Assembly (NCBI GenBank): GCA_964520655.1
Contig: CAZFNI010000001.1
Span: 122,283 to 186,282, forward strand
Origin: an uncultured Planctomycetales bacterium
GTDB taxonomy: Bacteria > Omnitrophota > Gorgyraeia > Zapsychrales > Fredricksoniimonadaceae
DNA: 64,000 nucleotides
Direction: 5' to 3'
Shown: positions 1 through 64,000 of the stretch, piece by piece
Layout: each line of letters starts with the position of its first letter
Numbering within the stretch: the first letter of the stretch is position 1
Translations under genes and position numbers: made by a program
The notes under the pieces: generated by a model
What the model was told of the DNA's origin: nothing
The model's input: the letters and a program-made list of their open reading frames with translations, nothing else
Database searches by the model: none

Positions 1-351
1 AATAAAGGGCAAGCCATGGTCAAGGTGGGAGATGATTTTGTGTCTTTGACCCGTGAACTGTTGGAGAAAAGTATTGGTGCGGCATCTTTTCATGATAAAG
101 CTTTCTTAAGCAAGGATATTTTAGGGGTCGATCAAGCCATGAAAACCTCTCCTGATAAAGATCTGGGCGGTATCGACCTTTCTAGATCATTGCACCTGCA
201 GACGAACAGCAATGGGCAAAGTATAGACATTCAGATTGATGCCGCTGTTTTAGAACAGCTCCAGCAAGCGCAGGGCTTAACACCGCGTATCCTCTATATC
301 GAGCCATTAAAGAGCATGCAGGGCTTCCTCGGTATTTTACCTTTTAAATAA
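1..351 (+). CDS. hypothetical protein. The frame is open from window position 1, so this is probably a 5'-truncated C-terminal fragment. First in-window ATG is at 16.
   Basis: Open frame 1 from position 1 to the stop at 351. I see no recognisable motif. A -10-like TATAAT lies downstream at ~377. Confidence 0.35.
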   Translation, partial: NKGQAMVKVGDDFVSLTRELLEKSIGAASFHDKAFLSKDILGVDQAMKTSPDKDLGGIDLSRSLHLQTNSNGQSIDIQIDAAVLEQLQQAQGLTPRILYIEPLKSMQGFLGILPFK

Positions 352-420
352 TTGTCCATATCCCTTCTTCATTGTGTATAATTGACCATCAAGTTAAGCT
401 GTGTTCAACAATGAGATGGT

Positions 421-1725
421 ATGAATTTCAACGACATTGATTTTAATGAAGAGTTTGCCGCTGTGTTCGAGGCGTTAGAGAATACATCGGAGAATTTATT
501 TGTCACGGGCAAGGCAGGAACGGGAAAATCAACCTTGCTCCAGTATTTCCGTCACCGTACGCAAAAAGACATTGCTGTGCTGGCTCCGACGGGTGTGTCG
601 GCCATCAATATCAAGGGTCAGACCATCCATTCTTTCTTTCAATTCAAGCCTGATATAACACCGCAGACAGCTGCCGACATCCCTATCCGTAAACGCAAAC
701 GCGAACTGTTCAAGAAACTGGACGCGATCGTCATTGATGAAGTGTCCATGGTGCGCGCGGACCTGATGGATTGCGTGGATACCGTGCTGCGACTCTACGG
801 CCCGCAGTACAATAAGCCGTTTGGCGGTATACAGATGATCTTTTTCGGGGACCTTTTTCAGCTGCCGCCGGTGGTTAGCCGCGAGGAAGAAGACATCTTC
901 CGTACTGCCTATAAGACACCATTCTTCTTTTCTGCAAAAGTTTTCCAGCAGTCTAGATTTAGGACCATGTATCTAAAGAAGATCTACCGGCAAAAGGATG
1001 AACAGTTCATTCATATGCTTAACGCTGTCCGGGATAATGCGGTTGGCGCCCATCATGTGCATGCATTCAATTCCCGGTTTAAGCCGAATTATAAGATCGA
1101 CCCCAAAGAGATCTATATCGCGTTAACGACCACGAATGCCCTGGCAGAGCGGGTCAATACCCAGCAATTGAGTTTATTGTCAACACCCACAAAGATCTAT
1201 GAAGGGATTCTTTCCGGTGAATTTGATAAGAAATCGCTGCCGACCGCACAGATCTTGGAGATCAAAAAAGGCGCGCAGGTCATGATGCTTAACAATGACG
1301 TGGATAAACGCTGGGTCAATGGCTCCCTGGGGATCGTGGCGGGGATCAAAGCCGATCCGGAAGGGGAAGATATCATTGTTGTCGACTTAGAGAACGGCGG
1401 TCAAGTGGATGTGAAGAAATTCAATTGGGAGATCTATCAGTATTACCTGGAGGAAGGAACTGAGGCTTTGGCCTCCAAGGTAGTCGGATATTTTACCCAA
1501 TATCCCCTGAAGCTGGCCTGGGCTGTCACTATCCATAAATCCCAGGGACAGACATTTGACAAGGTGATCATCGATGTTGGTTTCGGGACATTCGCCCATG
1601 GGCAGATGTATGTGGCTTTAAGCCGCGCCACGTCGCTCGAGGGGATAATCTTAAAGCAGCCACTCAATCCCCGGCATATACTTTTAGATGAGCGTGTTGT
1701 TGATTTTATGTCCACCCAAGAGTAG
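421..1725 (+). CDS. PIF1/RecD-like (AAA_30) ATP-dependent DNA helicase
   Basis: Walker A TGKAGTGKSTLL. Walker B-like IVIDEVSM. C-terminal TIHKSQGQTFDKVIID...YVALSRATSLEGI is typical of the PIF1/RecD 2B/C-terminal region. Confidence 0.8.
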   Translation: MNFNDIDFNEEFAAVFEALENTSENLFVTGKAGTGKSTLLQYFRHRTQKDIAVLAPTGVSAINIKGQTIHSFFQFKPDITPQTAADIPIRKRKRELFKKLDAIVIDEVSMVRADLMDCVDTVLRLYGPQYNKPFGGIQMIFFGDLFQLPPVVSREEEDIFRTAYKTPFFFSAKVFQQSRFRTMYLKKIYRQKDEQFIHMLNAVRDNAVGAHHVHAFNSRFKPNYKIDPKEIYIALTTTNALAERVNTQQLSLLSTPTKIYEGILSGEFDKKSLPTAQILEIKKGAQVMMLNNDVDKRWVNGSLGIVAGIKADPEGEDIIVVDLENGGQVDVKKFNWEIYQYYLEEGTEALASKVVGYFTQYPLKLAWAVTIHKSQGQTFDKVIIDVGFGTFAHGQMYVALSRATSLEGIILKQPLNPRHILLDERVVDFMSTQE

Positions 1726-1735
1726 AATCCCTGTT

Positions 1736-3640
1736 ATGTTTGCGTTCGTTATCGCATTATTATTGATGGCCTCCACTGTGTCCGCCGATGACCGTACGCT
1801 TGCGGTCACACAGGCGCTCACCCAAGCCCAGGAAAATAAAGCCTCGACCACAACCTGGGAAGGGCAAAATTCTGATCAGCCTTATCTGACATTACTAAGT
1901 GAATATGAAACCGTTATCAATCCCGACTGGTCTTATGATGAGACCTATCATATACGCATCCGTGTTCAGAAAGACTCTGGGAAAGAATTGGGGGAGTGGC
2001 CCATTTACTACAATAAGTCCCGTGAACAGATCACGGGGGTAACTGCGTTCGTTGAAGCGCCGGATGGAAAGAAATATGAGGCCACCAATATTCAGGATGT
2101 CCCGGCCTATGATAATTCTCCCATGTATTCGGACATGATGGTCAAGATCGTCACGTTGCCGCAAGTCAATATCGGCAGCATGCTGGATGTGACCGTTAAG
2201 AGCCGCACAACGCGCAAAGAGATCTCGCTGCAGTTCTTTGACGATATCATTTATCCTGCAACACCGACGAAGTTCGCGCGCTTCACGTATATATATCCGG
2301 ATAATATGGACATTCGTTTTAAGGCTTATAAACAGGATCATCAGCCGATCATTGAGAAGTCTAATGGGCGGGTAAAATATTCTTTTGTGTTCGAAGAAAC
2401 CAAAGAGCTTAAGACCGAAGAGCTGATGCCTCCAATTGATGAGATCCAGGGGGGATTGTACCTGTCTTCGATCGACAACTGGAAAGATATTGCGGATTGG
2501 TATAGGCGATTGGTGGTCAAAAATATTACTGAAGACGAGAATATTGTAGCAAAAGTGAAGGATCTGACCAAAAATTCAAAGACCCAGTTGGAAAAGGCGC
2601 GCGCCATCGTTGAGTTCATTCAAAACAGTTTTCGCTATGTAGCGCTTAATTTCGGCGATCACACGGTCGAGCCCCATAATATCGTGGATATTTATCGCAA
2701 TCGTTACGGGGATTGCAAGGACCTGTCCCTGTTGACAAAATATATGCTGGAAGTTGCGGGGATACGTTCGCATATGTGTCTGATGAATTCGGAATATTCT
2801 CCTGATCCGGCCAATGTTCTGCCGAACCCGTCGATCTTTGAACATGTGATCCTGCAGGCCGAACTGGATGGAAAAAAGGTTTATTTTGATCCTCAGTTGA
2901 AAGGTTTTGATATTGGACAATTCCCGGCAGATTACGATAATGCGCATGTGATGGTCATTGAAGACACGGGAAATTTCCGCTTCGACCGTCTTCCGATCGC
3001 CTCTGACGCGGCGCATGCCCTAATAAGCCATACGGATGTGAGTATTAATGCGAGCGGGTATGCGGTGTTCGAGTCACGCGTCACGCTTCCGATCGAAGCC
3101 TCTCAAGGCTTCCGCGCCCAGTGGGAGTCCATGAGCGACGATGACAAAAATAAGTTCTACGAAGGTCTGCAGTCGAGTTTCGCCCAGGGGGGTAAAATGA
3201 TCGCTCATGAGGTGAAAGGGATCGATCAGCGTTATGGCCCTCTGGAATTCCATCTGAAATATGAATCCCCGACGGTATACCCGATAGTCAATGACATGAT
3301 CCTCCTTAAAGAACAGCCGCAGAATGAACTGCCGGCTTTTGCGGAGAGCCAACGCCTGCACCCAATATTTTTCCCGACGAATTCCATCATTAGGACCACG
3401 TATGTTTACCACATAGTCGAAGGGCTAAAGGTGGATTTTGTCCCTAAGTCTTTTGAGCTTTCTTTTGATTTTGTTGATATAAGAACGGATTATGAGGTTG
3501 GGGATAACTCTGTTACGATGAATTCGGTCTACAGGATCAAGCGTTCGCTGATCCAGCCTGAACGTTACAAGGAAGTCAAAGATTTCCGTAATGAACTATA
3601 TAAGAAGAATGACCAGTATATTGTGCTGAAGAAAAAGTGA
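1736..3640 (+). CDS. transglutaminase-like cysteine protease domain protein (DUF3857 + transglutaminase core), exported
   Basis: Signal peptide MFAFVIALLLMASTVSA. The TGase core contains YRNRYGDCKDLSLLTKYMLEVAG. The ORF track extends to 1688 and overlaps the helicase, so the ATG at 1736 with a signal peptide is the more plausible start. Confidence 0.7.
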   Translation: MFAFVIALLLMASTVSADDRTLAVTQALTQAQENKASTTTWEGQNSDQPYLTLLSEYETVINPDWSYDETYHIRIRVQKDSGKELGEWPIYYNKSREQITGVTAFVEAPDGKKYEATNIQDVPAYDNSPMYSDMMVKIVTLPQVNIGSMLDVTVKSRTTRKEISLQFFDDIIYPATPTKFARFTYIYPDNMDIRFKAYKQDHQPIIEKSNGRVKYSFVFEETKELKTEELMPPIDEIQGGLYLSSIDNWKDIADWYRRLVVKNITEDENIVAKVKDLTKNSKTQLEKARAIVEFIQNSFRYVALNFGDHTVEPHNIVDIYRNRYGDCKDLSLLTKYMLEVAGIRSHMCLMNSEYSPDPANVLPNPSIFEHVILQAELDGKKVYFDPQLKGFDIGQFPADYDNAHVMVIEDTGNFRFDRLPIASDAAHALISHTDVSINASGYAVFESRVTLPIEASQGFRAQWESMSDDDKNKFYEGLQSSFAQGGKMIAHEVKGIDQRYGPLEFHLKYESPTVYPIVNDMILLKEQPQNELPAFAESQRLHPIFFPTNSIIRTTYVYHIVEGLKVDFVPKSFELSFDFVDIRTDYEVGDNSVTMNSVYRIKRSLIQPERYKEVKDFRNELYKKNDQYIVLKKK

Positions 3641-3641
3641 T

Positions 3642-5609
3642 ATGAGATCATCCTGGAATTCCAATGATGCCAAGAATATTAAAGACGATCCATTGAGCTT
3701 GCGTGTCTATACGTCGCGTTTACTGGGTAAAGAACCGTCGCTTGTATTGCATGGAGGGGGGAACACGTCGGTAAAAGCTTTAGTGCGCGATGCTTTCGGC
3801 GACATGCAGGAAGTTCTTTATATAAAGGGAAGCGGGTGGGATCTGGCGACGATCGAAGCCAAAGGTTTTGCTGCGGTCAAGTTAGACGCGTTAAAGCGCA
3901 TGGCGGCTTTTGATACATTGTCTGATACGGACATGGTCTCCTTGCAGCGGTCAAGCATGCTTGATCCCAATGCTCCTAACCCCTCGGTCGAAGCTATCTT
4001 GCACGCGATCATTCCCTTTAAATACGTGGACCATTCCCACACGGATGCGGTTGTTTCGATCACCAATACACCTGATGGCAAACGCCGTATTGAAGAGGTG
4101 TATGGGGATGATGTCTTGATCGTTCCCTATGTTATGCCGGGTTTTCTGTTGGCAAAGAAAGTGTACAGCCTAACTAGGGGGCTTGACTGGAAAAAATGCC
4201 AGGGTATTGTGCTGTTAAACCACGGCCTTTTTACCTTTGCCGATAGCGCCAGGGACAGTTATGAGCAGCATATTCGTTTAGTTAGTAAGGCAGAGGATTA
4301 TATCAAGCAGCAGCGTATCACGATCGCCCGCAAAAAGTCAGGCGGTGTTGATCTGGATATGCTGGCGCGTTTGCGGCAGTCTGTATCCAACGCCCAAAAG
4401 GCCGCTGTCGTAGCTTTCTGGAAAGATGATCCAAACAGCGTTGGGTTCGCGCATTTGTCTAATGTCTCTACGATCGGAACAAAAGGAACATTGACGCCGG
4501 ACCATGTGATCCGGACAAAGCCTGTTCCTGTGGTTGTCGGCGAAGATCCTCGTGCGGATGTCCAACGTTATGCGAAGAATTATGCGTCATATTTTGAGCG
4601 CAATCAAACGGGTGCGCTTAAGTCTTTGGACCAGGCGCCCCGATGGGCCATTTGTCCCAAGGCTGGCCTTGTCACATTCGGCCGTTCCTATAAAGATGCC
4701 TTGATCACTTCTGATATCGTTGACCACACGGTTTTGGCCATCCAATGGGCCCAGGGCATGGGCGGCTGGAAGGTGTTGTCTGAAAAAGATATTTTTGAGA
4801 TGGAGTATTGGGAACTGGAGCAGGCTAAGCTTGGCAAAGGGGATAAACCCAAAGCCTTGCAGGGCAAAGTAGCGCTTGTGACGGGAGCTTACAGCGGGAT
4901 CGGCAAAGCGGCGGTATTGGCCTTGGCCGCTCAGGGTGCACATGTCGCAGCGCTAGATATCAATCGTGATATTACAAAGGCATTTAATTCCAGTCAGATC
5001 TTAGGTCTTGTCTGCGACGTGACCAAAGATAAAGAGGTCCGTCAGGCGGTCGAGCGTACAGTGCGTCACTTTGGCGGTCTGGATATCGTGGTTAGTAATG
5101 CCGGCATTTTCCCGCCCAGCAGCAATATTGAGAATATGGATCCCAAGACGTGGGACAAAAGCATCGCGATCAATTTAACAAGCCATCAGCGATTGATGAC
5201 TGAGTCGGCAAAGTATTTAAAGTACGGCATAGATCCAACGATCATCATCGTCGCGTCAAAGAATGTCCCAGCACCCGGTCCTGGTGCGTCCGCTTATTCG
5301 GTCGCTAAAGCCGGTTTGACCCAATTGGCTCGTGTTGCCGCGCTGGAAATGGGGGGGATGGGCATCCGCGTGAATGTGCTGCACCCCAATCAAGTGTTTG
5401 ATACGGCGATCTGGACAAAAGAAGTCCTGGCCAAACGCGCTAAAAGCTATGGTTTAAGCGTGGAAGAATACAAGACTAATAATATCCTCAAGACGGAAAT
5501 AACCTCGCACCACGTGGCGGACCTGATCGTCACTCTAGCCGGCCCGGCATTCTTAAAGACCACAGGCGCGCAAATCCCCATCGACGGCGGCAACGACCGC
5601 GTCATTTAA
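3642..5609 (+). CDS. bifunctional class II aldolase / short-chain dehydrogenase (rhamnulose-1-phosphate aldolase-SDR type)
   Basis: The N-terminus has LVLHGGGNTSVKA, an aldolase_II-like motif. The C-terminus has the SDR Rossmann motif VTGAYSGIGKA and a catalytic Y...K region (YSVAKAG). Length is ~655 aa. Confidence 0.8.
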   Translation: MRSSWNSNDAKNIKDDPLSLRVYTSRLLGKEPSLVLHGGGNTSVKALVRDAFGDMQEVLYIKGSGWDLATIEAKGFAAVKLDALKRMAAFDTLSDTDMVSLQRSSMLDPNAPNPSVEAILHAIIPFKYVDHSHTDAVVSITNTPDGKRRIEEVYGDDVLIVPYVMPGFLLAKKVYSLTRGLDWKKCQGIVLLNHGLFTFADSARDSYEQHIRLVSKAEDYIKQQRITIARKKSGGVDLDMLARLRQSVSNAQKAAVVAFWKDDPNSVGFAHLSNVSTIGTKGTLTPDHVIRTKPVPVVVGEDPRADVQRYAKNYASYFERNQTGALKSLDQAPRWAICPKAGLVTFGRSYKDALITSDIVDHTVLAIQWAQGMGGWKVLSEKDIFEMEYWELEQAKLGKGDKPKALQGKVALVTGAYSGIGKAAVLALAAQGAHVAALDINRDITKAFNSSQILGLVCDVTKDKEVRQAVERTVRHFGGLDIVVSNAGIFPPSSNIENMDPKTWDKSIAINLTSHQRLMTESAKYLKYGIDPTIIIVASKNVPAPGPGASAYSVAKAGLTQLARVAALEMGGMGIRVNVLHPNQVFDTAIWTKEVLAKRAKSYGLSVEEYKTNNILKTEITSHHVADLIVTLAGPAFLKTTGAQIPIDGGNDRVI

Positions 5610-5659
5610 ATTTCAGACTTTTGTAAACGTTATGTAGCGATATGATGTTCTCGTGCGTT

Positions 5660-5990
5660 GCATGGAACCCGCAGGGACACGGGATGCTTCTTTCCAGATG
5701 CTCACCCCCCCAGCCCCCACAACAGATACACGTTGGTGGAATGCAACGGTTGGGGTTGATCGTATGAATAGGGTGGCATCTGGTGGGGGACGTTCGCATC
5801 TTGAAAGAACATCCCGTATCCCTGCGAGTTGGCTTGAATACATTTAAGAATATTTCATGCTTACGGGTGGCACCGATATGTTTGTTCTGACCGCAGCGTC
5901 AGGGGAAATTTAGGCTTTATCGTTTGCTACCCCACCGGGGGATGGGTGACGCGAGGACGGAACAAACATGTCGGTGACAGGACCCGTTGC
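5660..5990. ncRNA. candidate structured ncRNA (long nested imperfect hairpins; 6S-like architecture). Strand and identity unresolved.
   Basis: Gene-free gap between convergent 3' ends. A 17-nt arm at 5668-5686 matches its reverse complement at 5810-5826 with one mismatch. Nested inner helices: ccagatgc (5693-5700) with gcatctgg (5776-5783), and ccccacaac with gttgggg. A second domain pairs 5871-5887 with 5960-5976 (17 nt, one mismatch). No tmRNA, RNase P or SRP hallmark motifs are present. Confidence 0.25.
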
Positions 5991-6051
5991 ATGCCAACAA
6001 CAAAAGCACAGCATTCTTTGCTAAGTTTATTAGAGCTGAAACGTATTTAGA

Positions 6052-7242
6052 TTATCTGCGGCGTCTTCTGGAGAATCTGGAGGAGCTAAAGACAACTTGA
6101 GGCTTTTGGAAATTGGCTAATTTGACCGTCGGATGTGATTCGGCGATGGGTAATTTATAACGCATGACGCGTTCGATGTTAGCCACATCCGCCCGCTGGT
6201 CAGGGGAGGCAAATGAGATCGCGTGTCCTTCATGTCCAGCGCGGCCTGTGCGGCCGATGCGATGAACATAGTTTTCTGGATCATCCGGCAGGTCGTAATT
6301 AATGACTAACTCGATCCCTTTGACGTCGATCCCGCGCGCGGCAATATCGGTTGCGATCAAAATACGGTAACGTCCTGATTTAAAACCTTCCAAAGCTTCT
6401 TTGCGTTGACCTAATGAACGGTCAGAGTGGATCTCGGCCGCTTTATGGTTCATCGCCCGGATCGTTTTGCAAAGTCTGGTGGCGCCGTGTTTGGTCCGGG
6501 AGAAAACTAAAATAGGGCCATGGTACTGGTTTAACACGCTGGCCAGCAACTCATTCTTGATCTCACGATTGACGATGAATAGTTCCTGGGTGATCTTATC
6601 CGCTGTTGTCCCGGCACGGGCGATCTCGATTTGGATCGGCAGCTTCATATAGGTATTGGCAATGGCCATGATCTCCGAAGGCATAGTGGCTGAGAAGAGC
6701 ATGGTCTGGCGTTCTGTGGGGACGGTCTTTAAAATGTCTTTAATGTGTGGCGCAAAACCCATGTCCAGCATGCGATCTGCTTCATCTAAGACAACAATGT
6801 GGGCATCATTGAGACGAACGGTCTTTTGCTGCATATGGTCGAGTAAACGGCCGGGAGTAGCAATGATGATGCGCGGGTTAGCACGCAACGCGCTTAATTG
6901 TTTGCCCATGGGATCACCGCCAATAAGAACGGCTGTTTTGATCGATAAGGGGGTGGCAATTTTACGTAAACTTTCATCGACCTGGATGGCCAGTTCTCGA
7001 GTCGGAACTAAGATCAGCCCGCGGCCCTTGATCTGCGCCAAGCGCTGGATCATGGGGATGCCGAAAGCCAAGGTCTTTCCTGTGCCTGTCTGGGCAATGC
7101 CCATCACATCTTTGCCTTCGATCCCAATGGGGATCGCTTGGCTCTGGATCTTGGTCGGAACGGTGAACTTCATCCGGTCCAAAATGGTCACGATGTTGGG
7201 GGCGATGCCTAAGTTGTAAAAGGATACTTCTGTTGAATTCAT
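6052..7242 (-). CDS. DEAD-box ATP-dependent RNA helicase (RhlE-like) with Arg-rich C-terminal tail
   Basis: Motifs AQTGTGKT, PTRELA, DEAD, SAT and HRIGRTGRAG. C-terminal tail SRRRRR. Confidence 0.9.
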   Translation of the reverse strand: MNSTEVSFYNLGIAPNIVTILDRMKFTVPTKIQSQAIPIGIEGKDVMGIAQTGTGKTLAFGIPMIQRLAQIKGRGLILVPTRELAIQVDESLRKIATPLSIKTAVLIGGDPMGKQLSALRANPRIIIATPGRLLDHMQQKTVRLNDAHIVVLDEADRMLDMGFAPHIKDILKTVPTERQTMLFSATMPSEIMAIANTYMKLPIQIEIARAGTTADKITQELFIVNREIKNELLASVLNQYHGPILVFSRTKHGATRLCKTIRAMNHKAAEIHSDRSLGQRKEALEGFKSGRYRILIATDIAARGIDVKGIELVINYDLPDDPENYVHRIGRTGRAGHEGHAISFASPDQRADVANIERVMRYKLPIAESHPTVKLANFQKPQVVFSSSRFSRRRRR

Positions 7243-7319
7243 GGGCTATACCATAACACTAAATGGATAAATATGCAAACTTTCTTCTTTTTCGACGAAA
7301 GATGTACTAAAATGAAAAA

Positions 7320-9026
7320 ATGAGCGATTCAAATATTATTATTTTTCTAGTGCAGTTGTTTTTACTCTTAGGGTTGTCGCGGGTATTGGGTGAAGTGTTA
7401 AATCATTTCCGCCAGCCGGCCCTGACCGCAGAGATCCTGGTGGGGATATGTCTTGGCCCCACCATTTTGGGCCGTTTTTTCCCTTCTGTTCATGCTGAGA
7501 TCTTTCCTGATAATGCCATTCAGATGACGATGTTCCAGACGGTGGCATGGCTTGGAGCTTTTTTCTTTTTGCTGGAAGCTGGTTTGGAAATAGATTTTTC
7601 CAGCGCCTGGCGTCAGAAATCCGAAGCGTTAACGATCGCCATTATGGATATCCTTATTCCCATGGGGATAGGATTCAGCTTGGCCTGGATGCTTCCGGAT
7701 GCCTATCTGGTATCCACGGAGAAACGCATTGAGTTCTCGGTTTTTATGGCAACGATCCTGACTGTGTCTGCGATGCCGATCACGGTGCGTGTCCTGCATG
7801 ATCTTAAACTATCCAAGACAGACTTAGGTTTCCTGATCATGACAGCTCTGTCGGTCAACGATATCCTTGGGTGGTTGTTGTTTACCATCGTGTTTGGCTT
7901 TTTTATTCAGAACACGCTTCACGTACCCACACTGGTGTATACCTTTTTAGAAGCGGGATTCTTTGTGGTCTTTTGCCTGACCTGGGGCAGACACATCAGC
8001 AATTGGATCGTCAATAAAATGAAGGCCTATAAATTACCAGAACCTGCTGCCTCTTTGACGTTCATCTTTTTGCTGGGGCTCTGGTCGGGGGCTGTGGCCC
8101 AGAAAGTGGGCTTGCACGCGCTCTTTGGTTTTTTTCTGGCGGGTGTCATGGCAGGGGAGGCCAAAGCACTTTCCGAGAAGACTCGACATACGATCAGCCG
8201 CATCGTCTACGCCTTATTCGTTCCGCTTTTTTTTGCCGGTATCGGCTTGAAGATGGACTTTTTTAAGTACATTGATCTTTTCTTGATCCTCTTTGTGGCC
8301 ATGGTTGGGGTCGGTGTTCGCTTTATTGGTGCGTGGGTCGGCGTATCCATGACCAAACTGCCTAAGGACAATCGGGCAGTCATTGCGATCGCCCATACAC
8401 CGGGCGGGATGATGGAGATCGTCATGGGGCTGGTGGCTTTGGAGAATCATTTGATCACACCGACGGTGTTCGTCTCGATCGTCCTTGGAGCTTTACTGAC
8501 GGCTATTGTTGTTGGTCCCTGGCTTGGCTGGGCGCTGGGTAAGCGTAAACATATCAGTGTGTTTGAATATTTTTCCCGTAGCGGGATCGATTCAGCCTTG
8601 CTTGTAGAAAGCAAGGAACAGGCCATCATGAAAATGTCGGATATCGCGTTTCATGAAACCGGCGTTGAAATGGCTGAGATCTATCTGGCGGTGTTAGCCC
8701 GTGAAGCGTTGGTGGGCACGGGGTTGGAACATGGCGTTGCGATCCCGCACGCGCGTTTGAATAATTTAACTAAACCCATTGTTGTCTTTGCCAGATCAGA
8801 ACATGGTATTGAGTGGGATTCACCCGACGGCAGCAAAGCCCGTTACATATTTCTAGTCCTTTCTCCTAAAGATGATGATGTCACGCCCATCCAGATCCTG
8901 CAGGCCATTGCCAAAGTCATGCATGATCCAAGGACGATCGGTTCACTTGAAAGCAAACACGATAGCGCCCAGATCTGGGCTGTATTTCAGCATGCCTTTG
9001 ACAGGCTTTATGTAGAAAGGAGATAA
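7320..9026 (+). CDS. cation:proton (Na+/H+) antiporter fused to a C-terminal PTS EIIA type-2 (fructose/Ntr-like) regulatory domain
   Basis: About 12 TM helices over the first ~400 aa. The C-terminal domain carries the EIIA-2 signature GVAIPHARL (His phosphorylation site). Confidence 0.75.
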   Translation: MSDSNIIIFLVQLFLLLGLSRVLGEVLNHFRQPALTAEILVGICLGPTILGRFFPSVHAEIFPDNAIQMTMFQTVAWLGAFFFLLEAGLEIDFSSAWRQKSEALTIAIMDILIPMGIGFSLAWMLPDAYLVSTEKRIEFSVFMATILTVSAMPITVRVLHDLKLSKTDLGFLIMTALSVNDILGWLLFTIVFGFFIQNTLHVPTLVYTFLEAGFFVVFCLTWGRHISNWIVNKMKAYKLPEPAASLTFIFLLGLWSGAVAQKVGLHALFGFFLAGVMAGEAKALSEKTRHTISRIVYALFVPLFFAGIGLKMDFFKYIDLFLILFVAMVGVGVRFIGAWVGVSMTKLPKDNRAVIAIAHTPGGMMEIVMGLVALENHLITPTVFVSIVLGALLTAIVVGPWLGWALGKRKHISVFEYFSRSGIDSALLVESKEQAIMKMSDIAFHETGVEMAEIYLAVLAREALVGTGLEHGVAIPHARLNNLTKPIVVFARSEHGIEWDSPDGSKARYIFLVLSPKDDDVTPIQILQAIAKVMHDPRTIGSLESKHDSAQIWAVFQHAFDRLYVERR

Positions 9027-9029
9027 GCG

Positions 9030-9848
9030 ATGATCTCCAAAGAACAGTTAAAAGAGTTTGGTTTTGAGAATATCGAAAAGTTCCCGCGGCTTCTCTCTAA
9101 TCATGAGGTCAGCATCAGTCTTCCCTCTGCGATCGCTAACGGCGTGGCCGCGGTCAATGTGACCATCGACCGGGGTGTGGCGATCCCGGTACAGATCCCC
9201 GGCGTGCCCAACGGCATGATCATTCGTCATAACGGCACCATGGTCTATGTGGCCCATCGCATTCCTGAAGACCAGACATCATCATTGCAAGCGACTTTTA
9301 CTGACGACATTTCCTACGATGTTCGTTTGGAATCGTTTAATATTATGAGCCGAGCGGTTGAGGTCGATCCTCAATTAAAAGCCGTGTGGGATGAGATCCA
9401 GTCCCACTGGATGCACTGGTATCCGCCGTTCTTAAAAGAGATCGCCAGGCAAAGTTCTGGCCAATATAAATCGATCGGCGGAGCCGTGAAGGTCTTGGAT
9501 TTTCTGTTAGCCAAATTCATCACCGATGTAAAGAACCAGACTCCTCAGGCGGCTGCCATTCCGCTGCGCATCATTGTACAGTCCTTGGAAGAATTGCGTA
9601 AGGGCTGGCAGGGCGAGGAATTTATCGTTGATCAGACAACGGTTGGGCAGATCATGCTCATTGGTCTGGATAAATACACAGATGAAGATTTACGCGGTAA
9701 ATTAAGAAAAACGCTGAAGAATCCTGTCTTTTGTTCCAATGCCGCGTTTGAAGTGTTTTATGAGCCTCGCGCTATCCCGGCCATCAAACTGGTTGTGGAA
9801 AATCCCTCAGGCGCTGATGAATTTTCTTCTGGGATCGAATTATCCTGA
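9030..9848 (+). CDS. hypothetical protein
   Basis: 272-aa ORF in operon-like spacing after the antiporter. No recognisable motif. Confidence 0.45.
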   Translation: MISKEQLKEFGFENIEKFPRLLSNHEVSISLPSAIANGVAAVNVTIDRGVAIPVQIPGVPNGMIIRHNGTMVYVAHRIPEDQTSSLQATFTDDISYDVRLESFNIMSRAVEVDPQLKAVWDEIQSHWMHWYPPFLKEIARQSSGQYKSIGGAVKVLDFLLAKFITDVKNQTPQAAAIPLRIIVQSLEELRKGWQGEEFIVDQTTVGQIMLIGLDKYTDEDLRGKLRKTLKNPVFCSNAAFEVFYEPRAIPAIKLVVENPSGADEFSSGIELS

Positions 9849-9933
9849 AACTTGTCACATATCTTGCCTTAATACTAGACATACGAAAAGACTTCTGATA
9901 TATTATCGCGTTCTTTTAAAGAAAATATTTGAA

Positions 9934-10006
9934 GGGCCATTAGCTCATCCGGTAGAGCATCTGACTCTTAATCAGAGGGTGGCAGGTTCGAGTCCTGCAT
10001 GGCCCA
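9934..10006 (+). tRNA. tRNA-Lys (anticodon CTT), CCA not encoded
   Basis: Acceptor stem GGGCCAT/ATGGCCC. D-arm GCTCATCCGGTAGAGC. Anticodon stem TCTGA/TCAGA with loop CTCTTAA (anticodon CUU). T-arm GGTTCGAGTCC. Confidence 0.9.
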
Positions 10007-10038
10007 TGTTTTCAACCTCCAACTAAAGACGATCAAAC

Positions 10039-10845
10039 ATGGACATCCCATCACTTCAGAAAAAATCAATTGTCATGCGTCGTGATATCCTGGAAATGCT
10101 CGAAGGAGCAGGGTCAGGGCATCCGGGCGGTTCCTTATCAGCTGTTGAGATCATGCTGGCTCTTTACGGCCATGCTCTTAAACATGACCCCAAGAACCCC
10201 AAATGGGAAGAACGCGACCGCGTGATTGTTTCCAAAGGGCATGTGTCTCCTGTCGTGTATGTGACGCTGGCGAATTTTGGATATTTCCCCAAAGATGAAT
10301 TGAAAACCTTCCGTAAATTCGGTGCCCGTTTACAAGGGCATGTGCATACTAAAGTCCCGGGTATTGAATTTAACTCCGGTTCCCTTGGGCATGGTTTGTC
10401 TTACGCCAACGGCATTGCCCTGGGCGCGCGCATGCGCAAGAAAAGTTTTCGGACATTCTGTCTGATGGGCGACGGAGAGATCCAGGAAGGCAGTGTTTGG
10501 GAAGCGGCCATGACAGCGGCGCATTTTAAATTGAATAATGTTTGCGCGATCGTTGATTACAACAAGGTCCAGGAGAACGGGCCGGTCAGCGAGATCAAGG
10601 GTTTAGAACCTTTAGGGAAAAAATGGTCTGCGTTTGGCTGGCATGTCTTTGAGGTCAACGGCCATGACATAAAGGAACTGGTGACCGCTTTGGATGAATT
10701 AAAGAACATTAAGGATAAGCCCTCCGTGATCATTGCGCACACGATCAAGGGTAAGGGTGTTTCTTTTATGGAAGGCAAATGCGCCTGGCACGGGAAAGCC
10801 CCGAATAAAGAACAATTGGCATTGGCCTTAACGGAGCTTGTATGA
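10039..10845 (+). CDS. transketolase, N-terminal (TPP-binding) subunit
   Basis: GSGHPGGSLS and GDGE TPP-binding motifs. Split-type transketolase. Confidence 0.9.
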   Translation: MDIPSLQKKSIVMRRDILEMLEGAGSGHPGGSLSAVEIMLALYGHALKHDPKNPKWEERDRVIVSKGHVSPVVYVTLANFGYFPKDELKTFRKFGARLQGHVHTKVPGIEFNSGSLGHGLSYANGIALGARMRKKSFRTFCLMGDGEIQEGSVWEAAMTAAHFKLNNVCAIVDYNKVQENGPVSEIKGLEPLGKKWSAFGWHVFEVNGHDIKELVTALDELKNIKDKPSVIIAHTIKGKGVSFMEGKCAWHGKAPNKEQLALALTELV

Positions 10846-11798
10846 TGACAACAGCGATGAAACCCACCCCGACACGTGATGGTTTCGGTGAAGAATTAGT
10901 GGCTTTAGGTAAAGTCAATCCGAATATCGTGGTCACTTCCGGTGATCTGGAAGATGCTACCCGCGCGGAGTATTTCAAGAAAGAATTCCCGGATCGTTTT
11001 TTTAATTTAGGGATCACTGAACAGGATGTGGTGGGGACGGCTGCTGGTTTAAGTACGCAAGGGTATGTTGCTTTTGCCACGTCATTCGCGGTGTTCTTGA
11101 CCAACCGCGCTTACGACATGATCCGTCTTGATGTTTGCTACAACAATTGCAATGTGAAAGTCGTCTGTTCTCACGGCGGGGTAACGGTCGGGGAAGACGG
11201 GGCCAGCGCTCAGTGCTTGGAAGATTTTGCCATCATGCGCGTGCTGCCCAACATGAAAGTCATTTGTCCGGCCGATTATATCGAAGCCAAGAAAGCCACG
11301 CGGGCGATCACGGAAACATTCGGTCCGTTCTATATGCGCACATCCCGCGCGCCGCTTCCGATCATCACCAAGGAATCGGATGCATTTGTGATCGGTAAGG
11401 CTAATACGCTTAAGGAAGGTAAGTCAGCGACGATCATTGCCTGCGGGGTCATGGTGGCTCAGGCTTTAAGCGCTGCCGAGAAATTAGCTCAGGAAAACAT
11501 TGATGTACGCGTGATTAACATGCACACCATCAAGCCCATCGACGAAGCTGCTGTCATTGCCGCGGCCAAAGAGACCGGCGCGATCGTGACTGCGGAAGAG
11601 CACCAATCCATTGGTGGTTTGGGTTCTGCGGTAGCGGAAGTGCTTAGCCAGAATTTCCCGGCCCCTTTATCAATCGTTGGCGTGCGTGACAGTTTTGGGG
11701 AAAGCGGAACGCCGGATCAACTGTTGGCACATTATGGATTAAAAGATACCAATATCATTGAAGCTGTGAAAAAGACCATCAGCCGTAAGAAAAAATAA
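10842..11798 (+). CDS. transketolase, C-terminal (pyrimidine-binding) subunit
   Basis: Overlaps the N-subunit by 4 nt. Typical transketolase C-terminal half. Confidence 0.9.
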   Translation: MMTTAMKPTPTRDGFGEELVALGKVNPNIVVTSGDLEDATRAEYFKKEFPDRFFNLGITEQDVVGTAAGLSTQGYVAFATSFAVFLTNRAYDMIRLDVCYNNCNVKVVCSHGGVTVGEDGASAQCLEDFAIMRVLPNMKVICPADYIEAKKATRAITETFGPFYMRTSRAPLPIITKESDAFVIGKANTLKEGKSATIIACGVMVAQALSAAEKLAQENIDVRVINMHTIKPIDEAAVIAAAKETGAIVTAEEHQSIGGLGSAVAEVLSQNFPAPLSIVGVRDSFGESGTPDQLLAHYGLKDTNIIEAVKKTISRKKK

Positions 11799-11810
11799 TA
11801 GCGAGGGTTT

Positions 11811-12911
11811 ATGGCAACTTTAAGAATGTCAGAAGTCGCAGCACTGGGGCAGAGTTTATGGCTGGACAATATCAATCGTTCCATGATCGCCTCCGGACAA
11901 TTGAAGTCCTTGATCGAAAAGGGCCTGCGCGGACAAACGTCCAATCCCGCGATCTTCAAACAAGCCATCGCCAACAGTAATGATTATGATAAGCATATCG
12001 TGCAATTGACCGAACAGGGCAAGTCGGTTTTCCAGGTCTACGATGTATTGACCATAAAAGATGTGCAGGAAGCTGCTGATCAGTTCAAGGGTGTTTATGA
12101 GTCGACCCGCGGCCTGGATGGTTATGTCAGTTTGGAGATCAATCCTAAGCTGGCTAATGAGTTTGAAAGCCAGCTGGCGGAAGGCGTGCGTTTATGGAAG
12201 GCGCTTGCCCGTCCTAATGTGATGATCAAAGTGCCGGCGACTAAGAATGGCTGCAGGGTGGTCGAGGGATTGATCGCTCAGGGCATTAACGTGAATGTGA
12301 CGCTGATATTCTCAGCGGAACAATACAGCGATGTGACGCGCGCGTATATCAAAGGGTTAAAGACCTTGGCCGTCAATAAAGGCGATCTAAGTCGGGTTCG
12401 TTCCGTAGCCAGCGTTTTTGTCAGCCGCCTGGATACTTCGATTGATAAATGGCTGGATGAGAATAAGCAAAGCACGCTGCGCGGGAAAGCCGCTGTCGCG
12501 AATTGCGAGATCATTTATCACAAATACACCAAGGAATTTGGCAGTGCCGATTTCAAGGAATTACAGGCCAAAGGGGCGCATGACCAGCGCGTTTTATGGG
12601 CCTCGACGGGCACAAAAGATGCCGCCTACAGCGACATCAAATATATTACGGAGTTGATCGCCAAAAATACGGTCAACACGGTTCCGGATAAAACATTGGA
12701 AGCATTCTGCGATCACGGGATCATCAAGATCGCTTTGCCTGCGGATGTATCTAAAGCCCAGCACCATATCGAACACTTGCGTCAACTGGGGATAGATCCC
12801 AATGTGGTATGTTTGAAATTGCTGGAGGATGGCTTAGTCGCTTTTGAGAAGTCTTTTGAAGAGCTCTTGGCTTCGATCGAGAAGAAATCTCACGCATTGA
12901 TCAAGAGTTAA
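11811..12911 (+). CDS. tal: transaldolase
   Basis: About 366 aa, starting SLWLDNINR. Central MIKVPAT active-site lysine region. Confidence 0.85.
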   Translation: MATLRMSEVAALGQSLWLDNINRSMIASGQLKSLIEKGLRGQTSNPAIFKQAIANSNDYDKHIVQLTEQGKSVFQVYDVLTIKDVQEAADQFKGVYESTRGLDGYVSLEINPKLANEFESQLAEGVRLWKALARPNVMIKVPATKNGCRVVEGLIAQGINVNVTLIFSAEQYSDVTRAYIKGLKTLAVNKGDLSRVRSVASVFVSRLDTSIDKWLDENKQSTLRGKAAVANCEIIYHKYTKEFGSADFKELQAKGAHDQRVLWASTGTKDAAYSDIKYITELIAKNTVNTVPDKTLEAFCDHGIIKIALPADVSKAQHHIEHLRQLGIDPNVVCLKLLEDGLVAFEKSFEELLASIEKKSHALIKS

Positions 12912-12931
12912 TGGTGTAAACGAGCATTTAA

Positions 12932-12965
12932 GCCCCGCCAGGAAGATCTGGCGGGGCTTTTTTAT
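12932..12965 (+). terminator. Rho-independent terminator after tal
   Basis: GCCCCGCCA-loop-TGGCGGGGC followed by TTTTTATT. Confidence 0.65.
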
Positions 12966-13062
12966 TGCCTAAAAAAGTTAGAAAATAGCGTTCATGCCAG
13001 AGGTTTGGGCTTATAATATCATTAATTCATGTGGATCAACCTTACTTACTCAAGGAGGTTCA

Positions 13063-13740
13063 ATGAGCACATTAGAGATGATCTTAGTCCCGCCCACAAA
13101 ATTATTATTAACTCAAATGACACAGTTCGTAAGCAGTTTGCTCCTGGTTTTTATTTTGTTGCTGATCGGATGGATCATTTCCGGTTTTGTGATCAAGAAC
13201 GGGATCACGAATTTATTAAAGCTCTTGAAAGTGGATAAAATGGCAGACAAGTTGGAGATCGACCGTATCTTGGCTAAGGGAGGGATCACCATCCCTGTCT
13301 CGGAATTGGTGGGGAATATCTGTTATTGGCTGGCCATTTTGATCACTTTTGTTGTTGCGGTCAATGCAGTTGGATTGACGGTGGCTGCGGAATTGCTGCA
13401 GCGCATTGTGCTCTATGTTCCCAATATTATCTCCGCGATCTTCATTCTGGTTATTGGGATGTTCGTGTCCGCGTTACTGAAGAATGTCGTCAAGACAGCG
13501 ACAAGTAATGCAGGCATCGCGCAATCCAATTTTTTAAGCGGCATAGCGGAGGCTGTCGTGATCATTTTTGCCGTGGCCATTGCCATGGAACAGCTGCAGA
13601 TCGGCGCCAGGATCGTTGAGTTGACGATCAGCATTGTACTGGGATCGATCGGTCTGGGGTTTGCCATCGCCTTTGGTCTGGGCTGCAAGGACTTAGTCGG
13701 CAAATCGGTCGCGCACTTTATAGATAAATTAAAAAAGTAA
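13063..13740 (+). CDS. integral membrane protein (tandem conserved-TM-helix repeat; MscS-N-terminal-like)
   Basis: Strong RBS AAGGAGG before the ATG at 13063. -10 TATAAT at ~13012. Two repeated TM-hairpin units. The ORF track's 12994 start is less likely. Confidence 0.5.
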   Translation: MSTLEMILVPPTKLLLTQMTQFVSSLLLVFILLLIGWIISGFVIKNGITNLLKLLKVDKMADKLEIDRILAKGGITIPVSELVGNICYWLAILITFVVAVNAVGLTVAAELLQRIVLYVPNIISAIFILVIGMFVSALLKNVVKTATSNAGIAQSNFLSGIAEAVVIIFAVAIAMEQLQIGARIVELTISIVLGSIGLGFAIAFGLGCKDLVGKSVAHFIDKLKK

Positions 13741-13835
13741 TGACGAAATAAGTCAAAACAAAGGGGCTCAGCTGTTGGGTCTCTTTGTTTTTTTATGAAT
13801 CTTTCCTAGATAACCTTCCAAGAGTGTATTAAACT

Positions 13836-15323
13836 TTGAGTATGGATCCCTGGAGCAATATAACGTCTCTAACGTATAAGCAGATCAAAGACTTACAAAA
13901 TAAACAGCTTCATCATTTTTTAAATACTCACGTCTATCCATTCAGCCCTTTTTATCGGGCGAAATTTGATCACCATAAGATCGATCCGCGCAAGATACGT
14001 TCTATCGCGGATCTAAAAGACCTGCCGTTCTCCACAAAAGCGGATCTGATGACCAAGGAAAATCCAGCACAGTATAAGGATTTTATCCTGCAGCCGGATA
14101 AAGAGAAGATCAAAAAGTCGTGGCCGAAGTGGAAGCTGTTGGACTTGGCGGCCGAGACCATGATGTATGGTAAGGATCACGTCTCAGAGCGTATGGGGCG
14201 GGAGTATCGCCCGATCTTTATGACGTTTACCACCGGGACAACCAGCTGGCCGGTCGCTTTTCTATACAGCCGTTATGATCTGGATAATTTGAATCTCTCC
14301 GGCAGCCGCATGGTGAAATTGTTCGATATAAAGCCGGAAGAGCGCATCATGAATGTATTCCCTTTTGCTCCGCATTTAGCTTTCTGGCAGGTTTTTTTTG
14401 GCGCGGTGGAATCGAATGTCTTTGCCTTAAGTACCGGCGGAGGAAAAGTGATGGGGACAGAAGGTAATTTAACAGCCCTGACCCGCGTTCAAGCATCGGT
14501 GATCTTAGGGGTTCCCAGTTATATTTATCACCTGGTTCGTTATGCCAAAGATAAGGGCGTGGATCTGTCATTTTTAAAACGGATCGTTTTGGGCGCAGGG
14601 CGGGTGACTGTCAACTATAAACAAAAGCTGGCGGAGATGCTGGTATCACAGGGGGCCAAAGATGTGCGTATTTTTGGCACCTATGGGTTTACCGAAGCGA
14701 GGATGGCTTGGGGCGAGTGTCCGGCGGAGAATCATCTTTCCAGCGGATATCATCTTTATCCTGATAAAGAGATTTTCGAGATCATTGACCCCGAGACAGG
14801 GGCAGTGAAAGGTCTTGGGGAAGACGGCGAGATCGTTTACACCTCGATCGATTCCCGCGCTAGCGTCGTGTTGCGTTATAGGACCGGGGATTATGTCAAA
14901 GGCGGTATCGTCCATGAACCTTGTCCTTTTTGCGGTCGCATGACCTTGCGATTATCCAGCGATATTTCCCGTTTGTCGGATTCAAAAGACCTTCAACTCT
15001 CAAAAGTCAAAGGGACTTTGGTTAATCTCAATCATTTTGGCAATGTCTTAAACGATATCCCGCAAGTCGATGAATGGCAGCTGGAGATACGTAAACATAA
15101 TAATGACCCATATGAAGTTGATGAGGTGGTCGTTTATATAACTCCTAAAGAGAATGTTGATGAAAGTGCTTTTGCGGCCATGCTTAAAGATCGCATCATG
15201 GGCGCGACGGAGGTGGCCCCCAATGAGGTTAAATTCATCCCGCTGCCGGAAATGATCAAGAAGTTGGAGCTTGAGACAGCTAATAAGGAAAAACGCATTT
15301 TAGATGTTCGACCGAAAGGATAA
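13836..15323 (+). CDS. adenylate-forming enzyme, phenylacetate-CoA ligase (PaaK/CapK/F390-synthetase) family
   Basis: AMP-binding-like P-loop FTTGTTSWP is degenerate (no Lys). Conserved YGFTEA and GDY blocks. Sits at the head of a beta-oxidation block. Confidence 0.65.
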   Translation: MSMDPWSNITSLTYKQIKDLQNKQLHHFLNTHVYPFSPFYRAKFDHHKIDPRKIRSIADLKDLPFSTKADLMTKENPAQYKDFILQPDKEKIKKSWPKWKLLDLAAETMMYGKDHVSERMGREYRPIFMTFTTGTTSWPVAFLYSRYDLDNLNLSGSRMVKLFDIKPEERIMNVFPFAPHLAFWQVFFGAVESNVFALSTGGGKVMGTEGNLTALTRVQASVILGVPSYIYHLVRYAKDKGVDLSFLKRIVLGAGRVTVNYKQKLAEMLVSQGAKDVRIFGTYGFTEARMAWGECPAENHLSSGYHLYPDKEIFEIIDPETGAVKGLGEDGEIVYTSIDSRASVVLRYRTGDYVKGGIVHEPCPFCGRMTLRLSSDISRLSDSKDLQLSKVKGTLVNLNHFGNVLNDIPQVDEWQLEIRKHNNDPYEVDEVVVYITPKENVDESAFAAMLKDRIMGATEVAPNEVKFIPLPEMIKKLELETANKEKRILDVRPKG

Positions 15324-15326
15324 TCT

Positions 15327-16604
15327 ATGAAACGCATTGCTATCGTCGACGGTATCCGGACGCCATTTTGTAAAATGGGGACATCGTTCAATTATTTAAG
15401 CGCTGTGGACTTAGGGCGCATCGCTTTCCGTGAATTGATCGAGCGCAGCGCGTTGGATGTCAGGCAGGTCGATGAGGTTATATTAGGCTGCGTGGGCCAG
15501 CCGGCAGATGCGGCCAACATTGCCAGGGTTGTGGGGTTATTAAGCGGTATCCCTAAAACAACACCGGCCTTTACCGTTCACCGCAATTGTGCGTCGGGGA
15601 TGGAATCGGTCATTGACGCAGCGATCAAGATCCAGGCGGGTGAGGCTGAATGTATTTTAGCCGGCGGAACGGAGTCAATGAGCAATATCCCCTTCTTTTA
15701 TTCCAAAGAAGCGGTAGAGATCTTCATGGAACTTTCCCGTGCCAAGACACCGCTGGCACGGATACAGGCCTTTTTTAAGTTCCGTCCAAAACATTTGCTG
15801 GCGCCGCGCATCGGCTTGCAGTTGGGGTTGACCGATCCTGCCTGCGGGTTGAACATGGGGCAGACCGCGGAAGTTCTAGCGAAAGAATTCGGGATCACCC
15901 GCAAAGAACAGGATGAATTCGCCTTGCAGAGTCATTTGAAAGCATTGGCCAGTAAAGCGATATTGCGTGAAGAAATTGTGCCGGTGACGCCTGGTCCTAA
16001 ATTCAAAGAAACAGTGACCGACGATAATGGTCCCCGCGAAGGACAGACCATGGAAGCGTTGGCAAAATTAAAACCATTCTTTGAGCGTGTCACCGGAACA
16101 GTGACGGCGGGGAATGCCTCCCAGGTGACTGACGGCGCATGCGCCATTTTAGTCATGAGCGAAGACAAAGCCAAAGCGCTGGGGTATCAGCCGCTGGGGT
16201 ATTTGCGGTCATTTGCCTTTGCCGGTGTCGAGCCTAATCGTATGGGCATAGGTCCGGCACATGCTATGCCCAAAGCCTTAAAGCGGGCGGGACTGAAATT
16301 GTCCGACATGCAGGCGGTTGAGATCAATGAAGCTTTCGCGGTGCAGGTCCAGGCCTGTGTTAAGGCCATGGGTTCGTCATGCTTTGCCAAAGAGTTTGGT
16401 TATGAGGGGACCTTGGGAGATATAGACCCTAAAAAATTAAACGTCAACGGCGGGGCTATTGCTTTAGGACATCCGGTCGGGACGACGGGCGCGCGGCTGA
16501 TCGTGACGTTGCTCAAACATTTAAAACGCAGTAATTTGAATATTGGCATCGCTTCGCTGTGTATCGGCGGCGGTCAGGGCGCGGCGATCATTCTGGAACG
16601 ATAA
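15327..16604 (+). CDS. acetyl-CoA C-acyltransferase (thiolase)
   Basis: N-terminal NCASGM active Cys. C-terminal GHPVGTTGAR and CIGGGQG thiolase signatures. Confidence 0.9.
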   Translation: MKRIAIVDGIRTPFCKMGTSFNYLSAVDLGRIAFRELIERSALDVRQVDEVILGCVGQPADAANIARVVGLLSGIPKTTPAFTVHRNCASGMESVIDAAIKIQAGEAECILAGGTESMSNIPFFYSKEAVEIFMELSRAKTPLARIQAFFKFRPKHLLAPRIGLQLGLTDPACGLNMGQTAEVLAKEFGITRKEQDEFALQSHLKALASKAILREEIVPVTPGPKFKETVTDDNGPREGQTMEALAKLKPFFERVTGTVTAGNASQVTDGACAILVMSEDKAKALGYQPLGYLRSFAFAGVEPNRMGIGPAHAMPKALKRAGLKLSDMQAVEINEAFAVQVQACVKAMGSSCFAKEFGYEGTLGDIDPKKLNVNGGAIALGHPVGTTGARLIVTLLKHLKRSNLNIGIASLCIGGGQGAAIILER

Positions 16605-16621
16605 ACGTAAGGAGAAGAATA

Positions 16622-18040
16622 ATGAACGCATTATGGATATTATTGGCTGTTGCAGTCTTCCCTGGGTTTGCGCAGGCTTCAGTCCTGACCAGTACGTTGG
16701 ATGACCAGGATGGTGTTGAGGTCACGGTGTATAACAGCAATCTGGGCCTGGTCAAGGATACGCGTCATTTTAAGGTCGCCAGCGGCGCTAATGAATTGCG
16801 TTTCATGGATGTAGCTTCAGCGATCATGCCCCAAACGGTACAGATCAAGGCGCTTAATAATGCGGAAAATTTTTCCGTGTTGGAACAGAATTATGAATAT
16901 GACTTAATGGATTCAGCCAAGTTAATGGAAAAATATGTCGGCAAGACGATAAAACTTTTGCGTGAGAACCCGTATCAGGACAAGAAAGAGATCGTTGATG
17001 CGACATTGTTAAGCTATAACAATGGCCCTATCTATAAGATCGGCGATGAGATCTATCTTAATTACGGCGGGCAGCCGATATTGCCCAAGATCCCCGAGAA
17101 TTTGGTATCAAAGCCGACATTGACCTGGCTGTACAAATCTAAAAATGATCTAAACCAAAGCGTTCAGGTCTCGTATTTAACCAACGGTATCAATTGGAAA
17201 GCGGATTATATCGTTGTGGTCAACCAGGCGGACAATGAGGGAAATATCAGCGGCTGGGTGACGCTCGATAATAACAGCGGCACGCAATATAAGGGAGCAA
17301 AACTAAAATTGGTGGCAGGGACGGTGAATCGAGTCCAGAACGTTGGATATGCGGCCCGTCGTAATGTCTTAATGGAAAAAGCGATGGCGATGGATGCTGC
17401 ATCCGAAGGCTTTGCGGAACAGTCATTCTTTGAATATCATATTTATGATCTTCAGCGTAAAACAACGATCAAGAATAACCAAAGCAAACAGGTCAGTTTG
17501 CTGGAAGCATCCAATGTGAAGATGGAAAAAGAATTTTTGGTGGCGGCTGACCAAAATTATTACTGGGGCAATTACGGCAGCCAGGAGATCAAGCAGCCGG
17601 TCAATGTATATCTGAAATTCCGCAACTCCAAAGAGAATCAGATGGGTATGCCTCTTCCGGCGGGAACCATGCGCTTGTATAAGGAAGATGGTCAAAAAAG
17701 TCTGCAATTCATCGGTGAGGATGCGATCAAGCACACTCCCAAAGATGAAGATGTGGAGATCAAGGTCGGAGAGGCTTTCGATGTGGTGGCTAAGCGTGTG
17801 CAGATGAATTATACCCAGAACAGCAATTACTATGAGATGACCTGGGAATTGACCGCGCGCAACCACAAGACGGAAGACATCACGGTCACATTTAAAGAGC
17901 CTCTGACGGGTGACTGGCGTATTATCACCAGCAGCCATCCCTATAAAAAGGTTGATTCCAATACCGCGCGTTTTGATGTATTAGTTCCCAAAGATGGGGA
18001 AGTGAAAGTTTCATATAGGGTCAGTATCCGACGAAACTAA
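16622..18040 (+). CDS. exported DUF4139 (mucoidy-inhibitor-A-like) protein
   Basis: RBS AAGGAGAAG before the ATG at 16622. Signal peptide MNALWILLAVAVFPGFAQA. The VEVTVYNSNLGLV start is typical of DUF4139. The ORF track start 16559 overlaps the thiolase. Confidence 0.55.
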   Translation: MNALWILLAVAVFPGFAQASVLTSTLDDQDGVEVTVYNSNLGLVKDTRHFKVASGANELRFMDVASAIMPQTVQIKALNNAENFSVLEQNYEYDLMDSAKLMEKYVGKTIKLLRENPYQDKKEIVDATLLSYNNGPIYKIGDEIYLNYGGQPILPKIPENLVSKPTLTWLYKSKNDLNQSVQVSYLTNGINWKADYIVVVNQADNEGNISGWVTLDNNSGTQYKGAKLKLVAGTVNRVQNVGYAARRNVLMEKAMAMDAASEGFAEQSFFEYHIYDLQRKTTIKNNQSKQVSLLEASNVKMEKEFLVAADQNYYWGNYGSQEIKQPVNVYLKFRNSKENQMGMPLPAGTMRLYKEDGQKSLQFIGEDAIKHTPKDEDVEIKVGEAFDVVAKRVQMNYTQNSNYYEMTWELTARNHKTEDITVTFKEPLTGDWRIITSSHPYKKVDSNTARFDVLVPKDGEVKVSYRVSIRRN

Positions 18041-18049
18041 GGAGCCATT

Positions 18050-20167
18050 ATGTCTGTAAATTACCGCGAAGAAGCAAGCATTGGCTATATCACTTTTGAT
18101 CTGCCGGATTCGAAAGTCAATGTCTTAAGCACACAGATCTTGACCGCCTTTGAGAAAGTGATCGATGAATTCAAGAATACCTCCGCGATCAAGGTTTTAG
18201 TCATCCAAAGCGCCAAGAAGGATATCTTTATCGCCGGCGCTGATATCAAAGAGATCGAGACGATGACTCAGATCCTCGACGCGAAATCCAAGGCCCAGGC
18301 GGGGCAGCGCATTTTAAATAAATTGGAAGACCTTCCTATCCCGACCATTGCGGTCATTGACGGAGCGGCTTTAGGGGGAGGGTGCGAGTTAGCGTTGGCG
18401 TGTACATACCGCGTTGCGACTTTTAGTGATAAGGTGCGTATTGGACTTCCTGAAGTGAATCTTGGTTTTGTTCCGGGTTTTGGTGGTACATACCGTATGC
18501 CTCGGCTGGTAGGCTTGCAAGGGGCATTAAAGTTGATCTTATCCGGCGCACCCATTGATGCTCAGGCATCGCTTAAGATGGGGTTGGTCGATGCGTTATA
18601 TCCCCAGACGGGATTAGCGGATCGTGTCAGGGAGTTCGCGCTTGCGGCAGGCGCCAGTCCCCGAAAAAGGATCGTTAAGAAAATTACCAAAAAGGGATTT
18701 GATGCCTTCTTAGACAATAATCCATTTGGCCAGGATATTGTTTTTGGAAAATCACGCGAAGGAGTTCTTAAGGCCACTAAAGGGTTTTATCCCGCTCCCT
18801 TAAAGGCGTTGGAAGTCATCAAGAAAACGGTCGGCTTAAAACGAGCCTATGCGCTGGACATTGAATCCAGTGCTTTCGCCGAACTTGCGGTGACGCCGAT
18901 CTCGAAGAATTTGGTGAAAGTATTTTATATGTCGGAGAAATTCAAGAAACTATCGATCCCTGGAATGGAAAACATTAAAGCAATGCCTGTCAAGAAGGGG
19001 GCGGTCATCGGTGCCGGTATTATGGGGGGCGGCATTGCGCAGTTATTGTCCAACCGCGGGGTTTGGGTGCGGATAAAGGATATTAATTATGATGCGGTGG
19101 CTAAGGGATTGAAAGCGGCCTATGATGTCTATGCCGCGGCGATGAAGCGGCGGAAATTAAAACCGGCTGATCTGAACATTAAGATGTCGATGATCAGCGG
19201 CACGCTTGATTACAGTGGATTTAAGGATGCGGATATTGTGATTGAAGCGGTCGTTGAGAATATGGATATCAAGAAAAAAGTTTTTGCGGAAATTGGGAAC
19301 CAGGTCCATGCCCAGACGATCCTGGCGACAAACACATCGTCGCTGTCAGTGACCCAGATGGCGAGCGTAGCTAAAGATCCATCCAAGGTCATCGGGTTCC
19401 ATTTTTTCAATCCGGTGCATCGGATGCCGCTAATAGAGATCATCACCACGTCAAAAACATCACCAGAGACACTTGTCTCAACACTTGAGTTTGCCAAACG
19501 TTTGGGAAAAGTCCCGGTCGTTGTCAAAGACGGGCCTGGTTTTCTGGTCAACCGTATTTTATTGGGTTATATCAATGAAGCTGGGCGTATCTTGGAAGAG
19601 GGGGCTAATATTGAGACCGTTGACAGGATCGCTGTTAAGTTTGGTATGCCTATGGGGCCGTTCACCTTGGCGGATGAGGTTGGGCTGGATGTAGGGGTTA
19701 AAGTCTTGCATATCCTCGAGGCGGGATTAGGTGCGCGTTTTAAGGCGGTGCCAATTTTTGATAAGGTAATTGAGAAAAAATTATTAGGCAAGAAAAGCGG
19801 TAAAGGGTTTTATGTGCACGGCAAAGAACGTGTGGTCAACCCAGAAGCGGCTTCGTTGGTCCGCGGCGGATCGGGAGTAAGCTCCCAAGATGCGTTAGAC
19901 CGCATGATGTATATCATGGTCAATGAAGCAGCGATGATCCTGGAGGAAGGGATCGTGGATAGTGCGGATACGGTTGATGTCGGCATGATCATGGGGACGG
20001 GCTTCCCCCCGTTTAGAGGTGGGCTGTTGCGTTACGCGGACAGCATCGGCATTGCCGTGGTTGTTAAAACCATGGAAACTTTTGAGACAAAATTCAAAGA
20101 CGGTCGTTTTAAACCATGTCAATATTTGCAAAAATTATATAAAGAGGGGAAAGGTTTTTACCAATAG
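18050..20167 (+). CDS. fatty-acid oxidation multifunctional enzyme (enoyl-CoA hydratase / 3-hydroxyacyl-CoA dehydrogenase, FadB/FadJ type)
   Basis: N-terminal crotonase fold (AVIDGAALGGGCELALAC). NAD-binding GAGIMGGGIA in the C-terminal HAD domain. Confidence 0.9.
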   Translation: MSVNYREEASIGYITFDLPDSKVNVLSTQILTAFEKVIDEFKNTSAIKVLVIQSAKKDIFIAGADIKEIETMTQILDAKSKAQAGQRILNKLEDLPIPTIAVIDGAALGGGCELALACTYRVATFSDKVRIGLPEVNLGFVPGFGGTYRMPRLVGLQGALKLILSGAPIDAQASLKMGLVDALYPQTGLADRVREFALAAGASPRKRIVKKITKKGFDAFLDNNPFGQDIVFGKSREGVLKATKGFYPAPLKALEVIKKTVGLKRAYALDIESSAFAELAVTPISKNLVKVFYMSEKFKKLSIPGMENIKAMPVKKGAVIGAGIMGGGIAQLLSNRGVWVRIKDINYDAVAKGLKAAYDVYAAAMKRRKLKPADLNIKMSMISGTLDYSGFKDADIVIEAVVENMDIKKKVFAEIGNQVHAQTILATNTSSLSVTQMASVAKDPSKVIGFHFFNPVHRMPLIEIITTSKTSPETLVSTLEFAKRLGKVPVVVKDGPGFLVNRILLGYINEAGRILEEGANIETVDRIAVKFGMPMGPFTLADEVGLDVGVKVLHILEAGLGARFKAVPIFDKVIEKKLLGKKSGKGFYVHGKERVVNPEAASLVRGGSGVSSQDALDRMMYIMVNEAAMILEEGIVDSADTVDVGMIMGTGFPPFRGGLLRYADSIGIAVVVKTMETFETKFKDGRFKPCQYLQKLYKEGKGFYQ

Positions 20168-20170
20168 GCT

Positions 20171-20749
20171 ATGGAAGCAGCAACGAAACGTAAAATTTTG
20201 ACTTGGATCGCTATTGGTGTTGGATGTTGCATCTTAACGGCGGGATTTTGGTATTTGTCGTTTATTGGGCAATTCTATCCGTACCGTGATGACATGTATA
20301 AATTCCGGATAAAATTCCCCAGGAAATGGCAGTATGTTGTTCATCCTATGCCTGGCGGGGCTTTTGCGGTCTATAAACCGTTCGTAGCGGGGCAAGAAGG
20401 TTTTCGCGATACGGTGAATGTTTCCGTTCAGGACCTTCCAGCTAATATCGCGACGATCAAGGATTTGACTAATACGGTACTGAATCAAATGAAGGCGGTA
20501 TTTAATAATTTGAAGGTTGAGATCTCTCAGCCTGCAATGCTGGGAGAACGCAAGGCCTGGATGGTTGTCTTTTCCGCGGATAAGCCGGATCCGATGAAGA
20601 TATTGACTGTTTGGACGATCAGGGACGCGGAGAAAGCGTATATCGTGACCTATATCGCCAGGGCGGGAACTTATCAAGAGTCTCTTCCTTTGGTTGAATA
20701 CATGATGAAGACATTCAAAACATTTAATAGTGTTGAGGGAAAGAAGTGA
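20171..20749 (+). CDS. hypothetical membrane-anchored protein
   Basis: N-terminal TM segment. No recognisable motif. Translationally coupled to the next ORF. Confidence 0.4.
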   Translation: MEAATKRKILTWIAIGVGCCILTAGFWYLSFIGQFYPYRDDMYKFRIKFPRKWQYVVHPMPGGAFAVYKPFVAGQEGFRDTVNVSVQDLPANIATIKDLTNTVLNQMKAVFNNLKVEISQPAMLGERKAWMVVFSADKPDPMKILTVWTIRDAEKAYIVTYIARAGTYQESLPLVEYMMKTFKTFNSVEGKK

Positions 20750-21351
20750 TGGAGCAGTCTCCGCTGCCGCAAGAGGTTATTGTCGCGCTCAATGGGGAAA
20801 CAAAAAGTTTCGCTTTCAAAGGGCGGCGGGAATATCCGTCAGTCATGTCCTGGGGCATGGTGGGATTTGGGATCTTCTGGACAGGGTTTATTAGCATATT
20901 TTGGATTGTTTTTTTGGGGCCGATCTTTGCGGGAAAAGAAGTTCACTTCAAACTCAATGGTGTTCCAACGACGGCAGGTATAGGGCATTTGGGGCCATTG
21001 ATGTTTCCAGCTGTATTTATCGGGCTGTTCACCTTGGTTGGTTTCTTTTTGTTGTGGAATGGTGTCAAGATGATGGTTGCTGAGGGACCATGGTTTGTCG
21101 GTACCGCCACACGGTTGATCATCTGGAGTCCTAAAAAATTCCGCACCATTGATTGGAAAAATTTCTCTGGAGACATTATGGTCAATGGCGGAACGGATAA
21201 TGCTGATATTACCTTGTCATTATCCTCTGGGCATATGGAAAGCCGAAAGAATGGTCCAAGTCAATATGTGGCGGATAAAGTCTATATGTGCGGTGTCAGA
21301 AATGCTTTATCAATTGAAGAGATCTGCCGTAAGCGCATCAAAGGGGATTAA
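20746..21351 (+). CDS. hypothetical membrane protein (about 3 TM helices)
   Basis: ATGA overlap with the upstream ORF. Hydrophobic segments are present. Confidence 0.4.
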   Translation: MMEQSPLPQEVIVALNGETKSFAFKGRREYPSVMSWGMVGFGIFWTGFISIFWIVFLGPIFAGKEVHFKLNGVPTTAGIGHLGPLMFPAVFIGLFTLVGFFLLWNGVKMMVAEGPWFVGTATRLIIWSPKKFRTIDWKNFSGDIMVNGGTDNADITLSLSSGHMESRKNGPSQYVADKVYMCGVRNALSIEEICRKRIKGD

Positions 21352-21992
21352 AGCCCCATTCTCTCGCTCAAGAATTCTTCCATACTGCTGCAATTTAAAT
21401 AAGGGTTGGATTGTAATTGCCGGCCGATCGTGTCAGTGGGGGTTGGGCCGTAATTATGACCAGGATAGACCACTGTATCGCTGGGGAGTTTGGCGATAAC
21501 CTGGGATAAGCTTTGATACATGACCTTTGCGTCTCCGCCGGGAAGGTCGCAGCGTCCGCAGCCGTCGATAAATAATGTGTCGCCGCTGATCAATTTCCCC
21601 TGTGCGAGGAAGCATTGACAGCCAGGGGTGTGACCGGGTGTATGCAAGACATCAACAATGATGTTTCCGACCGATAATTGCGCATGATCGTCAATGGGGA
21701 CAAGATTATTAAGATTCTTGGTCAAAAATGGTGCTTCCTTTCTGGAAATATAAACAGGCATATCTTTGTATTTAAGTGCCAGATGAAGTCCATTGACGTG
21801 GTCGGGGTGTGCATGGGTCAGAAAAACACTGGTGATGGTGTGTCCAAGTTTATGGGCTTCCTTGAGTAAAAAAGGGACGTCCCACGCGGGATCGACGATC
21901 GCCATTTCTTTTGTGCTGGGATCGCCTAAGAGGTAAAGGAAATTATTGAGCGGTCCTATTTCGTATTGCAAAATCAAAAGTTGATTTTTCAT
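21348..21992 (-). CDS. MBL-fold metallo-hydrolase (hydroxyacylglutathione hydrolase-like)
   Basis: HAHPDH metal-binding motif and HTPGHTPG. Confidence 0.8.
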   Translation of the reverse strand: MKNQLLILQYEIGPLNNFLYLLGDPSTKEMAIVDPAWDVPFLLKEAHKLGHTITSVFLTHAHPDHVNGLHLALKYKDMPVYISRKEAPFLTKNLNNLVPIDDHAQLSVGNIIVDVLHTPGHTPGCQCFLAQGKLISGDTLFIDGCGRCDLPGGDAKVMYQSLSQVIAKLPSDTVVYPGHNYGPTPTDTIGRQLQSNPYLNCSSMEEFLSERMGL

Positions 21993-22037
21993 ATGGTTTA
22001 TTTATACTTGGTTTATTGAAATTATCAAGAAAAACGT

Positions 22038-22610
22038 GTGTCTATTGGGGAGGCGTACATGGCATTGCTCGAATCGGTCAAGATCCCTCTGGGGACTGTG
22101 ATCCCTCAGTTTGAATTGAAGGATCCATTTGGAAAATCATATACATCTGATTCCCTGTTTGGTGAAAGGGGATTGTTGGTCGTCTTCACCTGCAATCATT
22201 GCCCGTATGCGCTGGCGGTGTGGCCGAGAGTTGTGCGGTTGGCCAATTACGGTAAGGGTATGAGGGTCAATACGGTTGCGATCAATCCGAATATTAATCC
22301 GCAGTTTCCCGACGATGCTCCGGATAAAATGATCCTTAAGATCAAGGAATTGGGGATGGAATTCCCTTACCTGGTGGATGCGACCCAAAAGACCGCGGAT
22401 GCGTTTAAGGCCCAATGCACGCCGGACATCTATTTGTTCGATAAGAACAAGAAGCTGGTTTATCATGGCCGCATTGATGATAACTGGAAAGACGAGAGTG
22501 CGGTCACGCGTGAAGAATTGAAGGAAGCGATGAATAATATGGCGGCAGGGCGGCCGATCGATCTCAAGCAGAATCCTTCCATGGGGTGTTCTATTAAATG
22601 GCTTGAATAG
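22038..22610 (+). CDS. thioredoxin-fold thiol-disulfide oxidoreductase (redoxin/AhpC-TSA family)
   Basis: CxxC motif TCNHCPYA in thioredoxin-fold context. Confidence 0.65.
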   Translation: MSIGEAYMALLESVKIPLGTVIPQFELKDPFGKSYTSDSLFGERGLLVVFTCNHCPYALAVWPRVVRLANYGKGMRVNTVAINPNINPQFPDDAPDKMILKIKELGMEFPYLVDATQKTADAFKAQCTPDIYLFDKNKKLVYHGRIDDNWKDESAVTREELKEAMNNMAAGRPIDLKQNPSMGCSIKWLE

Positions 22611-22673
22611 TCTTACATCAAGGGGATGTAAAACCCCTTTGATTTTTATGCCAGTAATGATACACTATCTCAT

Positions 22674-23123
22674 ATGAGAACGGATACGGTCGTCAATGAA
22701 CGCAAAAGGTATGAGCAATACCTGCTTCGTGCCGGCTTAAGGTTTACGCGCGGCAGAGGCGGTGTATTTAAAGAAGCAATGTCTGCTCACGGTCATTTTA
22801 CGGCCGAAGATATTGTTAAATTGTGTTTAGGGCATACCCCTGGGATATCAAGGGCAACGGTCTACAGGGCTTTGCACGAGATGATGGAGGCGGGAGTTGT
22901 GCGCGGCACGGCTTTTGGCGAGAAACATCAGGTTTTCGAGCATGTCTATGATGAGAAACCTCATCATCATGCGCGCTGTATCCATTGCCATACGCTTCTA
23001 GAGTTCGCAGATAAAGGGGAAGATAAGCTTTATCGTCCCACGCTTGAGAAAATGGGGTTTAAAGTTTTGGGGCATGAAATGCATTTTTATGGTGTTTGCC
23101 GCAAGTGTCAGGGGGGTGTATGA
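22674..23123 (+). CDS. Fur-family metalloregulator (likely Mn/Fe uptake regulator)
   Basis: [12 protein letters not shown]. Metal sites [10 protein letters not shown] and CRKC. Overlaps the start of the Nramp gene. Confidence 0.8.
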
Positions 23124-24451
23124 AACAAGCGTGGCGTCAGGATGTTGGAGTGCCGAGTCTTCAGGAAGTGCATGCGTCTGTTGCTGTACCGGTCACAGCC
23201 AGCCCGTGGCGCAAGATGCTGGCTTTTTTAGGCCCGGGATTAATGGTTGCTGTGGGGTATATGGATCCGGGGAATTGGGCGACGGATCTTGCGGGCGGAG
23301 CTCAATTCGGATATGCGCTGTTATCTGTTATTATGATCTCAAATTTGATGGCGATCCTGCTGCAGCATTTATCGCTTAAGCTGGGAATTGTTACCGGCCG
23401 GGATCTGGCTCAAGCGTGCCGTGATCATTACAGCAAGCCGGTCGCATTTTGTTTGTGGGTCCTTTGCGAGATAGCCATCGCGGCGTGTGATCTGGCGGAA
23501 GTTATCGGTTCTGCCATCGCCCTGAATTTGTTGTTTGGGATACCTTTGGTGGTGGGGATACTCATTACGGCATTTGATGTGATCGTGATCCTGTATTTGC
23601 AGCATAAAGGTTTTCGTATCCTTGAATGCATTGTCGGGGGCTTGATCGTCCTGATCGGAGGATGTTTCGCTTATGAAATGATCGTTTCTCATCCCTCCAT
23701 GGGTGGGGTGCTTGCTGGCTTGCTGCCCAGGCCTGAGATTGTGACCAATCCAACGATGCTGTATATCGCGATCGGTATTCTGGGGGCCACGGTGATGCCG
23801 CATAATTTATATCTGCATTCCAGTATTGTTCAAACACGGGCTTTTGAACGAAACGACGCTGGTAAAAAAATGGCTATCCGTTTTGCGACGATTGATTCAT
23901 CGCTGGCGCTTTTATGTGCCTTTTTTATCAATGCGGCTATTTTGATCTTAAGCGCAGCGGCGTTCCACGGGACAGAACATGCGCAGGTTGCCGATATCCA
24001 TGACGCGTATAAATTATTGACCCCTGTTCTGGGGGCTACTTTTGCCAGTACTGTTTTCGCGGTGGCGCTTCTGGCTTCAGGTCAGAATTCTACATTGACA
24101 GGGACATTGGCAGGGCAGATCGTCATGGAGGGGTTCCTTAATATTCGTTTAAGGCCCTGGGTGCGCCGACTTTTGACCCGGTTGGTTGCGATCGTCCCTG
24201 CGGTAGCGGTAGCTGCCATCTATGGGGATAAGGGCGTCGGCAGTTTATTGGTACTAAGCCAGGTGATCTTGTCCTTGCAGCTAAGTTTTGCAGTAGTGCC
24301 GCTGGTCCTGTTTACGGGGGATAAACTTAAAATGGGACAATTTGTAAATCCCAGGTGGTTGCAATTGACGGCGTGGATGATTACCGCTATTATTGTGTCT
24401 TTGAATCTGTACTTATTATTCCAGACGTTTAAAGGATGGTTTGGGGTGTGA
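23120..24451 (+). CDS. mntH: Nramp-family divalent metal (Mn2+/Fe2+) transporter
   Basis: [28 protein letters not shown], the Nramp consensus transport motif. About 11 TM helices. Confidence 0.9.
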
Positions 24452-24452
24452 T

Positions 24453-24890
24453 ATGTATCAAAAGATATTAGTTCCGCTGGATAATTCACCAACCGACCAG
24501 GTGATCTTGCAGCACATACGTCCTTTGGTGAAGCTAACTTCGGCAGAGATTGTTCTGGTCCATGTGGCCGACGGGTTTGCGGCGCGTCTTCAGGGGCAGT
24601 TGAATTTGGCTGACTCTAAAGAAATAACAGAGGACCAGCGTTATTTAAATGAGCAGACGCAATTACTGTCCCAGGAGGGAATTGCGGTTAAAGCGTTCCT
24701 GCTGCAGGGCAAGGAGCCGGCTGAGGCGATCTTGACGCTGGCTAAGACAGAGCAATGTGATCTGATCGCCATGGCCACTCATGGTCATGGTTTTGTCAAA
24801 GATGTTATTTTAGGTAGTGTTGCGGACCAGCTGCGTCATGCGACGAATATTCCGATATTGATGATCAAGGACCCGGGCTGTGAGCGCTGA
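24453..24890 (+). CDS. universal stress protein (UspA family)
   Basis: KILVPLDNS...IVLVHV...ATHGHGFVKDVILGSVADQLRHATNIPILMIK. The ORF track uses a TTG at 24441, but the ATG at 24453 is more likely. Confidence 0.7.
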   Translation: MYQKILVPLDNSPTDQVILQHIRPLVKLTSAEIVLVHVADGFAARLQGQLNLADSKEITEDQRYLNEQTQLLSQEGIAVKAFLLQGKEPAEAILTLAKTEQCDLIAMATHGHGFVKDVILGSVADQLRHATNIPILMIKDPGCER

Positions 24891-25722
24891 GATCTACTTA
24901 AAACGGATGATGGAGTTTGCCAAGAAGGCGGGCGAGGTGTCGCTGCGCTATCGCGATGACAGTGATCCTGGTCTTAAGCCTGACCAGACAGTGATCACCA
25001 AGGCGGATAAAGAGATCTCAGCCCTGTGCCGCATGAAATTCGCCGATATCATTGACGGCAAAGAACATATCATGGTGGATGAGGAAGATCCGGCCGTGGC
25101 AAGCTATCTCGATCAGGGGGTGTTGGACAGGGTTAAATATGTCTGGTCTTTGGATCCGATCGACGGGACGCGTTTGTACGCCAATCGCATGCCGACTTTT
25201 GGGGTATCGCTGGGGGTGCTAAAAGATCTGAAACCCTGGCTTGGGGTGGTATATTTCCCGGTGCTTGATGAATTGTTCTTTAGTGATGGTCAGTATGCGT
25301 ATTTTGTCAGCGATGCGTTTAGCGAATATGAACAGCGGCGATTGATCGTTCCTATTGATGAGCAGATATCTCCACAATCGTTGTTTTTTTGCAATGACAC
25401 CTTCTTTCGTAAATATAACTGGTCGGATAAGGATTTTCATATCATGATCCACGCCTGCGCAGTGGTCAATTTGTGCTGGCCGGCGATCGGGCGGGGTATG
25501 GGGTGTTTTTTAAAATCCAGCCTTTGGGATTTTGCCGGCAGCTGGCCGATCATGAAAGCGGCGGGTATGGATTTCCGTCGAGTCTCTGACGGGCGGGTGT
25601 TGGAGCGCATTGAAGCATCGCTTTTTATGGGCAATGCCAAACATTGGGAGTTAAGGGATTATCACATGATCTCATCGAAACGTAATTTTGATATCATCAG
25701 ATCGAAGATAGTGGGCCTATGA
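24880..25722 (+). CDS. inositol monophosphatase / FBPase-family phosphatase
   Basis: IMPase motifs DEED, LDPIDGT and WDFAGSWPIMKAAG. Confidence 0.65.
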   Translation: MSAEIYLKRMMEFAKKAGEVSLRYRDDSDPGLKPDQTVITKADKEISALCRMKFADIIDGKEHIMVDEEDPAVASYLDQGVLDRVKYVWSLDPIDGTRLYANRMPTFGVSLGVLKDLKPWLGVVYFPVLDELFFSDGQYAYFVSDAFSEYEQRRLIVPIDEQISPQSLFFCNDTFFRKYNWSDKDFHIMIHACAVVNLCWPAIGRGMGCFLKSSLWDFAGSWPIMKAAGMDFRRVSDGRVLERIEASLFMGNAKHWELRDYHMISSKRNFDIIRSKIVGL

Positions 25723-26474
25723 TCATTACGATCGATATTGGAAATACGACGATCGCTGTCGCGCTGATGCAGAAGCGCAGGGTTGTTGTTATGGAGCGTC
25801 TGGATACGGACCTCTCGGCAACGCGCCTAGCGGTTTCTTTAAAGGCGATGTTTGGGCGGTTGAAAAACAAGCATACTATTAAAGGGGTTGCTATTACCAG
25901 TGTTGTTCCAAAAAAGACTGTAATTGTGGAGAGACAATCTTATAATTTCTTCGGAATTAAAGCAAAAGTGGTTGGTAGAGATATATTTGTTCCTTTGGCC
26001 AACCGGTATAAAGATCCTAAACAAGTTGGGCAAGACCGCCTGGTCGGGGCCTATGCGGCCAGCCAATTATACGGTCAGCCGGTCATTGTCATTGATCTGG
26101 GGACAGCGATCACTTTTGATGTTGTTTCTCCCAAAGGTGAATATCTGGGCGGCGTGATCGTCCCTGGGATAAGGCTTTCGGCGGAGTCATTATTCTTAAA
26201 GACGGCGCTGCTGCCCAAAATTGATATTCAGGCTCCAAAGACTGTCATTGGCCGGACCACGCAGGAAAGCATTTTAAGCGGGTTGTTCTATGGTTATGGC
26301 TCACTGTGCCAGGGCTTTATTAATCTGATCTCAGCACAAATAAAAGCGCGGCCCAAAGTGGTTATGACGGGCGGGCACACGCATTTGATGAAAAAGTTTG
26401 TTTCTTCCAAGATCCGCATCATTGACGACGGGCTCGTCCATAAAGGAATGGCACTGTTGGTCGGGGAGTGCTAA
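25719..26474 (+). CDS. coaX: type III pantothenate kinase
   Basis: MIITIDIGNTTIAVAL N-terminal ASKHA motif. About 250 aa. Confidence 0.85.
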   Translation: MIITIDIGNTTIAVALMQKRRVVVMERLDTDLSATRLAVSLKAMFGRLKNKHTIKGVAITSVVPKKTVIVERQSYNFFGIKAKVVGRDIFVPLANRYKDPKQVGQDRLVGAYAASQLYGQPVIVIDLGTAITFDVVSPKGEYLGGVIVPGIRLSAESLFLKTALLPKIDIQAPKTVIGRTTQESILSGLFYGYGSLCQGFINLISAQIKARPKVVMTGGHTHLMKKFVSSKIRIIDDGLVHKGMALLVGEC

Positions 26475-26481
26475 AAAATTC

Positions 26482-26534
26482 TTGACAAAGAAAAAAGCTT
26501 TGCTATATTAGCACTCTGTAATTTGTAGTGCTAA
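26482..26534 (+). promoter_or_regulatory. sigma70-type promoter (TTGACA-16-TATATT) overlapping a CIRCE operator (HrcA site) upstream of groES
   Basis: TTGACA at 26482-26487. TATATT at 26504-26509. CIRCE TTAGCACTC-N9-TAGTGCTAA at 26508-26534 (consensus TTAGCACTC-N9-GAGTGCTAA). Confidence 0.7.
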
Positions 26535-26588
26535 ATTCTCATTCTAAGATTTTTCGTGTAACAACCATATAAATCGGAGGGAAAGTAT

Positions 26589-26879
26589 ATGGCCATTCAA
26601 CCGTTAGGCGACCGCATCGTGGTCAAAGTGTTGGAAGCAAAAGAAGTCACAAAAGGGGGTATCTTACTTCCTGAAACAGCGAAAGAAAAACCGCAGGAAG
26701 CCAAAGTTGTGGCTGTCGGCAAAGGCCGCGTCAAGGAAAACGGCCAATTGATCCCATTAGAGGTCAAGGTTGGCGACCGCGTGCTGTATGGCAAATACAG
26801 CGGGACCGAGATCACCACGACCGATGGTGAAGAGCTGTTGATCATGAAAGAAGAAGACATTTTAGCGATCGTAAAATAA
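26589..26879 (+). CDS. groES: co-chaperonin GroES
   Basis: 96 aa. [11 protein letters not shown]-type start. Mobile loop present. Confidence 0.95.
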
Positions 26880-26888
26880 TTATTCTAA

Positions 26889-28556
<1,668 letters not shown>

Positions 28557-28584
28557 AAAAGGGAAGTATTCCTTTTTCAAAGAG

Positions 28585-28620
28585 GGTGCTTTACAGCACC
28601 CTCTTTTCTTTTTATAATCG
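28585..28620 (+). terminator. Rho-independent terminator after groEL
   Basis: AGAGGGTGCT-TTAC-AGCACCCTCT hairpin followed by a T-rich run. Confidence 0.55.
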
Positions 28621-28654
28621 CATCTTTATCAAACAATATAAAGAAAGACGGTTT

Positions 28655-29116
28655 ATGAAAAATCAAATGAATGGCTCAGTGATGTTGTGTGTGGTGATCG
28701 CGGCAGTTATTGTTCTGACGGGATGCACATCCATGTCTTGTTCTAAAAAAAGCACCTGTCCTGTTAAAAAAGAGTCAACAGCTATAAAAGATCAGGCTGC
28801 CGCAAAACCGGTTGTTCCCCAAGCGGCAGAAGGCTCCATTAAAAGTGATGATGCCACTGTTCTTAGCAGCGGTTTTAATGCCGTATGGCTGGCATCCCAG
28901 AAAACGATACAGCAAATGGGTTTAGTCAGTATCAGTGACAGGTCTGAAGGGCATATTCAGGCGCGTATACGTATGGCAGTGGTGGATGTTAATATTGAAA
29001 AGGTAGATGCCAAAAGCACTCGTGTGAAAGTCAACGCGCTTAAAGATGCTGCCATAGATGATGCGCTTAACGCGGAAATATTTGGCAAGATCAAAGCAGC
29101 TTCCGTGCTGTATTAA
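28655..29116 (+). CDS. putative lipoprotein
   Basis: ATG at 28655 after the terminator. Lipobox LTGC in MKNQMNGSVMLCVVIAAVIVLTGCTS. Confidence 0.5.
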   Translation: MKNQMNGSVMLCVVIAAVIVLTGCTSMSCSKKSTCPVKKESTAIKDQAAAKPVVPQAAEGSIKSDDATVLSSGFNAVWLASQKTIQQMGLVSISDRSEGHIQARIRMAVVDVNIEKVDAKSTRVKVNALKDAAIDDALNAEIFGKIKAASVLY

Positions 29117-29237
29117 ACCGTCTCAGAAGTACTCCATAGCAGACCAGTAAAAAGTGCCGTTGGCGCTTTTTTATGCTATCCTTACCTTGGTTTCAACATA
29201 GTCTATTTTCCAAAAAAAATATACGAAAGAGAGCGGC

Positions 29238-32200
29238 ATGTTTCAACGATTATTCCACTATTTCGTTACAATGGCTTTTTTCACATCAGTAAGTTTACCT
29301 GTGTTTGCCCAACTTCCAGCGATCAATCTTCCGGAACCAGGCGCCGCTGTCACCGTAAGCGCTGTTTATCAGCCGGTGTTGATCAAAGGGGTCAAGGTTG
29401 ACTCCAAGCATCCATTACATCTGGAATTTATTGTCGATCCTAACGGTCTTTCTATTCAAGACAAATCTTTACGAGCCCAAACCCTGCGTTCTGTCAGGTA
29501 TTTTTTAGCTGCGCTTACTGTCCCCAATGATCAATTATGGGTCAATCTTTCGCCGTATGAGAAACAACGCATTATCCCGGATGGTCTTTCCGCCACTGAA
29601 ATGGGGAGGGATCTGCTGGCACAGGATTATCTGCTTAAGCAGTTGACCGCGACATTATTGAGCCCAACGGCGTCGCCAGGTAAAGAATTCTGGGAACGTG
29701 TTTATCGTCAGGGCAGCCACAGCAAACAGGGAGATCCCGTCCGTATTAATGCTTTCCATAAAGTTTGGATCGTTCCGGATCTTGCAGAGATTAGGGAACA
29801 TAACGGGGTCGCGGTCATTGCGAAAAGCCGTTTAAAGGTCATGCTGGAAGAGGATTATCTGGCAGTAAAAAAGAATGCTAGAACGAACGTTACTGAGGGG
29901 AAAGACCGTGCGTCAACTGAATTCATGCGTGCTGTCATCCTCCCTGAACTGGAACGGGAGGTCAATGAAGGAGCGAATTTTAGTATTGTCCGCCAAGTCA
30001 ATGATGCGCTCTTATTAGCGGCATGGTTCAAGCAAAGGGTCAGACAGGGCGTCCTGGCCTCTGTCTACACAGACCGCAACAAGATCGATGGTATTGACCT
30101 TCAGGATAAAACAGCCAAAGAAAAGATCTATACTCGTTATTTGAAGGCATTTAAAAAGGGCGTTTATAATCAGATCAGGGAGGATGTTGACCCATTGACC
30201 CATCTGAAGATGCCGCGTAAATATTTTTCTGGAGGATATGATGGGACGCATCCATTATTCGTTGTCCAGCCGGCTTCAGAACTTTCCATGATAGAGGCTG
30301 CTGGTGGTGCTCGAGCACTGCTTGCGCCTGTTGATCTAATGGTCATGGCTGATCGGGCTCAAGTTTCCCACGTCACGGCCCAGGAGCGCCTGCAGGAGAT
30401 TAGGCATGACGGGTACGCTGGTTTTCCTGTGGTTGTTGGTGATCAAGACCTTCCGTCTGGAATGACTTATGCATTAAGTTTTTATGATGCCACGGCCGGG
30501 GAAAAGAATAATCCTCTACGGGCTCTGATCAAGGCGGGGAAATTACGCGCTGGGCCGGATTTTAAGTTATTGATCGATGGGGTTCAGGACGGGGATGGTA
30601 TCCTGGTGTCAACCGACAGTGAGGTAGAAGTGGATCGGGTGCTGGTCAAGATACTAAGCGGTGATCAACAAGCGGCTGCATTTGATGCCTGGAAAAAGAA
30701 AGCCCGCAGCGCCGCCATTAAACCATTGGCCATCCATACTTCCAGCATGATCGCCCGCCCAACTGAAGTGCTGTATCGATATGGTATTCTTAAGTTGTTG
30801 ATGTCAAAAGATACGGTTTCCATGAAAGAGATCATCGATCATGTTCGTTCCCTGGTTGTTGATGGAACAATCATTCGAAATAATACACCTAATACCCAGT
30901 ATATTTTTGCTGTCCTGCGTGCATATGCCTCGCTGGGTTGGTTGACCTTTGCGGGAGAGTCGGCCAGTGAAGAGATGGTGTTCTCTTTGACAGAGCGTGG
31001 TCAACAGGCGTTGACTGCTGCAAAGAGCTATGCGGCAGTTGCTGATGCTATCCCAGAGTTTGACAAGATCGTTGACCATTTGTTCAACCGTTCATCGGTG
31101 CTGCTTTTGCCTGCTGGCGCCGCTTCATTGCGATCCATGGCTCTAAGTTCTCAACAGGGGTGGGGGTTGCCGGATAATATGGACGAAGAGGTTCGCCATT
31201 TGGTCCGCGGGCAATTGGACGGTTATCTGATCACCAATCTTGCCCTGGCGTTGCATATGGAAGGTGTATTTCGTTTGATCAATGCTGATCTTGACCTGGA
31301 CATGGATGCTATTGTGCGTTCGAGGAAAATTAGCGGGAATACAGATGAACTTAAGGCGGCGCTGGATATTCTAGCCAATGCTGGATTCCTGCGTGAGTAT
31401 GGGGCAGGACGGTACCATGTGACCTCGGAAGGGGTTGTTGCGTTCGACAGGGTCTTGTCATACGGGGTCCCCGTATCTTACAGGCCAAGTTATGACCTGG
31501 CGGAACGTTTTTTGTTCGGAGACGCAAAGCAGATCCCGCGCATGGATGATGAAGGGCATGAATTGCTTGTCTATCGCTACTTGAACGTCCTTGGTTCCGG
31601 TGCCTCGCATGCTACTTATTTTAAGCAAGTTGACAAGATGGTTGTCCAGATGATCCAGCAGCGTTTTAACAGCGGGGACATTCCTGAGCCAGAAGCATTG
31701 ACAACCCTGGCGCCTTTTGTATTGTCATTCGCTGATACCGGCTCCGGTGACGGGAAGTTTTTGGCGCACATTTATCATGTTATTGTGAAGCAAACGCGTT
31801 ACGGCGAGCTGATGCGGGCATATCCACATCTTTATAAGATCGATATGGTGGGGGTGGATTATAACGGTAAATCAAGAGAGGCCACCAGCGCGACACTATC
31901 AGCAGAACGGATCGAACATTCAGTCATTTTCGGGGACATCAATGAGCCTGCTGATATTGTGCGTGACGTGAACAAAGAGCTTGCCAGGAAAAACCAGGGG
32001 TCGCGTCTGTTGGTGATCCATACCCGGACATTCCTGGATCACAATCGTCCCTGGACAGGGATTAAAAATGTGGAACAGGCAAAAGCGCGCGTGTCTTCGT
32101 CAACAGGGACTTATGGCTGGCGCGGTGAGGCGATCCCCAATAATGTCGTCGAGCAGAATCTGTATGAACACTTCAAGTCTTGGGCGGACGCATTAAGTTC

Positions 32201-32681
32201 AGCTGGTCAGAAGGACTTGATCGTGATCGAACTGCACACGGTGCCTCCTGCGATAGCGGCTGTGAATATTGGCCGCACGCTGGATGTTCCTTATTTCTTG
32301 TCGCATGCCTTCTCAGATCAGCTCATCATTGAGTTCCCGGTTTATGATGCCAGGGTCAAGGAGGCTGGATTTGTCCGGCACCCGGATGCTTCGTTCCACA
32401 AACGGTTTCCTGAAGGGGATCTGACCACGGTATCGGTCGATTACTGGATGCTGCCGGACGTTGTTGTGCCTCCCGCCAAAGCAGGCGGGGAGAGTGATAT
32501 GGCCTCTGCGGCGGATGTCGGCGGTATCAACCTTGATCCTCGTTTGGGGCTGCTACGCATTGACACCGGCAAAGAACCTGTGACGCCAGGAGAAACACGG
32601 CCGCTGCCGATCTCTGATATGGATATCAAAGGTTTATACCCCGTACTGATCAAGATCATTCCTTTAAGAAATGAGCAATGA
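29238..32681 (+). CDS. exported paralog 1: shared ~330-aa N-terminal module (ends PRKYFSGG) fused to a C-terminal class I SAM-dependent O-methyltransferase-like domain
   Basis: Signal peptide MAFFTSVSLPVFA. N-module blocks LWVNLSPYE, GRDLLAQDYLLKQLTATL, NAFHKVWIV and LKVMLEEDYLA. MTase motif I FADTGSGDG, acidic MVGVD, FGDINEP (like GGDMF of OMTs) and LLVIHTRTFLDHNRPW (like ILHDW). Confidence 0.6.
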   Translation: MFQRLFHYFVTMAFFTSVSLPVFAQLPAINLPEPGAAVTVSAVYQPVLIKGVKVDSKHPLHLEFIVDPNGLSIQDKSLRAQTLRSVRYFLAALTVPNDQLWVNLSPYEKQRIIPDGLSATEMGRDLLAQDYLLKQLTATLLSPTASPGKEFWERVYRQGSHSKQGDPVRINAFHKVWIVPDLAEIREHNGVAVIAKSRLKVMLEEDYLAVKKNARTNVTEGKDRASTEFMRAVILPELEREVNEGANFSIVRQVNDALLLAAWFKQRVRQGVLASVYTDRNKIDGIDLQDKTAKEKIYTRYLKAFKKGVYNQIREDVDPLTHLKMPRKYFSGGYDGTHPLFVVQPASELSMIEAAGGARALLAPVDLMVMADRAQVSHVTAQERLQEIRHDGYAGFPVVVGDQDLPSGMTYALSFYDATAGEKNNPLRALIKAGKLRAGPDFKLLIDGVQDGDGILVSTDSEVEVDRVLVKILSGDQQAAAFDAWKKKARSAAIKPLAIHTSSMIARPTEVLYRYGILKLLMSKDTVSMKEIIDHVRSLVVDGTIIRNNTPNTQYIFAVLRAYASLGWLTFAGESASEEMVFSLTERGQQALTAAKSYAAVADAIPEFDKIVDHLFNRSSVLLLPAGAASLRSMALSSQQGWGLPDNMDEEVRHLVRGQLDGYLITNLALALHMEGVFRLINADLDLDMDAIVRSRKISGNTDELKAALDILANAGFLREYGAGRYHVTSEGVVAFDRVLSYGVPVSYRPSYDLAERFLFGDAKQIPRMDDEGHELLVYRYLNVLGSGASHATYFKQVDKMVVQMIQQRFNSGDIPEPEALTTLAPFVLSFADTGSGDGKFLAHIYHVIVKQTRYGELMRAYPHLYKIDMVGVDYNGKSREATSATLSAERIEHSVIFGDINEPADIVRDVNKELARKNQGSRLLVIHTRTFLDHNRPWTGIKNVEQAKARVSSSTGTYGWRGEAIPNNVVEQNLYEHFKSWADALSSAGQKDLIVIELHTVPPAIAAVNIGRTLDVPYFLSHAFSDQLIIEFPVYDARVKEAGFVRHPDASFHKRFPEGDLTTVSVDYWMLPDVVVPPAKAGGESDMASAADVGGINLDPRLGLLRIDTGKEPVTPGETRPLPISDMDIKGLYPVLIKIIPLRNEQ

Positions 32682-32687
32682 ACCGTG

Positions 32688-35600
32688 ATGGAAAACCATC
32701 GAAAATCTCTACATGTAATTTTATCTCTGGTCGTATTTATCAGCGGTTTTTTATCGTCTTTGCCTGAAAACTCTTGGGCAAAACATTCATCCGATCTCTC
32801 CATTAATCTGCCCCCTGCGGGAACAATGGTGACATTAAGCCCGCAATATGAGCCCATTACCATCAAGGGCCTGACAGTAGTCAAGAATGATCCTTTTCGC
32901 TTCGACTTTATTATGACTACAGGTGATGATAATAAATTACAAGGTGAAGCCCTGAAGCTGGAGGGAGAGAAACTGATCCGTTACTTTCTTGCCTCTTTAG
33001 CTGTTCCTGAGCAAGACCTGTGGGTTAATCTTTCGCCATATGAAGGCAGCAGGGTCGTTCCTCCTGCTCTTGGAGATACAGAGCTCGGCCGTGACATGCT
33101 CGCGCAGGATTACATTTTAAAACAATTGACCGCGTCGTTGATCTATCCGGAAAAAGAGTTGGGTAAGAAATTCTGGGACAAGGTGTATGCCCAAATGCAG
33201 GCTCAGTACGGCAAGACCGTCAATATTCCGGTCAATACGTTCAATAAAGTTTGGATCATGGCGGATCAAGCGGAAGTGTTTGAGAAGGATCAGACTGTGA
33301 TGGTGACCAAAAGCCGCTTGAAAGTCATGTTGGAGGAGGATTATTTGGCAGCGACTCGTCATGAAGCATCGGGTCCTGCCTGGGCAGCATCTGTTTCGTC
33401 CTCGCACCACCCATCCCCCGGTGGGGTAGCAAACCTAAAATCTACGTTTCCCCTGGTGCTGCGGTCAAAACAGAGTGTGACCTTTGGGAACACCCGGTAT
33501 GAGGGTGCTGCCCAGTCACCCGATGCCGGCAAGACGGATACTCAAGAAGTGATCCGGCAGATCATCCTGCCTGAGATTGAAAAAGAAGTCAACGAAGGCA
33601 AGAATTTTGCGTCATTGCGGCAGATCTTTAATGCGATCATTCTGGCAAAATGGTTTAAAGAGAATTTAAGAGATTCTATTATTAGTCAGATCTATGGGGA
33701 TAAAAGTAAGGTTAAAGGAATTGAAGTGCAAGACAAAGAGATTGCTCAAAAGATCTATGAGCAGTATGTGAGGGCGTATAAAAAAGGTGTCTTTAATTAC
33801 ATCAAGGTCGAAAAAGGGGATGAGCGTTTGTCATCTGTGCCAAGAAAGTATTTCTCTGGTGGTGTTGTGGGGCGCGTTACTATCACAAGGATTTCGGAAA
33901 TAGACGCAGGAACTGCAAGCAGTCTAAAAGACCATGCCATGGTGTTTTCAACTGTTTTGAATCTGGCCTCGGGGGTTAACCCGCCGGCATATAAGATTGT
34001 ACCGATGGTCTCAGATAAGGCAGATATGGCAGGTTTATGGAAAGATCTCAATGATCCTGCAAAAGTTCAGATAAGAATGGATCAGCACAGGATAAATTTT
34101 GTGACAAGGCACGGCACATTGTCTTTTGTAGGGGAGTATTTCAAAGACAAGCCCGATGCTTTACAGAAGATTCGTTATGCCAAACAGGTCTATTTAAGTG
34201 TGTTATCGTTTCGTGATATGTCAGAGATCGAAGCTGTAATACCGGCATTGAGCGTAATTGAAAAGAGGGCGGTATTATCATGGATCGACAGTAAATTCAC
34301 CTCCGCAGGAACGCCTGTCTCAGATAAATTAGGCAGGATCCGTGACATTATTTATGGAAATGAGGAGGATATGGCCATGACTGCCGGTGCGTTTATCACG
34401 GCATTTACAGGTAGGAATGGTTCAGGGGACAGGACCATCATGATCAATGTGTTAAATGAGCTATCAAAGCCGCCATTTGTCCGTGTTCCTAAGACAATAT
34501 TGGGGGAGTATGATATTTATCCTGTGAATGATTATGTTTTAATGAGGGTTAGTAAAGATGCGCAAAAGGGAAAAATGAATTGTGTTTTTGAGGTGGACCA
34601 AGGTGAGATCGGTAGTATTGAAATGGTTGTTGATCAGTCATGGTATGAGGCGCATTCTTTCGCGGATATGATCATGTTGATGAAAGAATTGGCGCAGCAT
34701 TATCTCAGTGATCTGGCCCTGGTGATGTCCGGTTATGTCGGTGTTCGTGCTGATGATATTAGGGTGGTGGGGAATGTTTATTTCTCAAATTTGCAGAATG
34801 ATTGGGACGATGGCGTAGAAATAATCAAGGATCTGCAAATGCTGGGATGGTTTATGGAACAAGGGGCCGTACCCAAATTTGCATTTGACCGGAGAAAAAC
34901 ACGTGTCGATATTGATTATGGAGAGGGTTTGCCTGTTCTTACTTTTGAGTCCAGGGAGGTTAATGGGAAAAAGGTTTTGGATAAGGTTATGTATAAAAAG
35001 GCGGGAGATGATGTCCCGGTGCTGATGGTTCTTGTTGGCCGGGATGGGGGCAAGCTGCCTTGGGTTAAAAAGAGCGTAATGAACGCCTTGGCAGAATTCA
35101 GGAGATCGCTCATTTTGTATATGCTCAAGAGATATCCAGAGCAGAGCCGCGTTATCCTGCACTTGATGTCGTCCAAAGATAGGGAGTCTTTGGAATCAAC
35201 CAACAGTCATTTATTAGGTGACTATGGCTATGCGCTGTACAAAGTTGAAGAGGATTATATGCGACTGCCTATAGCATCAACGATCACTGCGGGAACAGAA
35301 CATCATCCTCCTGCCAGAATATTAACTTTTCCTGGGGTATATTCTCCTGATTATGTAAGAGCCGGTTTGGAAGTAGCGTCTTATTTAGCTCACCCCAATG
35401 CTATAAGATATTCAAAGACGGATCCAGAGTTTATTTATCCTCCTGCCGGTTTGAGCTTGTATGCGGGGTATTTTTCAAGAATAAGCAAGGCGCAGAAGAT
35501 TATTCTAGAGGAGATCGAGAGAGCCTTTAGACAGGAGGGGCTTGTGCTGTATTCAAGGCCGATCGACCATTTTGGCCTTGAGCGGGAACGCAGAGAGGGG

Positions 35601-36263
35601 CTGCATATTGGTGAAGGGGGGGTGAATATATATTTTACGGCTGATCAGGAAAATGTTGCTTATCTTGATCCGCTGCGTCATCAGATCATTAGATCATTAT
35701 GGTTAGCCTTATATGGATTAGATCGAGATGAACAAAGGCTGCAGCAGCAAGAACATGATCGGAAAATGGCTGCTTTTATCAAGTCGTTGTTTAACGAGGG
35801 TGAAACAAATGCCTATCTTTTTCAACCTGTTAATGAAGAAGGCTATATTATTCTAATGAAAGAAGGACGAGAGATCGGACAGGTTGCTATTTTACCGTCA
35901 GGACAGGGAGGTATTCAGGTTGTTATTCAAAGATTTATTCCAACAATGGAGATATTTCAGTATGTTTTGCCGCAAAAGGACATTCAAGGACTGACATGGT
36001 CGGATATTTTGATCGATGTGCTCGATATTCTGGAACAAAACGAGCGAGGCGATCGGGACCAAGGAATGCTGTCGAATACTGGGGGTATTGATCTGAGAGC
36101 TCAAAATGCACCTCTTTCTGTTATTACTCAAGGTGCAGGAGCCGTGATGCGGATCGATCGGTCTATTATTGATCAGATCGAAAGACAAGGCATAGAAGGT
36201 CTTATTCCTGTGGTTCTTAAGATATCCCCATTAGAAAGTACGCGTATTCTCTTTAAACAGTAA
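32688..36263 (+). CDS. exported paralog 2: same N-terminal module (with a ~55-aa low-complexity insertion) fused to an unassigned ~800-aa C-terminal region
   Basis: Signal peptide ending in SWA. Blocks LWVNLSPYEGSRVVPPALGDTELGRDMLAQDYILKQLTASLIYPEKELGKKFWDKVYA, VNTFNKVWIMAD and PRKYFSGG. The start follows the paralog-1 stop by 6 nt (GTG 32685 / ATG 32688). Confidence 0.6.
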   Translation: MENHRKSLHVILSLVVFISGFLSSLPENSWAKHSSDLSINLPPAGTMVTLSPQYEPITIKGLTVVKNDPFRFDFIMTTGDDNKLQGEALKLEGEKLIRYFLASLAVPEQDLWVNLSPYEGSRVVPPALGDTELGRDMLAQDYILKQLTASLIYPEKELGKKFWDKVYAQMQAQYGKTVNIPVNTFNKVWIMADQAEVFEKDQTVMVTKSRLKVMLEEDYLAATRHEASGPAWAASVSSSHHPSPGGVANLKSTFPLVLRSKQSVTFGNTRYEGAAQSPDAGKTDTQEVIRQIILPEIEKEVNEGKNFASLRQIFNAIILAKWFKENLRDSIISQIYGDKSKVKGIEVQDKEIAQKIYEQYVRAYKKGVFNYIKVEKGDERLSSVPRKYFSGGVVGRVTITRISEIDAGTASSLKDHAMVFSTVLNLASGVNPPAYKIVPMVSDKADMAGLWKDLNDPAKVQIRMDQHRINFVTRHGTLSFVGEYFKDKPDALQKIRYAKQVYLSVLSFRDMSEIEAVIPALSVIEKRAVLSWIDSKFTSAGTPVSDKLGRIRDIIYGNEEDMAMTAGAFITAFTGRNGSGDRTIMINVLNELSKPPFVRVPKTILGEYDIYPVNDYVLMRVSKDAQKGKMNCVFEVDQGEIGSIEMVVDQSWYEAHSFADMIMLMKELAQHYLSDLALVMSGYVGVRADDIRVVGNVYFSNLQNDWDDGVEIIKDLQMLGWFMEQGAVPKFAFDRRKTRVDIDYGEGLPVLTFESREVNGKKVLDKVMYKKAGDDVPVLMVLVGRDGGKLPWVKKSVMNALAEFRRSLILYMLKRYPEQSRVILHLMSSKDRESLESTNSHLLGDYGYALYKVEEDYMRLPIASTITAGTEHHPPARILTFPGVYSPDYVRAGLEVASYLAHPNAIRYSKTDPEFIYPPAGLSLYAGYFSRISKAQKIILEEIERAFRQEGLVLYSRPIDHFGLERERREGLHIGEGGVNIYFTADQENVAYLDPLRHQIIRSLWLALYGLDRDEQRLQQQEHDRKMAAFIKSLFNEGETNAYLFQPVNEEGYIILMKEGREIGQVAILPSGQGGIQVVIQRFIPTMEIFQYVLPQKDIQGLTWSDILIDVLDILEQNERGDRDQGMLSNTGGIDLRAQNAPLSVITQGAGAVMRIDRSIIDQIERQGIEGLIPVVLKISPLESTRILFKQ

Positions 36264-36359
36264 AATCTTTTCACAAATCCGCATTGAAGAGATAGAATGC
36301 CTCAGTTAAGATAATTATCTACGTAATTTCCCTTGGATCGTTAATGACGGAGGCTGACA

Positions 36360-36800
36360 ATGTCTAATGTTCGAGAAATACTCAAAACAAAAGGAACGGC
36401 TGTTTGGTCTGTTGATCCGGCAGCTAAGGTTGGTGATACGATCAAGATGATGGCAGAGAAGAATGTTGGGGCTGTACTGGTTCTAGACGGGAAAAAGATC
36501 ATGGGTATATTTTCCGAGCGTGATTTTATCCGTAATGCGGCTAAAACGAATCTTTGTACCACTCAGGAAGCGCTGGTAAAGGATATGATGACCAGTCGTA
36601 TTTTGTTTGTTGGGCCTTCCCAAACCACGGAGGAGTGTATGTCCCTCATGACGGCCAAACGCATCCGCCATCTTCCGGTGATCGAAAATGAAGAGCTGGT
36701 GGGTTTGATCAGCATTGGGGATGTTGTCAACAAGATCATCCAGGATCAGAAATTTTCGATCACCCAGCTGGAACGCTACGTAACAGGCGGGGCTTATTAG
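36360..36800 (+). CDS. CBS-pair domain protein
   Basis: Two CBS motifs (VGAVLVLDGKKIMGIFSERD and HLPVIENEELVGLISIGDV). Confidence 0.75.
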   Translation: MSNVREILKTKGTAVWSVDPAAKVGDTIKMMAEKNVGAVLVLDGKKIMGIFSERDFIRNAAKTNLCTTQEALVKDMMTSRILFVGPSQTTEECMSLMTAKRIRHLPVIENEELVGLISIGDVVNKIIQDQKFSITQLERYVTGGAY

Positions 36801-36929
36801 ATTTTCTTATCGGTCAGTGATTTTGTAAAAATGTGTTGTTGCTCTGCCATTATAGGAATAAGATACAAACTTCCCTGTTAAAGTTGTTTTGCGCCTTTAG
36901 TTTTTTGGCGCACTCCCAAAGGAGTAGAT

Positions 36930-39407
36930 ATGTCGTCTAAATCTGAGCCCAGATCAGGTTGGTCATTCTTAAATAAAGCCATGACCAAAGACGCATTGAA
37001 AGAATCATTCCAAGTTAATCGTCAATACACGCTTTCCAAAGACCAATATACCGCAACGATGTATGATAATTATCTCGCATTGTCGCTGGCTGTCCGTGAC
37101 CGTATTGTGGAGCGGTGGATCAAGACCCAACAGAATTATCACAAAAGCAATGCCCGTCGTGTGTATTATTTATCGATGGAGTTTTTGATCGGAAGGCTGT
37201 TGGGCAATAATATCTATAACCTTGGGATAGAGAAACCGGTCTTTGATTCTTTGGAAGAATTAGGCTTGGATGCGGATGATATCCGCGAGCAGGAAGTAGA
37301 TGCGGGTTTAGGCAACGGTGGTTTGGGGCGTTTAGCAGCGTGCTTTTTGGATTCCATGGCAACGCTTGGCATCCCATCTCACGGGTATGGCATCCGGTAT
37401 GATTACGGGATATTCAATCAGAAGATCAAAGATGGTTTTCAAGTGGAGTTGCCGGATGAATGGCTGCGATTAGGAAGTCCCTGGGAGTTCGCCCGTCCGG
37501 AGAATACAGTCAAAGTGTCTTTTTACGGCAGAGTCCATATGGAGCCGGATGCTAATGATAAATTAAAGGTGCGCTTGATCAATACACAGGATATTATGGC
37601 TGTTCCTTATGATATTCCTGTTCCCGGCTACAAGAACGATGTTGTCAACACCTTGAGGCTTTGGTCGGCGCGCAGTTCCCAGGATTTCGATTTTGAATAT
37701 TTCAAGTCGGGGGATTATGAGCAGGCCGTATACAAAAAGATCTTGTCGGAGAATATCTCCAAGGTCTTGTATCCTGCGGATGATATCTTAAGGGGAAGGG
37801 AGTTGCGCTTAAAGCAGGAATATTTTTTTACAGCTGCTTCAGTCGCAGATATTCTCAGGCGTTTTAAAGTGGAGAACCACAACATTGCCGATCTCCCTAA
37901 GAAAGTAGTTATCCAGTTAAATGATACGCATCCAACATTAGCCATCGTTGAATTGATGCGGCTGCTGTTAGACGAACATGGCATGGATTGGGAGGCTGCC
38001 TGGGATATTACGACCCAGGTGTTTGCGTACACGAACCATACTTTGATGCCGGAAGCGTTGGAATGCTGGCCGGTGGATATGTTTGAGACATTGTTGCCGC
38101 GTCACATGCAGATCATTTACGAGATCAATGCACGTTTCCTGCGTCAGGTAGCTCAGCAGCATTTGGGGGACGATCAGCTGCTGGGGCGGATATCCATCAT
38201 CGAAGAGGGGAATCCTAAAAAGATCCGGATGGCGTATTTGGCCATTGTCGGCAGTTTTTCTGTTAACGGGGTCTCAGCGCTGCATTCGGATCTGCTGAAA
38301 GAAAAATTGTTCAAGGATTTTTACACCTTGACCCCGGAAAAATTCAATAATAAGACTAATGGGATCACCCAGAGGCGCTGGTTGCTTAAAGCCAATCCTC
38401 GTCTATCATCCCTGCTGGTGGACACGATCGGGGATGAGTGGGTCAAGGATCTGACCCAATTGCAAGCCATTGAACAATTGGCCAAGAACAAAGATTTCGG
38501 GATCAAATGGTTTGAGGTAAAAAAGCAAAATAAAGAAACGCTCATCCGTTATATCCAGTCCTCCATGAATATCACGCTTGACCCCAATTCGATCTTTGAC
38601 GTTCAGATCAAGCGCATCCATGAGTATAAGCGCCAGATCTTGTTTGCCTTGTACATCATTTCTCAATATCTGCGTATCAAGAATGATCCGGCCAAGTTCA
38701 TTTATCCGCGCACCTTCTTGATCGGTGGGAAGGCGGCGCCGTCGTATCATATGGCCAAGTTGACCATCAAGTTTATCAACAGCATCGCAGATATCATCAA
38801 TCATGATAAGACGGTGAAAGACAAGATCCGACTGGTCTTTTTAGAGAATTATCGGGTTTCTTTGGCGGAGAAAGTCTTTCCAGCCAGCGACCTCTCTGAA
38901 CAGATATCGACGGCATCAACGGAAGCGTCAGGGACCGGGAACATGAAGTTCATGCTTAACGGTGCGTTAACGATCGGCACATATGACGGGGCTAATATTG
39001 AAATGGCGCAGAAAGCCGGTGAAGATAATATTTTCATCTTTGGTTTAAGAGCACATGAAGTGGCGGCGGTAAAACAAAAAGGATATGATCCCAAAGCCTA
39101 TATTGAAAGTTCGCCGGTGTTAAAAGAGATCTTCTGGTTGATCCAGGGAGGATTCTTCAGTCCCCATAAGCCTGATCTTTTTGCACCGATCGTTCATGCG
39201 TTGACAACGTATGATCCATATCTTGTATGTGCGGATTTTGATAGTTATTGTCTTATGCAGGACCAGGTATCAAGAACATATCTTGATAGGAATTTATGGG
39301 TTTCTAAATCCATCATCAATGTGGCGCGCAGCGGTTTTTTCTCCAGTGACCGCACGATCCGTGAGTATGCCAGTGATATTTGGAAGATAGGACCGAGGCA
39401 GGAGTAA
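36930..39407 (+). CDS. glgP: glycogen / alpha-glucan phosphorylase
   Basis: PLP-site signature EASGTGNMKFMLNGALTIGTYDGANIE. 825 aa. Confidence 0.9.
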   Translation: MSSKSEPRSGWSFLNKAMTKDALKESFQVNRQYTLSKDQYTATMYDNYLALSLAVRDRIVERWIKTQQNYHKSNARRVYYLSMEFLIGRLLGNNIYNLGIEKPVFDSLEELGLDADDIREQEVDAGLGNGGLGRLAACFLDSMATLGIPSHGYGIRYDYGIFNQKIKDGFQVELPDEWLRLGSPWEFARPENTVKVSFYGRVHMEPDANDKLKVRLINTQDIMAVPYDIPVPGYKNDVVNTLRLWSARSSQDFDFEYFKSGDYEQAVYKKILSENISKVLYPADDILRGRELRLKQEYFFTAASVADILRRFKVENHNIADLPKKVVIQLNDTHPTLAIVELMRLLLDEHGMDWEAAWDITTQVFAYTNHTLMPEALECWPVDMFETLLPRHMQIIYEINARFLRQVAQQHLGDDQLLGRISIIEEGNPKKIRMAYLAIVGSFSVNGVSALHSDLLKEKLFKDFYTLTPEKFNNKTNGITQRRWLLKANPRLSSLLVDTIGDEWVKDLTQLQAIEQLAKNKDFGIKWFEVKKQNKETLIRYIQSSMNITLDPNSIFDVQIKRIHEYKRQILFALYIISQYLRIKNDPAKFIYPRTFLIGGKAAPSYHMAKLTIKFINSIADIINHDKTVKDKIRLVFLENYRVSLAEKVFPASDLSEQISTASTEASGTGNMKFMLNGALTIGTYDGANIEMAQKAGEDNIFIFGLRAHEVAAVKQKGYDPKAYIESSPVLKEIFWLIQGGFFSPHKPDLFAPIVHALTTYDPYLVCADFDSYCLMQDQVSRTYLDRNLWVSKSIINVARSGFFSSDRTIREYASDIWKIGPRQE

Positions 39408-39427
39408 AACTAGAACAGGAGTGAGGT

Positions 39428-41488
39428 ATGAAGGACATTAGTAGTATTTTTACGCCTAAACGTATCGCGGTCGTGGGAGCGTCCGTCGATGAAAAAAAGA
39501 TCGGACATCAAATTTTTAAGAATATCATTGAGGGTGGGTATACGGGGGAATTGATCCCGATCAATCCCACGGCTCCTGAAGTCTTGGGGAGGAAGGCTTA
39601 CCCGTCATTAGCTGCCGTTGCGCCGGGCGTTGATCTAGTCATCATTGCCATTCCCGCGCCGCATGTTATCAAGGCCATGGAAGAATGCGCGCAATATAAA
39701 GCCAAAGCCGTGGCGATCATCACTTCTGGTTTTGGGGAAGTTGGCAAGATCGCAGAGGAACAGCGTTTAAGGAAGATCGCTGACGATAACAATATCGCTT
39801 TGCTGGGACCGAATATTTTTGGGCTGGCCTACGGGCCTTCAAAGCTCAATGCCAGTTTTGGTCCTCCCGAATTGTATCCAGGACATATTGCTTTTATTAC
39901 CCAGAGCGGGGCCTTGGGGATAGGGCTGATGGGTTGGACGGTCATGAAGAAACTCGGATTGGGGGCGCTGGTCAATGTCGGCAATAAGGCTGATATCGAT
40001 GAAAAAGATCTGATCTCCTATTTTAATGAGGATCCTAATATTAAAGTCATTCTGATCTATATGGAAGGGATCAAGGATGGATTGAAGTTTTTGACCACCA
40101 AGATCAAGAAGCCGACGGTTGTCTTGAAAGTTGGCCGTTCTTCCAGAGGAGCAAAAGCCGCCGCATCTCATACTGGTTCTCTGTCAGGTTCAGATGCGAT
40201 TTATGACGGCGTTTTTAAGCAGTTGGGTGTTTTGCGGGCGGCCACCTTCACGGAAGCGTTCAGCTGGGCACGCGCATTATCGCAACCATTACCGACGGGC
40301 GATGATACGGTCATCATCACCAACGGCGGCGGTATTGGGGTCGCGACCACCGATGAATGCGAAACCCATAACATTAAGATCTTGGATGATCCTCAATGGC
40401 TGGAAGAAAAATTTCGTAGTACCATGCCGGATTATGGAAGCACGAAGAATCCGATCGATGTGACTGGTGGAGCGGGTGTTGAGGGGTATCGCAAAGCCAT
40501 GAAGATCGCTTTTGCGGAAGATCGCATCAAAGCGGTGATCGTGCTGTATTGTGAAACGGCTGTGACGGATCCCATGGAGATCGCGAAAGCTCTCCATGAG
40601 ACATTCGTGGAGGCCGGCTGCAATAAACCAGTTGTCATGTCGATGGTTGGCGGCGAACGCACCCGCGACGCGCTGGTCTACCTGAATAAGCATAATATAC
40701 CAGCATCAAGTCTCGTTGATGTGTCTGTATCCGCGCTAAAGATCATCTATACCTGGAGAGATATCAAGAATCGCGCTGTTTCCAATGCCGCGATCGAGCC
40801 GGCGCCTCAAGAGGTCCATGCGATCTTAAATGGGGTTAAAGCGCAGGGCAGAGATATTTTAATGGAGCACGAAGCACGTCAGGTCATGGAACTGTGCGGC
40901 GTTCCGACACCGCCCTGGGGTTTTGCCAAAAGTGCGGATGAAGCGGTGCGTTTGGCGGATTCCAAGAAACTTTATCCGCTGGCGATGAAGATCGCTTCAC
41001 CCGATATTGTTCATAAGACTGATGTGGGGGGAGTCGTCTTGAATATCCGTGATGCAGCGGGACTGCGCGAACAGTATGAGAATATGATGTCGCGCATCAA
41101 AAAAGCGGCGCCTTCAGCGAATTTGCTTGGCGTCAATTTGATCAAAATGGTCAGTGGTATTGAGTGTATTGTTGGGATGACAACGGATCCTCAGTTCGGA
41201 CCGGCGGTCATGTTCGGTTTGGGCGGTGTGTTCGTTGAAGCCTTAAAAGATGTGTCGTTTAGGGTGGCGCCTTTTGATGCGGCCGAAGCGGAACGCATGA
41301 TGGGTGACATCAAGTCCAAAAAGATCCTGGAAGGTTTCCGCGGGATGAAAGCCGATAAACCGTCGATCATCAAGACGCTGGTGGCAGTTCAGAAACTGGC
41401 ACCGCTTGTCAAAGAGATCGACATCAATCCATTGTTGACCAATCAAGACGGGTCCTATGCGGTTGATGCGAGGATCGTGTTGAAATAA
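39428..41488 (+). CDS. acetate-CoA ligase (ADP-forming), fused alpha/beta (CoA-binding + ATP-grasp)
   Basis: N-terminal CoA-binding domain (IAVVGASVDEKKIG). C-terminal ATP-grasp. 686 aa. Confidence 0.8.
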   Translation: MKDISSIFTPKRIAVVGASVDEKKIGHQIFKNIIEGGYTGELIPINPTAPEVLGRKAYPSLAAVAPGVDLVIIAIPAPHVIKAMEECAQYKAKAVAIITSGFGEVGKIAEEQRLRKIADDNNIALLGPNIFGLAYGPSKLNASFGPPELYPGHIAFITQSGALGIGLMGWTVMKKLGLGALVNVGNKADIDEKDLISYFNEDPNIKVILIYMEGIKDGLKFLTTKIKKPTVVLKVGRSSRGAKAAASHTGSLSGSDAIYDGVFKQLGVLRAATFTEAFSWARALSQPLPTGDDTVIITNGGGIGVATTDECETHNIKILDDPQWLEEKFRSTMPDYGSTKNPIDVTGGAGVEGYRKAMKIAFAEDRIKAVIVLYCETAVTDPMEIAKALHETFVEAGCNKPVVMSMVGGERTRDALVYLNKHNIPASSLVDVSVSALKIIYTWRDIKNRAVSNAAIEPAPQEVHAILNGVKAQGRDILMEHEARQVMELCGVPTPPWGFAKSADEAVRLADSKKLYPLAMKIASPDIVHKTDVGGVVLNIRDAAGLREQYENMMSRIKKAAPSANLLGVNLIKMVSGIECIVGMTTDPQFGPAVMFGLGGVFVEALKDVSFRVAPFDAAEAERMMGDIKSKKILEGFRGMKADKPSIIKTLVAVQKLAPLVKEIDINPLLTNQDGSYAVDARIVLK

Positions 41489-41513
41489 TATCTTAAATTG
41501 TCAGGTGTTCTTA

Positions 41514-41545
41514 AAAACCCTCCTTTTTAAAAAGGAGGGTTTTTA
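41514..41545. terminator. bidirectional Rho-independent terminator between convergent genes
   Basis: Perfect palindrome AAAAACCCTCCTTTTTAAAAAGGAGGGTTTTT. Confidence 0.7.
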
Positions 41546-42286
41546 TTTTGGCTGGAGATTTTCTTCTTCTTGTTTTTTCTTTAGTTCTTCCATCATGCGT
41601 TTAATGAATTCAGGGTCCTGCATGAGTTTGATGATCTTTGGGTTGGACATCAGTGCGGAATAATTTTTTTCCTGGATCTCGGCTCTGATCTTAGGGTCAG
41701 ATGTTATTTCTACAATGCGGGGATCAGAAAGAAATTCTTCCAGCGAAGGGATGTTGTGAGGGTTCGCTGCTGTTTCGGTTTGAGCTTCAGGTGCGGGGGT
41801 ATTAGATATGCGTTTAGTGTCTTTCTTCTTGTGAAAGAGGAACGAATCAATATCCTTCGATAAGCTGGACATGATCACAGATGATTTAATGGTGTTGTTA
41901 AGAGTTTTAAGTGCCGGGTGGATTGGAGGCAGGAATGTTGTCAAATAAATGACCGGTAGTAAGAATATAAGGCCCCATGCCGCGGTGATCATTGATCCAA
42001 ATGCTCGGCTGAGAACTGAAGGGGTGTTGCCGGTTTTGAAGAAACTTTTGAGCATATGGTAGAAAACAAAAGGCCCCATTAAACCGATAGCAAGGGCTAT
42101 TGGAATGTTGTGGTGCCGGGTAAAGAAATAGTAAGCGATCGCCGTGGCGAGGATCACGGCTGCTGGATCTAAAAGGGACAACCAAAGCCCTCTGATCGCG
42201 CCGCGGACAAGCAGGATAACAAATGCTCCAAGAATGAACAGATCAATGAACATGGTTGATATTATAACATTGATAGGATTATTCAA
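41543..42286 (-). CDS. CvpA-family membrane protein with a hydrophilic C-terminal extension
   Basis: N-terminal FIDLFILGAFVILLVRGAIRGL resembles the CvpA start. 4 TM helices. Confidence 0.5.
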   Translation of the reverse strand: MNNPINVIISTMFIDLFILGAFVILLVRGAIRGLWLSLLDPAAVILATAIAYYFFTRHHNIPIALAIGLMGPFVFYHMLKSFFKTGNTPSVLSRAFGSMITAAWGLIFLLPVIYLTTFLPPIHPALKTLNNTIKSSVIMSSLSKDIDSFLFHKKKDTKRISNTPAPEAQTETAANPHNIPSLEEFLSDPRIVEITSDPKIRAEIQEKNYSALMSNPKIIKLMQDPEFIKRMMEELKKKQEEENLQPK

Positions 42287-42422
42287 AGAGGGAGTTTAAT
42301 AAATCTGTACTGGTGCTTTAGGATGAATAATAATTATTTTCAACCATCAGTGAAATAAGATGTGTTAAAATTAATCAAATTAAATTTCATTAAGAATTTA
42401 GCCGTTTGATAAGGAGAGTTAC

Positions 42423-42707
42423 ATGATTCTAAAATTAAACAAGATCACTCCTAAACCGTTTGTTCTGCTATCAACGATCATTTATTCGGTGGCGGGGCTT
42501 TTTCTGGGGTTGTTCTTTGCTATCGCTTCTGTCGCTGCTCCTCCTGAGCAAGAAGGTGTGAATCTTGGTTTTTGGTCGATCTTGATATTTCCGATCATCA
42601 ATGCCCTCATTGGTGCATTCTCCTCATGGATGATGTGTTTATTATACAATATTCTTTCTGGTTCCCTGGGCGGATTGGAATTTGAATTCGAAGAGATGCA
42701 AAAATAA
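42423..42707 (+). CDS. small hypothetical membrane protein
   Basis: 94 aa with 2-3 TM segments. Confidence 0.35.
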   Translation: MILKLNKITPKPFVLLSTIIYSVAGLFLGLFFAIASVAAPPEQEGVNLGFWSILIFPIINALIGAFSSWMMCLLYNILSGSLGGLEFEFEEMQK

Positions 42708-42715
42708 CCGCGTCT

Positions 42716-43045
42716 ATGCTTACTGTTGTCCTTTTGGTCTTGTCCAATGTTTTTATGACGATCGCCTGGTATGGGCATTTGAGATACAAAAGTAGCCCGT
42801 TATGGATCGTCATCCTTATCAGCTGGGGCATTGCGTTCTTCGAATATTGTCTTCAAGTCCCCGCCAACCGTTTTGGCCACGGGCAATTCTCCGCTGCACA
42901 GCTTAAAACTATTCAAGAAGTCATCACCCTGGTCGTTTTTAGCGTATTCTCCATTGTTTATTTAAAAGAACCTCTAAAATGGAATTATCTTGTCGGCTTT
43001 GCTTTAATGGTACTAGCGGTCTTCTTTATCTTTAAAAAATTCTAG
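42716..43045 (+). CDS. small DMT-superfamily-like membrane protein (DUF486-like)
   Basis: 109 aa with 4 TM helices and a conserved aromatic pattern. Confidence 0.5.
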
Positions 43046-43053
43046 GTGGTTCG

Positions 43054-43590
43054 ATGATGCGTTGGTTTCTGTGTATCATATGTTTATTGTTGGTCGGCCA
43101 AGTTTTGGCCCAGGGAGAGTCTATGGACGCTATTTCGCAGGGCAAGGTTAAGGTCTTTGACGCGGTCAAACGCGCCTATGTGATCGTTGATAAAGTGGTC
43201 AAGACTGATGAAGAATGGAAAAAGATCTTAACGCCAAAACAATACGAGATCCTGCGTGAACATGGGACGGAGGCGGCGTTCTGTGGCTTGCCGGTAAAGG
43301 GGCATAAAAAGGGCATCTATCAATGTGCCGGCTGCGGCAATCACCTATTCCAGGTAACCGAAAAATTTGAATCAGGTACCGGTTGGCCTTCTTTTTGGCA
43401 GCCGGTGAATGAATCTAATGTGGGGACAACCGTGGATAATAGTTACGGCATGCAGCGCGTGGAGGTGCATTGTGCTCGCTGTGGCGGCCATTTGGGCCAT
43501 GTTTTTGACGACGGCCCGCCGCCGACGCATAAACGATATTGTATTAACTCGTATGCGTTGAAATTCATTGAGGATGGACATGAACAATAA
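43054..43590 (+). CDS. msrB: peptide-methionine (R)-S-oxide reductase MsrB with N-terminal signal peptide
   Basis: Zn-binding CxxC pairs ([21 protein letters not shown]). Catalytic RYCINS. Signal peptide [21 protein letters not shown]. Confidence 0.85.
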
Positions 43591-44338
43591 AAATCTATTC
43601 TTTGGGATCGCGGTATTATTGATGTGGTCAGTCTCGGGTTATGCTGCTGATTCCGACAAGGTCTCTGCTAAAAAAGGTTTCGCGCTGGTTGAATTGTTCG
43701 CGTCTGAAGGTTGTGGTAGCTGTCCGGCGGCGGATGCTCTCTTAACCAAGATCCTTAAAAAAGCTTCCAAAGAACATCTGCCTATTTATGCGTTAAGTTT
43801 TCATGTGGATTACTGGAATTATCTGGGTTGGAAAGACCGCTTTAGTTCACCCATTTATACTGAACGTCAGGGGCAGTATGTCTATGTGTTGAAAGCCAAG
43901 AATTCTTATACGCCGCAAATGGTCATCAACGGACAAAAGGAATGCGTCGGTTCTGATGAGAAAATGGTGTGGGGGTATATCAATGGATTCTTGGCTCAAC
44001 CGTTCTCGGTTAATGTCAAGCTTGATCTGACTCATGAGGGGATAAGCAAAGTTAAGGTTCGTTATCATGTTGATCCAGTTGTAGAGGGTGCCTCGATCAA
44101 CTTGGCGCTGGTTGAACGCGATGTCAAAAGTCATCCCAATGCCGGTGAGAATGACGGGCAGCTGCTGGAACAGGATAATGTTGTGGTGAACTTTCAGACC
44201 ATTGCGTTGGCTCAACCTCAAGGGGAAGTGTCCTTTGACTTGCCTTCCGGCATTGATCCTTACAAATTCTCTGTGATCGCGTTTGTTCAAAAAATGGATG
44301 ACCTGAAAATTCTGACTGCCAATAGTGTGGACATATAA
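43568..44338 (+). CDS. exported DUF1223-family thioredoxin-like protein (CxxC)
   Basis: Signal peptide. [17 protein letters not shown] is typical of DUF1223. Confidence 0.55.
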
Positions 44339-45956
44339 AATGAAAATACTGATCCGTATTGCTGTTGTACTCTTGGGTATAGGGTTTATCCTTATCCCGC
44401 TGGCGCTTTATGTGTTAATCCCAATGCAGGGCTCGAAAATTTTAAAGACACCTGTTAAAGTCCGTTCGGTGTACTTTAATCCTCTGACGCTGGATCTAAA
44501 GATCAACGGGCTTGCCATCCTGGACTCAAAACAACAGCCAGTTGTTGGGTTTCGTCAATTGGATGTGGATGTGAGTTTGTTTGATTTAGTGAAAGGTAAA
44601 TATCGTGTCCAGAAAGTAGCTCTGGATGGGTTTAATCTCGCGGTGGTCATGCTCCCTGACGGGCATATTAATTTGCTGGATATCGTCAACAATGCCATGG
44701 CAACGCAGACTACGCAGGCAAAGCAAACAAAAAAGCCTGCTGCCGCGCCCGCACCATCAAGCGGCAAGCCGCAAGACATTCCTTTGGTCGTTGTGGATAA
44801 GATCATTGTTTCTGACGGGATGGTGACGTTCAAGGATCAAAGCATAACACCAAATTTTGCCACAAAACTTCACGGCATCAATGTCAACCTTAATGGTCTC
44901 TCAACGGATCCCACGGCCACGGCACACGTAGTTTTTAAGGCCAGACTGGATGAGAAGGGGGTTATTACTAACGAAGCTAGTATCAAGCCGTTGGCTGTGC
45001 CATTGTCGCTTGAAACTACCTTTGGTTTGAATTCGTACGCGTTGACCGTATTGTCCCCCTATGTCGGCAAGTACACTGGACGTGCGTTACAAGATGGAGG
45101 TTTTGATCTGCAGATGACCTATCGGATCAGCGACAATAAGCTTGCCGCCAGTCATAAGATATTGATCCAGCATTTCAAATTTGGGGAGAAAGTGGAGAGT
45201 AAAGACGCGCTGCATTTACCGTTTGGGCTGGCGATCGCGCTTTTGGAAGATCCTCAAGGAAAGATAAAGATCTCATTGCCGGTCAAGGGGGACATGAGTG
45301 ATCCAAAATTCGAATATTGGCATTTGGTGGGTCAGGTGGTGTCCAATTTCTTTACCAAACTTGTCACCAAGCCGTTCATGTTCTTAGCATCGTTAGTCAC
45401 GGGATCTGAGGAAAGTACGGATGAGTTGGCCAGCGTCAAGTTTACGCCGGGTCAGTTCGAGTTGACGATTCCCGAACAGGAGAAATTAAAAGTATTGTCG
45501 AAAAGCTTAATGGAACGCCCTAAGCTGCGCTTAAAGATCAATGGAAGTTTTGATCCTGATCTGGACTGGAAAGCCATTAAAGCGGAAATGTTCCATAAGG
45601 ATTATACGCAGCTGCGAGAAGATTCCAAAAGAGCCGACACGATGATCTATCGTCAGCTGTATCAGCGTCGTTTCGGTATCCGTGCTCTGTGGCAGTTGGC
45701 CAGGAAATATAAAAAGGCGATCGGGGAATATAATGACCAGGATTTTGATCAGGAAATGAAAAAGCAGCTGATCGAGAATGCGCCTGCGGATAAAGGGGCC
45801 TTGGATGTCCTTGGGGCGGGCCGTGCTCAGGTGGTCTTTAATTATCTTCAAAGCCAGGGTTTTGATCCTTCAAGGTTGGAAATGGGCCAAAGTCAACCGG
45901 TGATGGGAAGCATGGGGTTTGTGCCTTTAGAGTTCACTCTTACCGTTATCGAATAA
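44325..45956 (+). CDS. DUF748/AsmA-like protein with N-terminal TM anchor and a truncated OmpA-like C-terminus
   Basis: N-terminal TM helix. The C-terminal GAGRAQVVFNYLQSQGFDPSRLEMGQSQPV resembles the OmpA C-terminal motif. Confidence 0.5.
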   Translation: MWTYKMKILIRIAVVLLGIGFILIPLALYVLIPMQGSKILKTPVKVRSVYFNPLTLDLKINGLAILDSKQQPVVGFRQLDVDVSLFDLVKGKYRVQKVALDGFNLAVVMLPDGHINLLDIVNNAMATQTTQAKQTKKPAAAPAPSSGKPQDIPLVVVDKIIVSDGMVTFKDQSITPNFATKLHGINVNLNGLSTDPTATAHVVFKARLDEKGVITNEASIKPLAVPLSLETTFGLNSYALTVLSPYVGKYTGRALQDGGFDLQMTYRISDNKLAASHKILIQHFKFGEKVESKDALHLPFGLAIALLEDPQGKIKISLPVKGDMSDPKFEYWHLVGQVVSNFFTKLVTKPFMFLASLVTGSEESTDELASVKFTPGQFELTIPEQEKLKVLSKSLMERPKLRLKINGSFDPDLDWKAIKAEMFHKDYTQLREDSKRADTMIYRQLYQRRFGIRALWQLARKYKKAIGEYNDQDFDQEMKKQLIENAPADKGALDVLGAGRAQVVFNYLQSQGFDPSRLEMGQSQPVMGSMGFVPLEFTLTVIE

Positions 45957-46160
45957 TAAAAACGCAAGTTATTCCATATCAATAGTTTGCAGAATTACCC
46001 ATTGCTTGCAATCCTGCCTTTTATAGTGCATACTTTTTAGTAGAAGAAGCGTTTTCTTTAAAGTTTTCAAATAACAGCAATTTCTTTCTGGCAACTGGGA
46101 AAAGCTGATAAGGGATTTATCTTTTCAAGAGATATTCAATATGGTAAGATAAAGGCATCA

Positions 46161-47513
46161 ATGGCTGGTATTCTATTATTTTTATCCATTATTCTTATCC
46201 CGTCATTATCTTTTGCCGCTATCAGTTTGAATGTCACACCAGCGGACGGCAGCAGCAGCTTGAAACTTGAGCAAGCGTACCTGGGGTTGGACAACAAAAA
46301 AGACGTTCGTATCCGTGTCACAGCAACGGATGGTAAAAGGTATCAAGTTTTTGCGCGAGTTCTCGATCCTATAGTAAATGAAAAAGGCGAAAGCCTCGAT
46401 GTGCGATCCGTTTCTTTGGCAACGATGGCGAGTTCCAATACGTCAGGGACGCTTTATCTCCAGAATGAGAACCCATTGAGCATGGGGGAGCAGTTGATCT
46501 ACAGCTCTGGACAGAATGGGGAAAGCGACTCGTTTACCATCACGTATGCGTTATCGCCGCAAAATATCAGCAGCGGCGGCAATTATTCCGGCCGTCTGGT
46601 ATTTACAGCCAGGTCTTCTGATGGCGCGGACAGTCAGGCAATGCTGGTGATAAATATCCAGTCATTAAGTCATTGGAAGGCTTCGGTGGTTGGCGGTAAG
46701 ACATCAGACCGTATCATGGTCAATGATAGGGATGTGACGGAAAGAACAGCGGATTTTGTGAAGATCACTTTCTTTGGCAACGGCGGTCAGGATGTACGTA
46801 TATACCAGGAAGCGTCCGTTATACCGCAGAATGCCGAAGGGGCGGATCTGGGGCCGGACGGTTTGGTGTTCTACGCCGCGGGGCAAGGGGATGGGATCAA
46901 GGCGCAGAATGTTTCAGTATTAAGCCCAAATCGTACCTTGGTTTACCAAGGGCATGAGCCTCAAGCGGAGATGCTTTTGTATTATCAGTTGAATCCGGCG
47001 GTATTATCCCGACAAGTGCCAGGGATGTACGCGGGTAGATTAAAGTTTACGGTAGAATCGGAACAAGGAACGCAGGATTTTAATATTGATGTGCAGTGTC
47101 AGATTCAACCGGTATTCACACTCGATGTTTCCGTACCAGGCAGCGGGATCAGTTTTGATAATGTGATCGCCAATAATCCGGCTCAAGAGAGGGAAGTAAC
47201 GATCACGGTACACACCAATTTACACAAAGCGTACCAGGTCAGTCAGAATTTTCAGTCGTTGATGACCAATGAGAAAGGTCATCAGATCAGTAAAGAATAT
47301 TTCACTGTAAAAGTGGAATTGCCCCAGGGGGGCAGCGGCAGAACGAAATATCAGGATTTTCTGCCGGTAGAAACAGGAGAATACCCGATATTTGCATCAA
47401 ACAGTAAAGGTGATCCCGTAGTGTTCAAGGTTACCTATAAACTGCAAGGATATCAGGGGATGAGCGCGGGAAATTTTAATGCGCCTATCCAGTATTCTTT
47501 AAACCAAAACTAA
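46161..47513 (+). CDS. exported tandem SCPU (spore coat protein U / Csu-type) domain protein; putative pilus tip or minor subunit
   Basis: Signal peptide. Repeated C-terminal SCPU-like motifs GNYSGRLVFTA, GMYAGRLKFTVESE and SAGNFNAPIQYSL. Confidence 0.5.
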   Translation: MAGILLFLSIILIPSLSFAAISLNVTPADGSSSLKLEQAYLGLDNKKDVRIRVTATDGKRYQVFARVLDPIVNEKGESLDVRSVSLATMASSNTSGTLYLQNENPLSMGEQLIYSSGQNGESDSFTITYALSPQNISSGGNYSGRLVFTARSSDGADSQAMLVINIQSLSHWKASVVGGKTSDRIMVNDRDVTERTADFVKITFFGNGGQDVRIYQEASVIPQNAEGADLGPDGLVFYAAGQGDGIKAQNVSVLSPNRTLVYQGHEPQAEMLLYYQLNPAVLSRQVPGMYAGRLKFTVESEQGTQDFNIDVQCQIQPVFTLDVSVPGSGISFDNVIANNPAQEREVTITVHTNLHKAYQVSQNFQSLMTNEKGHQISKEYFTVKVELPQGGSGRTKYQDFLPVETGEYPIFASNSKGDPVVFKVTYKLQGYQGMSAGNFNAPIQYSLNQN

Positions 47514-47536
47514 CAAAATAACAAAGGGGGAGAGTA

Positions 47537-48145
47537 ATGAAGAGAGTCATCGGTTTATTTGTAGCAGGGGTTGTTTTACTGGCCCAGTCCGGTTATGCGG
47601 CAACAGTGTCATACACTGTGTCAGCGACCGTGCCAACGTCATCGGCTGTTTCGATTAACGCGTTTAGCGTTAACTCAACCAGTGGTGTTAGAACAGCGAT
47701 CACGGGGACAGCATTAAGTTTTGATCCGCTAATCTACCAGCCTTCATTAGGTATCTATTTACCGGATCATTATTTCGTCGTTGAATCAGGTTTGACTTCA
47801 GGTGCCGGCAACCAGGACATCACGGTTGTTTACACGGAAGGTACGAATCCAAACAATCCGGGTCATGGTTTAGGTTGGAAATCAGTGGCGACATTCAACA
47901 AGGTCACTGGTCCCACAACGGAAGTCACGTTGTCTGCCCATGGTAAGAAAATGCTCAAAGATCTGACCGCTGAACATATCACCGCGGCGGAGATCGGTAC
48001 GAACTTGTTGAGAATGTACGTGGGCGTTGTTACCAAAGATCCGGCCGCAGTTCCGTTGGATCCGGCAGCAAGCGAAGTTATCAGCAACGCGGATCGCCAA
48101 GGCGCCTATAACGGCACATTGGTTGTCACCGCGACAGTTGTCTAA
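47537..48145 (+). CDS. exported SCPU-domain pilin-like subunit (archaic chaperone-usher type)
   Basis: Signal peptide MKRVIGLFVAGVVLLAQSGYA. C-terminal GAYNGTLVVTATVV, the SCPU C-terminal motif. 202 aa. Confidence 0.5.
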   Translation: MKRVIGLFVAGVVLLAQSGYAATVSYTVSATVPTSSAVSINAFSVNSTSGVRTAITGTALSFDPLIYQPSLGIYLPDHYFVVESGLTSGAGNQDITVVYTEGTNPNNPGHGLGWKSVATFNKVTGPTTEVTLSAHGKKMLKDLTAEHITAAEIGTNLLRMYVGVVTKDPAAVPLDPAASEVISNADRQGAYNGTLVVTATVV

Positions 48146-48172
48146 GGAAATACGTAACATAAGGCAGATGCA

Positions 48173-48973
48173 TTGAATAAAACAGTTATTTTCTTAGTTT
48201 TGGTGTTGGCATGCTTTTCCGGTAAGACGGCAATGGCGCAGCTTTTTCTCGAAGAGGGGAAGATCGTCACAGCTGTCGAACCGGGAGAGCGTGTCAACAA
48301 ATCGATTTATATTTCCAATACTTCTGACAAGCCGATCAATGTCAGGGCGTATTGGCAGGACTTTATGTATCAGCCGCCCTATGACGGGGTTAAAGCGTTT
48401 GTGCCTGAGGGTACGACCAAATTATCCGCATCCAAGATGATGACGTTCTCCCCGTTGGTTTTCCAATTGCCTGCCTTCGGCAAGCAAAAGATAGAGTATT
48501 CTGTGAATGTGCCTTCAACCGCCAGGGGCGGCTATTATGGGGTTTTATTCTTTGAAAAAGCACCAGATCCTCTGCAGGCCAAGACGGGTTTAAGCATTGT
48601 CACCAGGGTCGGTGCTTTATTTTTCCTGGAAACTAAGAACAAGTCCAAGAAATCTGAAGTGGCGGATGTTGTTGTCGCTACAGATAAAATAACCGGTGTT
48701 TTCAAAAACCAGGGGGATGTGATCTTGATCCCCCGCATGACTTACAACGTTTTCGATAAGGAGGGATTGGTCGCCGACCGCGGTGAATTAAAGAAAATAT
48801 ATGTTCCCCCCGGCGCCTCCGCGAATTGGGAAATGGTCCTGCCTAAATTAAGCGCAGGAAAATTCTCTGTAGTACTAAACACGGATTTAGATGATGGGGA
48901 CGTGATCGTCACTGAGATCAGCATTGATGTGGATACCGCAGGTCATCTGAAGATTGAAAACGTCAAGAATTGA
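48173..48973 (+). CDS. periplasmic pilus chaperone-like protein (PapD/CsuC-like fold)
   Basis: Signal peptide. N-terminal beta-rich pattern KSIYISNTSDKPINVRAYWQ...PLVFQLPAFGKQKI resembles the PapD-like domain 1. Confidence 0.4.
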   Translation: MNKTVIFLVLVLACFSGKTAMAQLFLEEGKIVTAVEPGERVNKSIYISNTSDKPINVRAYWQDFMYQPPYDGVKAFVPEGTTKLSASKMMTFSPLVFQLPAFGKQKIEYSVNVPSTARGGYYGVLFFEKAPDPLQAKTGLSIVTRVGALFFLETKNKSKKSEVADVVVATDKITGVFKNQGDVILIPRMTYNVFDKEGLVADRGELKKIYVPPGASANWEMVLPKLSAGKFSVVLNTDLDDGDVIVTEISIDVDTAGHLKIENVKN

Positions 48974-51660
48974 AGAAGTCCTTCCAGCTGTTCTTCCTAA
49001 TTTTTTTCTGTTGTTCTTGTGCTAATCTCTCCTGGGCTGAGTCGTATACGCCTCAGTCTCAGACATACCATGATGCTTATGTCTATTTTTTAAAGAAAGC
49101 CAGGGCGGCAACTGACCCTTTGAAGATCCTTAGATACGGAAAATTAGCGCGTTTGTACGCAGCTTCTTCGTCTGAAATTGATGCCGCTGAGGCGCTATTA
49201 AAGCAGCAAAATACTCCCGTGTCACCGGTCACCTCTGCTGTGATCGTTGAACAGCCGGCAGCGAAAACGACTATTTCCAGTGGAATAAAAGCGCCATTAA
49301 CAGTGGAAAGTCAGCCGGTACGTTTGAAAGATATTTCTGATAAGCAGACCATAGAGATCCCATTTGGCCATAGTATTATCATTGAGCGGCAGGGGGTAAA
49401 GCGGTTCTTAGTCATCGATGAGGGGATCGTTGAGGTTAAACTTATCGAGCATGCTCAGGTGAAGATCACCGCTGTGAAGCGCGGCAGTACCTTTGTGCAT
49501 ATCTGGGATGAGAGCGGCCGCACCACCATTTACATCAAAACAAATTTTTTGCAGCAACCCTCTGAGACCCAGCAGAACCTAGCCCCTGTTTTAGTGGAAC
49601 ATAATCAGCCGTTTAAGTTCACCTATTCATCAGATTGGAGTGCTTATTATCAAGGCACTAAGCTGCCGCATTTAAGACGTCAGAATTTAAGTTTCTTACA
49701 GAATCTATCCATGGACGGGCCGACGCCTTATGGTGAGGTGGATTCATATGTGACATTTAAGGGGTTTGATAATCATCGCGATATTCAAAGCTATACACTG
49801 GGGGTTAGCCGTATTCCTGTGAAAGGGACAGATAATCTTAATCTGCGGCTGTTTGATGCTGCGCGGCATTTGTCTCCTTTAACACTGGCTGGAGCTCATT
49901 TACGGGGTTTATTCGCGGATGTGGATGTTCTGGATAAGAGTTTGCGCTTTTCTTATAGTCATGGGCAGGTGCGTCCTGCTTTTGGGTTTTTGGGATTTGG
50001 GACTTCTAATAAGATACATTCCTATGTGGATGCCGCAAAAGTAACATTGCTCCCTCACATGAAGAATGGGCAGTATTCGATCAATGTGGCAACAGGTTAT
50101 GGGGCGGATAGGGATCCGAGCGCCTCCAAGAGAGCATATTCTATTGAAGCCGAACAAAAGGTGGATAAAGTCACGCTAAATGGGGAGCTAGCTCGTAATG
50201 ATGATAAGCGCTCCGCGGTGACATCTGGGTTGCGGTATGATAATAACGGCTTTAGCACCAAATTAAATATGCGCGATATCAATAAGGATTATGCGACGGT
50301 CTTGAATCCGGCATCGGCTCAAGGGGAGATCGGGGCGGCCTGGTCGACAAATATCTATAATGAGAAGTTCGACGCGCAAACATTGATCGACGTGTACCGT
50401 AACCGGCTGTATTTTAATCCTAATGACCCAGAGGCTTTGAATATTGACTCCAGCGGCCATTTACATATGCCGATTAATTCTAAGATGTCGTCAGATGCGG
50501 GATTGTTCTACACGCATACGCCGGGAGAATTATCACCCCGGATGAATTTTGGCATAGACGATCGTTTATCTATTTCTATAGACACCTGGAACAAACGGCA
50601 TGGAACGGTTTATGTTGGCGGGGCGTATCAACGCAGCCGCTATTCCAATTCACCAGCGTCCGCCTTTGACCGGTTGACAGCGATCGTCGGCGCCTCTATG
50701 CCCCTGACAGAGAGATTATCCATTCATAGTAAATATGAATTTTCCTGGGTGGATGAACCGTTTACAGGAAATGGGTATAACCCGGCGGTATTTAATGCGG
50801 GGCTTAATTATTATCATCAACTGACGACGCGCCTGCGCGGTACCTGGGACATGAATTACCGCAGGGAACAGGGAGTTGGGGGGAGTAATAGTTTTCTCGC
50901 TGGTGAAGATAGCTTGGATGGGAGCATGGGCTTATCGTATAGCCCAGCAACAGATGTGAATATTTTTGCCGATTCGCGATTACGCCGTGTATGGCCTAAA
51001 TCGACTGATATAGCGGCCTACTATGCGTTGGATGTCCGGTTTGGATTGCGAATGATGTTTGGCGGAAAGGTGTATTTTGATCCGCAAGGCACCGTGCGCG
51101 GCAGCGTATTCGATGATGTGAATATGAACGGTGTCAGGGAACAGGGCGAGGCGGGTCTGCCGCATGTGAAGGTGAAGGTGGGCGACAAAGAAGTGACAAC
51201 AGATGAAAAGGGCTATTTTAGGAAGCCTTATCGTGCCAAAGCGGTGGTGGTGTCTCCTCAGGCGGATAGTATCCCGGCAGGGTATGTCTTATCGACTAAA
51301 GAATCATTGCGTGTGCCGATCGTTTTGGGTAGTGACTCTGAAGTCAATTTCGGATATAGTTCGCATTCATCCGTGTATGGTATTGTGTATGTGGATAAGA
51401 ATGCCAATGGCCAGCCGGATATGGGGGATCAATTCATTTCTAAAGTCAAGGTGACGCTGGATGGTCAGGATCAATACACAGATAATAACGGTGCGTATTA
51501 TTTCCGCAATGTGGCTGTTGGACGGCACCATGTGGCATTAGATCTGAATACGGTTTCTATCGAATTTGTGCCTGTGAAGAAAGTGAAAGATGATTTTGAG
51601 GTTGGCCGCGGTGCTTCCTATGTGATGCATTTCCCCATGAGGATCAAGGAACAACAATAG
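48970..51660 (+). CDS. large exported usher-like / outer-membrane protein: CpaC-type N-terminal domain, central beta-rich region, two C-terminal SdrD-B/Cna-B-like repeats
   Basis: Signal peptide. VIDEGIVEVKLIEHAQVKITAVKRGSTFVHIWDESG matches the pilus-formation N-terminal domain pattern. Central region is rich in alternating aromatic/small residues. C-terminal repeats VFDDVNMNGVREQGEAG...KGYF and YVDKNANGQPDMGD...GAYYF. Confidence 0.4.
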   Translation: MKKSFQLFFLIFFCCSCANLSWAESYTPQSQTYHDAYVYFLKKARAATDPLKILRYGKLARLYAASSSEIDAAEALLKQQNTPVSPVTSAVIVEQPAAKTTISSGIKAPLTVESQPVRLKDISDKQTIEIPFGHSIIIERQGVKRFLVIDEGIVEVKLIEHAQVKITAVKRGSTFVHIWDESGRTTIYIKTNFLQQPSETQQNLAPVLVEHNQPFKFTYSSDWSAYYQGTKLPHLRRQNLSFLQNLSMDGPTPYGEVDSYVTFKGFDNHRDIQSYTLGVSRIPVKGTDNLNLRLFDAARHLSPLTLAGAHLRGLFADVDVLDKSLRFSYSHGQVRPAFGFLGFGTSNKIHSYVDAAKVTLLPHMKNGQYSINVATGYGADRDPSASKRAYSIEAEQKVDKVTLNGELARNDDKRSAVTSGLRYDNNGFSTKLNMRDINKDYATVLNPASAQGEIGAAWSTNIYNEKFDAQTLIDVYRNRLYFNPNDPEALNIDSSGHLHMPINSKMSSDAGLFYTHTPGELSPRMNFGIDDRLSISIDTWNKRHGTVYVGGAYQRSRYSNSPASAFDRLTAIVGASMPLTERLSIHSKYEFSWVDEPFTGNGYNPAVFNAGLNYYHQLTTRLRGTWDMNYRREQGVGGSNSFLAGEDSLDGSMGLSYSPATDVNIFADSRLRRVWPKSTDIAAYYALDVRFGLRMMFGGKVYFDPQGTVRGSVFDDVNMNGVREQGEAGLPHVKVKVGDKEVTTDEKGYFRKPYRAKAVVVSPQADSIPAGYVLSTKESLRVPIVLGSDSEVNFGYSSHSSVYGIVYVDKNANGQPDMGDQFISKVKVTLDGQDQYTDNNGAYYFRNVAVGRHHVALDLNTVSIEFVPVKKVKDDFEVGRGASYVMHFPMRIKEQQ

Positions 51661-51886
51661 ACTGGATCTTAACGAGTTGGCCCATGCGAACCTCATGCTG
51701 GGCTGAGGTGATCTGTTCTTTTGAGGCTGCTGCAGGTTTGGCTTCCTCCATAACGTGGGGAGGAATGGTTAAACTGACAACGTAAGATTTTGTTTCGCTT
51801 TGAGCGGCAATAGAATTTGAGGCTGATATCAGAAGGGTGAGGATTAAGATGCTAAGACGACTTGCGTGGTGCATTGCGCTCTCCAT
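51644..51886 (-). CDS. small hypothetical exported protein
   Basis: 80 aa with a hydrophobic N-terminal segment. Weak support. Confidence 0.25.
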   Translation of the reverse strand: MESAMHHASRLSILILTLLISASNSIAAQSETKSYVVSLTIPPHVMEEAKPAAASKEQITSAQHEVRMGQLVKIQSIVVP

Positions 51887-52053
51887 GGTGGCCAGACAAC
51901 CCTGGTCCTTTCGGACTTTAGGTTCACGGCTTTGCGTCCCTGGATTTCTCCAAGTTTGCCTTTTTCAGTAAAGAACGATATTTTGATACAATAAGAATAT
52001 AGCATGTGTATAATAGATGTGCAAATATATAATATATTGATAATAAAGGACTT

Positions 52054-52743
52054 ATGAATATACCAAAGAAATATCAGCCCAAAGGTTTCATGATCATCTA
52101 CGAGGATAAAGATATTATCGTGGGTAATAAATCCGCGGGTGCATTAAGCGTGGCGGCGCTCTGGAACAGGGAGGATACGATACACCAGGCCTTGAATTGG
52201 TATGTGCGCAAAGGTCAGGTGAAATCCCGTAAGTGTGTTTATGTGGTGCATCGTTTGGATCAGGATACAACAGGGGTTATGGTGTACGCGAAAACGCCCC
52301 AGGCGCAGGCATTCTTAAAAGAAAACTGGCCTAACACGGTGAAATACTACTACGCGATCGTGCAGGGCAATATCCAGAAAAAAAGTGGGACGTTTTCCAG
52401 TTACTTGAAAGAGGATGATGATTATGTGGTGCATTCAACAAAGGACCGTAAAGAGGGAAAGTTCGCGCGGACCGATTATGATGTATTAAAAGAGAATGCG
52501 AAGTTCACACTCGTGAAGGTTCATTTGCTGACAGGCAAAAAGAATCAGATCCGGGTACATTTTGCGGAGAACGGTCATCCAGTAGTGGGGGATGATAAAT
52601 ACGGACCCAAGGTTTCCCGGCAAAAACATATGATGCTGCACGCGCATTATATTTCATTCTTACATCCATTTACTCGCAAGACTGTAGAGTTTAAGGCGGA
52701 GGTTCCGCAGTATTTCAAAGATACGATCCCTTATGCATATTGA
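52054..52743 (+). CDS. RluA-family pseudouridine synthase
   Basis: Catalytic HRLDQDTTGVMVYAK motif. Confidence 0.85.
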   Translation: MNIPKKYQPKGFMIIYEDKDIIVGNKSAGALSVAALWNREDTIHQALNWYVRKGQVKSRKCVYVVHRLDQDTTGVMVYAKTPQAQAFLKENWPNTVKYYYAIVQGNIQKKSGTFSSYLKEDDDYVVHSTKDRKEGKFARTDYDVLKENAKFTLVKVHLLTGKKNQIRVHFAENGHPVVGDDKYGPKVSRQKHMMLHAHYISFLHPFTRKTVEFKAEVPQYFKDTIPYAY

Positions 52744-53948
52744 CCCGCCGCAAATCCGGAAGCCCAGGCCCACTGGAAATTATATCCTCCCAGATGTCCT
52801 GTGACATCCACCGCTTCACCAATAAAATAGAGTCCGGGGACTTTAACGGTTTCCATGGTCTTTGATGATAATTCTTTGGTATCGATCCCGCCTAATGTCA
52901 CTTCGGCCTTGGTGTAGCCTTCCGTGCCTGTGGGGGTAAAGCGAAAGGCGTTAAGTGTCTGACCTATAAATCGCATCTCTTTTAGGGATAGATCTTTTAA
53001 AGCTTTATTCGGGAATGCGTGTTCGCACAAGGTGTCAGAGAGTCTTGTCGGGAGGAATTTTTTAAGAAAGGTTTTGAGTGTGGTGGTATTTCGTTGATTT
53101 TGTTCCAGAATTTTAGTCATGTCCTGCTCTGGGACCAGGTTAACGGTAATTGCCTGCCTTGGCTTCCAGTAGGAGGAGATCTGCAGGATCGCAGGTCCAC
53201 TTAAGCCCTTGTGAGTAAAAAGAATGTTCTCCCGAAAAGATGTTTTTCCAAAAGAGACGATGGTATTTAGAGAAACACCTGAAAGCGTCTTGTAGATAGC
53301 CAGGTCTTGGGTGGACAATGTCAACGGAACAAGGCCTGGAGTACAGGGAATGGTGTTGATATCAAAATGTTTGGCGATCGAAAAAGCAATGTCAGATGTG
53401 CCTAAAGCGGGTATGGATAATCCTCCCGAAGCGACAACGACAGAGTGGCAGTGTATCGCTCCTTTATCAGTGGTAACGAGAAAATGCATATCTTGGCAGA
53501 TGTTCAAGGCTTTTGTTTGGGTCAAGAATCTAACGCCGTAATTGCGGCATTCTTCTTTGAGCATGCTGATAATATCCTGGGCGCTGTTGTCGCAGAATAA
53601 TTGGCCGAGTTTCTTCTCATGATAGGGTATGTTGTATTTACGGACTAATTTAAGAAAATCATGAGGTGTAAAACGGGCCAGGGCAGACTTCATAAAATGA
53701 GTGTTTTGGCAGATGTAGTTGGCGGGGGAAGCATTAAGATTCGTGAAGTTACAGCGGCCGCCTCCTGAAATACGGATTTTTTTGCCCGGCTGATCATTGT
53801 GTTCCAGGATGATGGTCCGCCGGCCTCGTTTGCCGGTCTCGATCGCGCACATCATACCGGCCGCGCCGGCCCCGATAATGACAACGTCCACGTCAGTGGT
53901 TGGTTCTTCCATGGGTGTTAGTATAGAACATGGATGAAAATAATCCAA
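52731..53948 (-). CDS. HI0933/BaiN-like FAD-dependent flavoprotein (aminoacetone-oxidase family)
   Basis: N-terminal VVIIGAGAAGMMCA dinucleotide-binding motif. About 405 aa. Confidence 0.8.
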   Translation of the reverse strand: MDYFHPCSILTPMEEPTTDVDVVIIGAGAAGMMCAIETGKRGRRTIILEHNDQPGKKIRISGGGRCNFTNLNASPANYICQNTHFMKSALARFTPHDFLKLVRKYNIPYHEKKLGQLFCDNSAQDIISMLKEECRNYGVRFLTQTKALNICQDMHFLVTTDKGAIHCHSVVVASGGLSIPALGTSDIAFSIAKHFDINTIPCTPGLVPLTLSTQDLAIYKTLSGVSLNTIVSFGKTSFRENILFTHKGLSGPAILQISSYWKPRQAITVNLVPEQDMTKILEQNQRNTTTLKTFLKKFLPTRLSDTLCEHAFPNKALKDLSLKEMRFIGQTLNAFRFTPTGTEGYTKAEVTLGGIDTKELSSKTMETVKVPGLYFIGEAVDVTGHLGGYNFQWAWASGFAAGQYA

Positions 53949-54006
53949 TTTTTTATTGATTTTTATCTTTCTATATCGTAATATTTGAATATAACGATAA
54001 ACAGAT

Positions 54007-54285
54007 ATGGAGGTGTTCGTGGAATATCAAAAGATCGCAAAAGTGTTAAGGGTCTTGGGTCATCCGGCCAGGCTGCAGATGGCGGAGGGGATCGCCAAGT
54101 ACGGCTGCCATGTGGGCAAGATCGTTGACAGGATGGGGCTGCCCCAGTCAACGGTTTCCCAGCATCTGGCAGCACTGCGCTCGGCAGGGATCGTGGATTG
54201 CGAAAGGAAAGGTCTACGGTCCTGCTATCACGTCACCGATAAAAGATTTCTTAAGATGCTTAAAGTGCTGGGAGAGTTCTCTTGA
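54007..54285 (+). CDS. ArsR/SmtB-family metalloregulatory transcription factor
   Basis: HTH GHPARLQM...CHVGKIV...QSTVSQHLAALRSAGIV. Confidence 0.8.
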   Translation: MEVFVEYQKIAKVLRVLGHPARLQMAEGIAKYGCHVGKIVDRMGLPQSTVSQHLAALRSAGIVDCERKGLRSCYHVTDKRFLKMLKVLGEFS

Positions 54286-55649
54286 AAACGATCACTATGC
54301 TTATCATGATGTTGTTTATGCCTATTGTTTTAGTACACGCTCAGGCTGAAGGTATGGGGAATGTTGTTGCCTTCAAAGAATATTTGGGGCAGGTGTTGGA
54401 GTATTATCCTATATTAAAGAAGGACAATGCGTCGCTGGAAAAAGCCATTGCTCAGAAAGCGGTGGCAGCATCAGCTCAAATGCCTCAATTGTGGGCCTCC
54501 GTTAAGATGGATTACGGTGATGATCCGGTTTATGTCTTTGGAGCGCTTTTGCGGCAAAATAAATTTAGCAATGATGATTTTGCGTTAGGACGTCTCAATA
54601 GTCCAGCACCAAAAGCAGATTATGGGGCAGGGGTAGAAGGGCAATGGTTGCTGTTTGATTTTTCTCAGACGGCATCCAAAGTAAAAATGTTTAAAGCGAC
54701 CGTGGAAGCTGCTGATTTCCAAAAGAAGGCGTCTCGTATGGAGGCGATATTGGCTGCTTCAGAAGTGTACAGCCGCTTAGCCCAAACGGATGAATTTCTA
54801 AAGATCCTGGATCACATTGTTAAGAATGTGAATGATGATGTGAATATGTCAGAAAGTTTGAGCCGTCAAGGATTGAAGCTTGGGGCGGATTTTTATTTGG
54901 CACGCATGGTGCAAACCAGACTCTCACAGACGAAAAATGAAGCACTGGCTGAGAGGGCGGCATTGAATATGGTGTTTAATATTATGCGGGGCCAAGCTCC
55001 AGATATTCCGGTTAAAGTAGTGATGGATTTTAATAAGTCCATACTGTTTGATGGCAAAGCCGAGGATTGGGTTGCCAAATCCGTGTCACATCGCTTAGAT
55101 ATTCAAGCCATGTCCAAAATGATCGAGAGTCAGGGGTATGGGCTTGAACATGAACGCAAAAGCGCACTACCTAAGATCATGGCATACGGCAGAGCGGATG
55201 AGAACGTGCATCGTCTGGGAAGTTCAGGTGGCAGCAATTATACGCTTGGCATTAAAGCAAAAATGGATCTGTTTAATCCTGGGCATGGATCAAGTGTAAA
55301 GGTTGAACAGCAAGAAGTAAATCGTCTAACGGCTCAATTACAGCAGACGAAAGATCAAGCGGCCAAAGACATTGCAGAAACATTTTATCGGGCGGAGGCG
55401 CTGGTCAATAATCTGAAGCTCGCAGAACAGTACCGCAATGATGCTCAAGAAGCTGTGAGTCTTATGGATCCTCTCTATAAAGAAGGCCGGCGCTCCATTG
55501 AACAAATGGCTGCTGTTCGGACAAGTTTTCTGGAAGCTGATCAGCGTTTGTTGAATCTGCAAGCGAAGCGATTGCAGACGTATCTGACATTGAAATATTA
55601 TTCGGGTGAACTTAATGAGAGCGAGGCATTGAACGTTTATGGACAATGA
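54282..55649 (+). CDS. TolC-like outer-membrane efflux factor (OMF)
   Basis: Signal peptide. Two coiled-coil / beta-barrel repeats. 455 aa. Overlaps the ArsR stop and the RND start. Confidence 0.75.
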   Translation: MKTITMLIMMLFMPIVLVHAQAEGMGNVVAFKEYLGQVLEYYPILKKDNASLEKAIAQKAVAASAQMPQLWASVKMDYGDDPVYVFGALLRQNKFSNDDFALGRLNSPAPKADYGAGVEGQWLLFDFSQTASKVKMFKATVEAADFQKKASRMEAILAASEVYSRLAQTDEFLKILDHIVKNVNDDVNMSESLSRQGLKLGADFYLARMVQTRLSQTKNEALAERAALNMVFNIMRGQAPDIPVKVVMDFNKSILFDGKAEDWVAKSVSHRLDIQAMSKMIESQGYGLEHERKSALPKIMAYGRADENVHRLGSSGGSNYTLGIKAKMDLFNPGHGSSVKVEQQEVNRLTAQLQQTKDQAAKDIAETFYRAEALVNNLKLAEQYRNDAQEAVSLMDPLYKEGRRSIEQMAAVRTSFLEADQRLLNLQAKRLQTYLTLKYYSGELNESEALNVYGQ

Positions 55650-58600
55650 GCGAATGAATTGGATAGGTAAGGTGGTTGCGTTTTTTGTGCAGTCTAAGGT
55701 AACGCCGTTGATCCTTGGGTTCTCCTTATTTTTGGGGATCATTGCGGTGGTGAATCTGGCGCGTGAGGAAGAACCGCAGATCTCTGTGCCGATGTTCGAT
55801 ATTTTTGTTCGTTACCCAGGTGCTAGTGCTCAAGAGGTTGAGCGCCGGATCATTAATGTGGGAGAAAGAAAGCTTTGGGAAGTGCCTGGGGTTGAGTATA
55901 TCTATTCCACAGCACAGTCCAATGGCGCGTTGATCGTTGTCCGCTTTAAGGTCGGCGAAGACATGGAGCGTTCATTAACAAAGCTTTACACAAAGGTCTT
56001 TGCGAATTTGGATTTCTTGCCGCCAGGGGCGGGTCAACCTTTAGTTAAGGCACATGCCATTGATGATGTCCCGATCTTAAGCATGACATTTCATTCTGCG
56101 AAACACAGTCCCCAGCAGTTAAGGAGTATCGCAGCAGCAGTTCGTGAATCCATAAACACGATCCCCGACATTTCTCAGACACAATTGATCGGCGGGCGTA
56201 CCCGTCAATGGATGGTGCATTTAGATGAAGAAAAGCTTAAAGCGCATTATTTGGGTGTGGCGGATATTGGTCATTTGATCCGCCAGGCCAATATTAAAAC
56301 GGAAGGGGGGCATTTGGAGGTGTCCCCGGAAGCGGCATTGGTTCAGGCAAACGGGTTTTTTCGAAGTGCGGAAGATCTAAATAATCTGGTCGTCAGTGTC
56401 TCGGGTAAAGATATTGTTTTTTTAAAAGACATTGCTGACATTGTTGATGGTCCTGATCAGGATGAGCGTTTGGTCAATATCCGTTTTGGCAAAGGGTATG
56501 AATTAGAGGACAAGGGTGTCTATGACGCGGTCACTTTGGCGGTATCCAAACGTAAAGGGGCCAATGCTACTTGGATCGCTCAACAAGCACTGGAAAAGGT
56601 CAAGTCTTTAGAAGGTAATATTATTCCTGCGGGTGTGAAAATGACGGTGACCCGTAATTACGGCGAAACGGCGGCAGAGAAGTCCAATGAATTACTGTAT
56701 CACATGGGTATCGCGGTCCTTGGGGTGACGTTGTTGATCGCGTTGGCTTTAGGCTGGCGGGAATCGGGTGTTGTCGCGGTGGCTATTCCGGTGACCCTGG
56801 CCTTGACACTGGCGTCATTCTATTGGATGGGTTTTACCTTAAACCGCATCACATTGTTCGCATTGATCTTTTCTATTGGTATATTAGTGGATGATCCGAT
56901 CGTAAACGTCGAGAACATTGTCCGTCATTTGCGGCTCGCGCAAAATCGAGGGAAAAAATTCCTGGATATTGTTATCGGCGCTGTCAACGAAGTCCAAAGT
57001 CCCTTGATCTTAGCGACGTTAACTGTTGTTGCCGCGATTTTACCAATGGCGTTTGTCAGTGGTTTAATGGGACCCTATATGCGGCCTATTCCTATAGGTT
57101 CAAGCATGGCCATGATGTTTTCGATGATGGCGGCTTTTGTTGCAACACCATGGGCGGCGTATGTGATCCTGCGACGGGCCCACGAACGGGGGGCGCTTAA
57201 AGATGGCCACGATCATCGTGAAGATGCGCTGACAAAATTCTATCGTTGGTATATGCAGCCGCTTATTTATAACAATCAAGTGCGGCAAATTTTCTTGATC
57301 GTCATGGGGGTACTCTTGTGCGCGTCTATTCTCCTTGTACCGCTTAAAGCGGTTAAGGTGAAAATGCTCCCCTTTGATAATAAGGACGAATTCCAGGTCA
57401 TTCTAGATATGCCGGAAGGGACATCGTTTGATAAAACAGCTGCCGTCATCCAGGAGATGGCGGAATATCTGCGCTCCGTCCCTGAGGTTAAAGATATCGA
57501 AGCTTATGTCGGGACCAGCGCGCCGTATAATTTTAACGGACTGGTGCGTCATTATTATTTACGTCAATCGCCGCGCGAAGCAGACTTACAGGTGAATTTA
57601 CTGCCTAAACATAAACGGCATCGTCAAAGTCATGAGATTGCCAAGTCTGTGCGCACCGGCATCCACGAGATCGCAGCCCGTCATCGCGGTCATGTGCAGG
57701 TGGCCGAAGTGCCTCCAGGCCCTCCAGTATTATCGACGCTGAGCATGGAAGTGTATGGTCATGATAATAAGGATCGTGATCAGTTATCAAGGGATGTTGA
57801 AGGGGTTATGGCCGCCAATGCGAATATTACGGATATTACAACGCATGTGGCTTCTGATCAGCGTTTGATGCGTTTGGTGATCGACCATCACAAAGCTGGA
57901 TTAAATGGGATCGCTTCTGATGTGATCGCAAAGACGATAGCGGCCGCGCTTGCCGGAGAGAAGGTAGATTTGGCGCATTTAGAAGAGGAATATGAGCCGG
58001 TTGAGATTATGGTGCGTTTGCCGTCAAAGAAGCGTGCGGATCTTGATCATGTGTTGGCTATGACCATTCTTTCCCGCAATGGGGTGCCGGTACCGTTAAG
58101 AGATCTGATTGTTTTGAAGGATGGCATCGAAGACAAGCCTATCTACCACAAAAATCTGATGAGGGTCAGTTATGTGTTAGGCGATGTCACGGGTCCGTTT
58201 GAAAGTCCTGTATATGTCGTGTTCGAGCTTGATCAAAAGCTCAAAGGATTGAAATTGCCCGGCGTTAATAATAAACAAACGCAGTTAAGAACGCATTGGA
58301 CGGATATGCCCAAAGATGAAAGTCTCTGGGCGGTCAAATTCGACGGTGAGTGGCAGGTGACCTATGAGGTTTTCAGGGATCTAGGTATAGCGTTTGGTGT
58401 TGTGTTGCTGTTGATCTATGTGCTCGTTGTTGGGTGGTTTAAATCATTTAAGACACCGATCATCATCATGCTCCCGATCCCTTTGACTTTGGTCGGCATC
58501 TTGCCCGCACACTGGATCTTTGGGGTTTTCTTCTCGGCCACCTCAATGATCGGGATGATCGCAGGGGCGGGGATCGTGGTGCGTAATTCGATCATTTTGG

Positions 58601-58890
58601 TTGATTTTATCCAATTACGATTGAAAGAGGGGATGCCTCTTCAAGAAGCGGTGATCGATGCCGGGGCCACGCGTTTCAGGCCAATGTTGTTAACGGCATT
58701 GGCAGTAGCGGTTGGGGCATCAGTTATTTTGTTTGACCCCATTTTCCAGGGGCTGGCGGTGTCGCTCATGGCTGGTGAGATCGCATCGACTTTTCTAGCC
58801 AGGACGGCTATTCCAGTCGTCTATTATATGGCCAATAGGAAAGATATTTCATTGATCAACAACGAGGATAAAGGAGGTGTATCATGTTAG
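55639..58890 (+). CDS. RND-superfamily efflux transporter permease (CzcA/CusA/AcrB-like)
   Basis: 1083 aa, 12 TM helices with two large periplasmic loops. N-terminal MNWIGKVVAFFVQSKVTPLILGFSLFLGIIAV. No membrane-fusion-protein gene lies between the OMF and the RND. Confidence 0.85.
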   Translation: MDNERMNWIGKVVAFFVQSKVTPLILGFSLFLGIIAVVNLAREEEPQISVPMFDIFVRYPGASAQEVERRIINVGERKLWEVPGVEYIYSTAQSNGALIVVRFKVGEDMERSLTKLYTKVFANLDFLPPGAGQPLVKAHAIDDVPILSMTFHSAKHSPQQLRSIAAAVRESINTIPDISQTQLIGGRTRQWMVHLDEEKLKAHYLGVADIGHLIRQANIKTEGGHLEVSPEAALVQANGFFRSAEDLNNLVVSVSGKDIVFLKDIADIVDGPDQDERLVNIRFGKGYELEDKGVYDAVTLAVSKRKGANATWIAQQALEKVKSLEGNIIPAGVKMTVTRNYGETAAEKSNELLYHMGIAVLGVTLLIALALGWRESGVVAVAIPVTLALTLASFYWMGFTLNRITLFALIFSIGILVDDPIVNVENIVRHLRLAQNRGKKFLDIVIGAVNEVQSPLILATLTVVAAILPMAFVSGLMGPYMRPIPIGSSMAMMFSMMAAFVATPWAAYVILRRAHERGALKDGHDHREDALTKFYRWYMQPLIYNNQVRQIFLIVMGVLLCASILLVPLKAVKVKMLPFDNKDEFQVILDMPEGTSFDKTAAVIQEMAEYLRSVPEVKDIEAYVGTSAPYNFNGLVRHYYLRQSPREADLQVNLLPKHKRHRQSHEIAKSVRTGIHEIAARHRGHVQVAEVPPGPPVLSTLSMEVYGHDNKDRDQLSRDVEGVMAANANITDITTHVASDQRLMRLVIDHHKAGLNGIASDVIAKTIAAALAGEKVDLAHLEEEYEPVEIMVRLPSKKRADLDHVLAMTILSRNGVPVPLRDLIVLKDGIEDKPIYHKNLMRVSYVLGDVTGPFESPVYVVFELDQKLKGLKLPGVNNKQTQLRTHWTDMPKDESLWAVKFDGEWQVTYEVFRDLGIAFGVVLLLIYVLVVGWFKSFKTPIIIMLPIPLTLVGILPAHWIFGVFFSATSMIGMIAGAGIVVRNSIILVDFIQLRLKEGMPLQEAVIDAGATRFRPMLLTALAVAVGASVILFDPIFQGLAVSLMAGEIASTFLARTAIPVVYYMANRKDISLINNEDKGGVSC

Positions 58891-59069
58891 AGAGATCATT
58901 ACGAGGCATCGCGGGATTCTTTATCCTGTTGAGTTTGGCGCTGGCACACTATGTCGATGCCCGTTGGTTATGGTTTACAGCATTTGTGGGCGCTAATTTA
59001 TTCCAGTCGGCTTTTACCAACTGGTGCTTGATGATGACGATCTTAAAGAAATGTGGGATAAAAGAATGA
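58884..59069 (+). CDS. DUF2892 (YgaP-like) small membrane protein
   Basis: Conserved GANLFQSAFTNWC block. Confidence 0.55.
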   Translation: MLERSLRGIAGFFILLSLALAHYVDARWLWFTAFVGANLFQSAFTNWCLMMTILKKCGIKE

Positions 59070-59117
59070 TCAAGTTATAATAGTGAAGATTCTAGGATCA
59101 ATAAACGGGAAGACAGT

Positions 59118-60764
59118 ATGCGAATACTTATTGTAGGCGGAGTTGCGGGCGGGGCCTCAGCAGCGGCAAGGGCGAGACGCTTATCAGAGAGCGCCGAGAT
59201 CATTGTATTTGAACGCGGTGAGCATGTGTCTTTTGCCAATTGCGGACTGCCTTATCACATCGGTGGAGTTATCAAAGAGCGCGACAAATTGATCCTACAA
59301 ACACCTGTATCATTGTTTAAGCGGATGAACATTATCGTAAAGGTAAGATCCGAAGTCGTTAAGATCGTCCGTGAAAAGAAATATATTGAGGTTAAGGATC
59401 TGGTAACCGGCAAAATGACTCAAGAGCAATATGATGTGCTGATCCTAAGTCCTGGAGCGGAACCGATAAGGCCGTCGATGCCGGGCATTGATCTGCCTAA
59501 TGTCATGACACTGCGCAATATCGCGGATATGGACAGGATCAAAGTGCATGTGGACAAACTGGACCTCAAGCATGCGGTTGTCGTCGGAGGTGGATATATT
59601 GGTCTGGAAATGACCGAGGCGTTGCGTCAACGGGGGGTGGATGTCACGCTCATTGAATTATCACAACAAGTCATGGGGCCTGCCGACCCGGAAATGGCCT
59701 ATTATTTGCATCAAGAATTGAAAAAACATGCCGTGGATCTCAGGTTTGGTGTATCCATGACAGGGATATTTGAAGATGATGATGGGATCGCGGTCGCTTT
59801 AAGCAATTTGGAGAAGATAGCAACGGATTTTGTGATCCTAGCCATTGGCGTGAAGCCCGATGTCTCTTTAGCCAAAGCTGCAGGCTTAAAGATCGGAGAG
59901 CGCGGTGGGATCATGACCAATGCCGCTATGCTGACTAACGATCCGTCGATTTATGCGGTCGGTGATGCGGTTGAGGTGGAAGAATGGGTGACAGGTACGC
60001 GGGCATTGATCCCTTTAGCCGGCCCGGCTAATCGCCAGGGGCGTATCGCTGCGGATAATATTTTCAAACGCGGCAGTGTCTATAAAAAGACCCAAGGCAC
60101 AGCGGTATGCAAATTATTCGACCTGGCCATTGCCATGACCGGCATCAATGAGAAGACACTTAAGCGGATGAATTTGCCTTATGCGAAGATTCATACACAT
60201 GCCAATGACCATGCAGGGTATTATCCCGGTTCAAAGCAAATTCATATGAAATTACTATTCGATCCATCGTCGGGTAAGATCTACGGTGCCCAGGCGGTAG
60301 GTGAGAACGGAGTGGATAAACGTATTGATATTCTGGCAGTTGCGCTGCGTGCCGGGTTGACAGTTCATGATCTGCAGGATCTAGAGCTTTGTTATGCGCC
60401 TCCGTACGGATCGGCCAAAGATCTTGTTAATTTTTTGGGGTTTGTGGCCTCTAATGCCATTAACGGTGATGTGACGCATTGCTATATGGAAGACATCAAA
60501 AATGTTCGACCCAATCAAGTCATTCTCGATGTGCGCACTCAAAAGGAAGCTCAAAGCGGTGTGATCCCCGGGGCGGTCAATATCCCTGTTGATGAGCTGC
60601 GCGGACAACTGGGCGCATTGTCCAAAGATAAAGAATATCTGGCCTATTGCCAGGTGGGATTGCGGGGTTATTTAGCTTGCCGTATATTAAGTCAGTCGGG
60701 TTTTAAATGCCGGAATTTTTCCGGAGGGTATTTAACGTATCAAGCCGCTAGCGGCAATTCATAG
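59118..60764 (+). CDS. CoA-disulfide reductase with C-terminal rhodanese domain (CoADR-RHD)
   Basis: FAD motif ILIVGGVAGGASAAAR. Redox Cys in SFANCGLPY. C-terminal rhodanese with active Cys in AYCQVGLRG. Confidence 0.85.
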   Translation: MRILIVGGVAGGASAAARARRLSESAEIIVFERGEHVSFANCGLPYHIGGVIKERDKLILQTPVSLFKRMNIIVKVRSEVVKIVREKKYIEVKDLVTGKMTQEQYDVLILSPGAEPIRPSMPGIDLPNVMTLRNIADMDRIKVHVDKLDLKHAVVVGGGYIGLEMTEALRQRGVDVTLIELSQQVMGPADPEMAYYLHQELKKHAVDLRFGVSMTGIFEDDDGIAVALSNLEKIATDFVILAIGVKPDVSLAKAAGLKIGERGGIMTNAAMLTNDPSIYAVGDAVEVEEWVTGTRALIPLAGPANRQGRIAADNIFKRGSVYKKTQGTAVCKLFDLAIAMTGINEKTLKRMNLPYAKIHTHANDHAGYYPGSKQIHMKLLFDPSSGKIYGAQAVGENGVDKRIDILAVALRAGLTVHDLQDLELCYAPPYGSAKDLVNFLGFVASNAINGDVTHCYMEDIKNVRPNQVILDVRTQKEAQSGVIPGAVNIPVDELRGQLGALSKDKEYLAYCQVGLRGYLACRILSQSGFKCRNFSGGYLTYQAASGNS

Positions 60765-60770
60765 AAAGGA

Positions 60771-60992
60771 ATGACAATGAAGAATAAGATCAAAGTTCAT
60801 GATGGTATCGTAGGGACGGTTATTTTGTTAAGCGTGATCTTAGCCTATACGGTTGATATCCGCTGGGTATTTCTAGCGGGGGGTGTGTCGCTGGCTATGA
60901 TCTCAAGCGCGTTTACCGGATTTTGCCCGGTTTATTTTATCCTCAATCAATGCATGCCTTGCTCTGATGGTCAGGGCAAATGCTCTTCTTAA
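60771..60992 (+). CDS. DUF2892 (YgaP-like) small membrane protein
   Basis: Conserved SSAFTGFCPVYFIL block. Cys-rich C-terminus. Confidence 0.55.
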   Translation: MTMKNKIKVHDGIVGTVILLSVILAYTVDIRWVFLAGGVSLAMISSAFTGFCPVYFILNQCMPCSDGQGKCSS

Positions 60993-61062
60993 AAAGACGG
61001 TAAATGGTGTTCTGGGGAGAAATTACATAAATATGTCTGAAAAATCTTTGTAACACAATGTT

Positions 61063-61121
61063 TGACAATGATTTATGTAATTTCTCATTTCTTGACAACC
61101 TTCGTTGGTGTGCTATATTTT
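61063..61121 (+). promoter_or_regulatory. candidate sigma70 promoters upstream of paralog 3
   Basis: TTGACA at 61063-61068. A second TTGACA at ~61092-61097 followed 17 nt later by TATATT. Confidence 0.35.
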
Positions 61122-61186
61122 TCGTATTCTTTTTCATTTCCTAGACAGTGAATTCAAAATAATCAGAACGTAACGGAGAGAGCCAC

Positions 61187-64000
61187 ATGTTCAAGAAAAC
61201 ACTTCACGTCATTGTCATTGTTTGTTTTGCGGCGACTTTTATGACCCCTTTAAGAAAGGCTGAGGCCGAGTCTTTGGTGTTGCCGCAACCTGGCACCATG
61301 GTCAATTTAAGCCCCGCATTCTCTCCGGTGCTCATTAAAGGAATAAAGATCCATCCCGATAATCCTTTGTTATTTGATTTCATCATTGATACCGGTCATA
61401 CGGGTTTTAAAGCCCAGCAGCCGCAGTTGCGTCAGGAAACAGAAAAGCTTATCAAATATTTTTTGGCGACTTTGACGATCCCAGAGAATGAACTGTGGGT
61501 TAACTTGTCCCCGTATGAAAAAGACCGCATTATCCCCGACACATTAGGCCAGACAGAATTGGGCAGGGACATGCTGGCGCAGGATTATATCTTAAAGCAG
61601 TTGACTGCCTCCTTGATCTATCCGGAAAAAGAATTAGGGAAAGATTTTTGGAACAGGGTGTATGCCAAGTCCCAGGATCGTTTTGGTAAAGCGCAGGTAC
61701 CGGTCAATACCTTTAACAAAGTGTGGATCATGGCGGATAAGGCGAAGATCTATGTCCATGACAATACCGCGTTTGTTGTTGCGTCGCATTTAAAGGTCAT
61801 GCTCGATAAAGATTATTTGGCCTTAAAGAAGAATCAGAAGACCGCAGCAAACACAAAAGATGTGACATCCGACATCGTACGTGAGATTGTTCTGCCCGAG
61901 ATCGAAAAGGAAGTCAACACGGGCAAGAACTTCGCCAATTTACGTCAGGTGTATCAGTCGATGATTTTAGCGACTTGGTATAAGAACAATTTGAAAGAGG
62001 CTTTATTAAACCAGGTCTATACGGATAAGTCCAAGTTAAACGGGGTCACCGCCGACGATAAAGCAGTGACGGAAAAGATCTACGCGCAGTATTTGGAAGC
62101 GTATAAGAAGGGTGTTTTCAATTATATTAAAGACGATCCCGCATCAACAACGCCGCGCAAATATTTCTCCGGCGGGGCTGTTGGTCTTCACGCACAAGAT
62201 ATCAAGGTGGTTGGAAGCAATGACGTAGATTTTGCCATGTTCGCCAAGACGGGTGCAACAGGTGATCTGCTGCAAGCGACGGCAGCGGTAGAGAAAGATG
62301 CGGCGATGCAGACAGGTCTTCCTGTAAATAACCCTAGACAAACTGAAAGTTGGAATAAGCTTCAGGTGCTTGCATCCAATAGGAGTCAGTATGATTTAAG
62401 AGAATTATTCCGTACTGATCCAGCTCGTTCCGTGAATATGCTTGTCGCGCTCAATGATCAAGTCGAGGTGGATTTTTCAAAGAATCTGGTTGATGGACCG
62501 ACGTTGTCAACATTAGTGGCGTTGGCGAATGAAGTTCAATTGCCAGCAGCCATCGAAATGATGTTCCAGGGAGAGAAGATCAATGAAACAGAAGGACGTG
62601 CGGTCTTACATGTTGCTTTAAGAAATGTGACCCGCGACGCAAGCGGTGAGCTTGTGACGGCGAATGGTCCTATTCTGGTCGACGGAGAAGATGTTATGCC
62701 TCATGTTATTGATGTGTTAAAGAGCGTGGAAGTCTTTACCAAAAAAGTGCAGTCTGGTCAGTGGGTGGGGTTGTCTGGTAAAAAGATCAAAAATATCGTT
62801 AATGTTGGGATTGGCGGTTCTGATCTTGGTCCGCGGATGGCTGCTGAAGCGTTAAAACCTTACAAAGCAGGGGATGTTGATGCATATTTCGTTTCTAATG
62901 TTGACGGTACTGATGCCCAAGAGGTAATGAAGAAACTGGACCCGCAAGAAACTCTTGTGATCGTTGCTTCCAAAACATTCACAACACAAGAAACAATGAA
63001 AAATGCAGATACTTTGAAAAATTGGGTCTTAAAAAGTTATCAGGGTGATATGGAGGCGATTAAAAAGCATTTTGTGGCTGTTTCAACAGCTAAAGATAAA
63101 GTTGAGGCATTTGGTATTGATACGGCCAATATGTTTGAATTCTGGGATTGGGTCGGCGGGCGTTATTCTGTTTGGTCTGCGATCGGGCTTTCTCTGGCAA
63201 CGTATATCGGGTTTGATAACTTTCTTGAGTTTTTGGCTGGAGGAAGAGAGGCGGATGAGCATTTTAGATCTCAGCCGTTTGAAAAAAACATTCCGGTATT
63301 GAAAGCTTTATTGAATGTGTGGTACGGGAACTTCTTAGGAGCGGAAAGTTTTGCGATCTTACCTTATGATCAATACATGCACCGTTTTCCTGCCTTTGCG
63401 CAGCAATTTTTTATGGAAAGCAACGGCAAGAGTGTTGACCGGGAGGGGAAGCCGGTGGGTTATCAAACTGGTTTGATCGCGTGGGGGGAACCGGGCACAA
63501 ATGGGCAGCATTCGTTTTATCAATTGATCCATCAAGGGACGCGTCTGGTTCCAGCAGATTTTATAGGGATAGCTCAAACACATAATCCATTGCCAGGGCA
63601 TCATCCAATGCTGTATTCGAATTTTGTTGCCCAGACGGAAGCGTTGGCTTTTGGCGCGACAAAAGATGAGGTAAGGAAAGCACTTGAAGCAGACCCAAAA
63701 TATCAAGGTAAGGATCTTGATTGGCATGCCATGCAGCAGACGTTCGCTGGGAATAAGCCCACGACCTCGATCGAGGTTGATCAGCTTTCTCCAAGGACAT
63801 TGGGTAATCTGGTGGCTATGTATGAGCAGCAGATTTTTACGGAAGGGATCATTTGGAATATCTATTCTTTTGACCAGTGGGGCGTTCAGCTTGGCAAGAA
63901 GATGTCTGACAGTGTGCTTCCGTTCTTAACTGGAAAGAGGAGTATTAGTGAACTTCCTCAGTCAGGGCTTTCGGCATCTGCTCAGCGGCAGGTTCTTAAG
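61187..64000 (+). CDS. pgi: exported paralog 3: shared N-terminal module fused in-frame to a complete glucose-6-phosphate isomerase. 3' end lies beyond the window.
   Basis: Signal peptide MFKKTLHVIVIVCFAATFMTPLRKAEA. N-module blocks LWVNLSPYEKDRIIPDTLGQTELGRDMLAQDYILKQLTASLIYPEKELGKDFWNRVYA...PRKYFSGG. From ~62340: ESWNKLQ...MFQGEKINETEGRAVLHVALRN...GIGGSDLGP...FVSNVDG...SKTFTTQET...FWDWVGGRYSVWSAIGLS...MESNGK...GEPGTNGQHSFYQLIHQG (PGI signatures). Frame 2 is open from 61187 to the window end. Confidence 0.6.
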   Translation, partial: MFKKTLHVIVIVCFAATFMTPLRKAEAESLVLPQPGTMVNLSPAFSPVLIKGIKIHPDNPLLFDFIIDTGHTGFKAQQPQLRQETEKLIKYFLATLTIPENELWVNLSPYEKDRIIPDTLGQTELGRDMLAQDYILKQLTASLIYPEKELGKDFWNRVYAKSQDRFGKAQVPVNTFNKVWIMADKAKIYVHDNTAFVVASHLKVMLDKDYLALKKNQKTAANTKDVTSDIVREIVLPEIEKEVNTGKNFANLRQVYQSMILATWYKNNLKEALLNQVYTDKSKLNGVTADDKAVTEKIYAQYLEAYKKGVFNYIKDDPASTTPRKYFSGGAVGLHAQDIKVVGSNDVDFAMFAKTGATGDLLQATAAVEKDAAMQTGLPVNNPRQTESWNKLQVLASNRSQYDLRELFRTDPARSVNMLVALNDQVEVDFSKNLVDGPTLSTLVALANEVQLPAAIEMMFQGEKINETEGRAVLHVALRNVTRDASGELVTANGPILVDGEDVMPHVIDVLKSVEVFTKKVQSGQWVGLSGKKIKNIVNVGIGGSDLGPRMAAEALKPYKAGDVDAYFVSNVDGTDAQEVMKKLDPQETLVIVASKTFTTQETMKNADTLKNWVLKSYQGDMEAIKKHFVAVSTAKDKVEAFGIDTANMFEFWDWVGGRYSVWSAIGLSLATYIGFDNFLEFLAGGREADEHFRSQPFEKNIPVLKALLNVWYGNFLGAESFAILPYDQYMHRFPAFAQQFFMESNGKSVDREGKPVGYQTGLIAWGEPGTNGQHSFYQLIHQGTRLVPADFIGIAQTHNPLPGHHPMLYSNFVAQTEALAFGATKDEVRKALEADPKYQGKDLDWHAMQQTFAGNKPTTSIEVDQLSPRTLGNLVAMYEQQIFTEGIIWNIYSFDQWGVQLGKKMSDSVLPFLTGKRSISELPQSGLSASAQRQVLK

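What the first reader, a model, noticed from the sequence alone, without database searches (positions are those of the whole stretch)
29238..36263. Tandem pair of giant exported paralogs sharing an unrecognised ~330-aa N-terminal module with unrelated C-terminal domains
Two adjacent genes of 1147 and 1192 aa each start with a Sec signal peptide followed by a conserved module. Shared blocks are LPxPGxxVxLSP, FDFI, LWVNLSPYE, GRDMLAQDYILKQLTASL, VNTFNKVWI, LKVMLEEDYLA, ILPEIEKEVNEGKNF, YKKGVFNYI and a terminal PRKYFSGG. After PRKYFSGG the two proteins diverge completely. Paralog 1 carries a family-2-like SAM O-methyltransferase. Paralog 2 carries an ~800-aa region I cannot assign. I do not recognise the N-module as any characterised domain. 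Its pairing with interchangeable cargo looks like a modular targeting, anchoring or scaffolding device. A third copy occurs ~25 kb downstream (see the Pgi fusion finding).
Basis: partly seen in the sequence, partly recalled or inferred. Interest (0 to 1): 0.85.

Follow-up and report, generated by a model that had tools for sequence, protein, structure and literature searches.

The report
Omnitrophota head-and-tail protein carrier family
The two genes belong to a very large, unnamed protein family found only in Omnitrophota bacteria, in which a signal peptide, a conserved "head" of unknown fold and a short conserved "tail" bracket almost any cargo, including ordinary glycolytic enzymes, and the near-absence of cysteine suggests the whole protein is sent out of the cytoplasm.

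Summary
**Observation.** It is real. P1 (29238-32681, 1147 aa) and P2 (32685-36263, 1192 aa) share a head of about 330 aa (41% identity, E 2e-81). A third copy at 61187 is fused to a complete glucose-6-phosphate isomerase. It also missed the tail of a fourth member at 1-348.

**Family size and range.** The head defines at least 8,409 clusters at 50% identity. Named hits are almost all Omnitrophota, and the head always sits at the N-terminus.

**Architecture.**
- A Sec-type signal peptide comes first.
- The head follows and ends in PRKYFSGG.
- One or more cargo units follow, joined by D-x-A-M-L motifs.
- The tail comes last: GGIDL...PVIINIxP.

A 438-aa member has head plus tail and no cargo.

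**Cargo.** It is mostly cytoplasm-type: PGI, PGK, enolase, helicases, methyltransferases.

**Cysteine.** The mature part has about 0.07% cysteine. Neighbouring genes have 1.0-1.1% and ordinary signal-peptide proteins 0.74%. Nearly half of the family's few cysteines lie in the signal peptide.

**Best reading (confidence about 0.5).** This is a phylum-specific export or surface-display carrier. The function is not proven.

The parts
29238..29309 (+). P1 signal peptide (aa 1-24, MFQRLFHYFVTMAFFTSVSLPVFA|Q), predicted Sec type with a VFA|Q cleavage site
   Evidence: A hydrophobic segment spans aa 5-27. Family-wide, the n-region is net positive, an h-region follows, and an A-x-A|Q motif lies about 5 aa before the invariant LNLPxPG.
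29310..30236 (+). P1 head domain (aa 25-333), ending in PRKYFSGG (nt 30213-30236)
   Evidence: The AF2 model has pLDDT 77.5 and pTM 0.69. No PDB fold match was found.
30237..32519 (+). P1 cargo: a linker with a degenerate junction motif DRAQV (nt 30351-30365), then AprA-like N and winged-helix domains (aa 653-762) and an MT2-like SAM methyltransferase (aa 777-1067)
   Evidence: Pfam matches are PF23525 (E 6e-63), PF23589 and PF23526. P1 has no cysteine in 1147 aa.
32520..32678 (+). P1 tail (aa 1095-1147): GGINLDP...GLYPVLIKIIPLRNEQ
   Evidence: See, and the family tail alignment.
32685..32780 (+). P2 signal peptide (aa 1-32, ...SSLPENSWA|K)
32781..33863 (+). P2 head domain (aa 33-393). It has an insertion of about 55 aa, rich in S/P/G/A, relative to P1. 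It ends in PRKYFSGG (nt 33840-33863).
33864..36080 (+). P2 cargo: an orphan region of about 740 aa, divided by junction motifs DHAMV (nt 33930-33944), DMAMT (nt 34368-34382) and DQGML (nt 36057-36071)
   Evidence: There is no Pfam, NCBIfam, PHROGs or PADLOC hit. The only database hit is itself.
36081..36260 (+). P2 tail (aa 1133-1192): GGIDLRAQN...GLIPVVLKISPLESTRILFKQ
61187..62176 (+). Copy 3 signal peptide plus head (aa 1-330), ending in PRKYFSGG (nt 62153-62176)
62177..64000 (+). Copy 3 linker with DFAM (nt 62228-62239) and DAAM (nt 62297-62308), then a complete glucose-6-phosphate isomerase that starts at the Met of DAAM (nt 62306). The gene runs off the window end.
   Evidence: PF00342 matches at E 9e-204 over model positions 1-479 of 486. 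The cargo is about 57% identical to ordinary 550-aa PGIs. The motifs I recall as the PGI active-site motifs (MESNGK, GQHSFYQ, WGVQLGK) are readable.
1..348 (+). C-terminal end of a fourth family member, cut by the window edge: DQAM junction (nt 130-141), then tail GGIDLSRS...GLTPRILYIEPLKSMQGFLGILPFK (nt 166-348). The stop codon is at 349-351.

Best explanation
P1, P2, the PGI fusion and the gene fragment at the left edge are local members of a very large family specific to Omnitrophota. I read them as export carriers.

**Build of each protein.**
1. A cleavable Sec-type signal peptide.
2. A conserved head of about 310 aa, alpha/beta, with no known fold. It starts at an invariant LNLPxPGTMV and ends at PRKYFSGG.
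3. One or several cargo units, which are whole enzymes or orphan domains. They are joined by a short D-x-A-M-(L/V) junction motif.
4. A conserved tail of 55-100 aa: GGIDL, about 35 residues, then G(F/L)xPVIINIxP..LLGL.

Head and tail form one unit. They are inherited together and can exist without cargo.

**Proposed mechanism.**
- Sec moves the unfolded chain across the cytoplasmic membrane, and the signal peptide is cut off.
- Head and tail then act as the handles by which an unidentified envelope machinery sorts, holds or passes the chain to or through the outer layers.
- Cysteine has been purged from the mature chain, probably because it must stay free of disulfides during or after that passage.
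- The junction motifs may be processing or docking sites.

**Shown here.** The architecture, the family size and taxonomic restriction, head-tail co-inheritance, the signal-peptide features, and cysteine exclusion from the mature part only.

**Inferred.** Export itself, anything beyond the inner membrane, the roles of head, tail and junction motif, and the final location of the cargo.
For: **Homology and family size.**
- P1 and P2 heads align at 41% identity, E 2e-81, and a third copy is in the window.
- There are 1,178 hits in the word-indexed search, nearly all named Omnitrophica or Omnitrophota.
- There are 8,409 clusters at 50% identity with E <= 1e-3 and 6,852 with E <= 1e-30. The match always starts at residue 1-35, in proteins of 376-4,969 aa among the 150 listed.
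- At least 590 confirmed loci lie in Omnitrophota genomes, with several per genome.

**Architecture.**
- 107 members occur in 80 loci, and the head is always at the start of its ORF.
- 68 of 77 complete members carry exactly one GGIDL tail in the last ~110 aa. So do 93 of 146 representatives.
- P0082 (438 aa, seen on 5 contigs) is head plus a 15-aa linker plus tail.

**Head-tail unit.**
- The nearest head neighbour has the same tail type in 77 of 85 cases (chance is about 55%; 0 of 500 permutations reach the observed value).
- In the AF2 model of P0082, tail residues 371-390 reach pLDDT 83-91, and a strand appears at WVNLSP.

**Signal peptide.** The n-region net charge is most often +2 to +4. 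The mean hydrophobicity of the best 12-residue window is 2.5. An A-x-A|Q motif precedes LNLPxPG.

**Cysteine.**
- Cargo plus tail has 0.07% Cys and the head 0.03%. Other ORFs of at least 300 aa in the same loci have 1.02%.
- 67 of 109 cargoes (median 861 aa) have no Cys.
- Ordinary signal-peptide-like proteins in the same loci have 0.74%.
- 176 of the family's 393 Cys lie in the first 45 aa.
- P1 has 0 Cys in 1147 aa, P2 has 1 in 1192, and copy 3 has 1 in 937, which lies in its signal peptide.

**Junction motif.**
- D.AM is 3.5-fold enriched (0.89 against 0.25 per 1000 aa). Synonymous sites vary and there is no upstream Shine-Dalgarno signal, so selection acts on the peptide.
- It sits after the head, before the tail, and between PGK and enolase in L004.

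**No known domain.**
Against: **Cargo type.** Much of the cargo is of a kind that normally works in the cytoplasm with ATP, NAD, SAM or nucleic acids. Examples are PGI, PGK, enolase, class I aldolase, PGM, UDP-glucose pyrophosphorylase, starch synthase, SNF2 and DEAD helicases, response-regulator receivers and histidine-kinase ATPase domains.

**Iron-sulfur motifs.** Some cargoes keep radical-SAM CxxxCxxC triads. As far as I know, iron-sulfur clusters are not inserted after Sec export.

**Redundant signals.** Some cargo units keep their own TAT, Sec or lipoprotein signal directly after the head. That is redundant if the head's signal peptide already exports the chain.

**No machinery found.** No conserved neighbouring gene turned up.

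**Weak points in my tests.**
- Signal-peptide cleavage was judged by simple rules, not by SignalP and not by experiment.
- The AF2 hint of head-tail docking rests on pLDDT alone. I had no PAE or coordinates, and the two models used different alignments.
Confidence: 0.5

Rival explanations
1. **Polyprotein with proteolytic release.** Whole genes have been fused in frame behind a common head. The chain is then cut at the D-x-A-M-L junctions, and perhaps after the two double-glycine sites (...FSGG and ..GG-IDL). Cutting frees individual enzymes, either in the cytoplasm or after export. The head could be the cis-acting protease or the handle for one. This can coexist with the export model.
For: - The junction motif is selected at the peptide level and sits at unit boundaries. 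In L004 it lies after the head, at PGK|enolase (DAAML) and before the tail.
- Cargo units keep their native first Met. By my comparison with the E. coli N-termini as I recall them, this holds for PGI at nt 62306 and for PGK in L001 ('KMAMTELPDSEWVGRTVFI').
- Some units keep their own TAT, Sec or lipobox signals.
- The head has invariant polar residues (S105, E108, K134, D125, D206, E241, R252) that could form an active site.
- West-Roberts et al. (10.1101/2023.11.21.568195) also raised cleavage of giant Omnitrophota proteins.
Against: - No protease fold or family was detected in the head.
- Only about half of members have a canonical motif within 120 aa of the head, and only 22 of 68 have one just before the tail.
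- The empty vehicle P0082 has no such motif.
- I have no data on actual cleavage.
- Release in the cytoplasm would not explain the cysteine depletion.
Confidence: 0.2
2. **Membrane-tethered cytoplasmic scaffold.** The N-terminal helix is an uncleaved anchor. Head and tail organise cytoplasm-type enzymes at the inner face of the membrane, as a metabolon in very small cells.
For: - The cargo is dominated by cytoplasm-type enzymes and signalling domains.
- Radical-SAM cysteine triads are retained.
- The preprint 10.64898/2026.06.07.730766 reads many giant Omnitrophota proteins as membrane-anchored with cytoplasmic bulk.
Against: - The charge distribution (positive n-region, no positive cluster after the helix) predicts an N-in/C-out orientation.
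- A conserved A-x-A|Q site follows a helix-breaking Pro.
- There is no second transmembrane segment in P1, P2 or copy 3 to bring the cargo back inside.
- Cysteine is excluded 15-fold from the mature part but not from the N-terminal helix. A cytoplasmic location does not explain this.
Confidence: 0.12
3. **Effectors delivered into prey or host cells.** Omnitrophota include predators and parasites. The head and tail would be translocation signals, and the enzyme cargo would work in the victim's cytoplasm, where ATP and cofactors are available.
For: - It reconciles an export signature with cargo that needs a cytoplasm.
- Predatory or host-dependent lifestyles are reported for the phylum (PMC10066038; PMC12583861).
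- Ankyrin, WD40, HEAT, PP2C and helicase cargoes resemble effector repertoires.
Against: - The family looks far too large and too housekeeping-like for an effector set. There are four members in this 64-kb window alone, set among ordinary genes.
- The PGI, PGK and enolase cargoes are close to standard enzymes.
- No injection apparatus is linked to these genes.
- Known injected effectors do not use Sec signal peptides.
Confidence: 0.1
4. **Nothing special.** The similarity would be low complexity, an assembly or gene-calling artefact, or an already characterised domain.
For: Many database relatives are 'partial' proteins at contig ends.
Against: - P1 and P2 align at E 2e-81.
- 37 columns are invariant across 74 sequences.
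- The ORF is intact in an independent assembly.
- Thousands of full-length relatives exist.
- No hit appears in any domain or structure library searched.
Confidence: 0.01

Closest known systems
Two-partner secretion passengers (TpsA) with an N-terminal TPS domain (type Vb secretion)
   Same: A Sec signal peptide is followed directly by a conserved domain of about 250-300 aa. Behind it sits a very long, highly variable passenger with few cysteines. The conserved N-domain is the handle recognised by the transporter.
   Different: No sequence match to the TPS domain (Pfam scan). The predicted head is alpha/beta with long helices, not a beta-helix. There is no adjacent Omp85/TpsB gene. TpsA proteins have no conserved C-terminal tail, and their passengers are not housekeeping enzymes.
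Type IX secretion cargo with a C-terminal sorting domain (CTD), Bacteroidota
   Same: An N-terminal Sec signal and a conserved C-terminal domain of about 60-100 aa flank very diverse, often very large cargo. There are many such proteins per genome, scattered around the chromosome.
   Different: No NCBIfam or Pfam CTD match. T9SS cargo has no conserved N-terminal head. As far as I know T9SS is confined to Bacteroidota and relatives. Its cargo is extracellular hydrolases and adhesins, not glycolytic enzymes.
LapA-like giant adhesins of type I secretion (N-terminal retention module, short protease site, C-terminal signal)
   Same: A conserved N-terminal module is followed by a short conserved peptide motif. 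Then come a giant variable middle and a conserved C-terminal signal region.
   Different: LapA-type substrates have no Sec signal peptide and carry RTX repeats. No RTX or retention-module match was found here. The D-x-A-M-L motif is not the LapG di-alanine site.
Giant Omnitrophota proteins ('Archaeovorins' and others; 10.1101/2023.11.21.568195; 10.64898/2026.06.07.730766)
   Same: They come from the same phylum. They have the same kind of content: methyltransferases, PGM, starch synthase, response regulators, radical SAM, HEAT and ankyrin repeats. [quoted passage not shown] Family members here reach at least 4,969 aa.
   Different: In the passages I searched by keyword, those papers do not define this head domain, the tail, the junction motif or the cysteine depletion. 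Whether the proteins above 10,000 aa start with this head was not tested.
SLH-domain or dockerin-bearing surface enzymes (S-layer or cellulosome display)
   Same: One conserved anchoring module is combined with many different enzyme cargoes. The proteins are exported and poor in cysteine.
   Different: No SLH or dockerin match. Those cargoes are extracellular polymer-degrading enzymes, and the anchoring module is single, not a head-tail pair.

Membership tests
Sec-exported proteins with a cleavable type I signal peptide | Positively charged n-region, hydrophobic h-region and small residues at -3/-1 of the cleavage site | tested here: met
   Rule-based only. In 130 family members the net n-region charge is most often +2 to +4. 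The mean hydrophobicity of the best 12-residue window is 2.5. A conserved A-x-A|Q motif lies about 5 aa before LNLPxPG. P1 has VFA|Q, P2 has SWA|K and copy 3 has AEA|E. SignalP and experiment were not available.
Two-partner secretion TpsA (TPS domain, Pfam Haemagg_act) | Sequence match to the TPS domain, and a beta-helix fold | tested here: not met
   The Pfam scan of P1 and P2 at E <= 1 gives only AprA-type domains. The AF2 model is alpha/beta with long helices.
Two-partner secretion TpsA | Adjacent TpsB (Omp85/POTRA) transporter gene | tested here: not met
   No recurrent neighbour family appears across 80 loci. The window neighbours are groEL, a CBS protein, a likely phosphorylase and similar genes.
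Type IX secretion cargo | C-terminal domain matching TIGR04183/TIGR04131-type CTD models | tested here: not met
   The NCBIfam scan of P1 and P2 at E <= 1 gives no CTD hit. The Pfam scan gives none.
Autotransporters (type Va/Ve) | A beta-barrel translocator domain of about 250-300 aa at the C- or N-terminus | tested here: not met
   No Pfam autotransporter or intimin barrel hit. The tail is only 55-100 aa. The head model is not a barrel.
RTX / LapA-like type I secretion substrates | RTX GGxGxD nonapeptide repeats and no Sec signal peptide | tested here: not met
   No RTX hit. GGIDL occurs once per protein, not as repeats. A Sec-type signal peptide is present.
AprA MT2-like SAM methyltransferases (P1 cargo only) | Pfam PF23525 above the gathering score, with the AprA N and winged-helix domains | tested here: met
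   PF23525 scores 212.9 bits (cut-off 27), PF23589 scores 37.6 and PF23526 scores 34.6.
Glucose-6-phosphate isomerase (copy 3 cargo) | Full-length PF00342 match with the active-site motifs present | tested here: met
   PF00342 scores 677.9 bits over model positions 1-479 of 486. Identity to ordinary PGIs is 55-60%. The motifs MESNGK, GQHSFYQ and WGVQLGK are present; my reading of them as the active-site motifs is from memory.
The head-tail family described here (unnamed) | Head at the extreme N-terminus ending in PRKYFSGG, plus a single C-terminal GGIDL...PVIINIxP tail | tested here: met
   P1 and P2 have both elements. Copy 3 has the head, and its C-terminus lies outside the window. The left-edge gene has the tail, and its N-terminus lies outside the window.
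Any export machinery specific to this family | A dedicated transporter, sortase or protease that recognises head, tail or junction motif | not testable with these tools
   This needs whole-genome phylogenetic profiling or experiments. The neighbourhood analysis found nothing.

The most novel reading that the evidence does not exclude
A whole bacterial phylum routes a sizeable share of its proteome through one dedicated, so far undescribed sorting system. That share includes catalytically intact core enzymes of glycolysis and sugar-nucleotide metabolism, helicases and signalling domains. The system is defined by a head of new fold, a tail and a junction motif. If so, Omnitrophota would run part of their central metabolism outside the cytoplasm (in an enlarged periplasm, on the cell surface or inside prey). 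Alternatively, they would secrete gene-fusion polyproteins that are processed after export. Either case would also give the organising principle of the giant Omnitrophota proteins.
Probability: 0.3. Interest if true: 0.95.

Novelty: new variant of a known kind. Interest (0 to 1): 0.8.

Why it matters
**Background.** Omnitrophota are widespread, uncultured, ultra-small bacteria, and some are predatory. They are known for record-size proteins whose logic is not understood.

**What this finding adds.**
- It gives a concrete, searchable grammar for a large part of their proteome: signal peptide, head, junction motif, cargo units, tail.
- It also gives a strong quantitative signature. Cysteine is depleted 15-fold in the mature chain only, which points to an unusual cellular destination.

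**If the proteins are truly exported.** Standard cytoplasmic enzymes such as PGI, PGK and enolase would be working outside the cytoplasm. That would change how metabolism in these cells is reconstructed from genomes.

**Practical consequences.**
- The head repeat helps explain why many database relatives are partial proteins that end at contig ends.
- Metabolic reconstructions that count a KEGG hit as 'cytoplasmic enzyme present' would be misleading for fused copies.
- The head and tail are obvious candidates for new Pfam families.
- They are also candidates for a portable export or display tag.

Tried and rejected
1. **D.AM as a translated ribosome-binding site plus internal start codon.** Rejected. 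154 aligned sites show no purine-rich signal upstream, and synonymous positions vary freely. A few window sites do have SD-like runs, but these are not general.
2. **A conserved partner gene next to family members.** All-against-all clustering of 797 neighbouring ORFs from 80 loci found none. The top cluster looks like antisense shadow ORFs, and the next starts with a PAS-like signalling sequence; neither was scanned against a family library.
3. **Known fold.**
   - The PDB sequence profile gave 0 hits at E <= 10.
   - The afdb50 library was not available.
4. **Phage or defence origin.** There are no PHROGs or PADLOC hits. Only 3 loci appear in 2.9 million viral contigs.
5. **PGI cargo as a single-protein test of cysteine loss.** It is weak on its own: the cargo has 0 Cys, free-standing homologues average 2.4, and 6 of 118 of them also have 0.
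6. **Identifying the source record.** The P2 look-up was not on record. The cluster look-up shows only an unnamed NCBI contig of 204,279 bp.
7. **A 70-sequence full-length alignment** failed internally. I used 45 sequences instead.
8. **Literature.** No paper in the held library describes the head, tail, junction motif or cysteine depletion. The papers were checked by keyword, not read in full. The library is not exhaustive, and Kizina et al. 2022 was not readable here.

Full report
**1. The observation**

P1 is 29238..32681 + (1147 aa, ATG). P2 is 32685..36263 + (1192 aa, GTG), three bases downstream.

BLASTP aligns P1 residues 28-336 with P2 residues 39-396 at 41% identity and 60% positives, E 2e-81. 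P2 has an insertion of about 55 residues in a loop.

tblastn of the P1 head against the window finds a third copy at 61187-62191 (46% identity, E 3e-102) and nothing else. That ORF runs off the window end. Its C-terminal part is a full-length glucose-6-phosphate isomerase (PF00342, E 9e-204, model positions 1-479 of 486).

- P1's cargo matches the AprA-type module: PF23526, PF23589, and PF23525 'AprA MT2-like' methyltransferase at E 6e-63.
- P2's cargo matches nothing in Pfam, NCBIfam, PHROGs or PADLOC. Its only hit among 5.8 billion proteins is itself.
- P1 is found intact in an independent assembly, with 1138 of 1147 residues identical and no gaps. The long ORF is therefore not an assembly artefact.

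**2.

The same BLASTP run shows a weak second match at the extreme C-termini (E 0.022). P1 has GGINLDP...GLYPVLIKIIPL and P2 has GGIDLRAQ...GLIPVVLKISPL.

A motif scan of the six-frame translation finds the same element at the left edge of the window. There, an ORF entering from outside ends ...DQAMKTSPDKDLGGIDLSRS...GLTPRILYIEPLKSMQGFLGILPFK*. The window therefore holds parts of four members. Together they cover about 10.2 kb of its 64 kb.

**3. The family**

Family size and range:
- A search with the P1 head returns 1,178 proteins. The best are E 1e-115 to 1e-89 at 42-53% identity. Almost all named ones come from Candidatus Omnitrophica or Omnitrophota MAGs, and apart from one PF00380 cargo hit none has a precomputed Pfam domain.
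- A profile of 74 heads (A1) has 37 invariant columns, including WVNLSP.E, Y.LKQ and R.YF.GG.
- The same profile finds 8,409 representatives of 50%-identity clusters at E <= 1e-3, and 6,852 at E <= 1e-30.
- In the 150 listed, the match nearly always starts within the first 35 residues (one at residue 64). The proteins range from 376 to 4,969 aa.
- In one-genome-per-species data, at least 590 stretches are confirmed. All of the 80 loci kept come from Omnitrophota-type MAGs, some auto-labelled 'uncultured Planctomycetales', with several loci per genome.
- Only 3 loci appear in 2.9 million viral contigs.

Architecture in the 80 loci:
- I found 107 members. Each has the head at the start of an ORF of 370 to more than 3,700 aa. 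All lie on the same strand as the query match, and some are tandem neighbours.
- Of 77 members that end inside a locus, 68 carry exactly one GG[IV][DN][LF] motif within the last ~110 residues. In 46 of these a strict G(F/L)xPVIINIxP pattern follows about 35 residues later, and the rest carry close variants..LPLLLGL commonly comes next. The motif occurs once per protein even in proteins of 3,000 aa.
- At least four of the nine exceptions contain masked runs.
- The tail is also found in 93 of 146 representatives.
- P0082 (438 aa, on five contigs) is head, then AGADSAAAVPAADDP, then tail. It is an 'empty vehicle'.

Head-tail linkage:
- Tails fall into at least two types: ...LDLQIKRDGNGVPLPL... 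and ...I.F.FDPAML....
- The nearest neighbour of a head carries the same tail type in 77 of 85 cases, against about 55% by chance. None of 500 label permutations reaches the observed within-minus-between identity.
- Both tail types occur in this one window, so the link is not only taxonomic.

Head and tail therefore behave as one inherited unit that brackets variable cargo.

**4. The cargo**

Pfam scans of 73 cargo regions give these families (the PGI is):
- Central carbon enzymes: phosphoglycerate kinase (several times), enolase, class I fructose-bisphosphate aldolase, an isocitrate-lyase-family domain, phosphoglucomutase, UDP-glucose pyrophosphorylase, starch synthase, glutamate dehydrogenase, PPDK_N, and the PGI of this window.
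- Other enzymes: GT2 glycosyltransferases, RmlD, ROK kinase, NUDIX, PP2C, a subtilase and methyltransferases.
- Signalling and nucleic-acid domains: response-regulator receivers, HATPase_c, and SNF2 and DEAD helicases.
- Repeats: WD40, ankyrin and HEAT.

Many cargoes, like P2's, match nothing.

The PGI cargo is 55-60% identical to ordinary 550-aa PGIs of Bacteroidota, Campylobacterota and Gammaproteobacteria. It keeps the MESNGK, GQHSFYQ and WGVQLGK motifs, which I recall as the active-site motifs.

Cargo units look like captured whole genes:
- By my comparison with E. coli Pgi from memory, the Met of 'KDAAM-QTGLPVNNPRQTESWNKLQ' aligns with the native Met1.
- In L001 the PGK unit starts 'MAMTELPDSEWVGRTVFI'.
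- Several units begin with their own TAT signal (L043 'SRRRFLGLGAAAATGAALG', L071 'GRRQFLSKLG'), Sec signal (L016, L017, L024, L026) or lipobox (L045 'VNFGC'). These come straight after the head.

**5. A junction motif**

- D-x-A-M, usually followed by L/V/I and then A/S/G/T, occurs 0.89 times per 1000 residues in members. In other ORFs of the same loci it occurs 0.25 times per 1000.
- At the 154 sites, the third positions of the Asp and Ala codons vary freely, and there is no purine-rich signal upstream. The selection is therefore on the peptide, not on an internal ribosome-binding site.
- The motif clusters in the first 60 residues after PRKYFSGG and 9-30 residues before GGIDL.
- In L004 it marks every recognisable boundary: after the head (DKAMV), at residue 670, between PGK and enolase (...LPGISVLTDAAMLSSLGG...DSRDNPT), and before the tail (DPAMM).
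- In the window it appears in P2 (DHAMV, DMAMT, variant DQGML), in copy 3 (DFAM, DAAM) and in the left-edge gene (DQAM). P1 has only a degenerate DRAQV.

Both fixed boundaries also end or begin with a double glycine (...FSGG and ..GGIDL). I note this but cannot interpret it.

**6. Where do these proteins go?**

Two independent sequence signatures point out of the cytoplasm.

The N-terminus is a textbook Sec signal:
- In 130 full-length representatives, the net charge of the n-region is most often +2 to +4.
- The best 12-residue window has a mean Kyte-Doolittle value of 2.5.
- A Pro-containing c-region ends in A-x-A|Q about five residues before the invariant LNLPxPGTMV.
- P1, P2 and copy 3 have no further hydrophobic segment that could return the chain to the cytoplasm.

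Cysteine is almost absent from the mature chain:

| Protein set | Cys content | Source |
|---|---|---|
| Family cargo plus tail (131,020 residues) | 0.07% | |
| Family head | 0.03% | |
| Other ORFs of at least 300 aa in the same loci | 1.02% | |
| Ordinary signal-peptide-like proteins in the same loci, mature part (crude classification, n = 39) | 0.74% | |

- Every other amino acid lies within 0.69-1.25 of the background.
- 67 of 109 cargoes (median 861 aa) have no cysteine at all.
- Of the 393 cysteines in 392,928 family residues, 176 lie in the first 45 residues, that is, in the signal peptide. Another 90 sit in tight clusters such as radical-SAM CxxxCxxC.
- P1 has none in 1147 residues and P2 has one. 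Copy 3 has one, and it is in the signal peptide.

Selection against cysteine that spares the cleaved leader is what one expects of chains that cross the envelope unfolded or live in an oxidising place. From general knowledge, such depletion is seen in autotransporter passengers, type I substrates and S-layer proteins.

**7. Structure**

- AF2 of the P1 head with A1 gives pLDDT 77.5 and pTM 0.69. The model has an N-terminal helix, two beta-hairpins (48-67 and 176-203) and long helices (76-94, 121-141, 223-281).
- AF2 of the empty vehicle P0082, using 45 head-plus-tail sequences, gives pLDDT 76. Tail residues 371-390 reach pLDDT 83-91, a new short strand appears at WVNLSP (104-106), and the PVIIDI segment stays below 50.
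- This suggests the first half of the tail docks on the head. I had no PAE or coordinates, and the two models used different alignments, so this is only a hint.

**8. Explanation**

The best-supported reading is an export or surface-sorting carrier system specific to this phylum. Sec takes the chain across the inner membrane. Head and tail are then the handles for sorting, retention or a further translocation step, and cysteine has been purged because of that route.

It works like the TPS domain of two-partner secretion, the C-terminal domain of type IX secretion, or the retention module of LapA-type adhesins. It is a member of none of them, because every defining feature I could test failed (see the membership table).

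The main difficulty is the cargo. Enzymes that depend on ATP, NAD or SAM, helicases and radical-SAM domains make little sense outside a cytoplasm. The units' own TAT or lipoprotein signals are also redundant behind a Sec leader.

Three rivals address this:
- **Processing of a fusion polyprotein at the junction motifs (0.2).** This is compatible with export.
- **A membrane-tethered cytoplasmic scaffold (0.12).** It fits the cargo but not the charge distribution, the A-x-A site or the cysteine pattern.
- **Delivery into prey (0.1).** It reconciles both signatures, but the family looks too large and too housekeeping-like.

No conserved neighbouring gene points to a machinery.

**9. Comparison with the literature**

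Two preprints describe giant Omnitrophota proteins.
- They report signal peptides, many transmembrane helices and the same kind of domain content: methyltransferases, PGM, starch synthase, response regulators and radical SAM.
[quoted passage not shown] The other is 10.64898/2026.06.07.730766.
- In the passages I searched by keyword, neither defines this head, the tail, the junction motif or the cysteine depletion. Nor does any other paper I could find.
- The second preprint counts PGK and enolase as present in 176 of 176 complete genomes, and PGI in 67 of 176. Whether those are fused copies is the key open question.

**10. Verdict**

The object is a real, very large, undescribed family with a new domain and an unusual architecture. 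Its logic resembles known secretion carriers, but its cargo does not. Export is the best-supported reading. Function is not shown.

Noticed in passing
window 1-351 (+): This is the end of a fourth head-tail family member, entering from outside the window. It has a DQAM junction at nt 130 and a GGIDL tail from nt 166, and its stop codon is at 349-351.
   Followed up: yes
L004:5327-12637 (cargo residues 1302-2182): Phosphoglycerate kinase and enolase lie in one polypeptide behind a head domain. A DAAML junction motif sits exactly between them.
   Followed up: partly
L043, L071, L045, L016, L017, L024, L026 (first ~100 residues after PRKYFSGG): These cargo units keep their own TAT (SRRRFLGLG..., GRRQFLSKLG), Sec or lipobox (VNFGC) signals inside the fusion, directly behind a head that already has a Sec signal. 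This is unexplained.
   Followed up: partly
L063 (cargo CPVGCTNC), P0212 (CPFACLMC), P0264 (CPFKCYFC): Radical-SAM-type CxxxCxxC triads are among the few cysteines kept in the mature part of family members. This is hard to reconcile with Sec export.
   Followed up: no
window 32781-33863 (P2 head, about aa 222-276): The P2 head carries an insertion of about 55 residues, rich in S/P/G/A, in a loop that is short in P1 and in most relatives.
   Followed up: no
window 28655-29116 (+): A small ORF lies between groEL and P1. It has a lipoprotein-like start (MKNQMNGSVMLCVVIAAVIVLTGC) and no Pfam match. The listed ORF start at 28469 overlaps the end of groEL and is probably too far upstream.
   Followed up: partly
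whole window: Nearly all long ORFs are on the + strand, and GC skew is positive in every 2-kb bin, so the cumulative skew rises steadily. The window appears to lie on one replichore with strong co-orientation of genes.
   Followed up: no
window 36930-41488 (+): Directly downstream of P2 and a CBS-domain gene lies an 825-aa ORF. It reads like an alpha-glucan phosphorylase (NGGLGRLAACFLDS motif; not run through Pfam). An ADP-forming acetyl-CoA synthetase-type protein follows it (Pfam). This gives a sugar and fermentation context next to carrier genes.
   Followed up: partly
database hits P0001-P0120: Many relatives are 'partial' proteins that stop a few hundred residues after the head, on short contigs. 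The many head copies per genome probably break short-read assemblies, so the family is under-represented and fragmented in MAGs.
   Followed up: no
L082-L084 (IMG/VR contigs): Three contigs classed as viral encode a head domain (44-45% identity). I did not check whether these are real phage genes, prophage flanks or misclassified host DNA.
   Followed up: no
family tails with long extensions (e.g. L001, L028, L053, P0201, P0257): Many longer tails continue into an acidic, low-complexity stretch. They end in a recurring extreme C-terminal pattern such as ...(E)(I/L)S(A/L/S)LN. This may be a third small conserved element.
   Followed up: no

Follow-up and report, generated by a model that had tools for sequence, protein, structure and literature searches.

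A 64,000-nucleotide stretch of Omnitrophota DNA (hereafter the window) encodes a protein, paralog 1, in which a SAM methyltransferase follows an N-terminal export signal. A sequence-only reading had called the need for SAM outside the cytoplasm puzzling, and our analysis upholds this as a real puzzle. We asked which enzyme this is, what carries it and where it could act.

Identity and extent of the methyltransferase

A class I SAM methyltransferase unit, complete and including two winged-helix segments, occupies residues ~490-1075 of paralog 1 (Table 1). Judged by sequence and structural model, the unit belongs to Methyltransf_36, a family of metal-dependent C-methyltransferases whose type examples are AprA MT1 and SxtA MT. 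The Pfam profile of this family matched residues 777-1067 with 212.9 bits against a cut-off of 27 (E 6e-63), covering profile positions 3-267 of 268 and confirming the class I assignment proposed earlier. Pfam also placed AprA_N at residues 653-719 (34.6 bits) and WH_AprA at residues 661-762 (37.6 bits). Searched against the PDB, a profile of orthologues aligned residues 490-1096 with residues 20-551 of AprA MT1 (E 3e-65), while sequence search retrieved AprA MT1 (6b39, E 3.9e-38) and SxtA MT (7ucl, E 3e-34). Using Foldseek on the AF2 model, in which pLDDT exceeds 90 over residues 372-1075, we again found AprA/SxtA to be the best matches (7uch, E 2e-28, TM 0.68). The model contains winged-helix segments at residues ~517-584 and ~689-728, which, together with the WH_AprA match and the AprA MT1 profile alignment, bear out the two winged-helix-like segments of the sequence-only reading. 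Its boundaries fared less well: the enzyme unit extends beyond nt 31100-32400, from nt ~30705 to ~32462, and the last ~72 residues of the protein are linker and family C-tail, not methyltransferase.

Table 1 Coordinates of the carrier genes and their parts in the window
Feature	Position (nt)	Strand	Residues	Basis or remark
Host ORF, paralog 1	29238..32681	+	1147 aa	
Sec-type signal peptide, paralog 1 (MFQRLFHYFVTMAFFTSVSLPVFA↓Q)	29238..29312	+	1-25	n-h-c organization; predicted signal peptidase I site after VFA
Conserved N-module, LPxPG motif at start	29319..30245	+	~28-336	Paralogs, cluster matches, AF2
Disordered linker	30246..30350	+	~337-371	AF2 pLDDT <50 for aa 326-371
Small folded domain of methyltransferase-cargo orthologues	30351..30704	+	~372-489	AF2 pLDDT ~90
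Helical/winged-helix "lid" of the methyltransferase unit	30705..31565	+	~490-776	AprA_N and WH_AprA, orthologue profile, AF2 pLDDT >90
Rossmann-fold catalytic core, Methyltransf_36	31566..32462	+	777-1075	Pfam, sequence, Foldseek, invariant residues
Low-confidence linker and family C-tail (GGINLDP ... GLYPVLIKIIPL)	32463..32678	+	~1076-1147	Tail motif, consensus
Paralog 2, same leader, N-module and C-tail, different cargo	32685..36263	+	1192 aa	Starts 3 nt past the paralog 1 stop
Third member, cut by window end; leader, N-module and complete phosphoglucose isomerase (PGI)	61184..64000	+		tblastn with N-module, E 2e-98
Fourth member, C-terminal end with C-tail; begins upstream of window	16..351	+		...DLGGIDLSRSLHLQT...GLTPRILYIEPLKSMQGFLG

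The motifs quoted from sequence earlier are all present in this open reading frame, far beyond chance: FADTGSGDG (aa 831-839, nt 31728-31754), MVGVD (aa 870-874), FGDINEP (aa 898-904) and FLDHNRPW (aa 932-939, nt 32031-32054). They comprise motif I (D833-T-G-S-G-D-G839), the acidic residue D874 and then G899-D900-I; motif I and D874 align with AprA and SxtA. The lid carries a conserved SYxP loop (S747, Y748, P750), and the candidate metal or catalytic residues are H935 (FLDHN), E998 and H1000 (ELH), H1023 and Q1028. All 11 orthologues keep D833, G835, G837, G839, D874, H935, N936 and R937 unchanged; S747-Y-x-P is likewise invariant among orthologues, and E998, H1023 and Q1028 nearly so. AprA, SxtA and the standalone ~540-residue homologues have these motifs too. 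Paralog 1 and the orthologues close to it retain H1000, which the most distant methyltransferase-cargo homologues (P0008, P0010 and P0011) have lost. Alignment and comparison with SgvM make H935 and H1000, 65 residues apart, candidate metal ligands. Catalysis by SgvM is metal-assisted through two His ligands, H244 and H296, ~52 residues apart (PMC10502145), a comparable spacing that we count in support of the enzyme's identity.

The earlier assignment to the family-2 (COMT-type) small-molecule O-methyltransferases is, by contrast, scarcely tenable. That class shares the overall architecture of a helical/winged-helix N-domain and a Rossmann core, and plant O-methyltransferases appear in Foldseek as distant fold matches (E 1e-4 to 1e-5, TM 0.5-0.58), but Methyltransf_2 (PF00891) gave no Pfam match in paralog 1 even at E ≤ 1, and matches to metal-dependent C-methyltransferases were far stronger by sequence, profile and Foldseek. 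The motif likened to ILHDW does exist, but its His belongs to FLDH(D/N)R, the motif of the metal-dependent group common to the Mn/Fe-binding AprA and SxtA.

AprA MT1 of the apratoxin loading module and SxtA MT of saxitoxin (reference structures PDB 6b39/6b3a/7uch, 7uci/7ucl) align over the whole lid and core (~590 columns, TM ~0.7) at only 20-25% identity, and share SYxP, DxGxGxG, VGVDYN, GDIxxP, R[ST]FLDH[DN]R, E[VL]H and [HF]xFSxQ with paralog 1. The counterparts of H1023 are the AprA His and F458 of SxtA, as the title of the F458H entry and the one-residue difference between 7uci and 7ucl suggest. Unlike AprA and SxtA, paralog 1 has Asn for Asp after the FLDH His and Ser for Cys in motif I (GSG versus GCG), and sits in an exported carrier. 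Whereas AprA and SxtA reside in PKS loading modules (GNAT/ACP) with a malonyl-ACP substrate, no GNAT, ACP or KS occurs on paralog 1 or in the 64-kb window, which places it in the domain family and not in the PKS subgroup. Standalone ~540-residue Methyltransf_36 proteins (e.g., P0126 from a Flavobacteriaceae MAG, annotated "class I SAM-dependent methyltransferase") show 28-31% identity over 94-96% of the cargo, the same domain order, and RTFLDHNRPW, IELHT and HGFSDQ. These proteins also have Asn after the metal His but GCG in motif I; they carry 1-5 cysteines, lack leader, N-module and C-tail, and lie in a housekeeping gene context with no PKS domains. MppJ and SgvM, metal-dependent α-keto-acid C-methyltransferases from cytoplasmic antibiotic pathways with a shorter N-domain, were matched by fold in Foldseek (E ~1e-8 to 1e-7, TM up to 0.73-0.75, target-normalised), ranking behind AprA/SxtA and with no detectable sequence similarity to paralog 1.

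Paralog 1 is probably active as a metal- and SAM-dependent C-methyltransferase. We give very little credence to the alternative that the unit is an inactive relic, a passenger in decay that now serves only as spacer or structural filler: the cargo slot does tolerate unrelated folds and repeats (HEAT, TPR, WD40), and three distant homologues lack H1000, but no SAM or active-site motif is missing from orthologues at 37-57% overall identity, AF2 models the protein with very high confidence, and the motifs agree with those of AprA and SxtA, which are active enzymes. Taken alone, the methyltransferase adds one more ordinary member to a Pfam family that was defined only recently; its importance lies in the carrier context.

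A carrier family with variable cargo

Paralog 1 belongs to a family with a common layout of leader, ~300-residue N-module, variable cargo and conserved ~55-residue C-tail, and has every element of it, including LPxPG and the near-absence of cysteine. The N-module is α/β in the AF2 model (pLDDT 80.8), basic (pI 9.4), and 41% identical to that of paralog 2 and 49% to that of the third copy in the window. It was matched at E ≤ 1e-3 by at least 7,757 representatives of clusters formed at 50% identity, always once and at the N-terminus. No match to the N-module was found in Pfam, NCBIfam or a PDB profile search, or by Foldseek in the PDB (best E 0.14) or BFVD. The family is confined to MAGs of Omnitrophota; each genome carries many copies, and the proteins are mostly ~0.4-5.7 kaa long.

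The tail motif GGI[DN][LF]...P[VI][IL][IL]xIxP, which begins in paralog 1 with GGINLDP (aa 1095-1101), occurs once and C-terminally in 99 of 120 homologues, and some of those without a tail are marked partial by their source. The C-tail has no Pfam or NCBIfam match. In the AF2 monomer it is undocked (pLDDT 69-79 at residues 1094-1112, <50 beyond) and makes no contact with the N-module. The small domain at residues 372-489, which has no Pfam match, is conserved in P0002-P0008 and missing from the standalone ~540-residue homologues.

Both complete copies in the window have a single cargo region between conserved ends. The cargo of paralog 2 has no match in Pfam, NCBIfam or the PDB, that of the third member is PGI (Pfam E 3e-203 at aa 430-925), and the tail of the fourth matched the tail of paralog 2 (tblastn E 7e-5). 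No secretion machinery adjoins the carrier genes, whose neighbors are ordinary housekeeping genes. One carrier places behind a Sec leader a SAM-dependent enzyme, PGI and, elsewhere in the family, PGK, TPI, PFK, adenylate kinase, NUDIX and phosphatases; LysM and others are also among its cargos.

The layout recalls TpsA/CdiA and autotransporter passengers, in which a Sec leader and a conserved module of ~250-300 residues near the N-terminus are joined to a variable enzymatic passenger with little cysteine; CdiA toxins act in the target cytoplasm with target factors. The likeness is a functional analogy only: the N-module of paralog 1 is predicted to be α/β, not β-helix, and the carrier family has a conserved C-tail in addition. 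No Pfam match to TPS, autotransporter or POTRA-partner domains was found, and no TpsB-like gene adjoins. We rejected TpsA membership on the lack of a Pfam match in residues 1-650, the mixed α/β AF2 model with seven helices and the lack of a PDB fold match, and a classical autotransporter or T9SS cargo on a tail of only ~55 residues with no Pfam or NCBIfam match and low AF2 confidence. Giant multidomain proteins of the same phylum likewise pair signal peptides or TM segments with cytoplasm-type enzymes (methylases, NUDIX, HAD) (West-Roberts et al., 2023 preprint; a 2026 complete-genome preprint; noted in PMC12419801); as far as term searches of the text of these papers show, they do not cover the N-module/C-tail carrier. 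The carrier context of the methyltransferase appears undescribed so far.

Export signal and proposed site of action

The leader of paralog 1 reads MFQR-LFHYFVTMAFFTSVSLP-VFA↓Q, with an AF2 helix at residues 2-19, and from its sequence looks cleavable, with a predicted cut after VFA(25). We scored leaders across the family by sequence heuristics (charge, hydrophobicity, (-3,-1) site, Tat, lipobox). A signal-peptidase-type (-3,-1) site was present in 191/191 usable members and a net-positive n-region in 182 of the 191, and none carried a Tat motif or lipobox. Uncharged stretches were mostly 12-21 residues long and followed by helix breakers, and no second hydrophobic segment was found in the mature protein. 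The N-terminal export signal proposed earlier is therefore supported by every sequence feature examined. A positive n-region should keep the N-terminus inside, giving an N-in, C-out topology. The window also encodes TolC-like, AcrB and AsmA-like proteins, which indicates that the organism has two membranes.

Cysteine is absent from the 1147 residues of paralog 1 and occurs once in the 1192 of paralog 2. Over 269,444 residues, the mature parts of the family contain 0.048% Cys, a 15- to 33-fold deficit. The family leaders contain 1.6% (33-fold above the mature parts), the other ORFs of the window 0.76% and standalone methyltransferase homologues 0.2-0.9%. The Ser that replaces the motif I Cys of AprA, SxtA and the standalone enzymes likewise speaks for export. 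This purge from the mature parts, with cysteine tolerated in the leaders, argues against cytoplasmic retention. Leader, layout and cysteine scarcity together strongly support, at the level of sequence, the earlier view of the methyltransferase as exported cargo.

The explanation that we favor, to which we give an even chance, is that a complete AprA-MT1/SxtA-type enzyme is the variable cargo of an Omnitrophota-specific carrier, and is exported to work outside the producer cytoplasm. The Sec signal peptide would direct the chain, still unfolded, through the inner membrane and be removed after VFA(25); the N-module and C-tail might then sort, anchor or translocate the protein in a pathway not yet described, by which, we infer, it would pass the outer membrane. 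As neither module matches known secretion, anchoring or translocation domains, these roles are guesses. Such a pathway would select against cysteine, and may need a disulfide-free unfolded substrate, as for autotransporter and two-partner-secretion passengers. Because the enzyme needs SAM and a carbon-acid substrate, it would most likely work in the cytoplasm of an attached host or prey cell, or among the cytoplasmic contents that such a cell releases. Omnitrophota are described as host-dependent nanobacteria, and one member as a predatory epibiont (PMC10066038; PMC12583861); one abstract reports predator intron RNA inside archaeal cells (PMC13153191). Against this explanation, core metabolism supplies many of the cargos (PGI in the window; PGK, TPI, PFK and adenylate kinase elsewhere), an unexpected choice for effectors that would equally suit a metabolic function outside the cytoplasm. 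The lack of adjoining secretion machinery, the missing contact between C-tail and N-module in AF2, the loss of H1000 in distant homologues and the Asn after the metal His, which the standalone homologues share, also weigh against it.

Omnitrophota seem to export enzymes of cytoplasmic type by an undescribed route, and cysteine-stripped enzymes behind a Sec leader are hard to reconcile with the textbook compartmentation of cofactor-dependent metabolism. More tentatively, and holding it less likely than not, we propose a phylum-wide, undescribed export or delivery system whose cysteine-purged substrates are marked by the N-module and C-tail, and which would bring glycolytic and nucleotide-metabolism enzymes, methyltransferases and regulators either to the cytoplasm of hosts or prey, whose metabolism they would reprogram or drain, or to an extracytoplasmic compartment with an active metabolism. 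If so, the methyltransferase would be a host-acting effector, perhaps diverting or blocking a host pathway through C-methylation of a malonyl-type or keto-acid metabolite. With its at least 7,757 sequence clusters, novel domain and simple sequence signature, the carrier family offers a concrete molecular handle on the interactions of the uncultivated, host-dependent or predatory Omnitrophota with other cells, and could supply naturally cysteine-free, secretion-adapted versions of common enzymes.

A resident extracytoplasmic enzyme is less probable, and on balance unlikely, though it shares the evidence for export from leaders and cysteine. Here the N-module and/or C-tail would hold the exported protein in the periplasm or at the surface of the producer. 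It would belong to a set of displayed enzymes acting on metabolites that lysed or attached cells release, or its methyltransferase fold would serve only to bind a ligand. The cargos do mix wall-directed domains (LysM, GH26) with metabolic enzymes, such as the PGI of the window, the basic N-module might suit an acidic envelope, and release of cytosolic compounds from prey by the predator has been reported (PMC12583861). However, the strict conservation of catalytic and SAM-binding residues favors catalysis over mere binding, and no known anchor motif (lipobox, LPXTG, β-barrel or transmembrane segment) was found. Nor are SAM, ATP or CoA thioesters known to be sustained extracellularly.

The fallback of the sequence-only reading, that the module targets a cytoplasmic-side structure, is improbable. 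With the N-terminal hydrophobic helix as an uncleaved anchor or poor signal, the cargo would stay at the cytoplasmic face with SAM, which would solve the cofactor problem for all cytoplasm-type cargos; a 2026 preprint reads metabolic domains in TM-only giant Omnitrophota proteins likewise (10.64898/2026.06.07.730766). Against it stand the N-in, C-out orientation predicted from the n-regions, the universal (-3,-1) sites, the short uncharged stretches with their helix breakers, the lack of a second hydrophobic segment, and the drop in cysteine (33-fold from leader to mature part), for which a cytoplasmic location gives no reason. The family also includes cargos of extracytoplasmic type, namely LysM, GH26 and peptidase M48.

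An AprA MT1-type methyltransferase as the cargo of paralog 1

The methyltransferase motifs quoted in the sequence-only reading all lie in paralog 1: FADTGSGDG at aa 831–839, MVGVD at 870–874, FGDINEP at 898–904 and FLDHNRPW at 932–939. Pfam analysis revealed Methyltransf_36 ("AprA MT2-like domain") at aa 777–1067 (212.9 bits, E 6e-63), together with WH_AprA (aa 661–762) and AprA_N (aa 653–719), and no other family at E ≤ 1. Methyltransf_2, the O-methyltransferase family to which the module had been assigned, is therefore unmatched, and this identity was ruled out. Against PDB sequences, paralog 1 matched AprA methyltransferase 1 (6b39) with E 3.9e-38, and 7ucl and 7uci, entries titled SxtA methyltransferase, with E ~3e-34. 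With a profile of 11 orthologues the AprA match improved to E 3e-65 and paired AprA residues 20–551 with query residues 490–1096, so that the cargo is a complete enzyme unit of ~585 aa, exceeding the 31100–32400 stretch marked in the sequence-only reading. No PKS, ACP or GNAT context was found on paralog 1 or within the 64-kb window, and the cargo is a new Methyltransf_36 member outside the PKS subgroup that supplied the family's structures.

We modeled full-length paralog 1 with AlphaFold2 (AF2) from a 46-row alignment (mean pLDDT 82). The region aa 372–1075 is very confident (pLDDT mostly >90), preceded by a disordered linker (aa 326–371) and followed by a low-confidence stretch (aa 1076–1093); within the C-terminal tail, aa 1094–1112 are moderate (pLDDT 69–79) and aa 1113–1147 fall below 50. 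The two winged-helix-like units proposed from the sequence are present in the AF2 secondary structure at ~517–584 and ~689–728. A Foldseek search against the PDB placed AprA MT1 and SxtA MT at the top (E 2e-28 to 1e-22 over ~590 aligned columns; TM ~0.6–0.72, normalised to target), followed by MppJ and SgvM (E ~1e-8 to 1e-7) and then other natural-product C- and O-methyltransferases, with plant COMT-type O-methyltransferases at E 1e-4 to 1e-5 only. Ahead of the methyltransferase unit, and separated by the disordered linker from what precedes it, is a small domain (aa 372–489, pLDDT ~90) that has no Pfam match, is kept in methyltransferase-cargo orthologues and is missing from the standalone homologues, ~540-aa Methyltransf_36 proteins from other phyla.

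In the orthologue alignment, S747, Y748, P750, D833, G835, G837, G839, D874, H935, N936 and R937 are invariant and E998, H1023 and Q1028 nearly so. The motifs SYxP, DxGxGxG, VGVDYN, GDIxxP, R[ST]FLDH[DN]R, E[VL]H and [HF]xFSxQ are common to paralog 1, AprA, SxtA and the standalone homologues. SgvM binds its catalytic metal via two histidines ~52 residues apart (PMC10502145); alignments, read alongside SgvM, point to H935 and H1000 of paralog 1, 65 residues apart, as the likely counterparts and candidate metal ligands. The domain looks catalytically competent, and from family membership the most likely reaction is a metal-assisted C-methylation with a chelating carbon acid as substrate. Paralog 1 carries a complete AprA-MT1-type methyltransferase, with motifs intact, placed as cargo between N-module and C-tail.

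A carrier family with variable cargo

Paralog 2 begins 3 nt past the stop codon of paralog 1, and the likeness of the two proteins is limited to aa ~28–336 (41% identity) and a weak ~50-aa C-terminal stretch. These regions define a carrier family composed of a Sec-type leader, a ~300-aa N-module, variable cargo and a ~55-aa C-tail. Four members of this family lie in the window: both complete paralogs, a third copy and the C-terminal end of a fourth. For the cargo of paralog 2, sequence searches of Pfam, NCBIfam and the PDB gave no match.

Features of the window, in window positions
Feature	Position	Strand	Remarks
Fourth family member, C-terminal end	16-351	+	Conserved GGIDL...P.ILYIEPL tail; start upstream of window
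Fusion proteins (two)	7320-9026 and 3642-5609	+	
Paralog 1 ORF	29238..32681	+	1147 aa
Domain aa 372-489 of paralog 1	30351-30704	+	
Paralog 2 ORF	32685..36263	+	
Paralog 2 cargo	33870-36260	+	~800 aa
TolC-like outer-membrane factor, AcrB-family pump, AsmA/DUF748 protein	54282-58890 and 44325-45956	+	
Three ORFs ahead of the 896-aa protein	46161-48973		No Pfam match
896-aa protein	48970-51660	+	
Third family member	61184-64000	+	Leader, N-module and full phosphoglucose isomerase (Pfam PGI, E 3e-203); runs past window end

With paralog 1 as the query, a search of 5.8 billion proteins gave more than 4,000 matches at the least. Those listed have a common N-terminal ~330 aa followed by very different domains, and the organism names given by their sources are Candidatus Omnitrophota or Omnitrophica only. 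Among the matches listed, the cargos include enzymes of glycolysis and sugar metabolism (PGK, TPI, PGI, PFK, UDP-glucose pyrophosphorylase, starch synthase), nucleotide and phosphate enzymes (adenylate kinase, NUDIX, HAD, IMPase, metallophosphoesterase), further enzymes (EPSP synthase, aldo-keto reductase, GH26, peptidase M48), signalling and regulatory domains (CheR, response-regulator receiver, PP2C, DnaJ) and binding or repeat domains (LysM, HEAT, TPR, WD40, ankyrin). An exhaustive phmmer census of the N-module over 1.84 billion 50%-identity representatives found it in 7,757 proteins at E ≤ 1e-3, of which 5,877 reach E ≤ 1e-30; among the 150 of 7,757 listed, the N-module occurs singly at residues ~30–360 of proteins spanning 420–5,709 aa. 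Scanning one genome per species located at least 567 carrier-family loci, with a best full-length match of 46%. The best 80 of these lie in Omnitrophota MAGs, bar two labelled just "bacterium"; some of them are named "uncultured Planctomycetales", and several genomes supply many loci each.

The C-tail, with the consensus GGIDLxP...L.I..DG.G..LP...Q......I.G..PVII.I.P....P..LG, occurs once and C-terminally in 99/120 homologues, part of the remainder being flagged partial by the source. Modeled alone, the N-module forms a mixed alpha/beta domain (pLDDT 80.8), for which no match was found in Pfam, NCBIfam, a PDB profile search, Foldseek PDB (best E 0.14) or Foldseek BFVD. No docking of the C-tail on the N-module is seen in the full-length AF2 model, in which the tail is low-confidence, a result that covers the intramolecular case only. 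A single-sequence search of the PDB gave aa 232–319 of paralog 1 (~29931–30194) weak matches to GP1 of New World arenaviruses (E ~1e-3); these were gone with a 70-sequence family profile and were rejected as chance.

Several homologues from other MAGs or metagenomes vary the arrangement. Alongside the methyltransferase unit, the cargo position of P0007 (1960 aa) holds a PLP-dependent PALP domain and that of P0009 (1238 aa) a NUDIX hydrolase. According to precomputed Pfam matches, the cargo of P0036 (1502 aa) contains a C-terminal sorting domain of T9SS type (PF18962), which is odd outside Bacteroidota. P0121, considered as an Omnitrophota methyltransferase copy without an N-module, is instead the 3' part of a gene broken in two (L086:3567-7028); a 470-aa ORF without a Pfam match ends 22 nt upstream of it, and the break points to a frameshift, a pseudogene or a fault in the assembly.

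Export signals and cysteine depletion

Export was judged by family-wide sequence criteria on the 191 usable N-termini out of 214 homologues. A (-3,-1) small-residue site follows the hydrophobic core in 191/191 leaders, and the n-region is net-positive in 182/191. Neither a twin-arginine motif nor a lipobox occurs in any of the 191, ruling out Tat export and lipoprotein anchoring. Typical leaders end ...PGYA|Q, ...VFA|Q or ...LYA|G, with an invariant LPxPG 0–9 residues later, and paralog 1 has no second hydrophobic segment beyond its leader.

The 1147 aa of paralog 1 include no cysteine and the 1192 aa of paralog 2 a single one; none is visible past the leader of the third family member. Across 192 family members, cysteine makes up 1.6% of the leaders (122/7,607) and 0.048% of the mature parts (129/269,444), compared with 0.76% in the window's remaining ORFs and 0.2–0.9% in the standalone methyltransferase homologues. 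Motif I reads GSG in paralog 1, whereas AprA, SxtA and the standalone enzymes have GCG. Cysteine exclusion is typical of proteins that have to pass an envelope in the unfolded state or that reside outside the cytoplasm, such as autotransporter passengers, Gram-positive exoproteins and S-layers. This unexpected depletion is the strongest support for export of the carrier-family proteins. The members have Sec-type leaders and are purged of cysteine, and the family is large and restricted to Omnitrophota.

Possible destinations and comparison with known systems

The TolC-like, AcrB-family and AsmA-like proteins encoded in the window indicate a two-membrane envelope, so that Sec export alone gets no further than the periplasm. 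We propose that the leader would be cleaved, that the N-module and C-tail could mediate sorting, anchoring or translocation via an undescribed route, and that the enzyme would act at a site that has SAM, an attached host or prey cell (its interior or its surface) being the most plausible. Intracellular pathogens are known to export SAM-dependent methyltransferases that act in their hosts' cells, and the puzzle of SAM outside the cytoplasm thus has a precedent in kind. Omnitrophota have been reported as ultra-small bacteria that depend on hosts (PMC10066038); Ca. Velamenicoccus archaeovorus is described as a predatory epibiont that releases the cytosol of its prey (PMC12583861), and predator intron RNA has been reported inside archaeal cells (PMC13153191).

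The main rival explanation is resident periplasmic or surface display, with the enzyme acting on released metabolites. Specific tests stand against each of three others, all disfavoured. Cytoplasmic-side tethering, raised in the sequence-only reading as a module targeting a cytoplasmic-side structure, offers no reason for cysteine exclusion; an inactive relic sits poorly with the conserved motifs, and a Methyltransf_2 O-methyltransferase with the Pfam result.

By architecture, TpsA/CdiA exoproteins and autotransporter passengers are the nearest functional analogies; Pfam, the AF2 N-module model and Foldseek PDB showed on paralog 1 none of the domains that define them. Omnitrophota giant proteins with a signal peptide mix cytoplasm-type enzyme domains, methylases included, according to published work (West-Roberts et al, 2023 preprint; 2026 preprint; PMC12419801), and term searches of the Omnitrophota papers examined returned no description of an N-module/C-tail carrier or a cysteine purge. 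In paralog 1, an enzyme of an ordinary family thus occurs in an export context that is unusual and apparently undescribed. A phylum-wide system exporting cytoplasm-type enzymes into hosts or an extracytoplasmic metabolic space is a tentative extension, with the balance leaning against it.

The gene contexts of the homologues P0002 and P0003 and of the standalone P0126 from a Flavobacteriaceae MAG are unlike one another and unlike the window, and no conserved partner or secretion gene is found among the four. Directly upstream of P0003 lies a gene for a 2832-aa product (L084:1-7896; N-terminus outside the locus) with acyl-CoA dehydrogenase, methylmalonyl-CoA mutase and B12-binding domains. Within the window, the 896-aa protein combines a pilus-formation N-terminal region (T2SS-T3SS_pil_N) with an SdrD_B-like domain and may be an envelope or pilus component. 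Of the two fusion proteins, one is a Na+/H+ exchanger that ends in a PTS EIIA-2 domain, and the other joins a class II aldolase to a short-chain dehydrogenase.

Follow-up and report, generated by a model that had tools for sequence, protein, structure and literature searches.

Four consecutive genes of an uncultured Omnitrophota bacterium had been filed in an original prediction as a pilus cluster of the SCPU/Csu type, that is, of the archaic chaperone-usher (CU) class. The question raised by this locus is whether its products are an archaic CU pilus, another kind of surface fibre or no fibre at all. The genes and a fifth one beside them lie as follows in the window, the whole stretch of 64,000 nucleotides that was analysed:

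46161..47513, + strand: gene A, 450 aa, exported three-domain subunit, candidate tip/adhesin (ORF call)
47537..48145, + strand: gene B, 202 aa, exported small subunit, candidate major polymerising subunit (ORF call)
48173..48973, + strand: gene C, 266 aa, predicted periplasmic two-Ig-domain chaperone-like protein with a WxLIP/PapD-like fold (ORF call and model)
48970..51660, + strand: gene D, 896 aa, predicted outer-membrane usher-like protein (ORF call, Pfam and model)
51644..51886, - strand: gene E, 80 aa, exported mini-protein, candidate cap, terminator or usher partner (ORF call)

Gene Order and Conservation of the Module

The four co-directional open reading frames are found at the places and with the lengths originally given, and A, B, C and D each begin with a signal-peptide-like N-terminus as read from the sequence. 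A to D are a tightly packed operon, with gaps of 23 nt between A and B and of 27 nt between B and C, and with the start codon of D overlapping the stop codon of C in the 4-nt sequence TTGA. The small gene E, which had been missed in the original prediction, is convergent and overlaps the 3' end of D by 17 nt.

The order A-B(-B)-C-D with a convergent E was recovered in approximately 37 loci from different MAGs, in some of which the B gene is duplicated. Because the same gene order is kept in so many loci with unrelated flanks, the layout of A to D is far from chance. The five genes stay together as one unit, which recurs only in Omnitrophota-type MAGs and each time between different flanks. In distant variant loci a pair of C-like and D-like genes recurs, and the small subunits there likewise end at the F-strand motif.

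No ATPase gene was found within the A-E module by ORF calling, Pfam and locus comparison. In this respect, and in combining exported subunits with a large barrel of the outer membrane and a periplasmic protein of two Ig domains, the module resembles the classical (Fim/Pap), alternative (CFA/I-ECP) and archaic (Csu/CupE) CU pili. It differs from them in that none of its members matches the PapD_N/C, Usher, Fimbrial or SCPU profiles and in the additional conserved mini-protein E. The reported range of CU systems comprises Proteobacteria, Cyanobacteria and Deinococcus-Thermus (PMC4654587), and the host phylum of the module lies outside this range.

Subunits A and B

A is a tandem protein of three homologous domains of about 145 aa (hhalign 95-99 %; in local comparisons 98 % for d1-d2, 98.9 % for d1-d3 and 95 % for d2-d3), delimited by hhalign homology:

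46218-46664, + strand: domain d1 of A
46665-47096, + strand: domain d2 of A
47097-47510, + strand: domain d3 of A

The tandem character claimed for this tip-like protein is therefore real, but its assignment to SCPU could not be upheld, as A gave no PF05229 match at E<=1 and none was obtained with its three domains. A likewise had no sequence match in Pfam, NCBIfam or the PDB. In d1 and d2, the motif G-x-[YF]-x-G-x-L is followed by an 18-residue tail consisting of a turn and one further beta-strand; in d3, only 3 residues follow. B, whose C-terminal residues are GAYNGTLVVTATVV, ends 10 residues past its invariant G189-x-Y191-x-G193 motif. Only the last domain of A is thus without the terminal strand, and B stops at the same point as that domain. 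Presence of this strand in d1 and d2 and its absence from d3 and B are as expected for donor-strand complementation, and to judge from their sequences A d3 and B may be incomplete Ig folds that end at the F strand and miss the G strand.

CU pilins are classically marked at the C-terminus by a glycine at position -14 together with alternating hydrophobic residues. This glycine is present in 32/32 A orthologs, counted from the C-terminus, and in 34/39 B sequences, and A, like B, stops about 10 residues past a G-x-Y-x-G motif. Like CU pilins, A and B appear to end at an F-strand-like motif without a terminal strand, and the multi-domain A, like the two-domain CU tip adhesins, would be incomplete in its last domain only.

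The family of B comprises 83 clusters, none of which contains a Pfam domain. The ending originally reported for this pilin candidate was correct; its reading as the classic SCPU C-terminus was not borne out, since B itself gave no PF05229 match at E<=1 and 0/38 B-family members match this or any fimbrial family. Comparison with the PDB gave no match, profile search included, and neither the A-type domains nor any known pilin showed a detectable relation to B. The most conserved segment of B is its C-terminal strand. Mature B starts with a conserved amphipathic strand, T-F-T-V-S-A-T-V-P, which has no specific match to the terminal strands of A d1 and d2 and could simply be the first strand of B itself.

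The Fifth Gene, E

E was found at the same place and in the same orientation in 35/37 loci of the close family (HMM E 1e-6 to 1e-32). In an alignment of 32 sequences, a signal peptide is followed by [ST]-[YF]-x-[ILV]-S-[VL]-T-[IV]-P, from which a variable linker leads to the C-terminal motif Q-E-Q-x-x-V-R-x4-V-x-V-R-S-I-V-x-L. When a PSSM derived from the N-terminal strand of B was run on these proteins, the mature N-terminus of E was the best match in 29/32, and 72 % exceeded the 99th-percentile score of 1275 background ORFs. In addition, the HMM of E matches B with an E-value of 2e-5. B and E have an N-terminal amphipathic strand motif in common.

Protein C Has a Predicted Chaperone-Like Fold

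In the AF2 model of C (pLDDT 90.6), two domains are beta-sandwiches, and residues 130-144 form a disordered loop ahead of the strand made up of residues 145-154. Among 33 orthologs, this strand is the most conserved segment (74 % identity) and the loop preceding it the most variable one (28 %). In Foldseek searches, the lowest E-values (4e-13) were those of the E. faecium WxLIP structures 9i25 and 9i1y, which include free and long-WxL-bound forms, yet their TM values of 0.42-0.48 are below those of CfaA, the best at 0.54-0.68. Beyond WxLIP, more than 30 chains of CU chaperones were matched with E-values from 4e-10 to 3e-8, and after CfaA these were Caf1M, CupB2, FimC, SafB, EcpB and CsuC. The PapD-like chaperone of the original prediction thus holds at the level of the fold and fails at the level of sequence, for PapD_N (PF00345) and PapD_C (PF02753) match 0/37 members of the C family at E<=1.

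By sequence, C is nearer to the DUF916 domain of Gram-positive WxLIP than to PapD. This domain, WxLIP_PGBD (PF06030), gave a recurring, sub-threshold signal in 15/37 C-family members (best E 9e-6); the C of the window reaches 13.6 bits against a cut-off of 27.3 bits. Longer distant relatives match both DUF916 and DUF3324 (PF11797), again below the cut-off. The only match in a PDB profile search was EcpB, at E 0.19, spanning the F1-G1 region. Archaic and alternative, that is non-classical, CU chaperones have an invariant arginine in strand F1, Arg89 of CsuC/EcpB, by which the carboxylate of the subunit is anchored (PMC4654587). In contrast to CU chaperones, the anchor residues appear not to be conserved in C: in the marginal alignment with EcpB, Arg89 stands opposite the invariant Gly123. 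Other invariant basic residues of C are K74, R145 and R203. A hydrophobic C-terminal transmembrane helix is missing, judging from the C-terminal residues ...HLKIENVKN. C is an exported, soluble protein, and in the model its two Ig domains are folded like those of pilus chaperones and WxLIP.

Protein D Has a Predicted Usher-Like Architecture

D begins with a signal peptide and is predicted to be composed of:

residues 34-78, + strand: TPR-like helices, followed by a linker
49315-49545, + strand: PF13629 N-domain
49615-51063, + strand: beta-barrel of about 26 strands
51082-51645, + strand: two SdrD_B-type beta-sandwiches

Both terminal assignments of the original prediction were corroborated by Pfam, the CpaC/RcpA-type N-domain as PF13629 (residues 125-185, E 9e-9) and the two C-terminal repeats as SdrD_B, matched twice (E 5e-13). 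The two families occur together in 19/19 members of the D family, as do domains of the CarboxypepD_reg type. Homologs are labelled at NCBI as 'pilus assembly protein N-terminal domain-containing protein'. PF13629 (T2SS-T3SS_pil_N) is the N-terminal region that D and all 19 members share with the Tad/Flp secretins RcpA/CpaC. They differ from these in that the Secretin domain (PF00263) is absent from 19/19, the remainder of D being modelled as a monomeric-type barrel and not as a secretin; in a PDB profile search, RcpA appeared only at E 0.28. A faint match to SlipAM was obtained in 2/19 members, and N-terminal TPR matches in several.

In the AF2 model (pLDDT 82), the barrel extends over residues 216-698, almost exactly where it had been guessed (about 200-700). 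By DSSP, short loops of 2-6 aa alternate with longer ones of 4-16 aa. The ushers of CU systems have 24 strands and a plug domain between strands 6 and 7; the barrel model of D has about 26 strands and no plug-sized insertion; its strands 6 and 7 are joined by a turn of 4 residues, and its longest loop has 16. Further differences from ushers are the PF13629 N-domain, preceded by TPR-like helices, and the SdrD_B/CarboxypepD_reg type of the C-terminal domains; Usher (PF00577) with PapC_N/PapC_C was matched by 0/19 family members at E<=1.

Nevertheless, the order N-domain, barrel and two C-terminal beta-sandwiches is that of ushers, and the top 12 Foldseek matches of D are all full-length FimD/PapC structures (E 6e-20 to 7e-9, about 800 aligned columns), compared with a best E-value of 4e-8 for generic barrels (about 1e-7 for TBDTs, MOMP and OprC). 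Among the barrel matches of D, target TM is highest (0.42-0.47) for usher structures that comprise the barrel only. With the barrel by itself, E-values against ushers are about the same as against other barrels. The model thus presents D as an outer-membrane barrel of usher-like overall architecture, and its likeness to ushers as an architectural one. The barrel may be gated by some other domain.

Alternative Explanations

We consider it unlikely that the cluster is a highly diverged true member of the archaic class (sigma, Csu/CupE, with SCPU pilins), with parts homologous to CsuA/B, CsuC and CsuD that have drifted past profile detection. The C-terminus of B, G-x-Y-x-G-T-L-x-V-T-A-T-V, resembles the C-termini of SCPU proteins and CsuA/B, and CsuC is among the fold matches of C (E ~1.5e-8). 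Moreover, the small subunit of one distant variant locus (L007) aligns with nearly the full SCPU profile, at a sub-threshold 15.6 bits (E 0.021; cut-off 22.4), another distant-variant small subunit aligns with DUF4402 (E 0.014), and both align weakly to A d1. Archaic systems are also the phylogenetically most widespread kind of CU system (PMC4654587). Against this, the SCPU, PapD_N/C and Usher profiles were silent in every family member, PDB profile searches did not return CsuA/B, CsuC or CsuE, and the best matches of C are WxLIP and CfaA and not CsuC. A barrel of about 26 strands without plug and an N-domain that is PF13629 and not an usher NTD fit no better, nor does the invariant glycine at the Arg89-equivalent position of C, which is read from a marginal alignment. 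The filing under SCPU/Csu was not supported. Of the two outcomes that were to refute the original prediction, the lack of SCPU and PapD matches was observed, whereas a soluble, non-barrel D was not, D being confidently modelled as a barrel. The broader original proposal of a pilus or surface fibre with a CU layout and an atypical outer-membrane component is supported by the predicted folds and architecture.

Still less likely, in our estimation, is a diderm counterpart of the WxL/WxLIP complexes of Gram-positive bacteria, in which C would stay bound to A and B without any polymer and D would merely be an export or anchoring pore. It would account for the lowest Foldseek E-values of C and for WxLIP_PGBD, the sole specific Pfam signal that recurs in its family, where the longer distant relatives match both WxLIP domains. 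The large and small subunit followed by an Ig-tandem protein also mirror the WxL (DUF916-DUF3324) clusters of Firmicutes, in which a large partner protein accompanies a small one; insertion of a beta-hairpin strand of WxLIP into WxL has been predicted (PMC10599100). However, C is without the C-terminal transmembrane helix that anchors WxLIP in the membrane, no WxL-domain signal is present in A, B or 38 relatives of B, and the module has a diderm host and an outer-membrane barrel, which, being usher-like in architecture and having two C-terminal domains, suggests a platform for translocation and assembly. Duplicated B genes and the donor-like strand of E are also more easily explained by polymerisation. 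It seems very improbable that there is no fibre at all. In that case D would be a porin, TBDT or Slam-like protein, a large channel for solutes or proteins, and A, B and C would be Ig-fold proteins of the periplasm or surface without relation to it, for instance binding or matrix proteins. The generic barrel matches of D, the occurrence of CarboxypepD_reg-type domains on TBDTs, and the faint SlipAM and TPR matches agree with a channel, but full-length ushers are favoured over generic barrels by a twelve-order gap in E-value, D lacks a TonB box and a plug domain, and a lipobox is absent from A and B. Such a channel also fits poorly with five genes that are strictly conserved together, with a last domain of A that is truncated and with the fold of C, which is like that of chaperones.

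A Putative Donor-Strand Fibre System

Most likely, with a probability of roughly two in three, the module assembles a surface fibre by a donor-strand mechanism of the CU type, using parts outside the known CU sequence families. The predicted shapes match the CU machinery that builds adhesive pili, but the sequences belong to no known chaperone, usher or pilin family, and the module has the look of a novel and deeply divergent form of this machinery. We take it to be a CU-like fibre system and not a Csu/SCPU member; polymerisation of the subunits, the role of E and the gating of the pore are inferred. Donor-strand complementation itself is suggested by the truncation of the subunit sequences and by their motifs. 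After Sec export, C would bind A and B in the periplasm and lay its G1-like strand 145-154, past the flexible loop, in the groove of the missing subunit strand. These complexes would dock at the periplasmic N-domain of D, where A would enter the pore first and become the fibre tip. The N-terminal strand of each incoming B (T-F-T-V-S-A-T-V-P) would then take the place of the strand of C on the subunit before it, and the chain would grow through D without ATP. E, with a donor-like strand and no Ig body, might cap the last B and stop or anchor the fibre; alternatively, it might be a partner or gate of the plug-less barrel of D. The fibre would likely serve the adhesion of these ultra-small bacteria to surfaces or host cells.

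A more far-reaching reading of this putative fibre system, which we put forward tentatively and hold to be rather doubtful, is that of a fourth, previously unrecognised lineage of donor-strand fibre machinery, having a plug-less usher analogue of about 26 strands with a secretin-type N-domain, a WxLIP-related diderm chaperone, new pilin families and a dedicated mini-subunit. In such a lineage E, with little beyond its donor strand and another strand at the C-terminus, would terminate or anchor the fibre. If true, WxL surface complexes would be evolutionarily linked to CU pili. The C-like superfamily contains 1,495 representative clusters at E<=1e-10 and, being so large, suggests that the class could be widespread in uncultured diderms.

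Gene organisation of the module

The module comprises five genes (A to E), present as a single copy in the window. The first four are co-directional ORFs lying exactly where the original prediction had placed them; the fifth, E, had been overlooked.

Genes of the module (window coordinates, strand, product)
46161-47513, +, A: ORF of 450 aa, three-domain exported subunit, candidate tip/adhesin
47537-48145, +, B: 202 aa, small exported subunit, C-terminus GAYNGTLVVTATVV
48173-48973, +, C: 266 aa, chaperone-like protein, TTG start
48970-51660, +, D: 896 aa, usher-like protein, TTG start
51644-51886, -, E: 80 aa, exported mini-protein with a signal peptide, converging on D and overlapping its end by 17 nt

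A and B are separated by 23 nt and B and C by 27 nt, the stop of C and the start of D form a 4-nt TTGA overlap, and Shine-Dalgarno-like purine runs lie 5' of A, B and C. As read from the sequence, the N-termini of A, B, C and D carry a positively charged n-region, a hydrophobic core and an A-x-A-like site. A promoter and terminator scan was uninformative, the counts being equal to those in shuffles. In the public NCBI record of C (P0021, 100% identical), an internal Met is annotated as the start, which gives 246 aa and cuts off the signal peptide. From the TTG at 48173, the signal peptide aligns with those of all homologs, and a second gene caller also gives 266 aa (P0317); the start of the 246-aa record was probably mis-called.

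The module is surrounded by unrelated housekeeping genes (MsrB, DUF1223, DUF748/AsmA-like, RluA-type pseudouridine synthase, HI0933 flavoprotein, ArsR, and OEP with an RND pump). The DUF748/AsmA-like gene, directly upstream (window 44325-45956), encodes an envelope protein of 543 aa with a faint OmpA-like C-terminus. It was considered as a member of the module and discarded: since it is not adjacent to the module in other loci, it is probably unrelated.

Relation to known sequence families

Searches of A, B and C against Pfam and NCBIfam gave no significant match, and SCPU, PapD_N/C and fimbrial families were absent even at E<=1. When each family member was scanned with Pfam, SCPU was found in 0/38 relatives of B, PapD in 0/37 relatives of C and Usher in 0/19 relatives of D; D itself has no match to Usher either. 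The assignment to an SCPU/Csu-type pilus in the original prediction thus fails in all tests run. Its domain calls for D were borne out: PF13629 (T2SS-T3SS_pil_N) covers residues 125-185 (E 9e-9) and two SdrD_B domains lie in the C-terminal 190 residues (E 5e-13), each family being present in all 19 relatives. The only specific recurring Pfam signal in the C family is WxLIP_PGBD (DUF916, Gram-positive WxL-interacting proteins), found in 15 of 37 members with a best E of 9e-6; a generic Fn3-like domain recurs too.

Against PDB sequences, A and B gave no match with single-sequence or profile queries, D matched SdrD B-domains, and the sole match of C, at a marginal E of 0.19, was to the fimbrial chaperone EcpB and spanned the F1-G1 strands.

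Distribution and conservation of gene order

Homologs of B, C and D were found only among metagenome-derived proteins, and all the named ones are from Candidatus Omnitrophota/Omnitrophica. Six loci reached through D homologs (25-48% identity) repeat one order, with genes for ~455, ~205, ~266-303 and ~900-960 aa, the ~205-aa gene being sometimes duplicated, followed by an ORF of 76-105 aa on the opposite strand; their flanks are wholly different. A scan of GTDB species representatives with a query alignment of nine sequences yielded 32 further loci, all in Omnitrophota-type MAGs. With five family HMMs, A-B(-B)-C-D was found in order wherever DNA is present, and E was recovered in 35 of 37 close-family loci. 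Therefore, the module is genuine and is maintained vertically as a unit, and E is a true gene.

Four of the 32 genome records (L009, L016, L022 and L040) are titled 'uncultured Planctomycetales bacterium', all others Omnitrophota. The closest relative (59% D identity, 1.34-Mb contig) is among these four, whose title is probably a placeholder taxonomic label of third-party assemblies.

In the loci listed below, one to three additional B paralogs each lie 5' of A or in the B-C interval, which points to subunits of minor or variant type, or to antigenic diversification. One locus (L016) has no B between A and C.

Extra B paralogs in related loci from other genomes
L005, 5665-6982
L016, 1119-2960
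L013, 1658-2275, minus strand
L034, 1712-2515
L001, 8444-9088
L036, 4291-4887

In L003, a complete type IV pilus/T2SS-like cluster (secretin, T2SSE, T2SSF, pilin, PilM; 13409-22706) directly follows the module, and in L006 a T2SSE ATPase precedes it (5622-6983). Other loci do not conserve this association, so surface-structure genes have probably come together here by coincidence.

Searched exhaustively, the C-family profile returned 5,958 representative clusters at E<=1e-3 and 1,495 at E<=1e-10; some of the weak matches could represent generic Ig domains. Longer C relatives (~367-370 aa) match both WxLIP domains below threshold. The two distant C-like proteins with retrievable gene context, of 340 aa (Omnitrophota MAG) and 568 aa (unclassified 'bacterium'), are directly followed by D-like proteins of 888 and 995 aa with PF13629 and SdrD_B, and are preceded by pairs of exported proteins of 158-188 aa. 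The chaperone-like/usher-like pair is therefore the conserved core.

Variant modules (two small subunits, a longer C-like protein and a D-like protein)
L007, 8494-13943
L008, 8665-14940

These variants have no three-domain A, and the 115-aa convergent ORF after the D-like gene of L008 did not match the E profile. Their small subunits are mutually related (87-99.9%) and weakly related to the first domain of A, in an alignment that stops at the F-strand motif; they end 13-15 residues past the motif Gly. Below threshold, one matches SCPU (E 0.021) and another DUF4402 (E 0.014). A faint, unproven thread runs at the superfamily level from A-type domains to SCPU-like pilins.

Predicted structure of D

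The AlphaFold2 model of D, built from a 19-sequence alignment, has a mean pLDDT of 82.

Parts of D in order (residues)
N-terminus: signal peptide
34-78: three to four helices
81-114: disordered linker
116-192: small beta domain (the PF13629 domain)
216-698: barrel
~705-892: two beta-sandwich domains

A barrel had been anticipated over residues ~200-700, in agreement with the model. We counted 26 transmembrane strands on its DSSP string (hence ~26), with turns of 2-6 residues on one side and loops of 4-16 on the other, the usual outer-membrane pattern, which would place both termini in the periplasm. In PapC and FimD structures, the usher plug is located between strands 6 and 7. The corresponding turn in D has 4 residues, and no plug-sized insertion was found anywhere in the modelled barrel, the longest loop having 16 residues.

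In a Foldseek search against the PDB, the first twelve matches of D were full-length usher chains (FimD, PapC), with E from 6e-20 to 7e-9 over 716-822 aligned columns, and generic barrels (MOMP, Cir, FrpB, OprC and others) followed from ~4e-8. Barrel-only usher structures scored like other barrels (E ~2e-8 to 1e-6), although their target-normalised TM was the highest (0.42-0.47), so the preference for ushers comes from the whole architecture. On the model, D has an established usher-like design; the likeness is architectural, and homology to ushers is not established. Candidates for closing the wide, plug-less pore when idle are the PF13629 N-domain, the TPR-like helices, a C-terminal domain or E.

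Several D relatives show weak TPR matches at the N-terminus (residues 30-80 of the window protein; helices at 34-78), and 2 of 19 show faint SlipAM (surface lipoprotein assembly modifier) matches in the same region; both signals probably reflect an N-terminal helical repeat.

Predicted structure of C

C was modelled with a pLDDT of 90.6 as two Ig-like sandwiches (residues 24-154 and 161-265), the sole poorly defined segment being the loop 130-144 directly ahead of strand 145-154. The lowest Foldseek E (4e-13, TM 0.42-0.48) was obtained with E. faecium WxLIP, both alone and in complex with a long WxL protein, followed by more than 30 chaperone chains (CfaA, Caf1M, CupB2, YadV, FimC, SafB, EcpB, CsuC, DraB). 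The best geometric fit was the alternative-pathway chaperone CfaA (TM 0.54 by query, 0.65-0.68 by target, rmsd ~5 A). WxLIP has a C-terminal membrane helix (PMC10599100), whereas C has none.

Conservation in C, measured over 33 orthologs, peaks at strand 145-154 (R-V-G-A-L-F-F-L-E-T; 74% pairwise identity) and is lowest in the loop ahead of it (28%). This is the pattern expected of a chaperone, with G1 as the working surface and an F1-G1 loop that stays flexible until a subunit binds. In non-classical chaperones, the signature residue is Arg89 of F1, to which the subunit carboxylate is anchored (PMC4654587). Its equivalent in C, by the marginal EcpB alignment, is an invariant Gly123. If C anchors a C-terminal carboxylate, other residues would be used, the invariant K74, R145 and R203 being possible candidates.

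Subunits A and B and the mini-protein E

The three domains of A (d1, residues 20-168; d2, 169-312; d3, 313-450) are homologous by hhalign (d1-d2 98%, E 3e-13; d1-d3 98.9%, 3e-17; d2-d3 95%, 4e-8), and each contains the motif G-x-[YF]-x-[GA]-x-hydrophobic-x-hydrophobic. Past the motif, d1 continues for 18 residues, a turn and one more amphipathic strand (...SQAMLVINIQS), and d2 also for 18 (...QDFNIDVQCQIQ); in d3, the protein terminates 3 residues past the aligned region, and B terminates in the same way. A Gly at -14 from the C-terminus is a hallmark of classical pilins, and the motif Gly occupies this position in 32/32 A and 34/39 B sequences. This internal comparison of A, the strongest evidence at the sequence level, suggests that d3, and by analogy B, lack a final strand, which would have to be supplied in trans.

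When the profile of B was compared with those of A and of its single domains, no relationship emerged (probability <=2%) and the short C-terminal motif alone aligned; we make no claim that B is an A-type domain. Mature B opens with a conserved amphipathic strand and then a Pro (consensus T-F-T-V-S-A-T-V-P). A PSSM of this strand found no specific match in the terminal strands of d1 and d2, and the idea that it mimics them has the shared alternating hydrophobic pattern as its sole basis.

The 32 E sequences have one plan in common: the signal peptide comes first, the mature N-terminus carries [ST]-[YF]-x-[ILV]-S-[VL]-T-[IV]-P, a variable linker of 20-35 residues follows, and Q-E-Q-x-x-V-R-x4-V-x-V-R-S-I-V-x-L lies at the C-terminus. 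A PSSM of the N-terminal 12 residues of B, assessed against shuffles and 1,275 unrelated ORFs of the same loci, had its best match at the mature N-terminus in 29 of these 32 (median z 3.7 versus shuffles), with 72% of scores above the 99th percentile of the background ORFs. Likewise, the HMM of E matches B (E-value 2e-5). Since ~55 mature residues are too few for an Ig domain, the strand of E must pair with something else. E might equally well be a partner or gate of the plug-less D barrel; we prefer to see it as a putative cap or terminator, which would donate a strand and offer no groove.

Comparison with known assembly systems

Folds and layout, as judged from sequence and models, indicate that the original prediction was right in kind: a fibre system of chaperone-usher-like type whose outer-membrane component is atypical. 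The module appears to share the logic and folds of chaperone-usher pili, with different sequence families. The pathway that assembles these pili is a textbook one of medical importance, and it has been defined through its PapD and Usher families. The module differs from these pili in the plug-less barrel of ~26 strands with a secretin-type N-domain, the WxLIP-like C, the extra mini-subunit E and a host phylum without reported chaperone-usher systems.

Other outer-membrane systems were weighed and rejected. The N-domain of D is secretin-type, and D has no Secretin domain. Matches to Slam-like translocons are faint and A and B lack a lipobox, and for TonB-dependent transporters there are again faint matches only and no TBDT plug. 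Type V pili are excluded by the lack of lipoprotein pilins, and curli or Fap systems by the lack of matching components.

Omnitrophota are ultra-small bacteria suspected to be host-dependent or predatory. Two surveys of their genomes cover type IVa/Tad pili and giant adhesins and mention neither ushers, fimbriae nor this module, which is therefore a concrete, testable candidate attachment organelle; our literature search found no publication linking chaperone-usher systems with Omnitrophota. Chaperone-usher pili are thought to be confined to Proteobacteria, Cyanobacteria and Deinococcus-Thermus (PMC4654587). If the module is structurally equivalent, the donor-strand/usher solution would be far wider across bacteria than sequence searches indicate, a natural experiment would be at hand on which usher features (plug, 24 strands, NTD type) are dispensable, and the module would hint at a connection with the WxL/WxLIP systems of Firmicutes, which are themselves poorly understood.

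Other features of the window

Two adjoining genes (29238-32681 and 32685-36263) have large exported products, 1147 and 1192 aa in length. The C-terminal half of the former is an AprA-like winged-helix and methyltransferase module (PF23525, 6e-63), preceded by ~650 residues without a family match; the latter had no match in Pfam or NCBIfam. At 39428-41488 lies a gene for a 686-aa ADP-forming acyl-CoA synthetase, matching TIGR02717 (acetate--CoA ligase alpha) at 1.5e-143 with a score under the curated cut-off. In some Omnitrophia, an enzyme of this type is reported to act as a reversible acetyl-CoA synthetase (PMC10066038). Every 2-kb bin from 1 to 64000 shows positive GC skew, the cumulative skew climbs monotonically and almost all of the large ORFs lie on the + strand; the whole window appears to fall inside a single replichore with a strong gene-strand bias.
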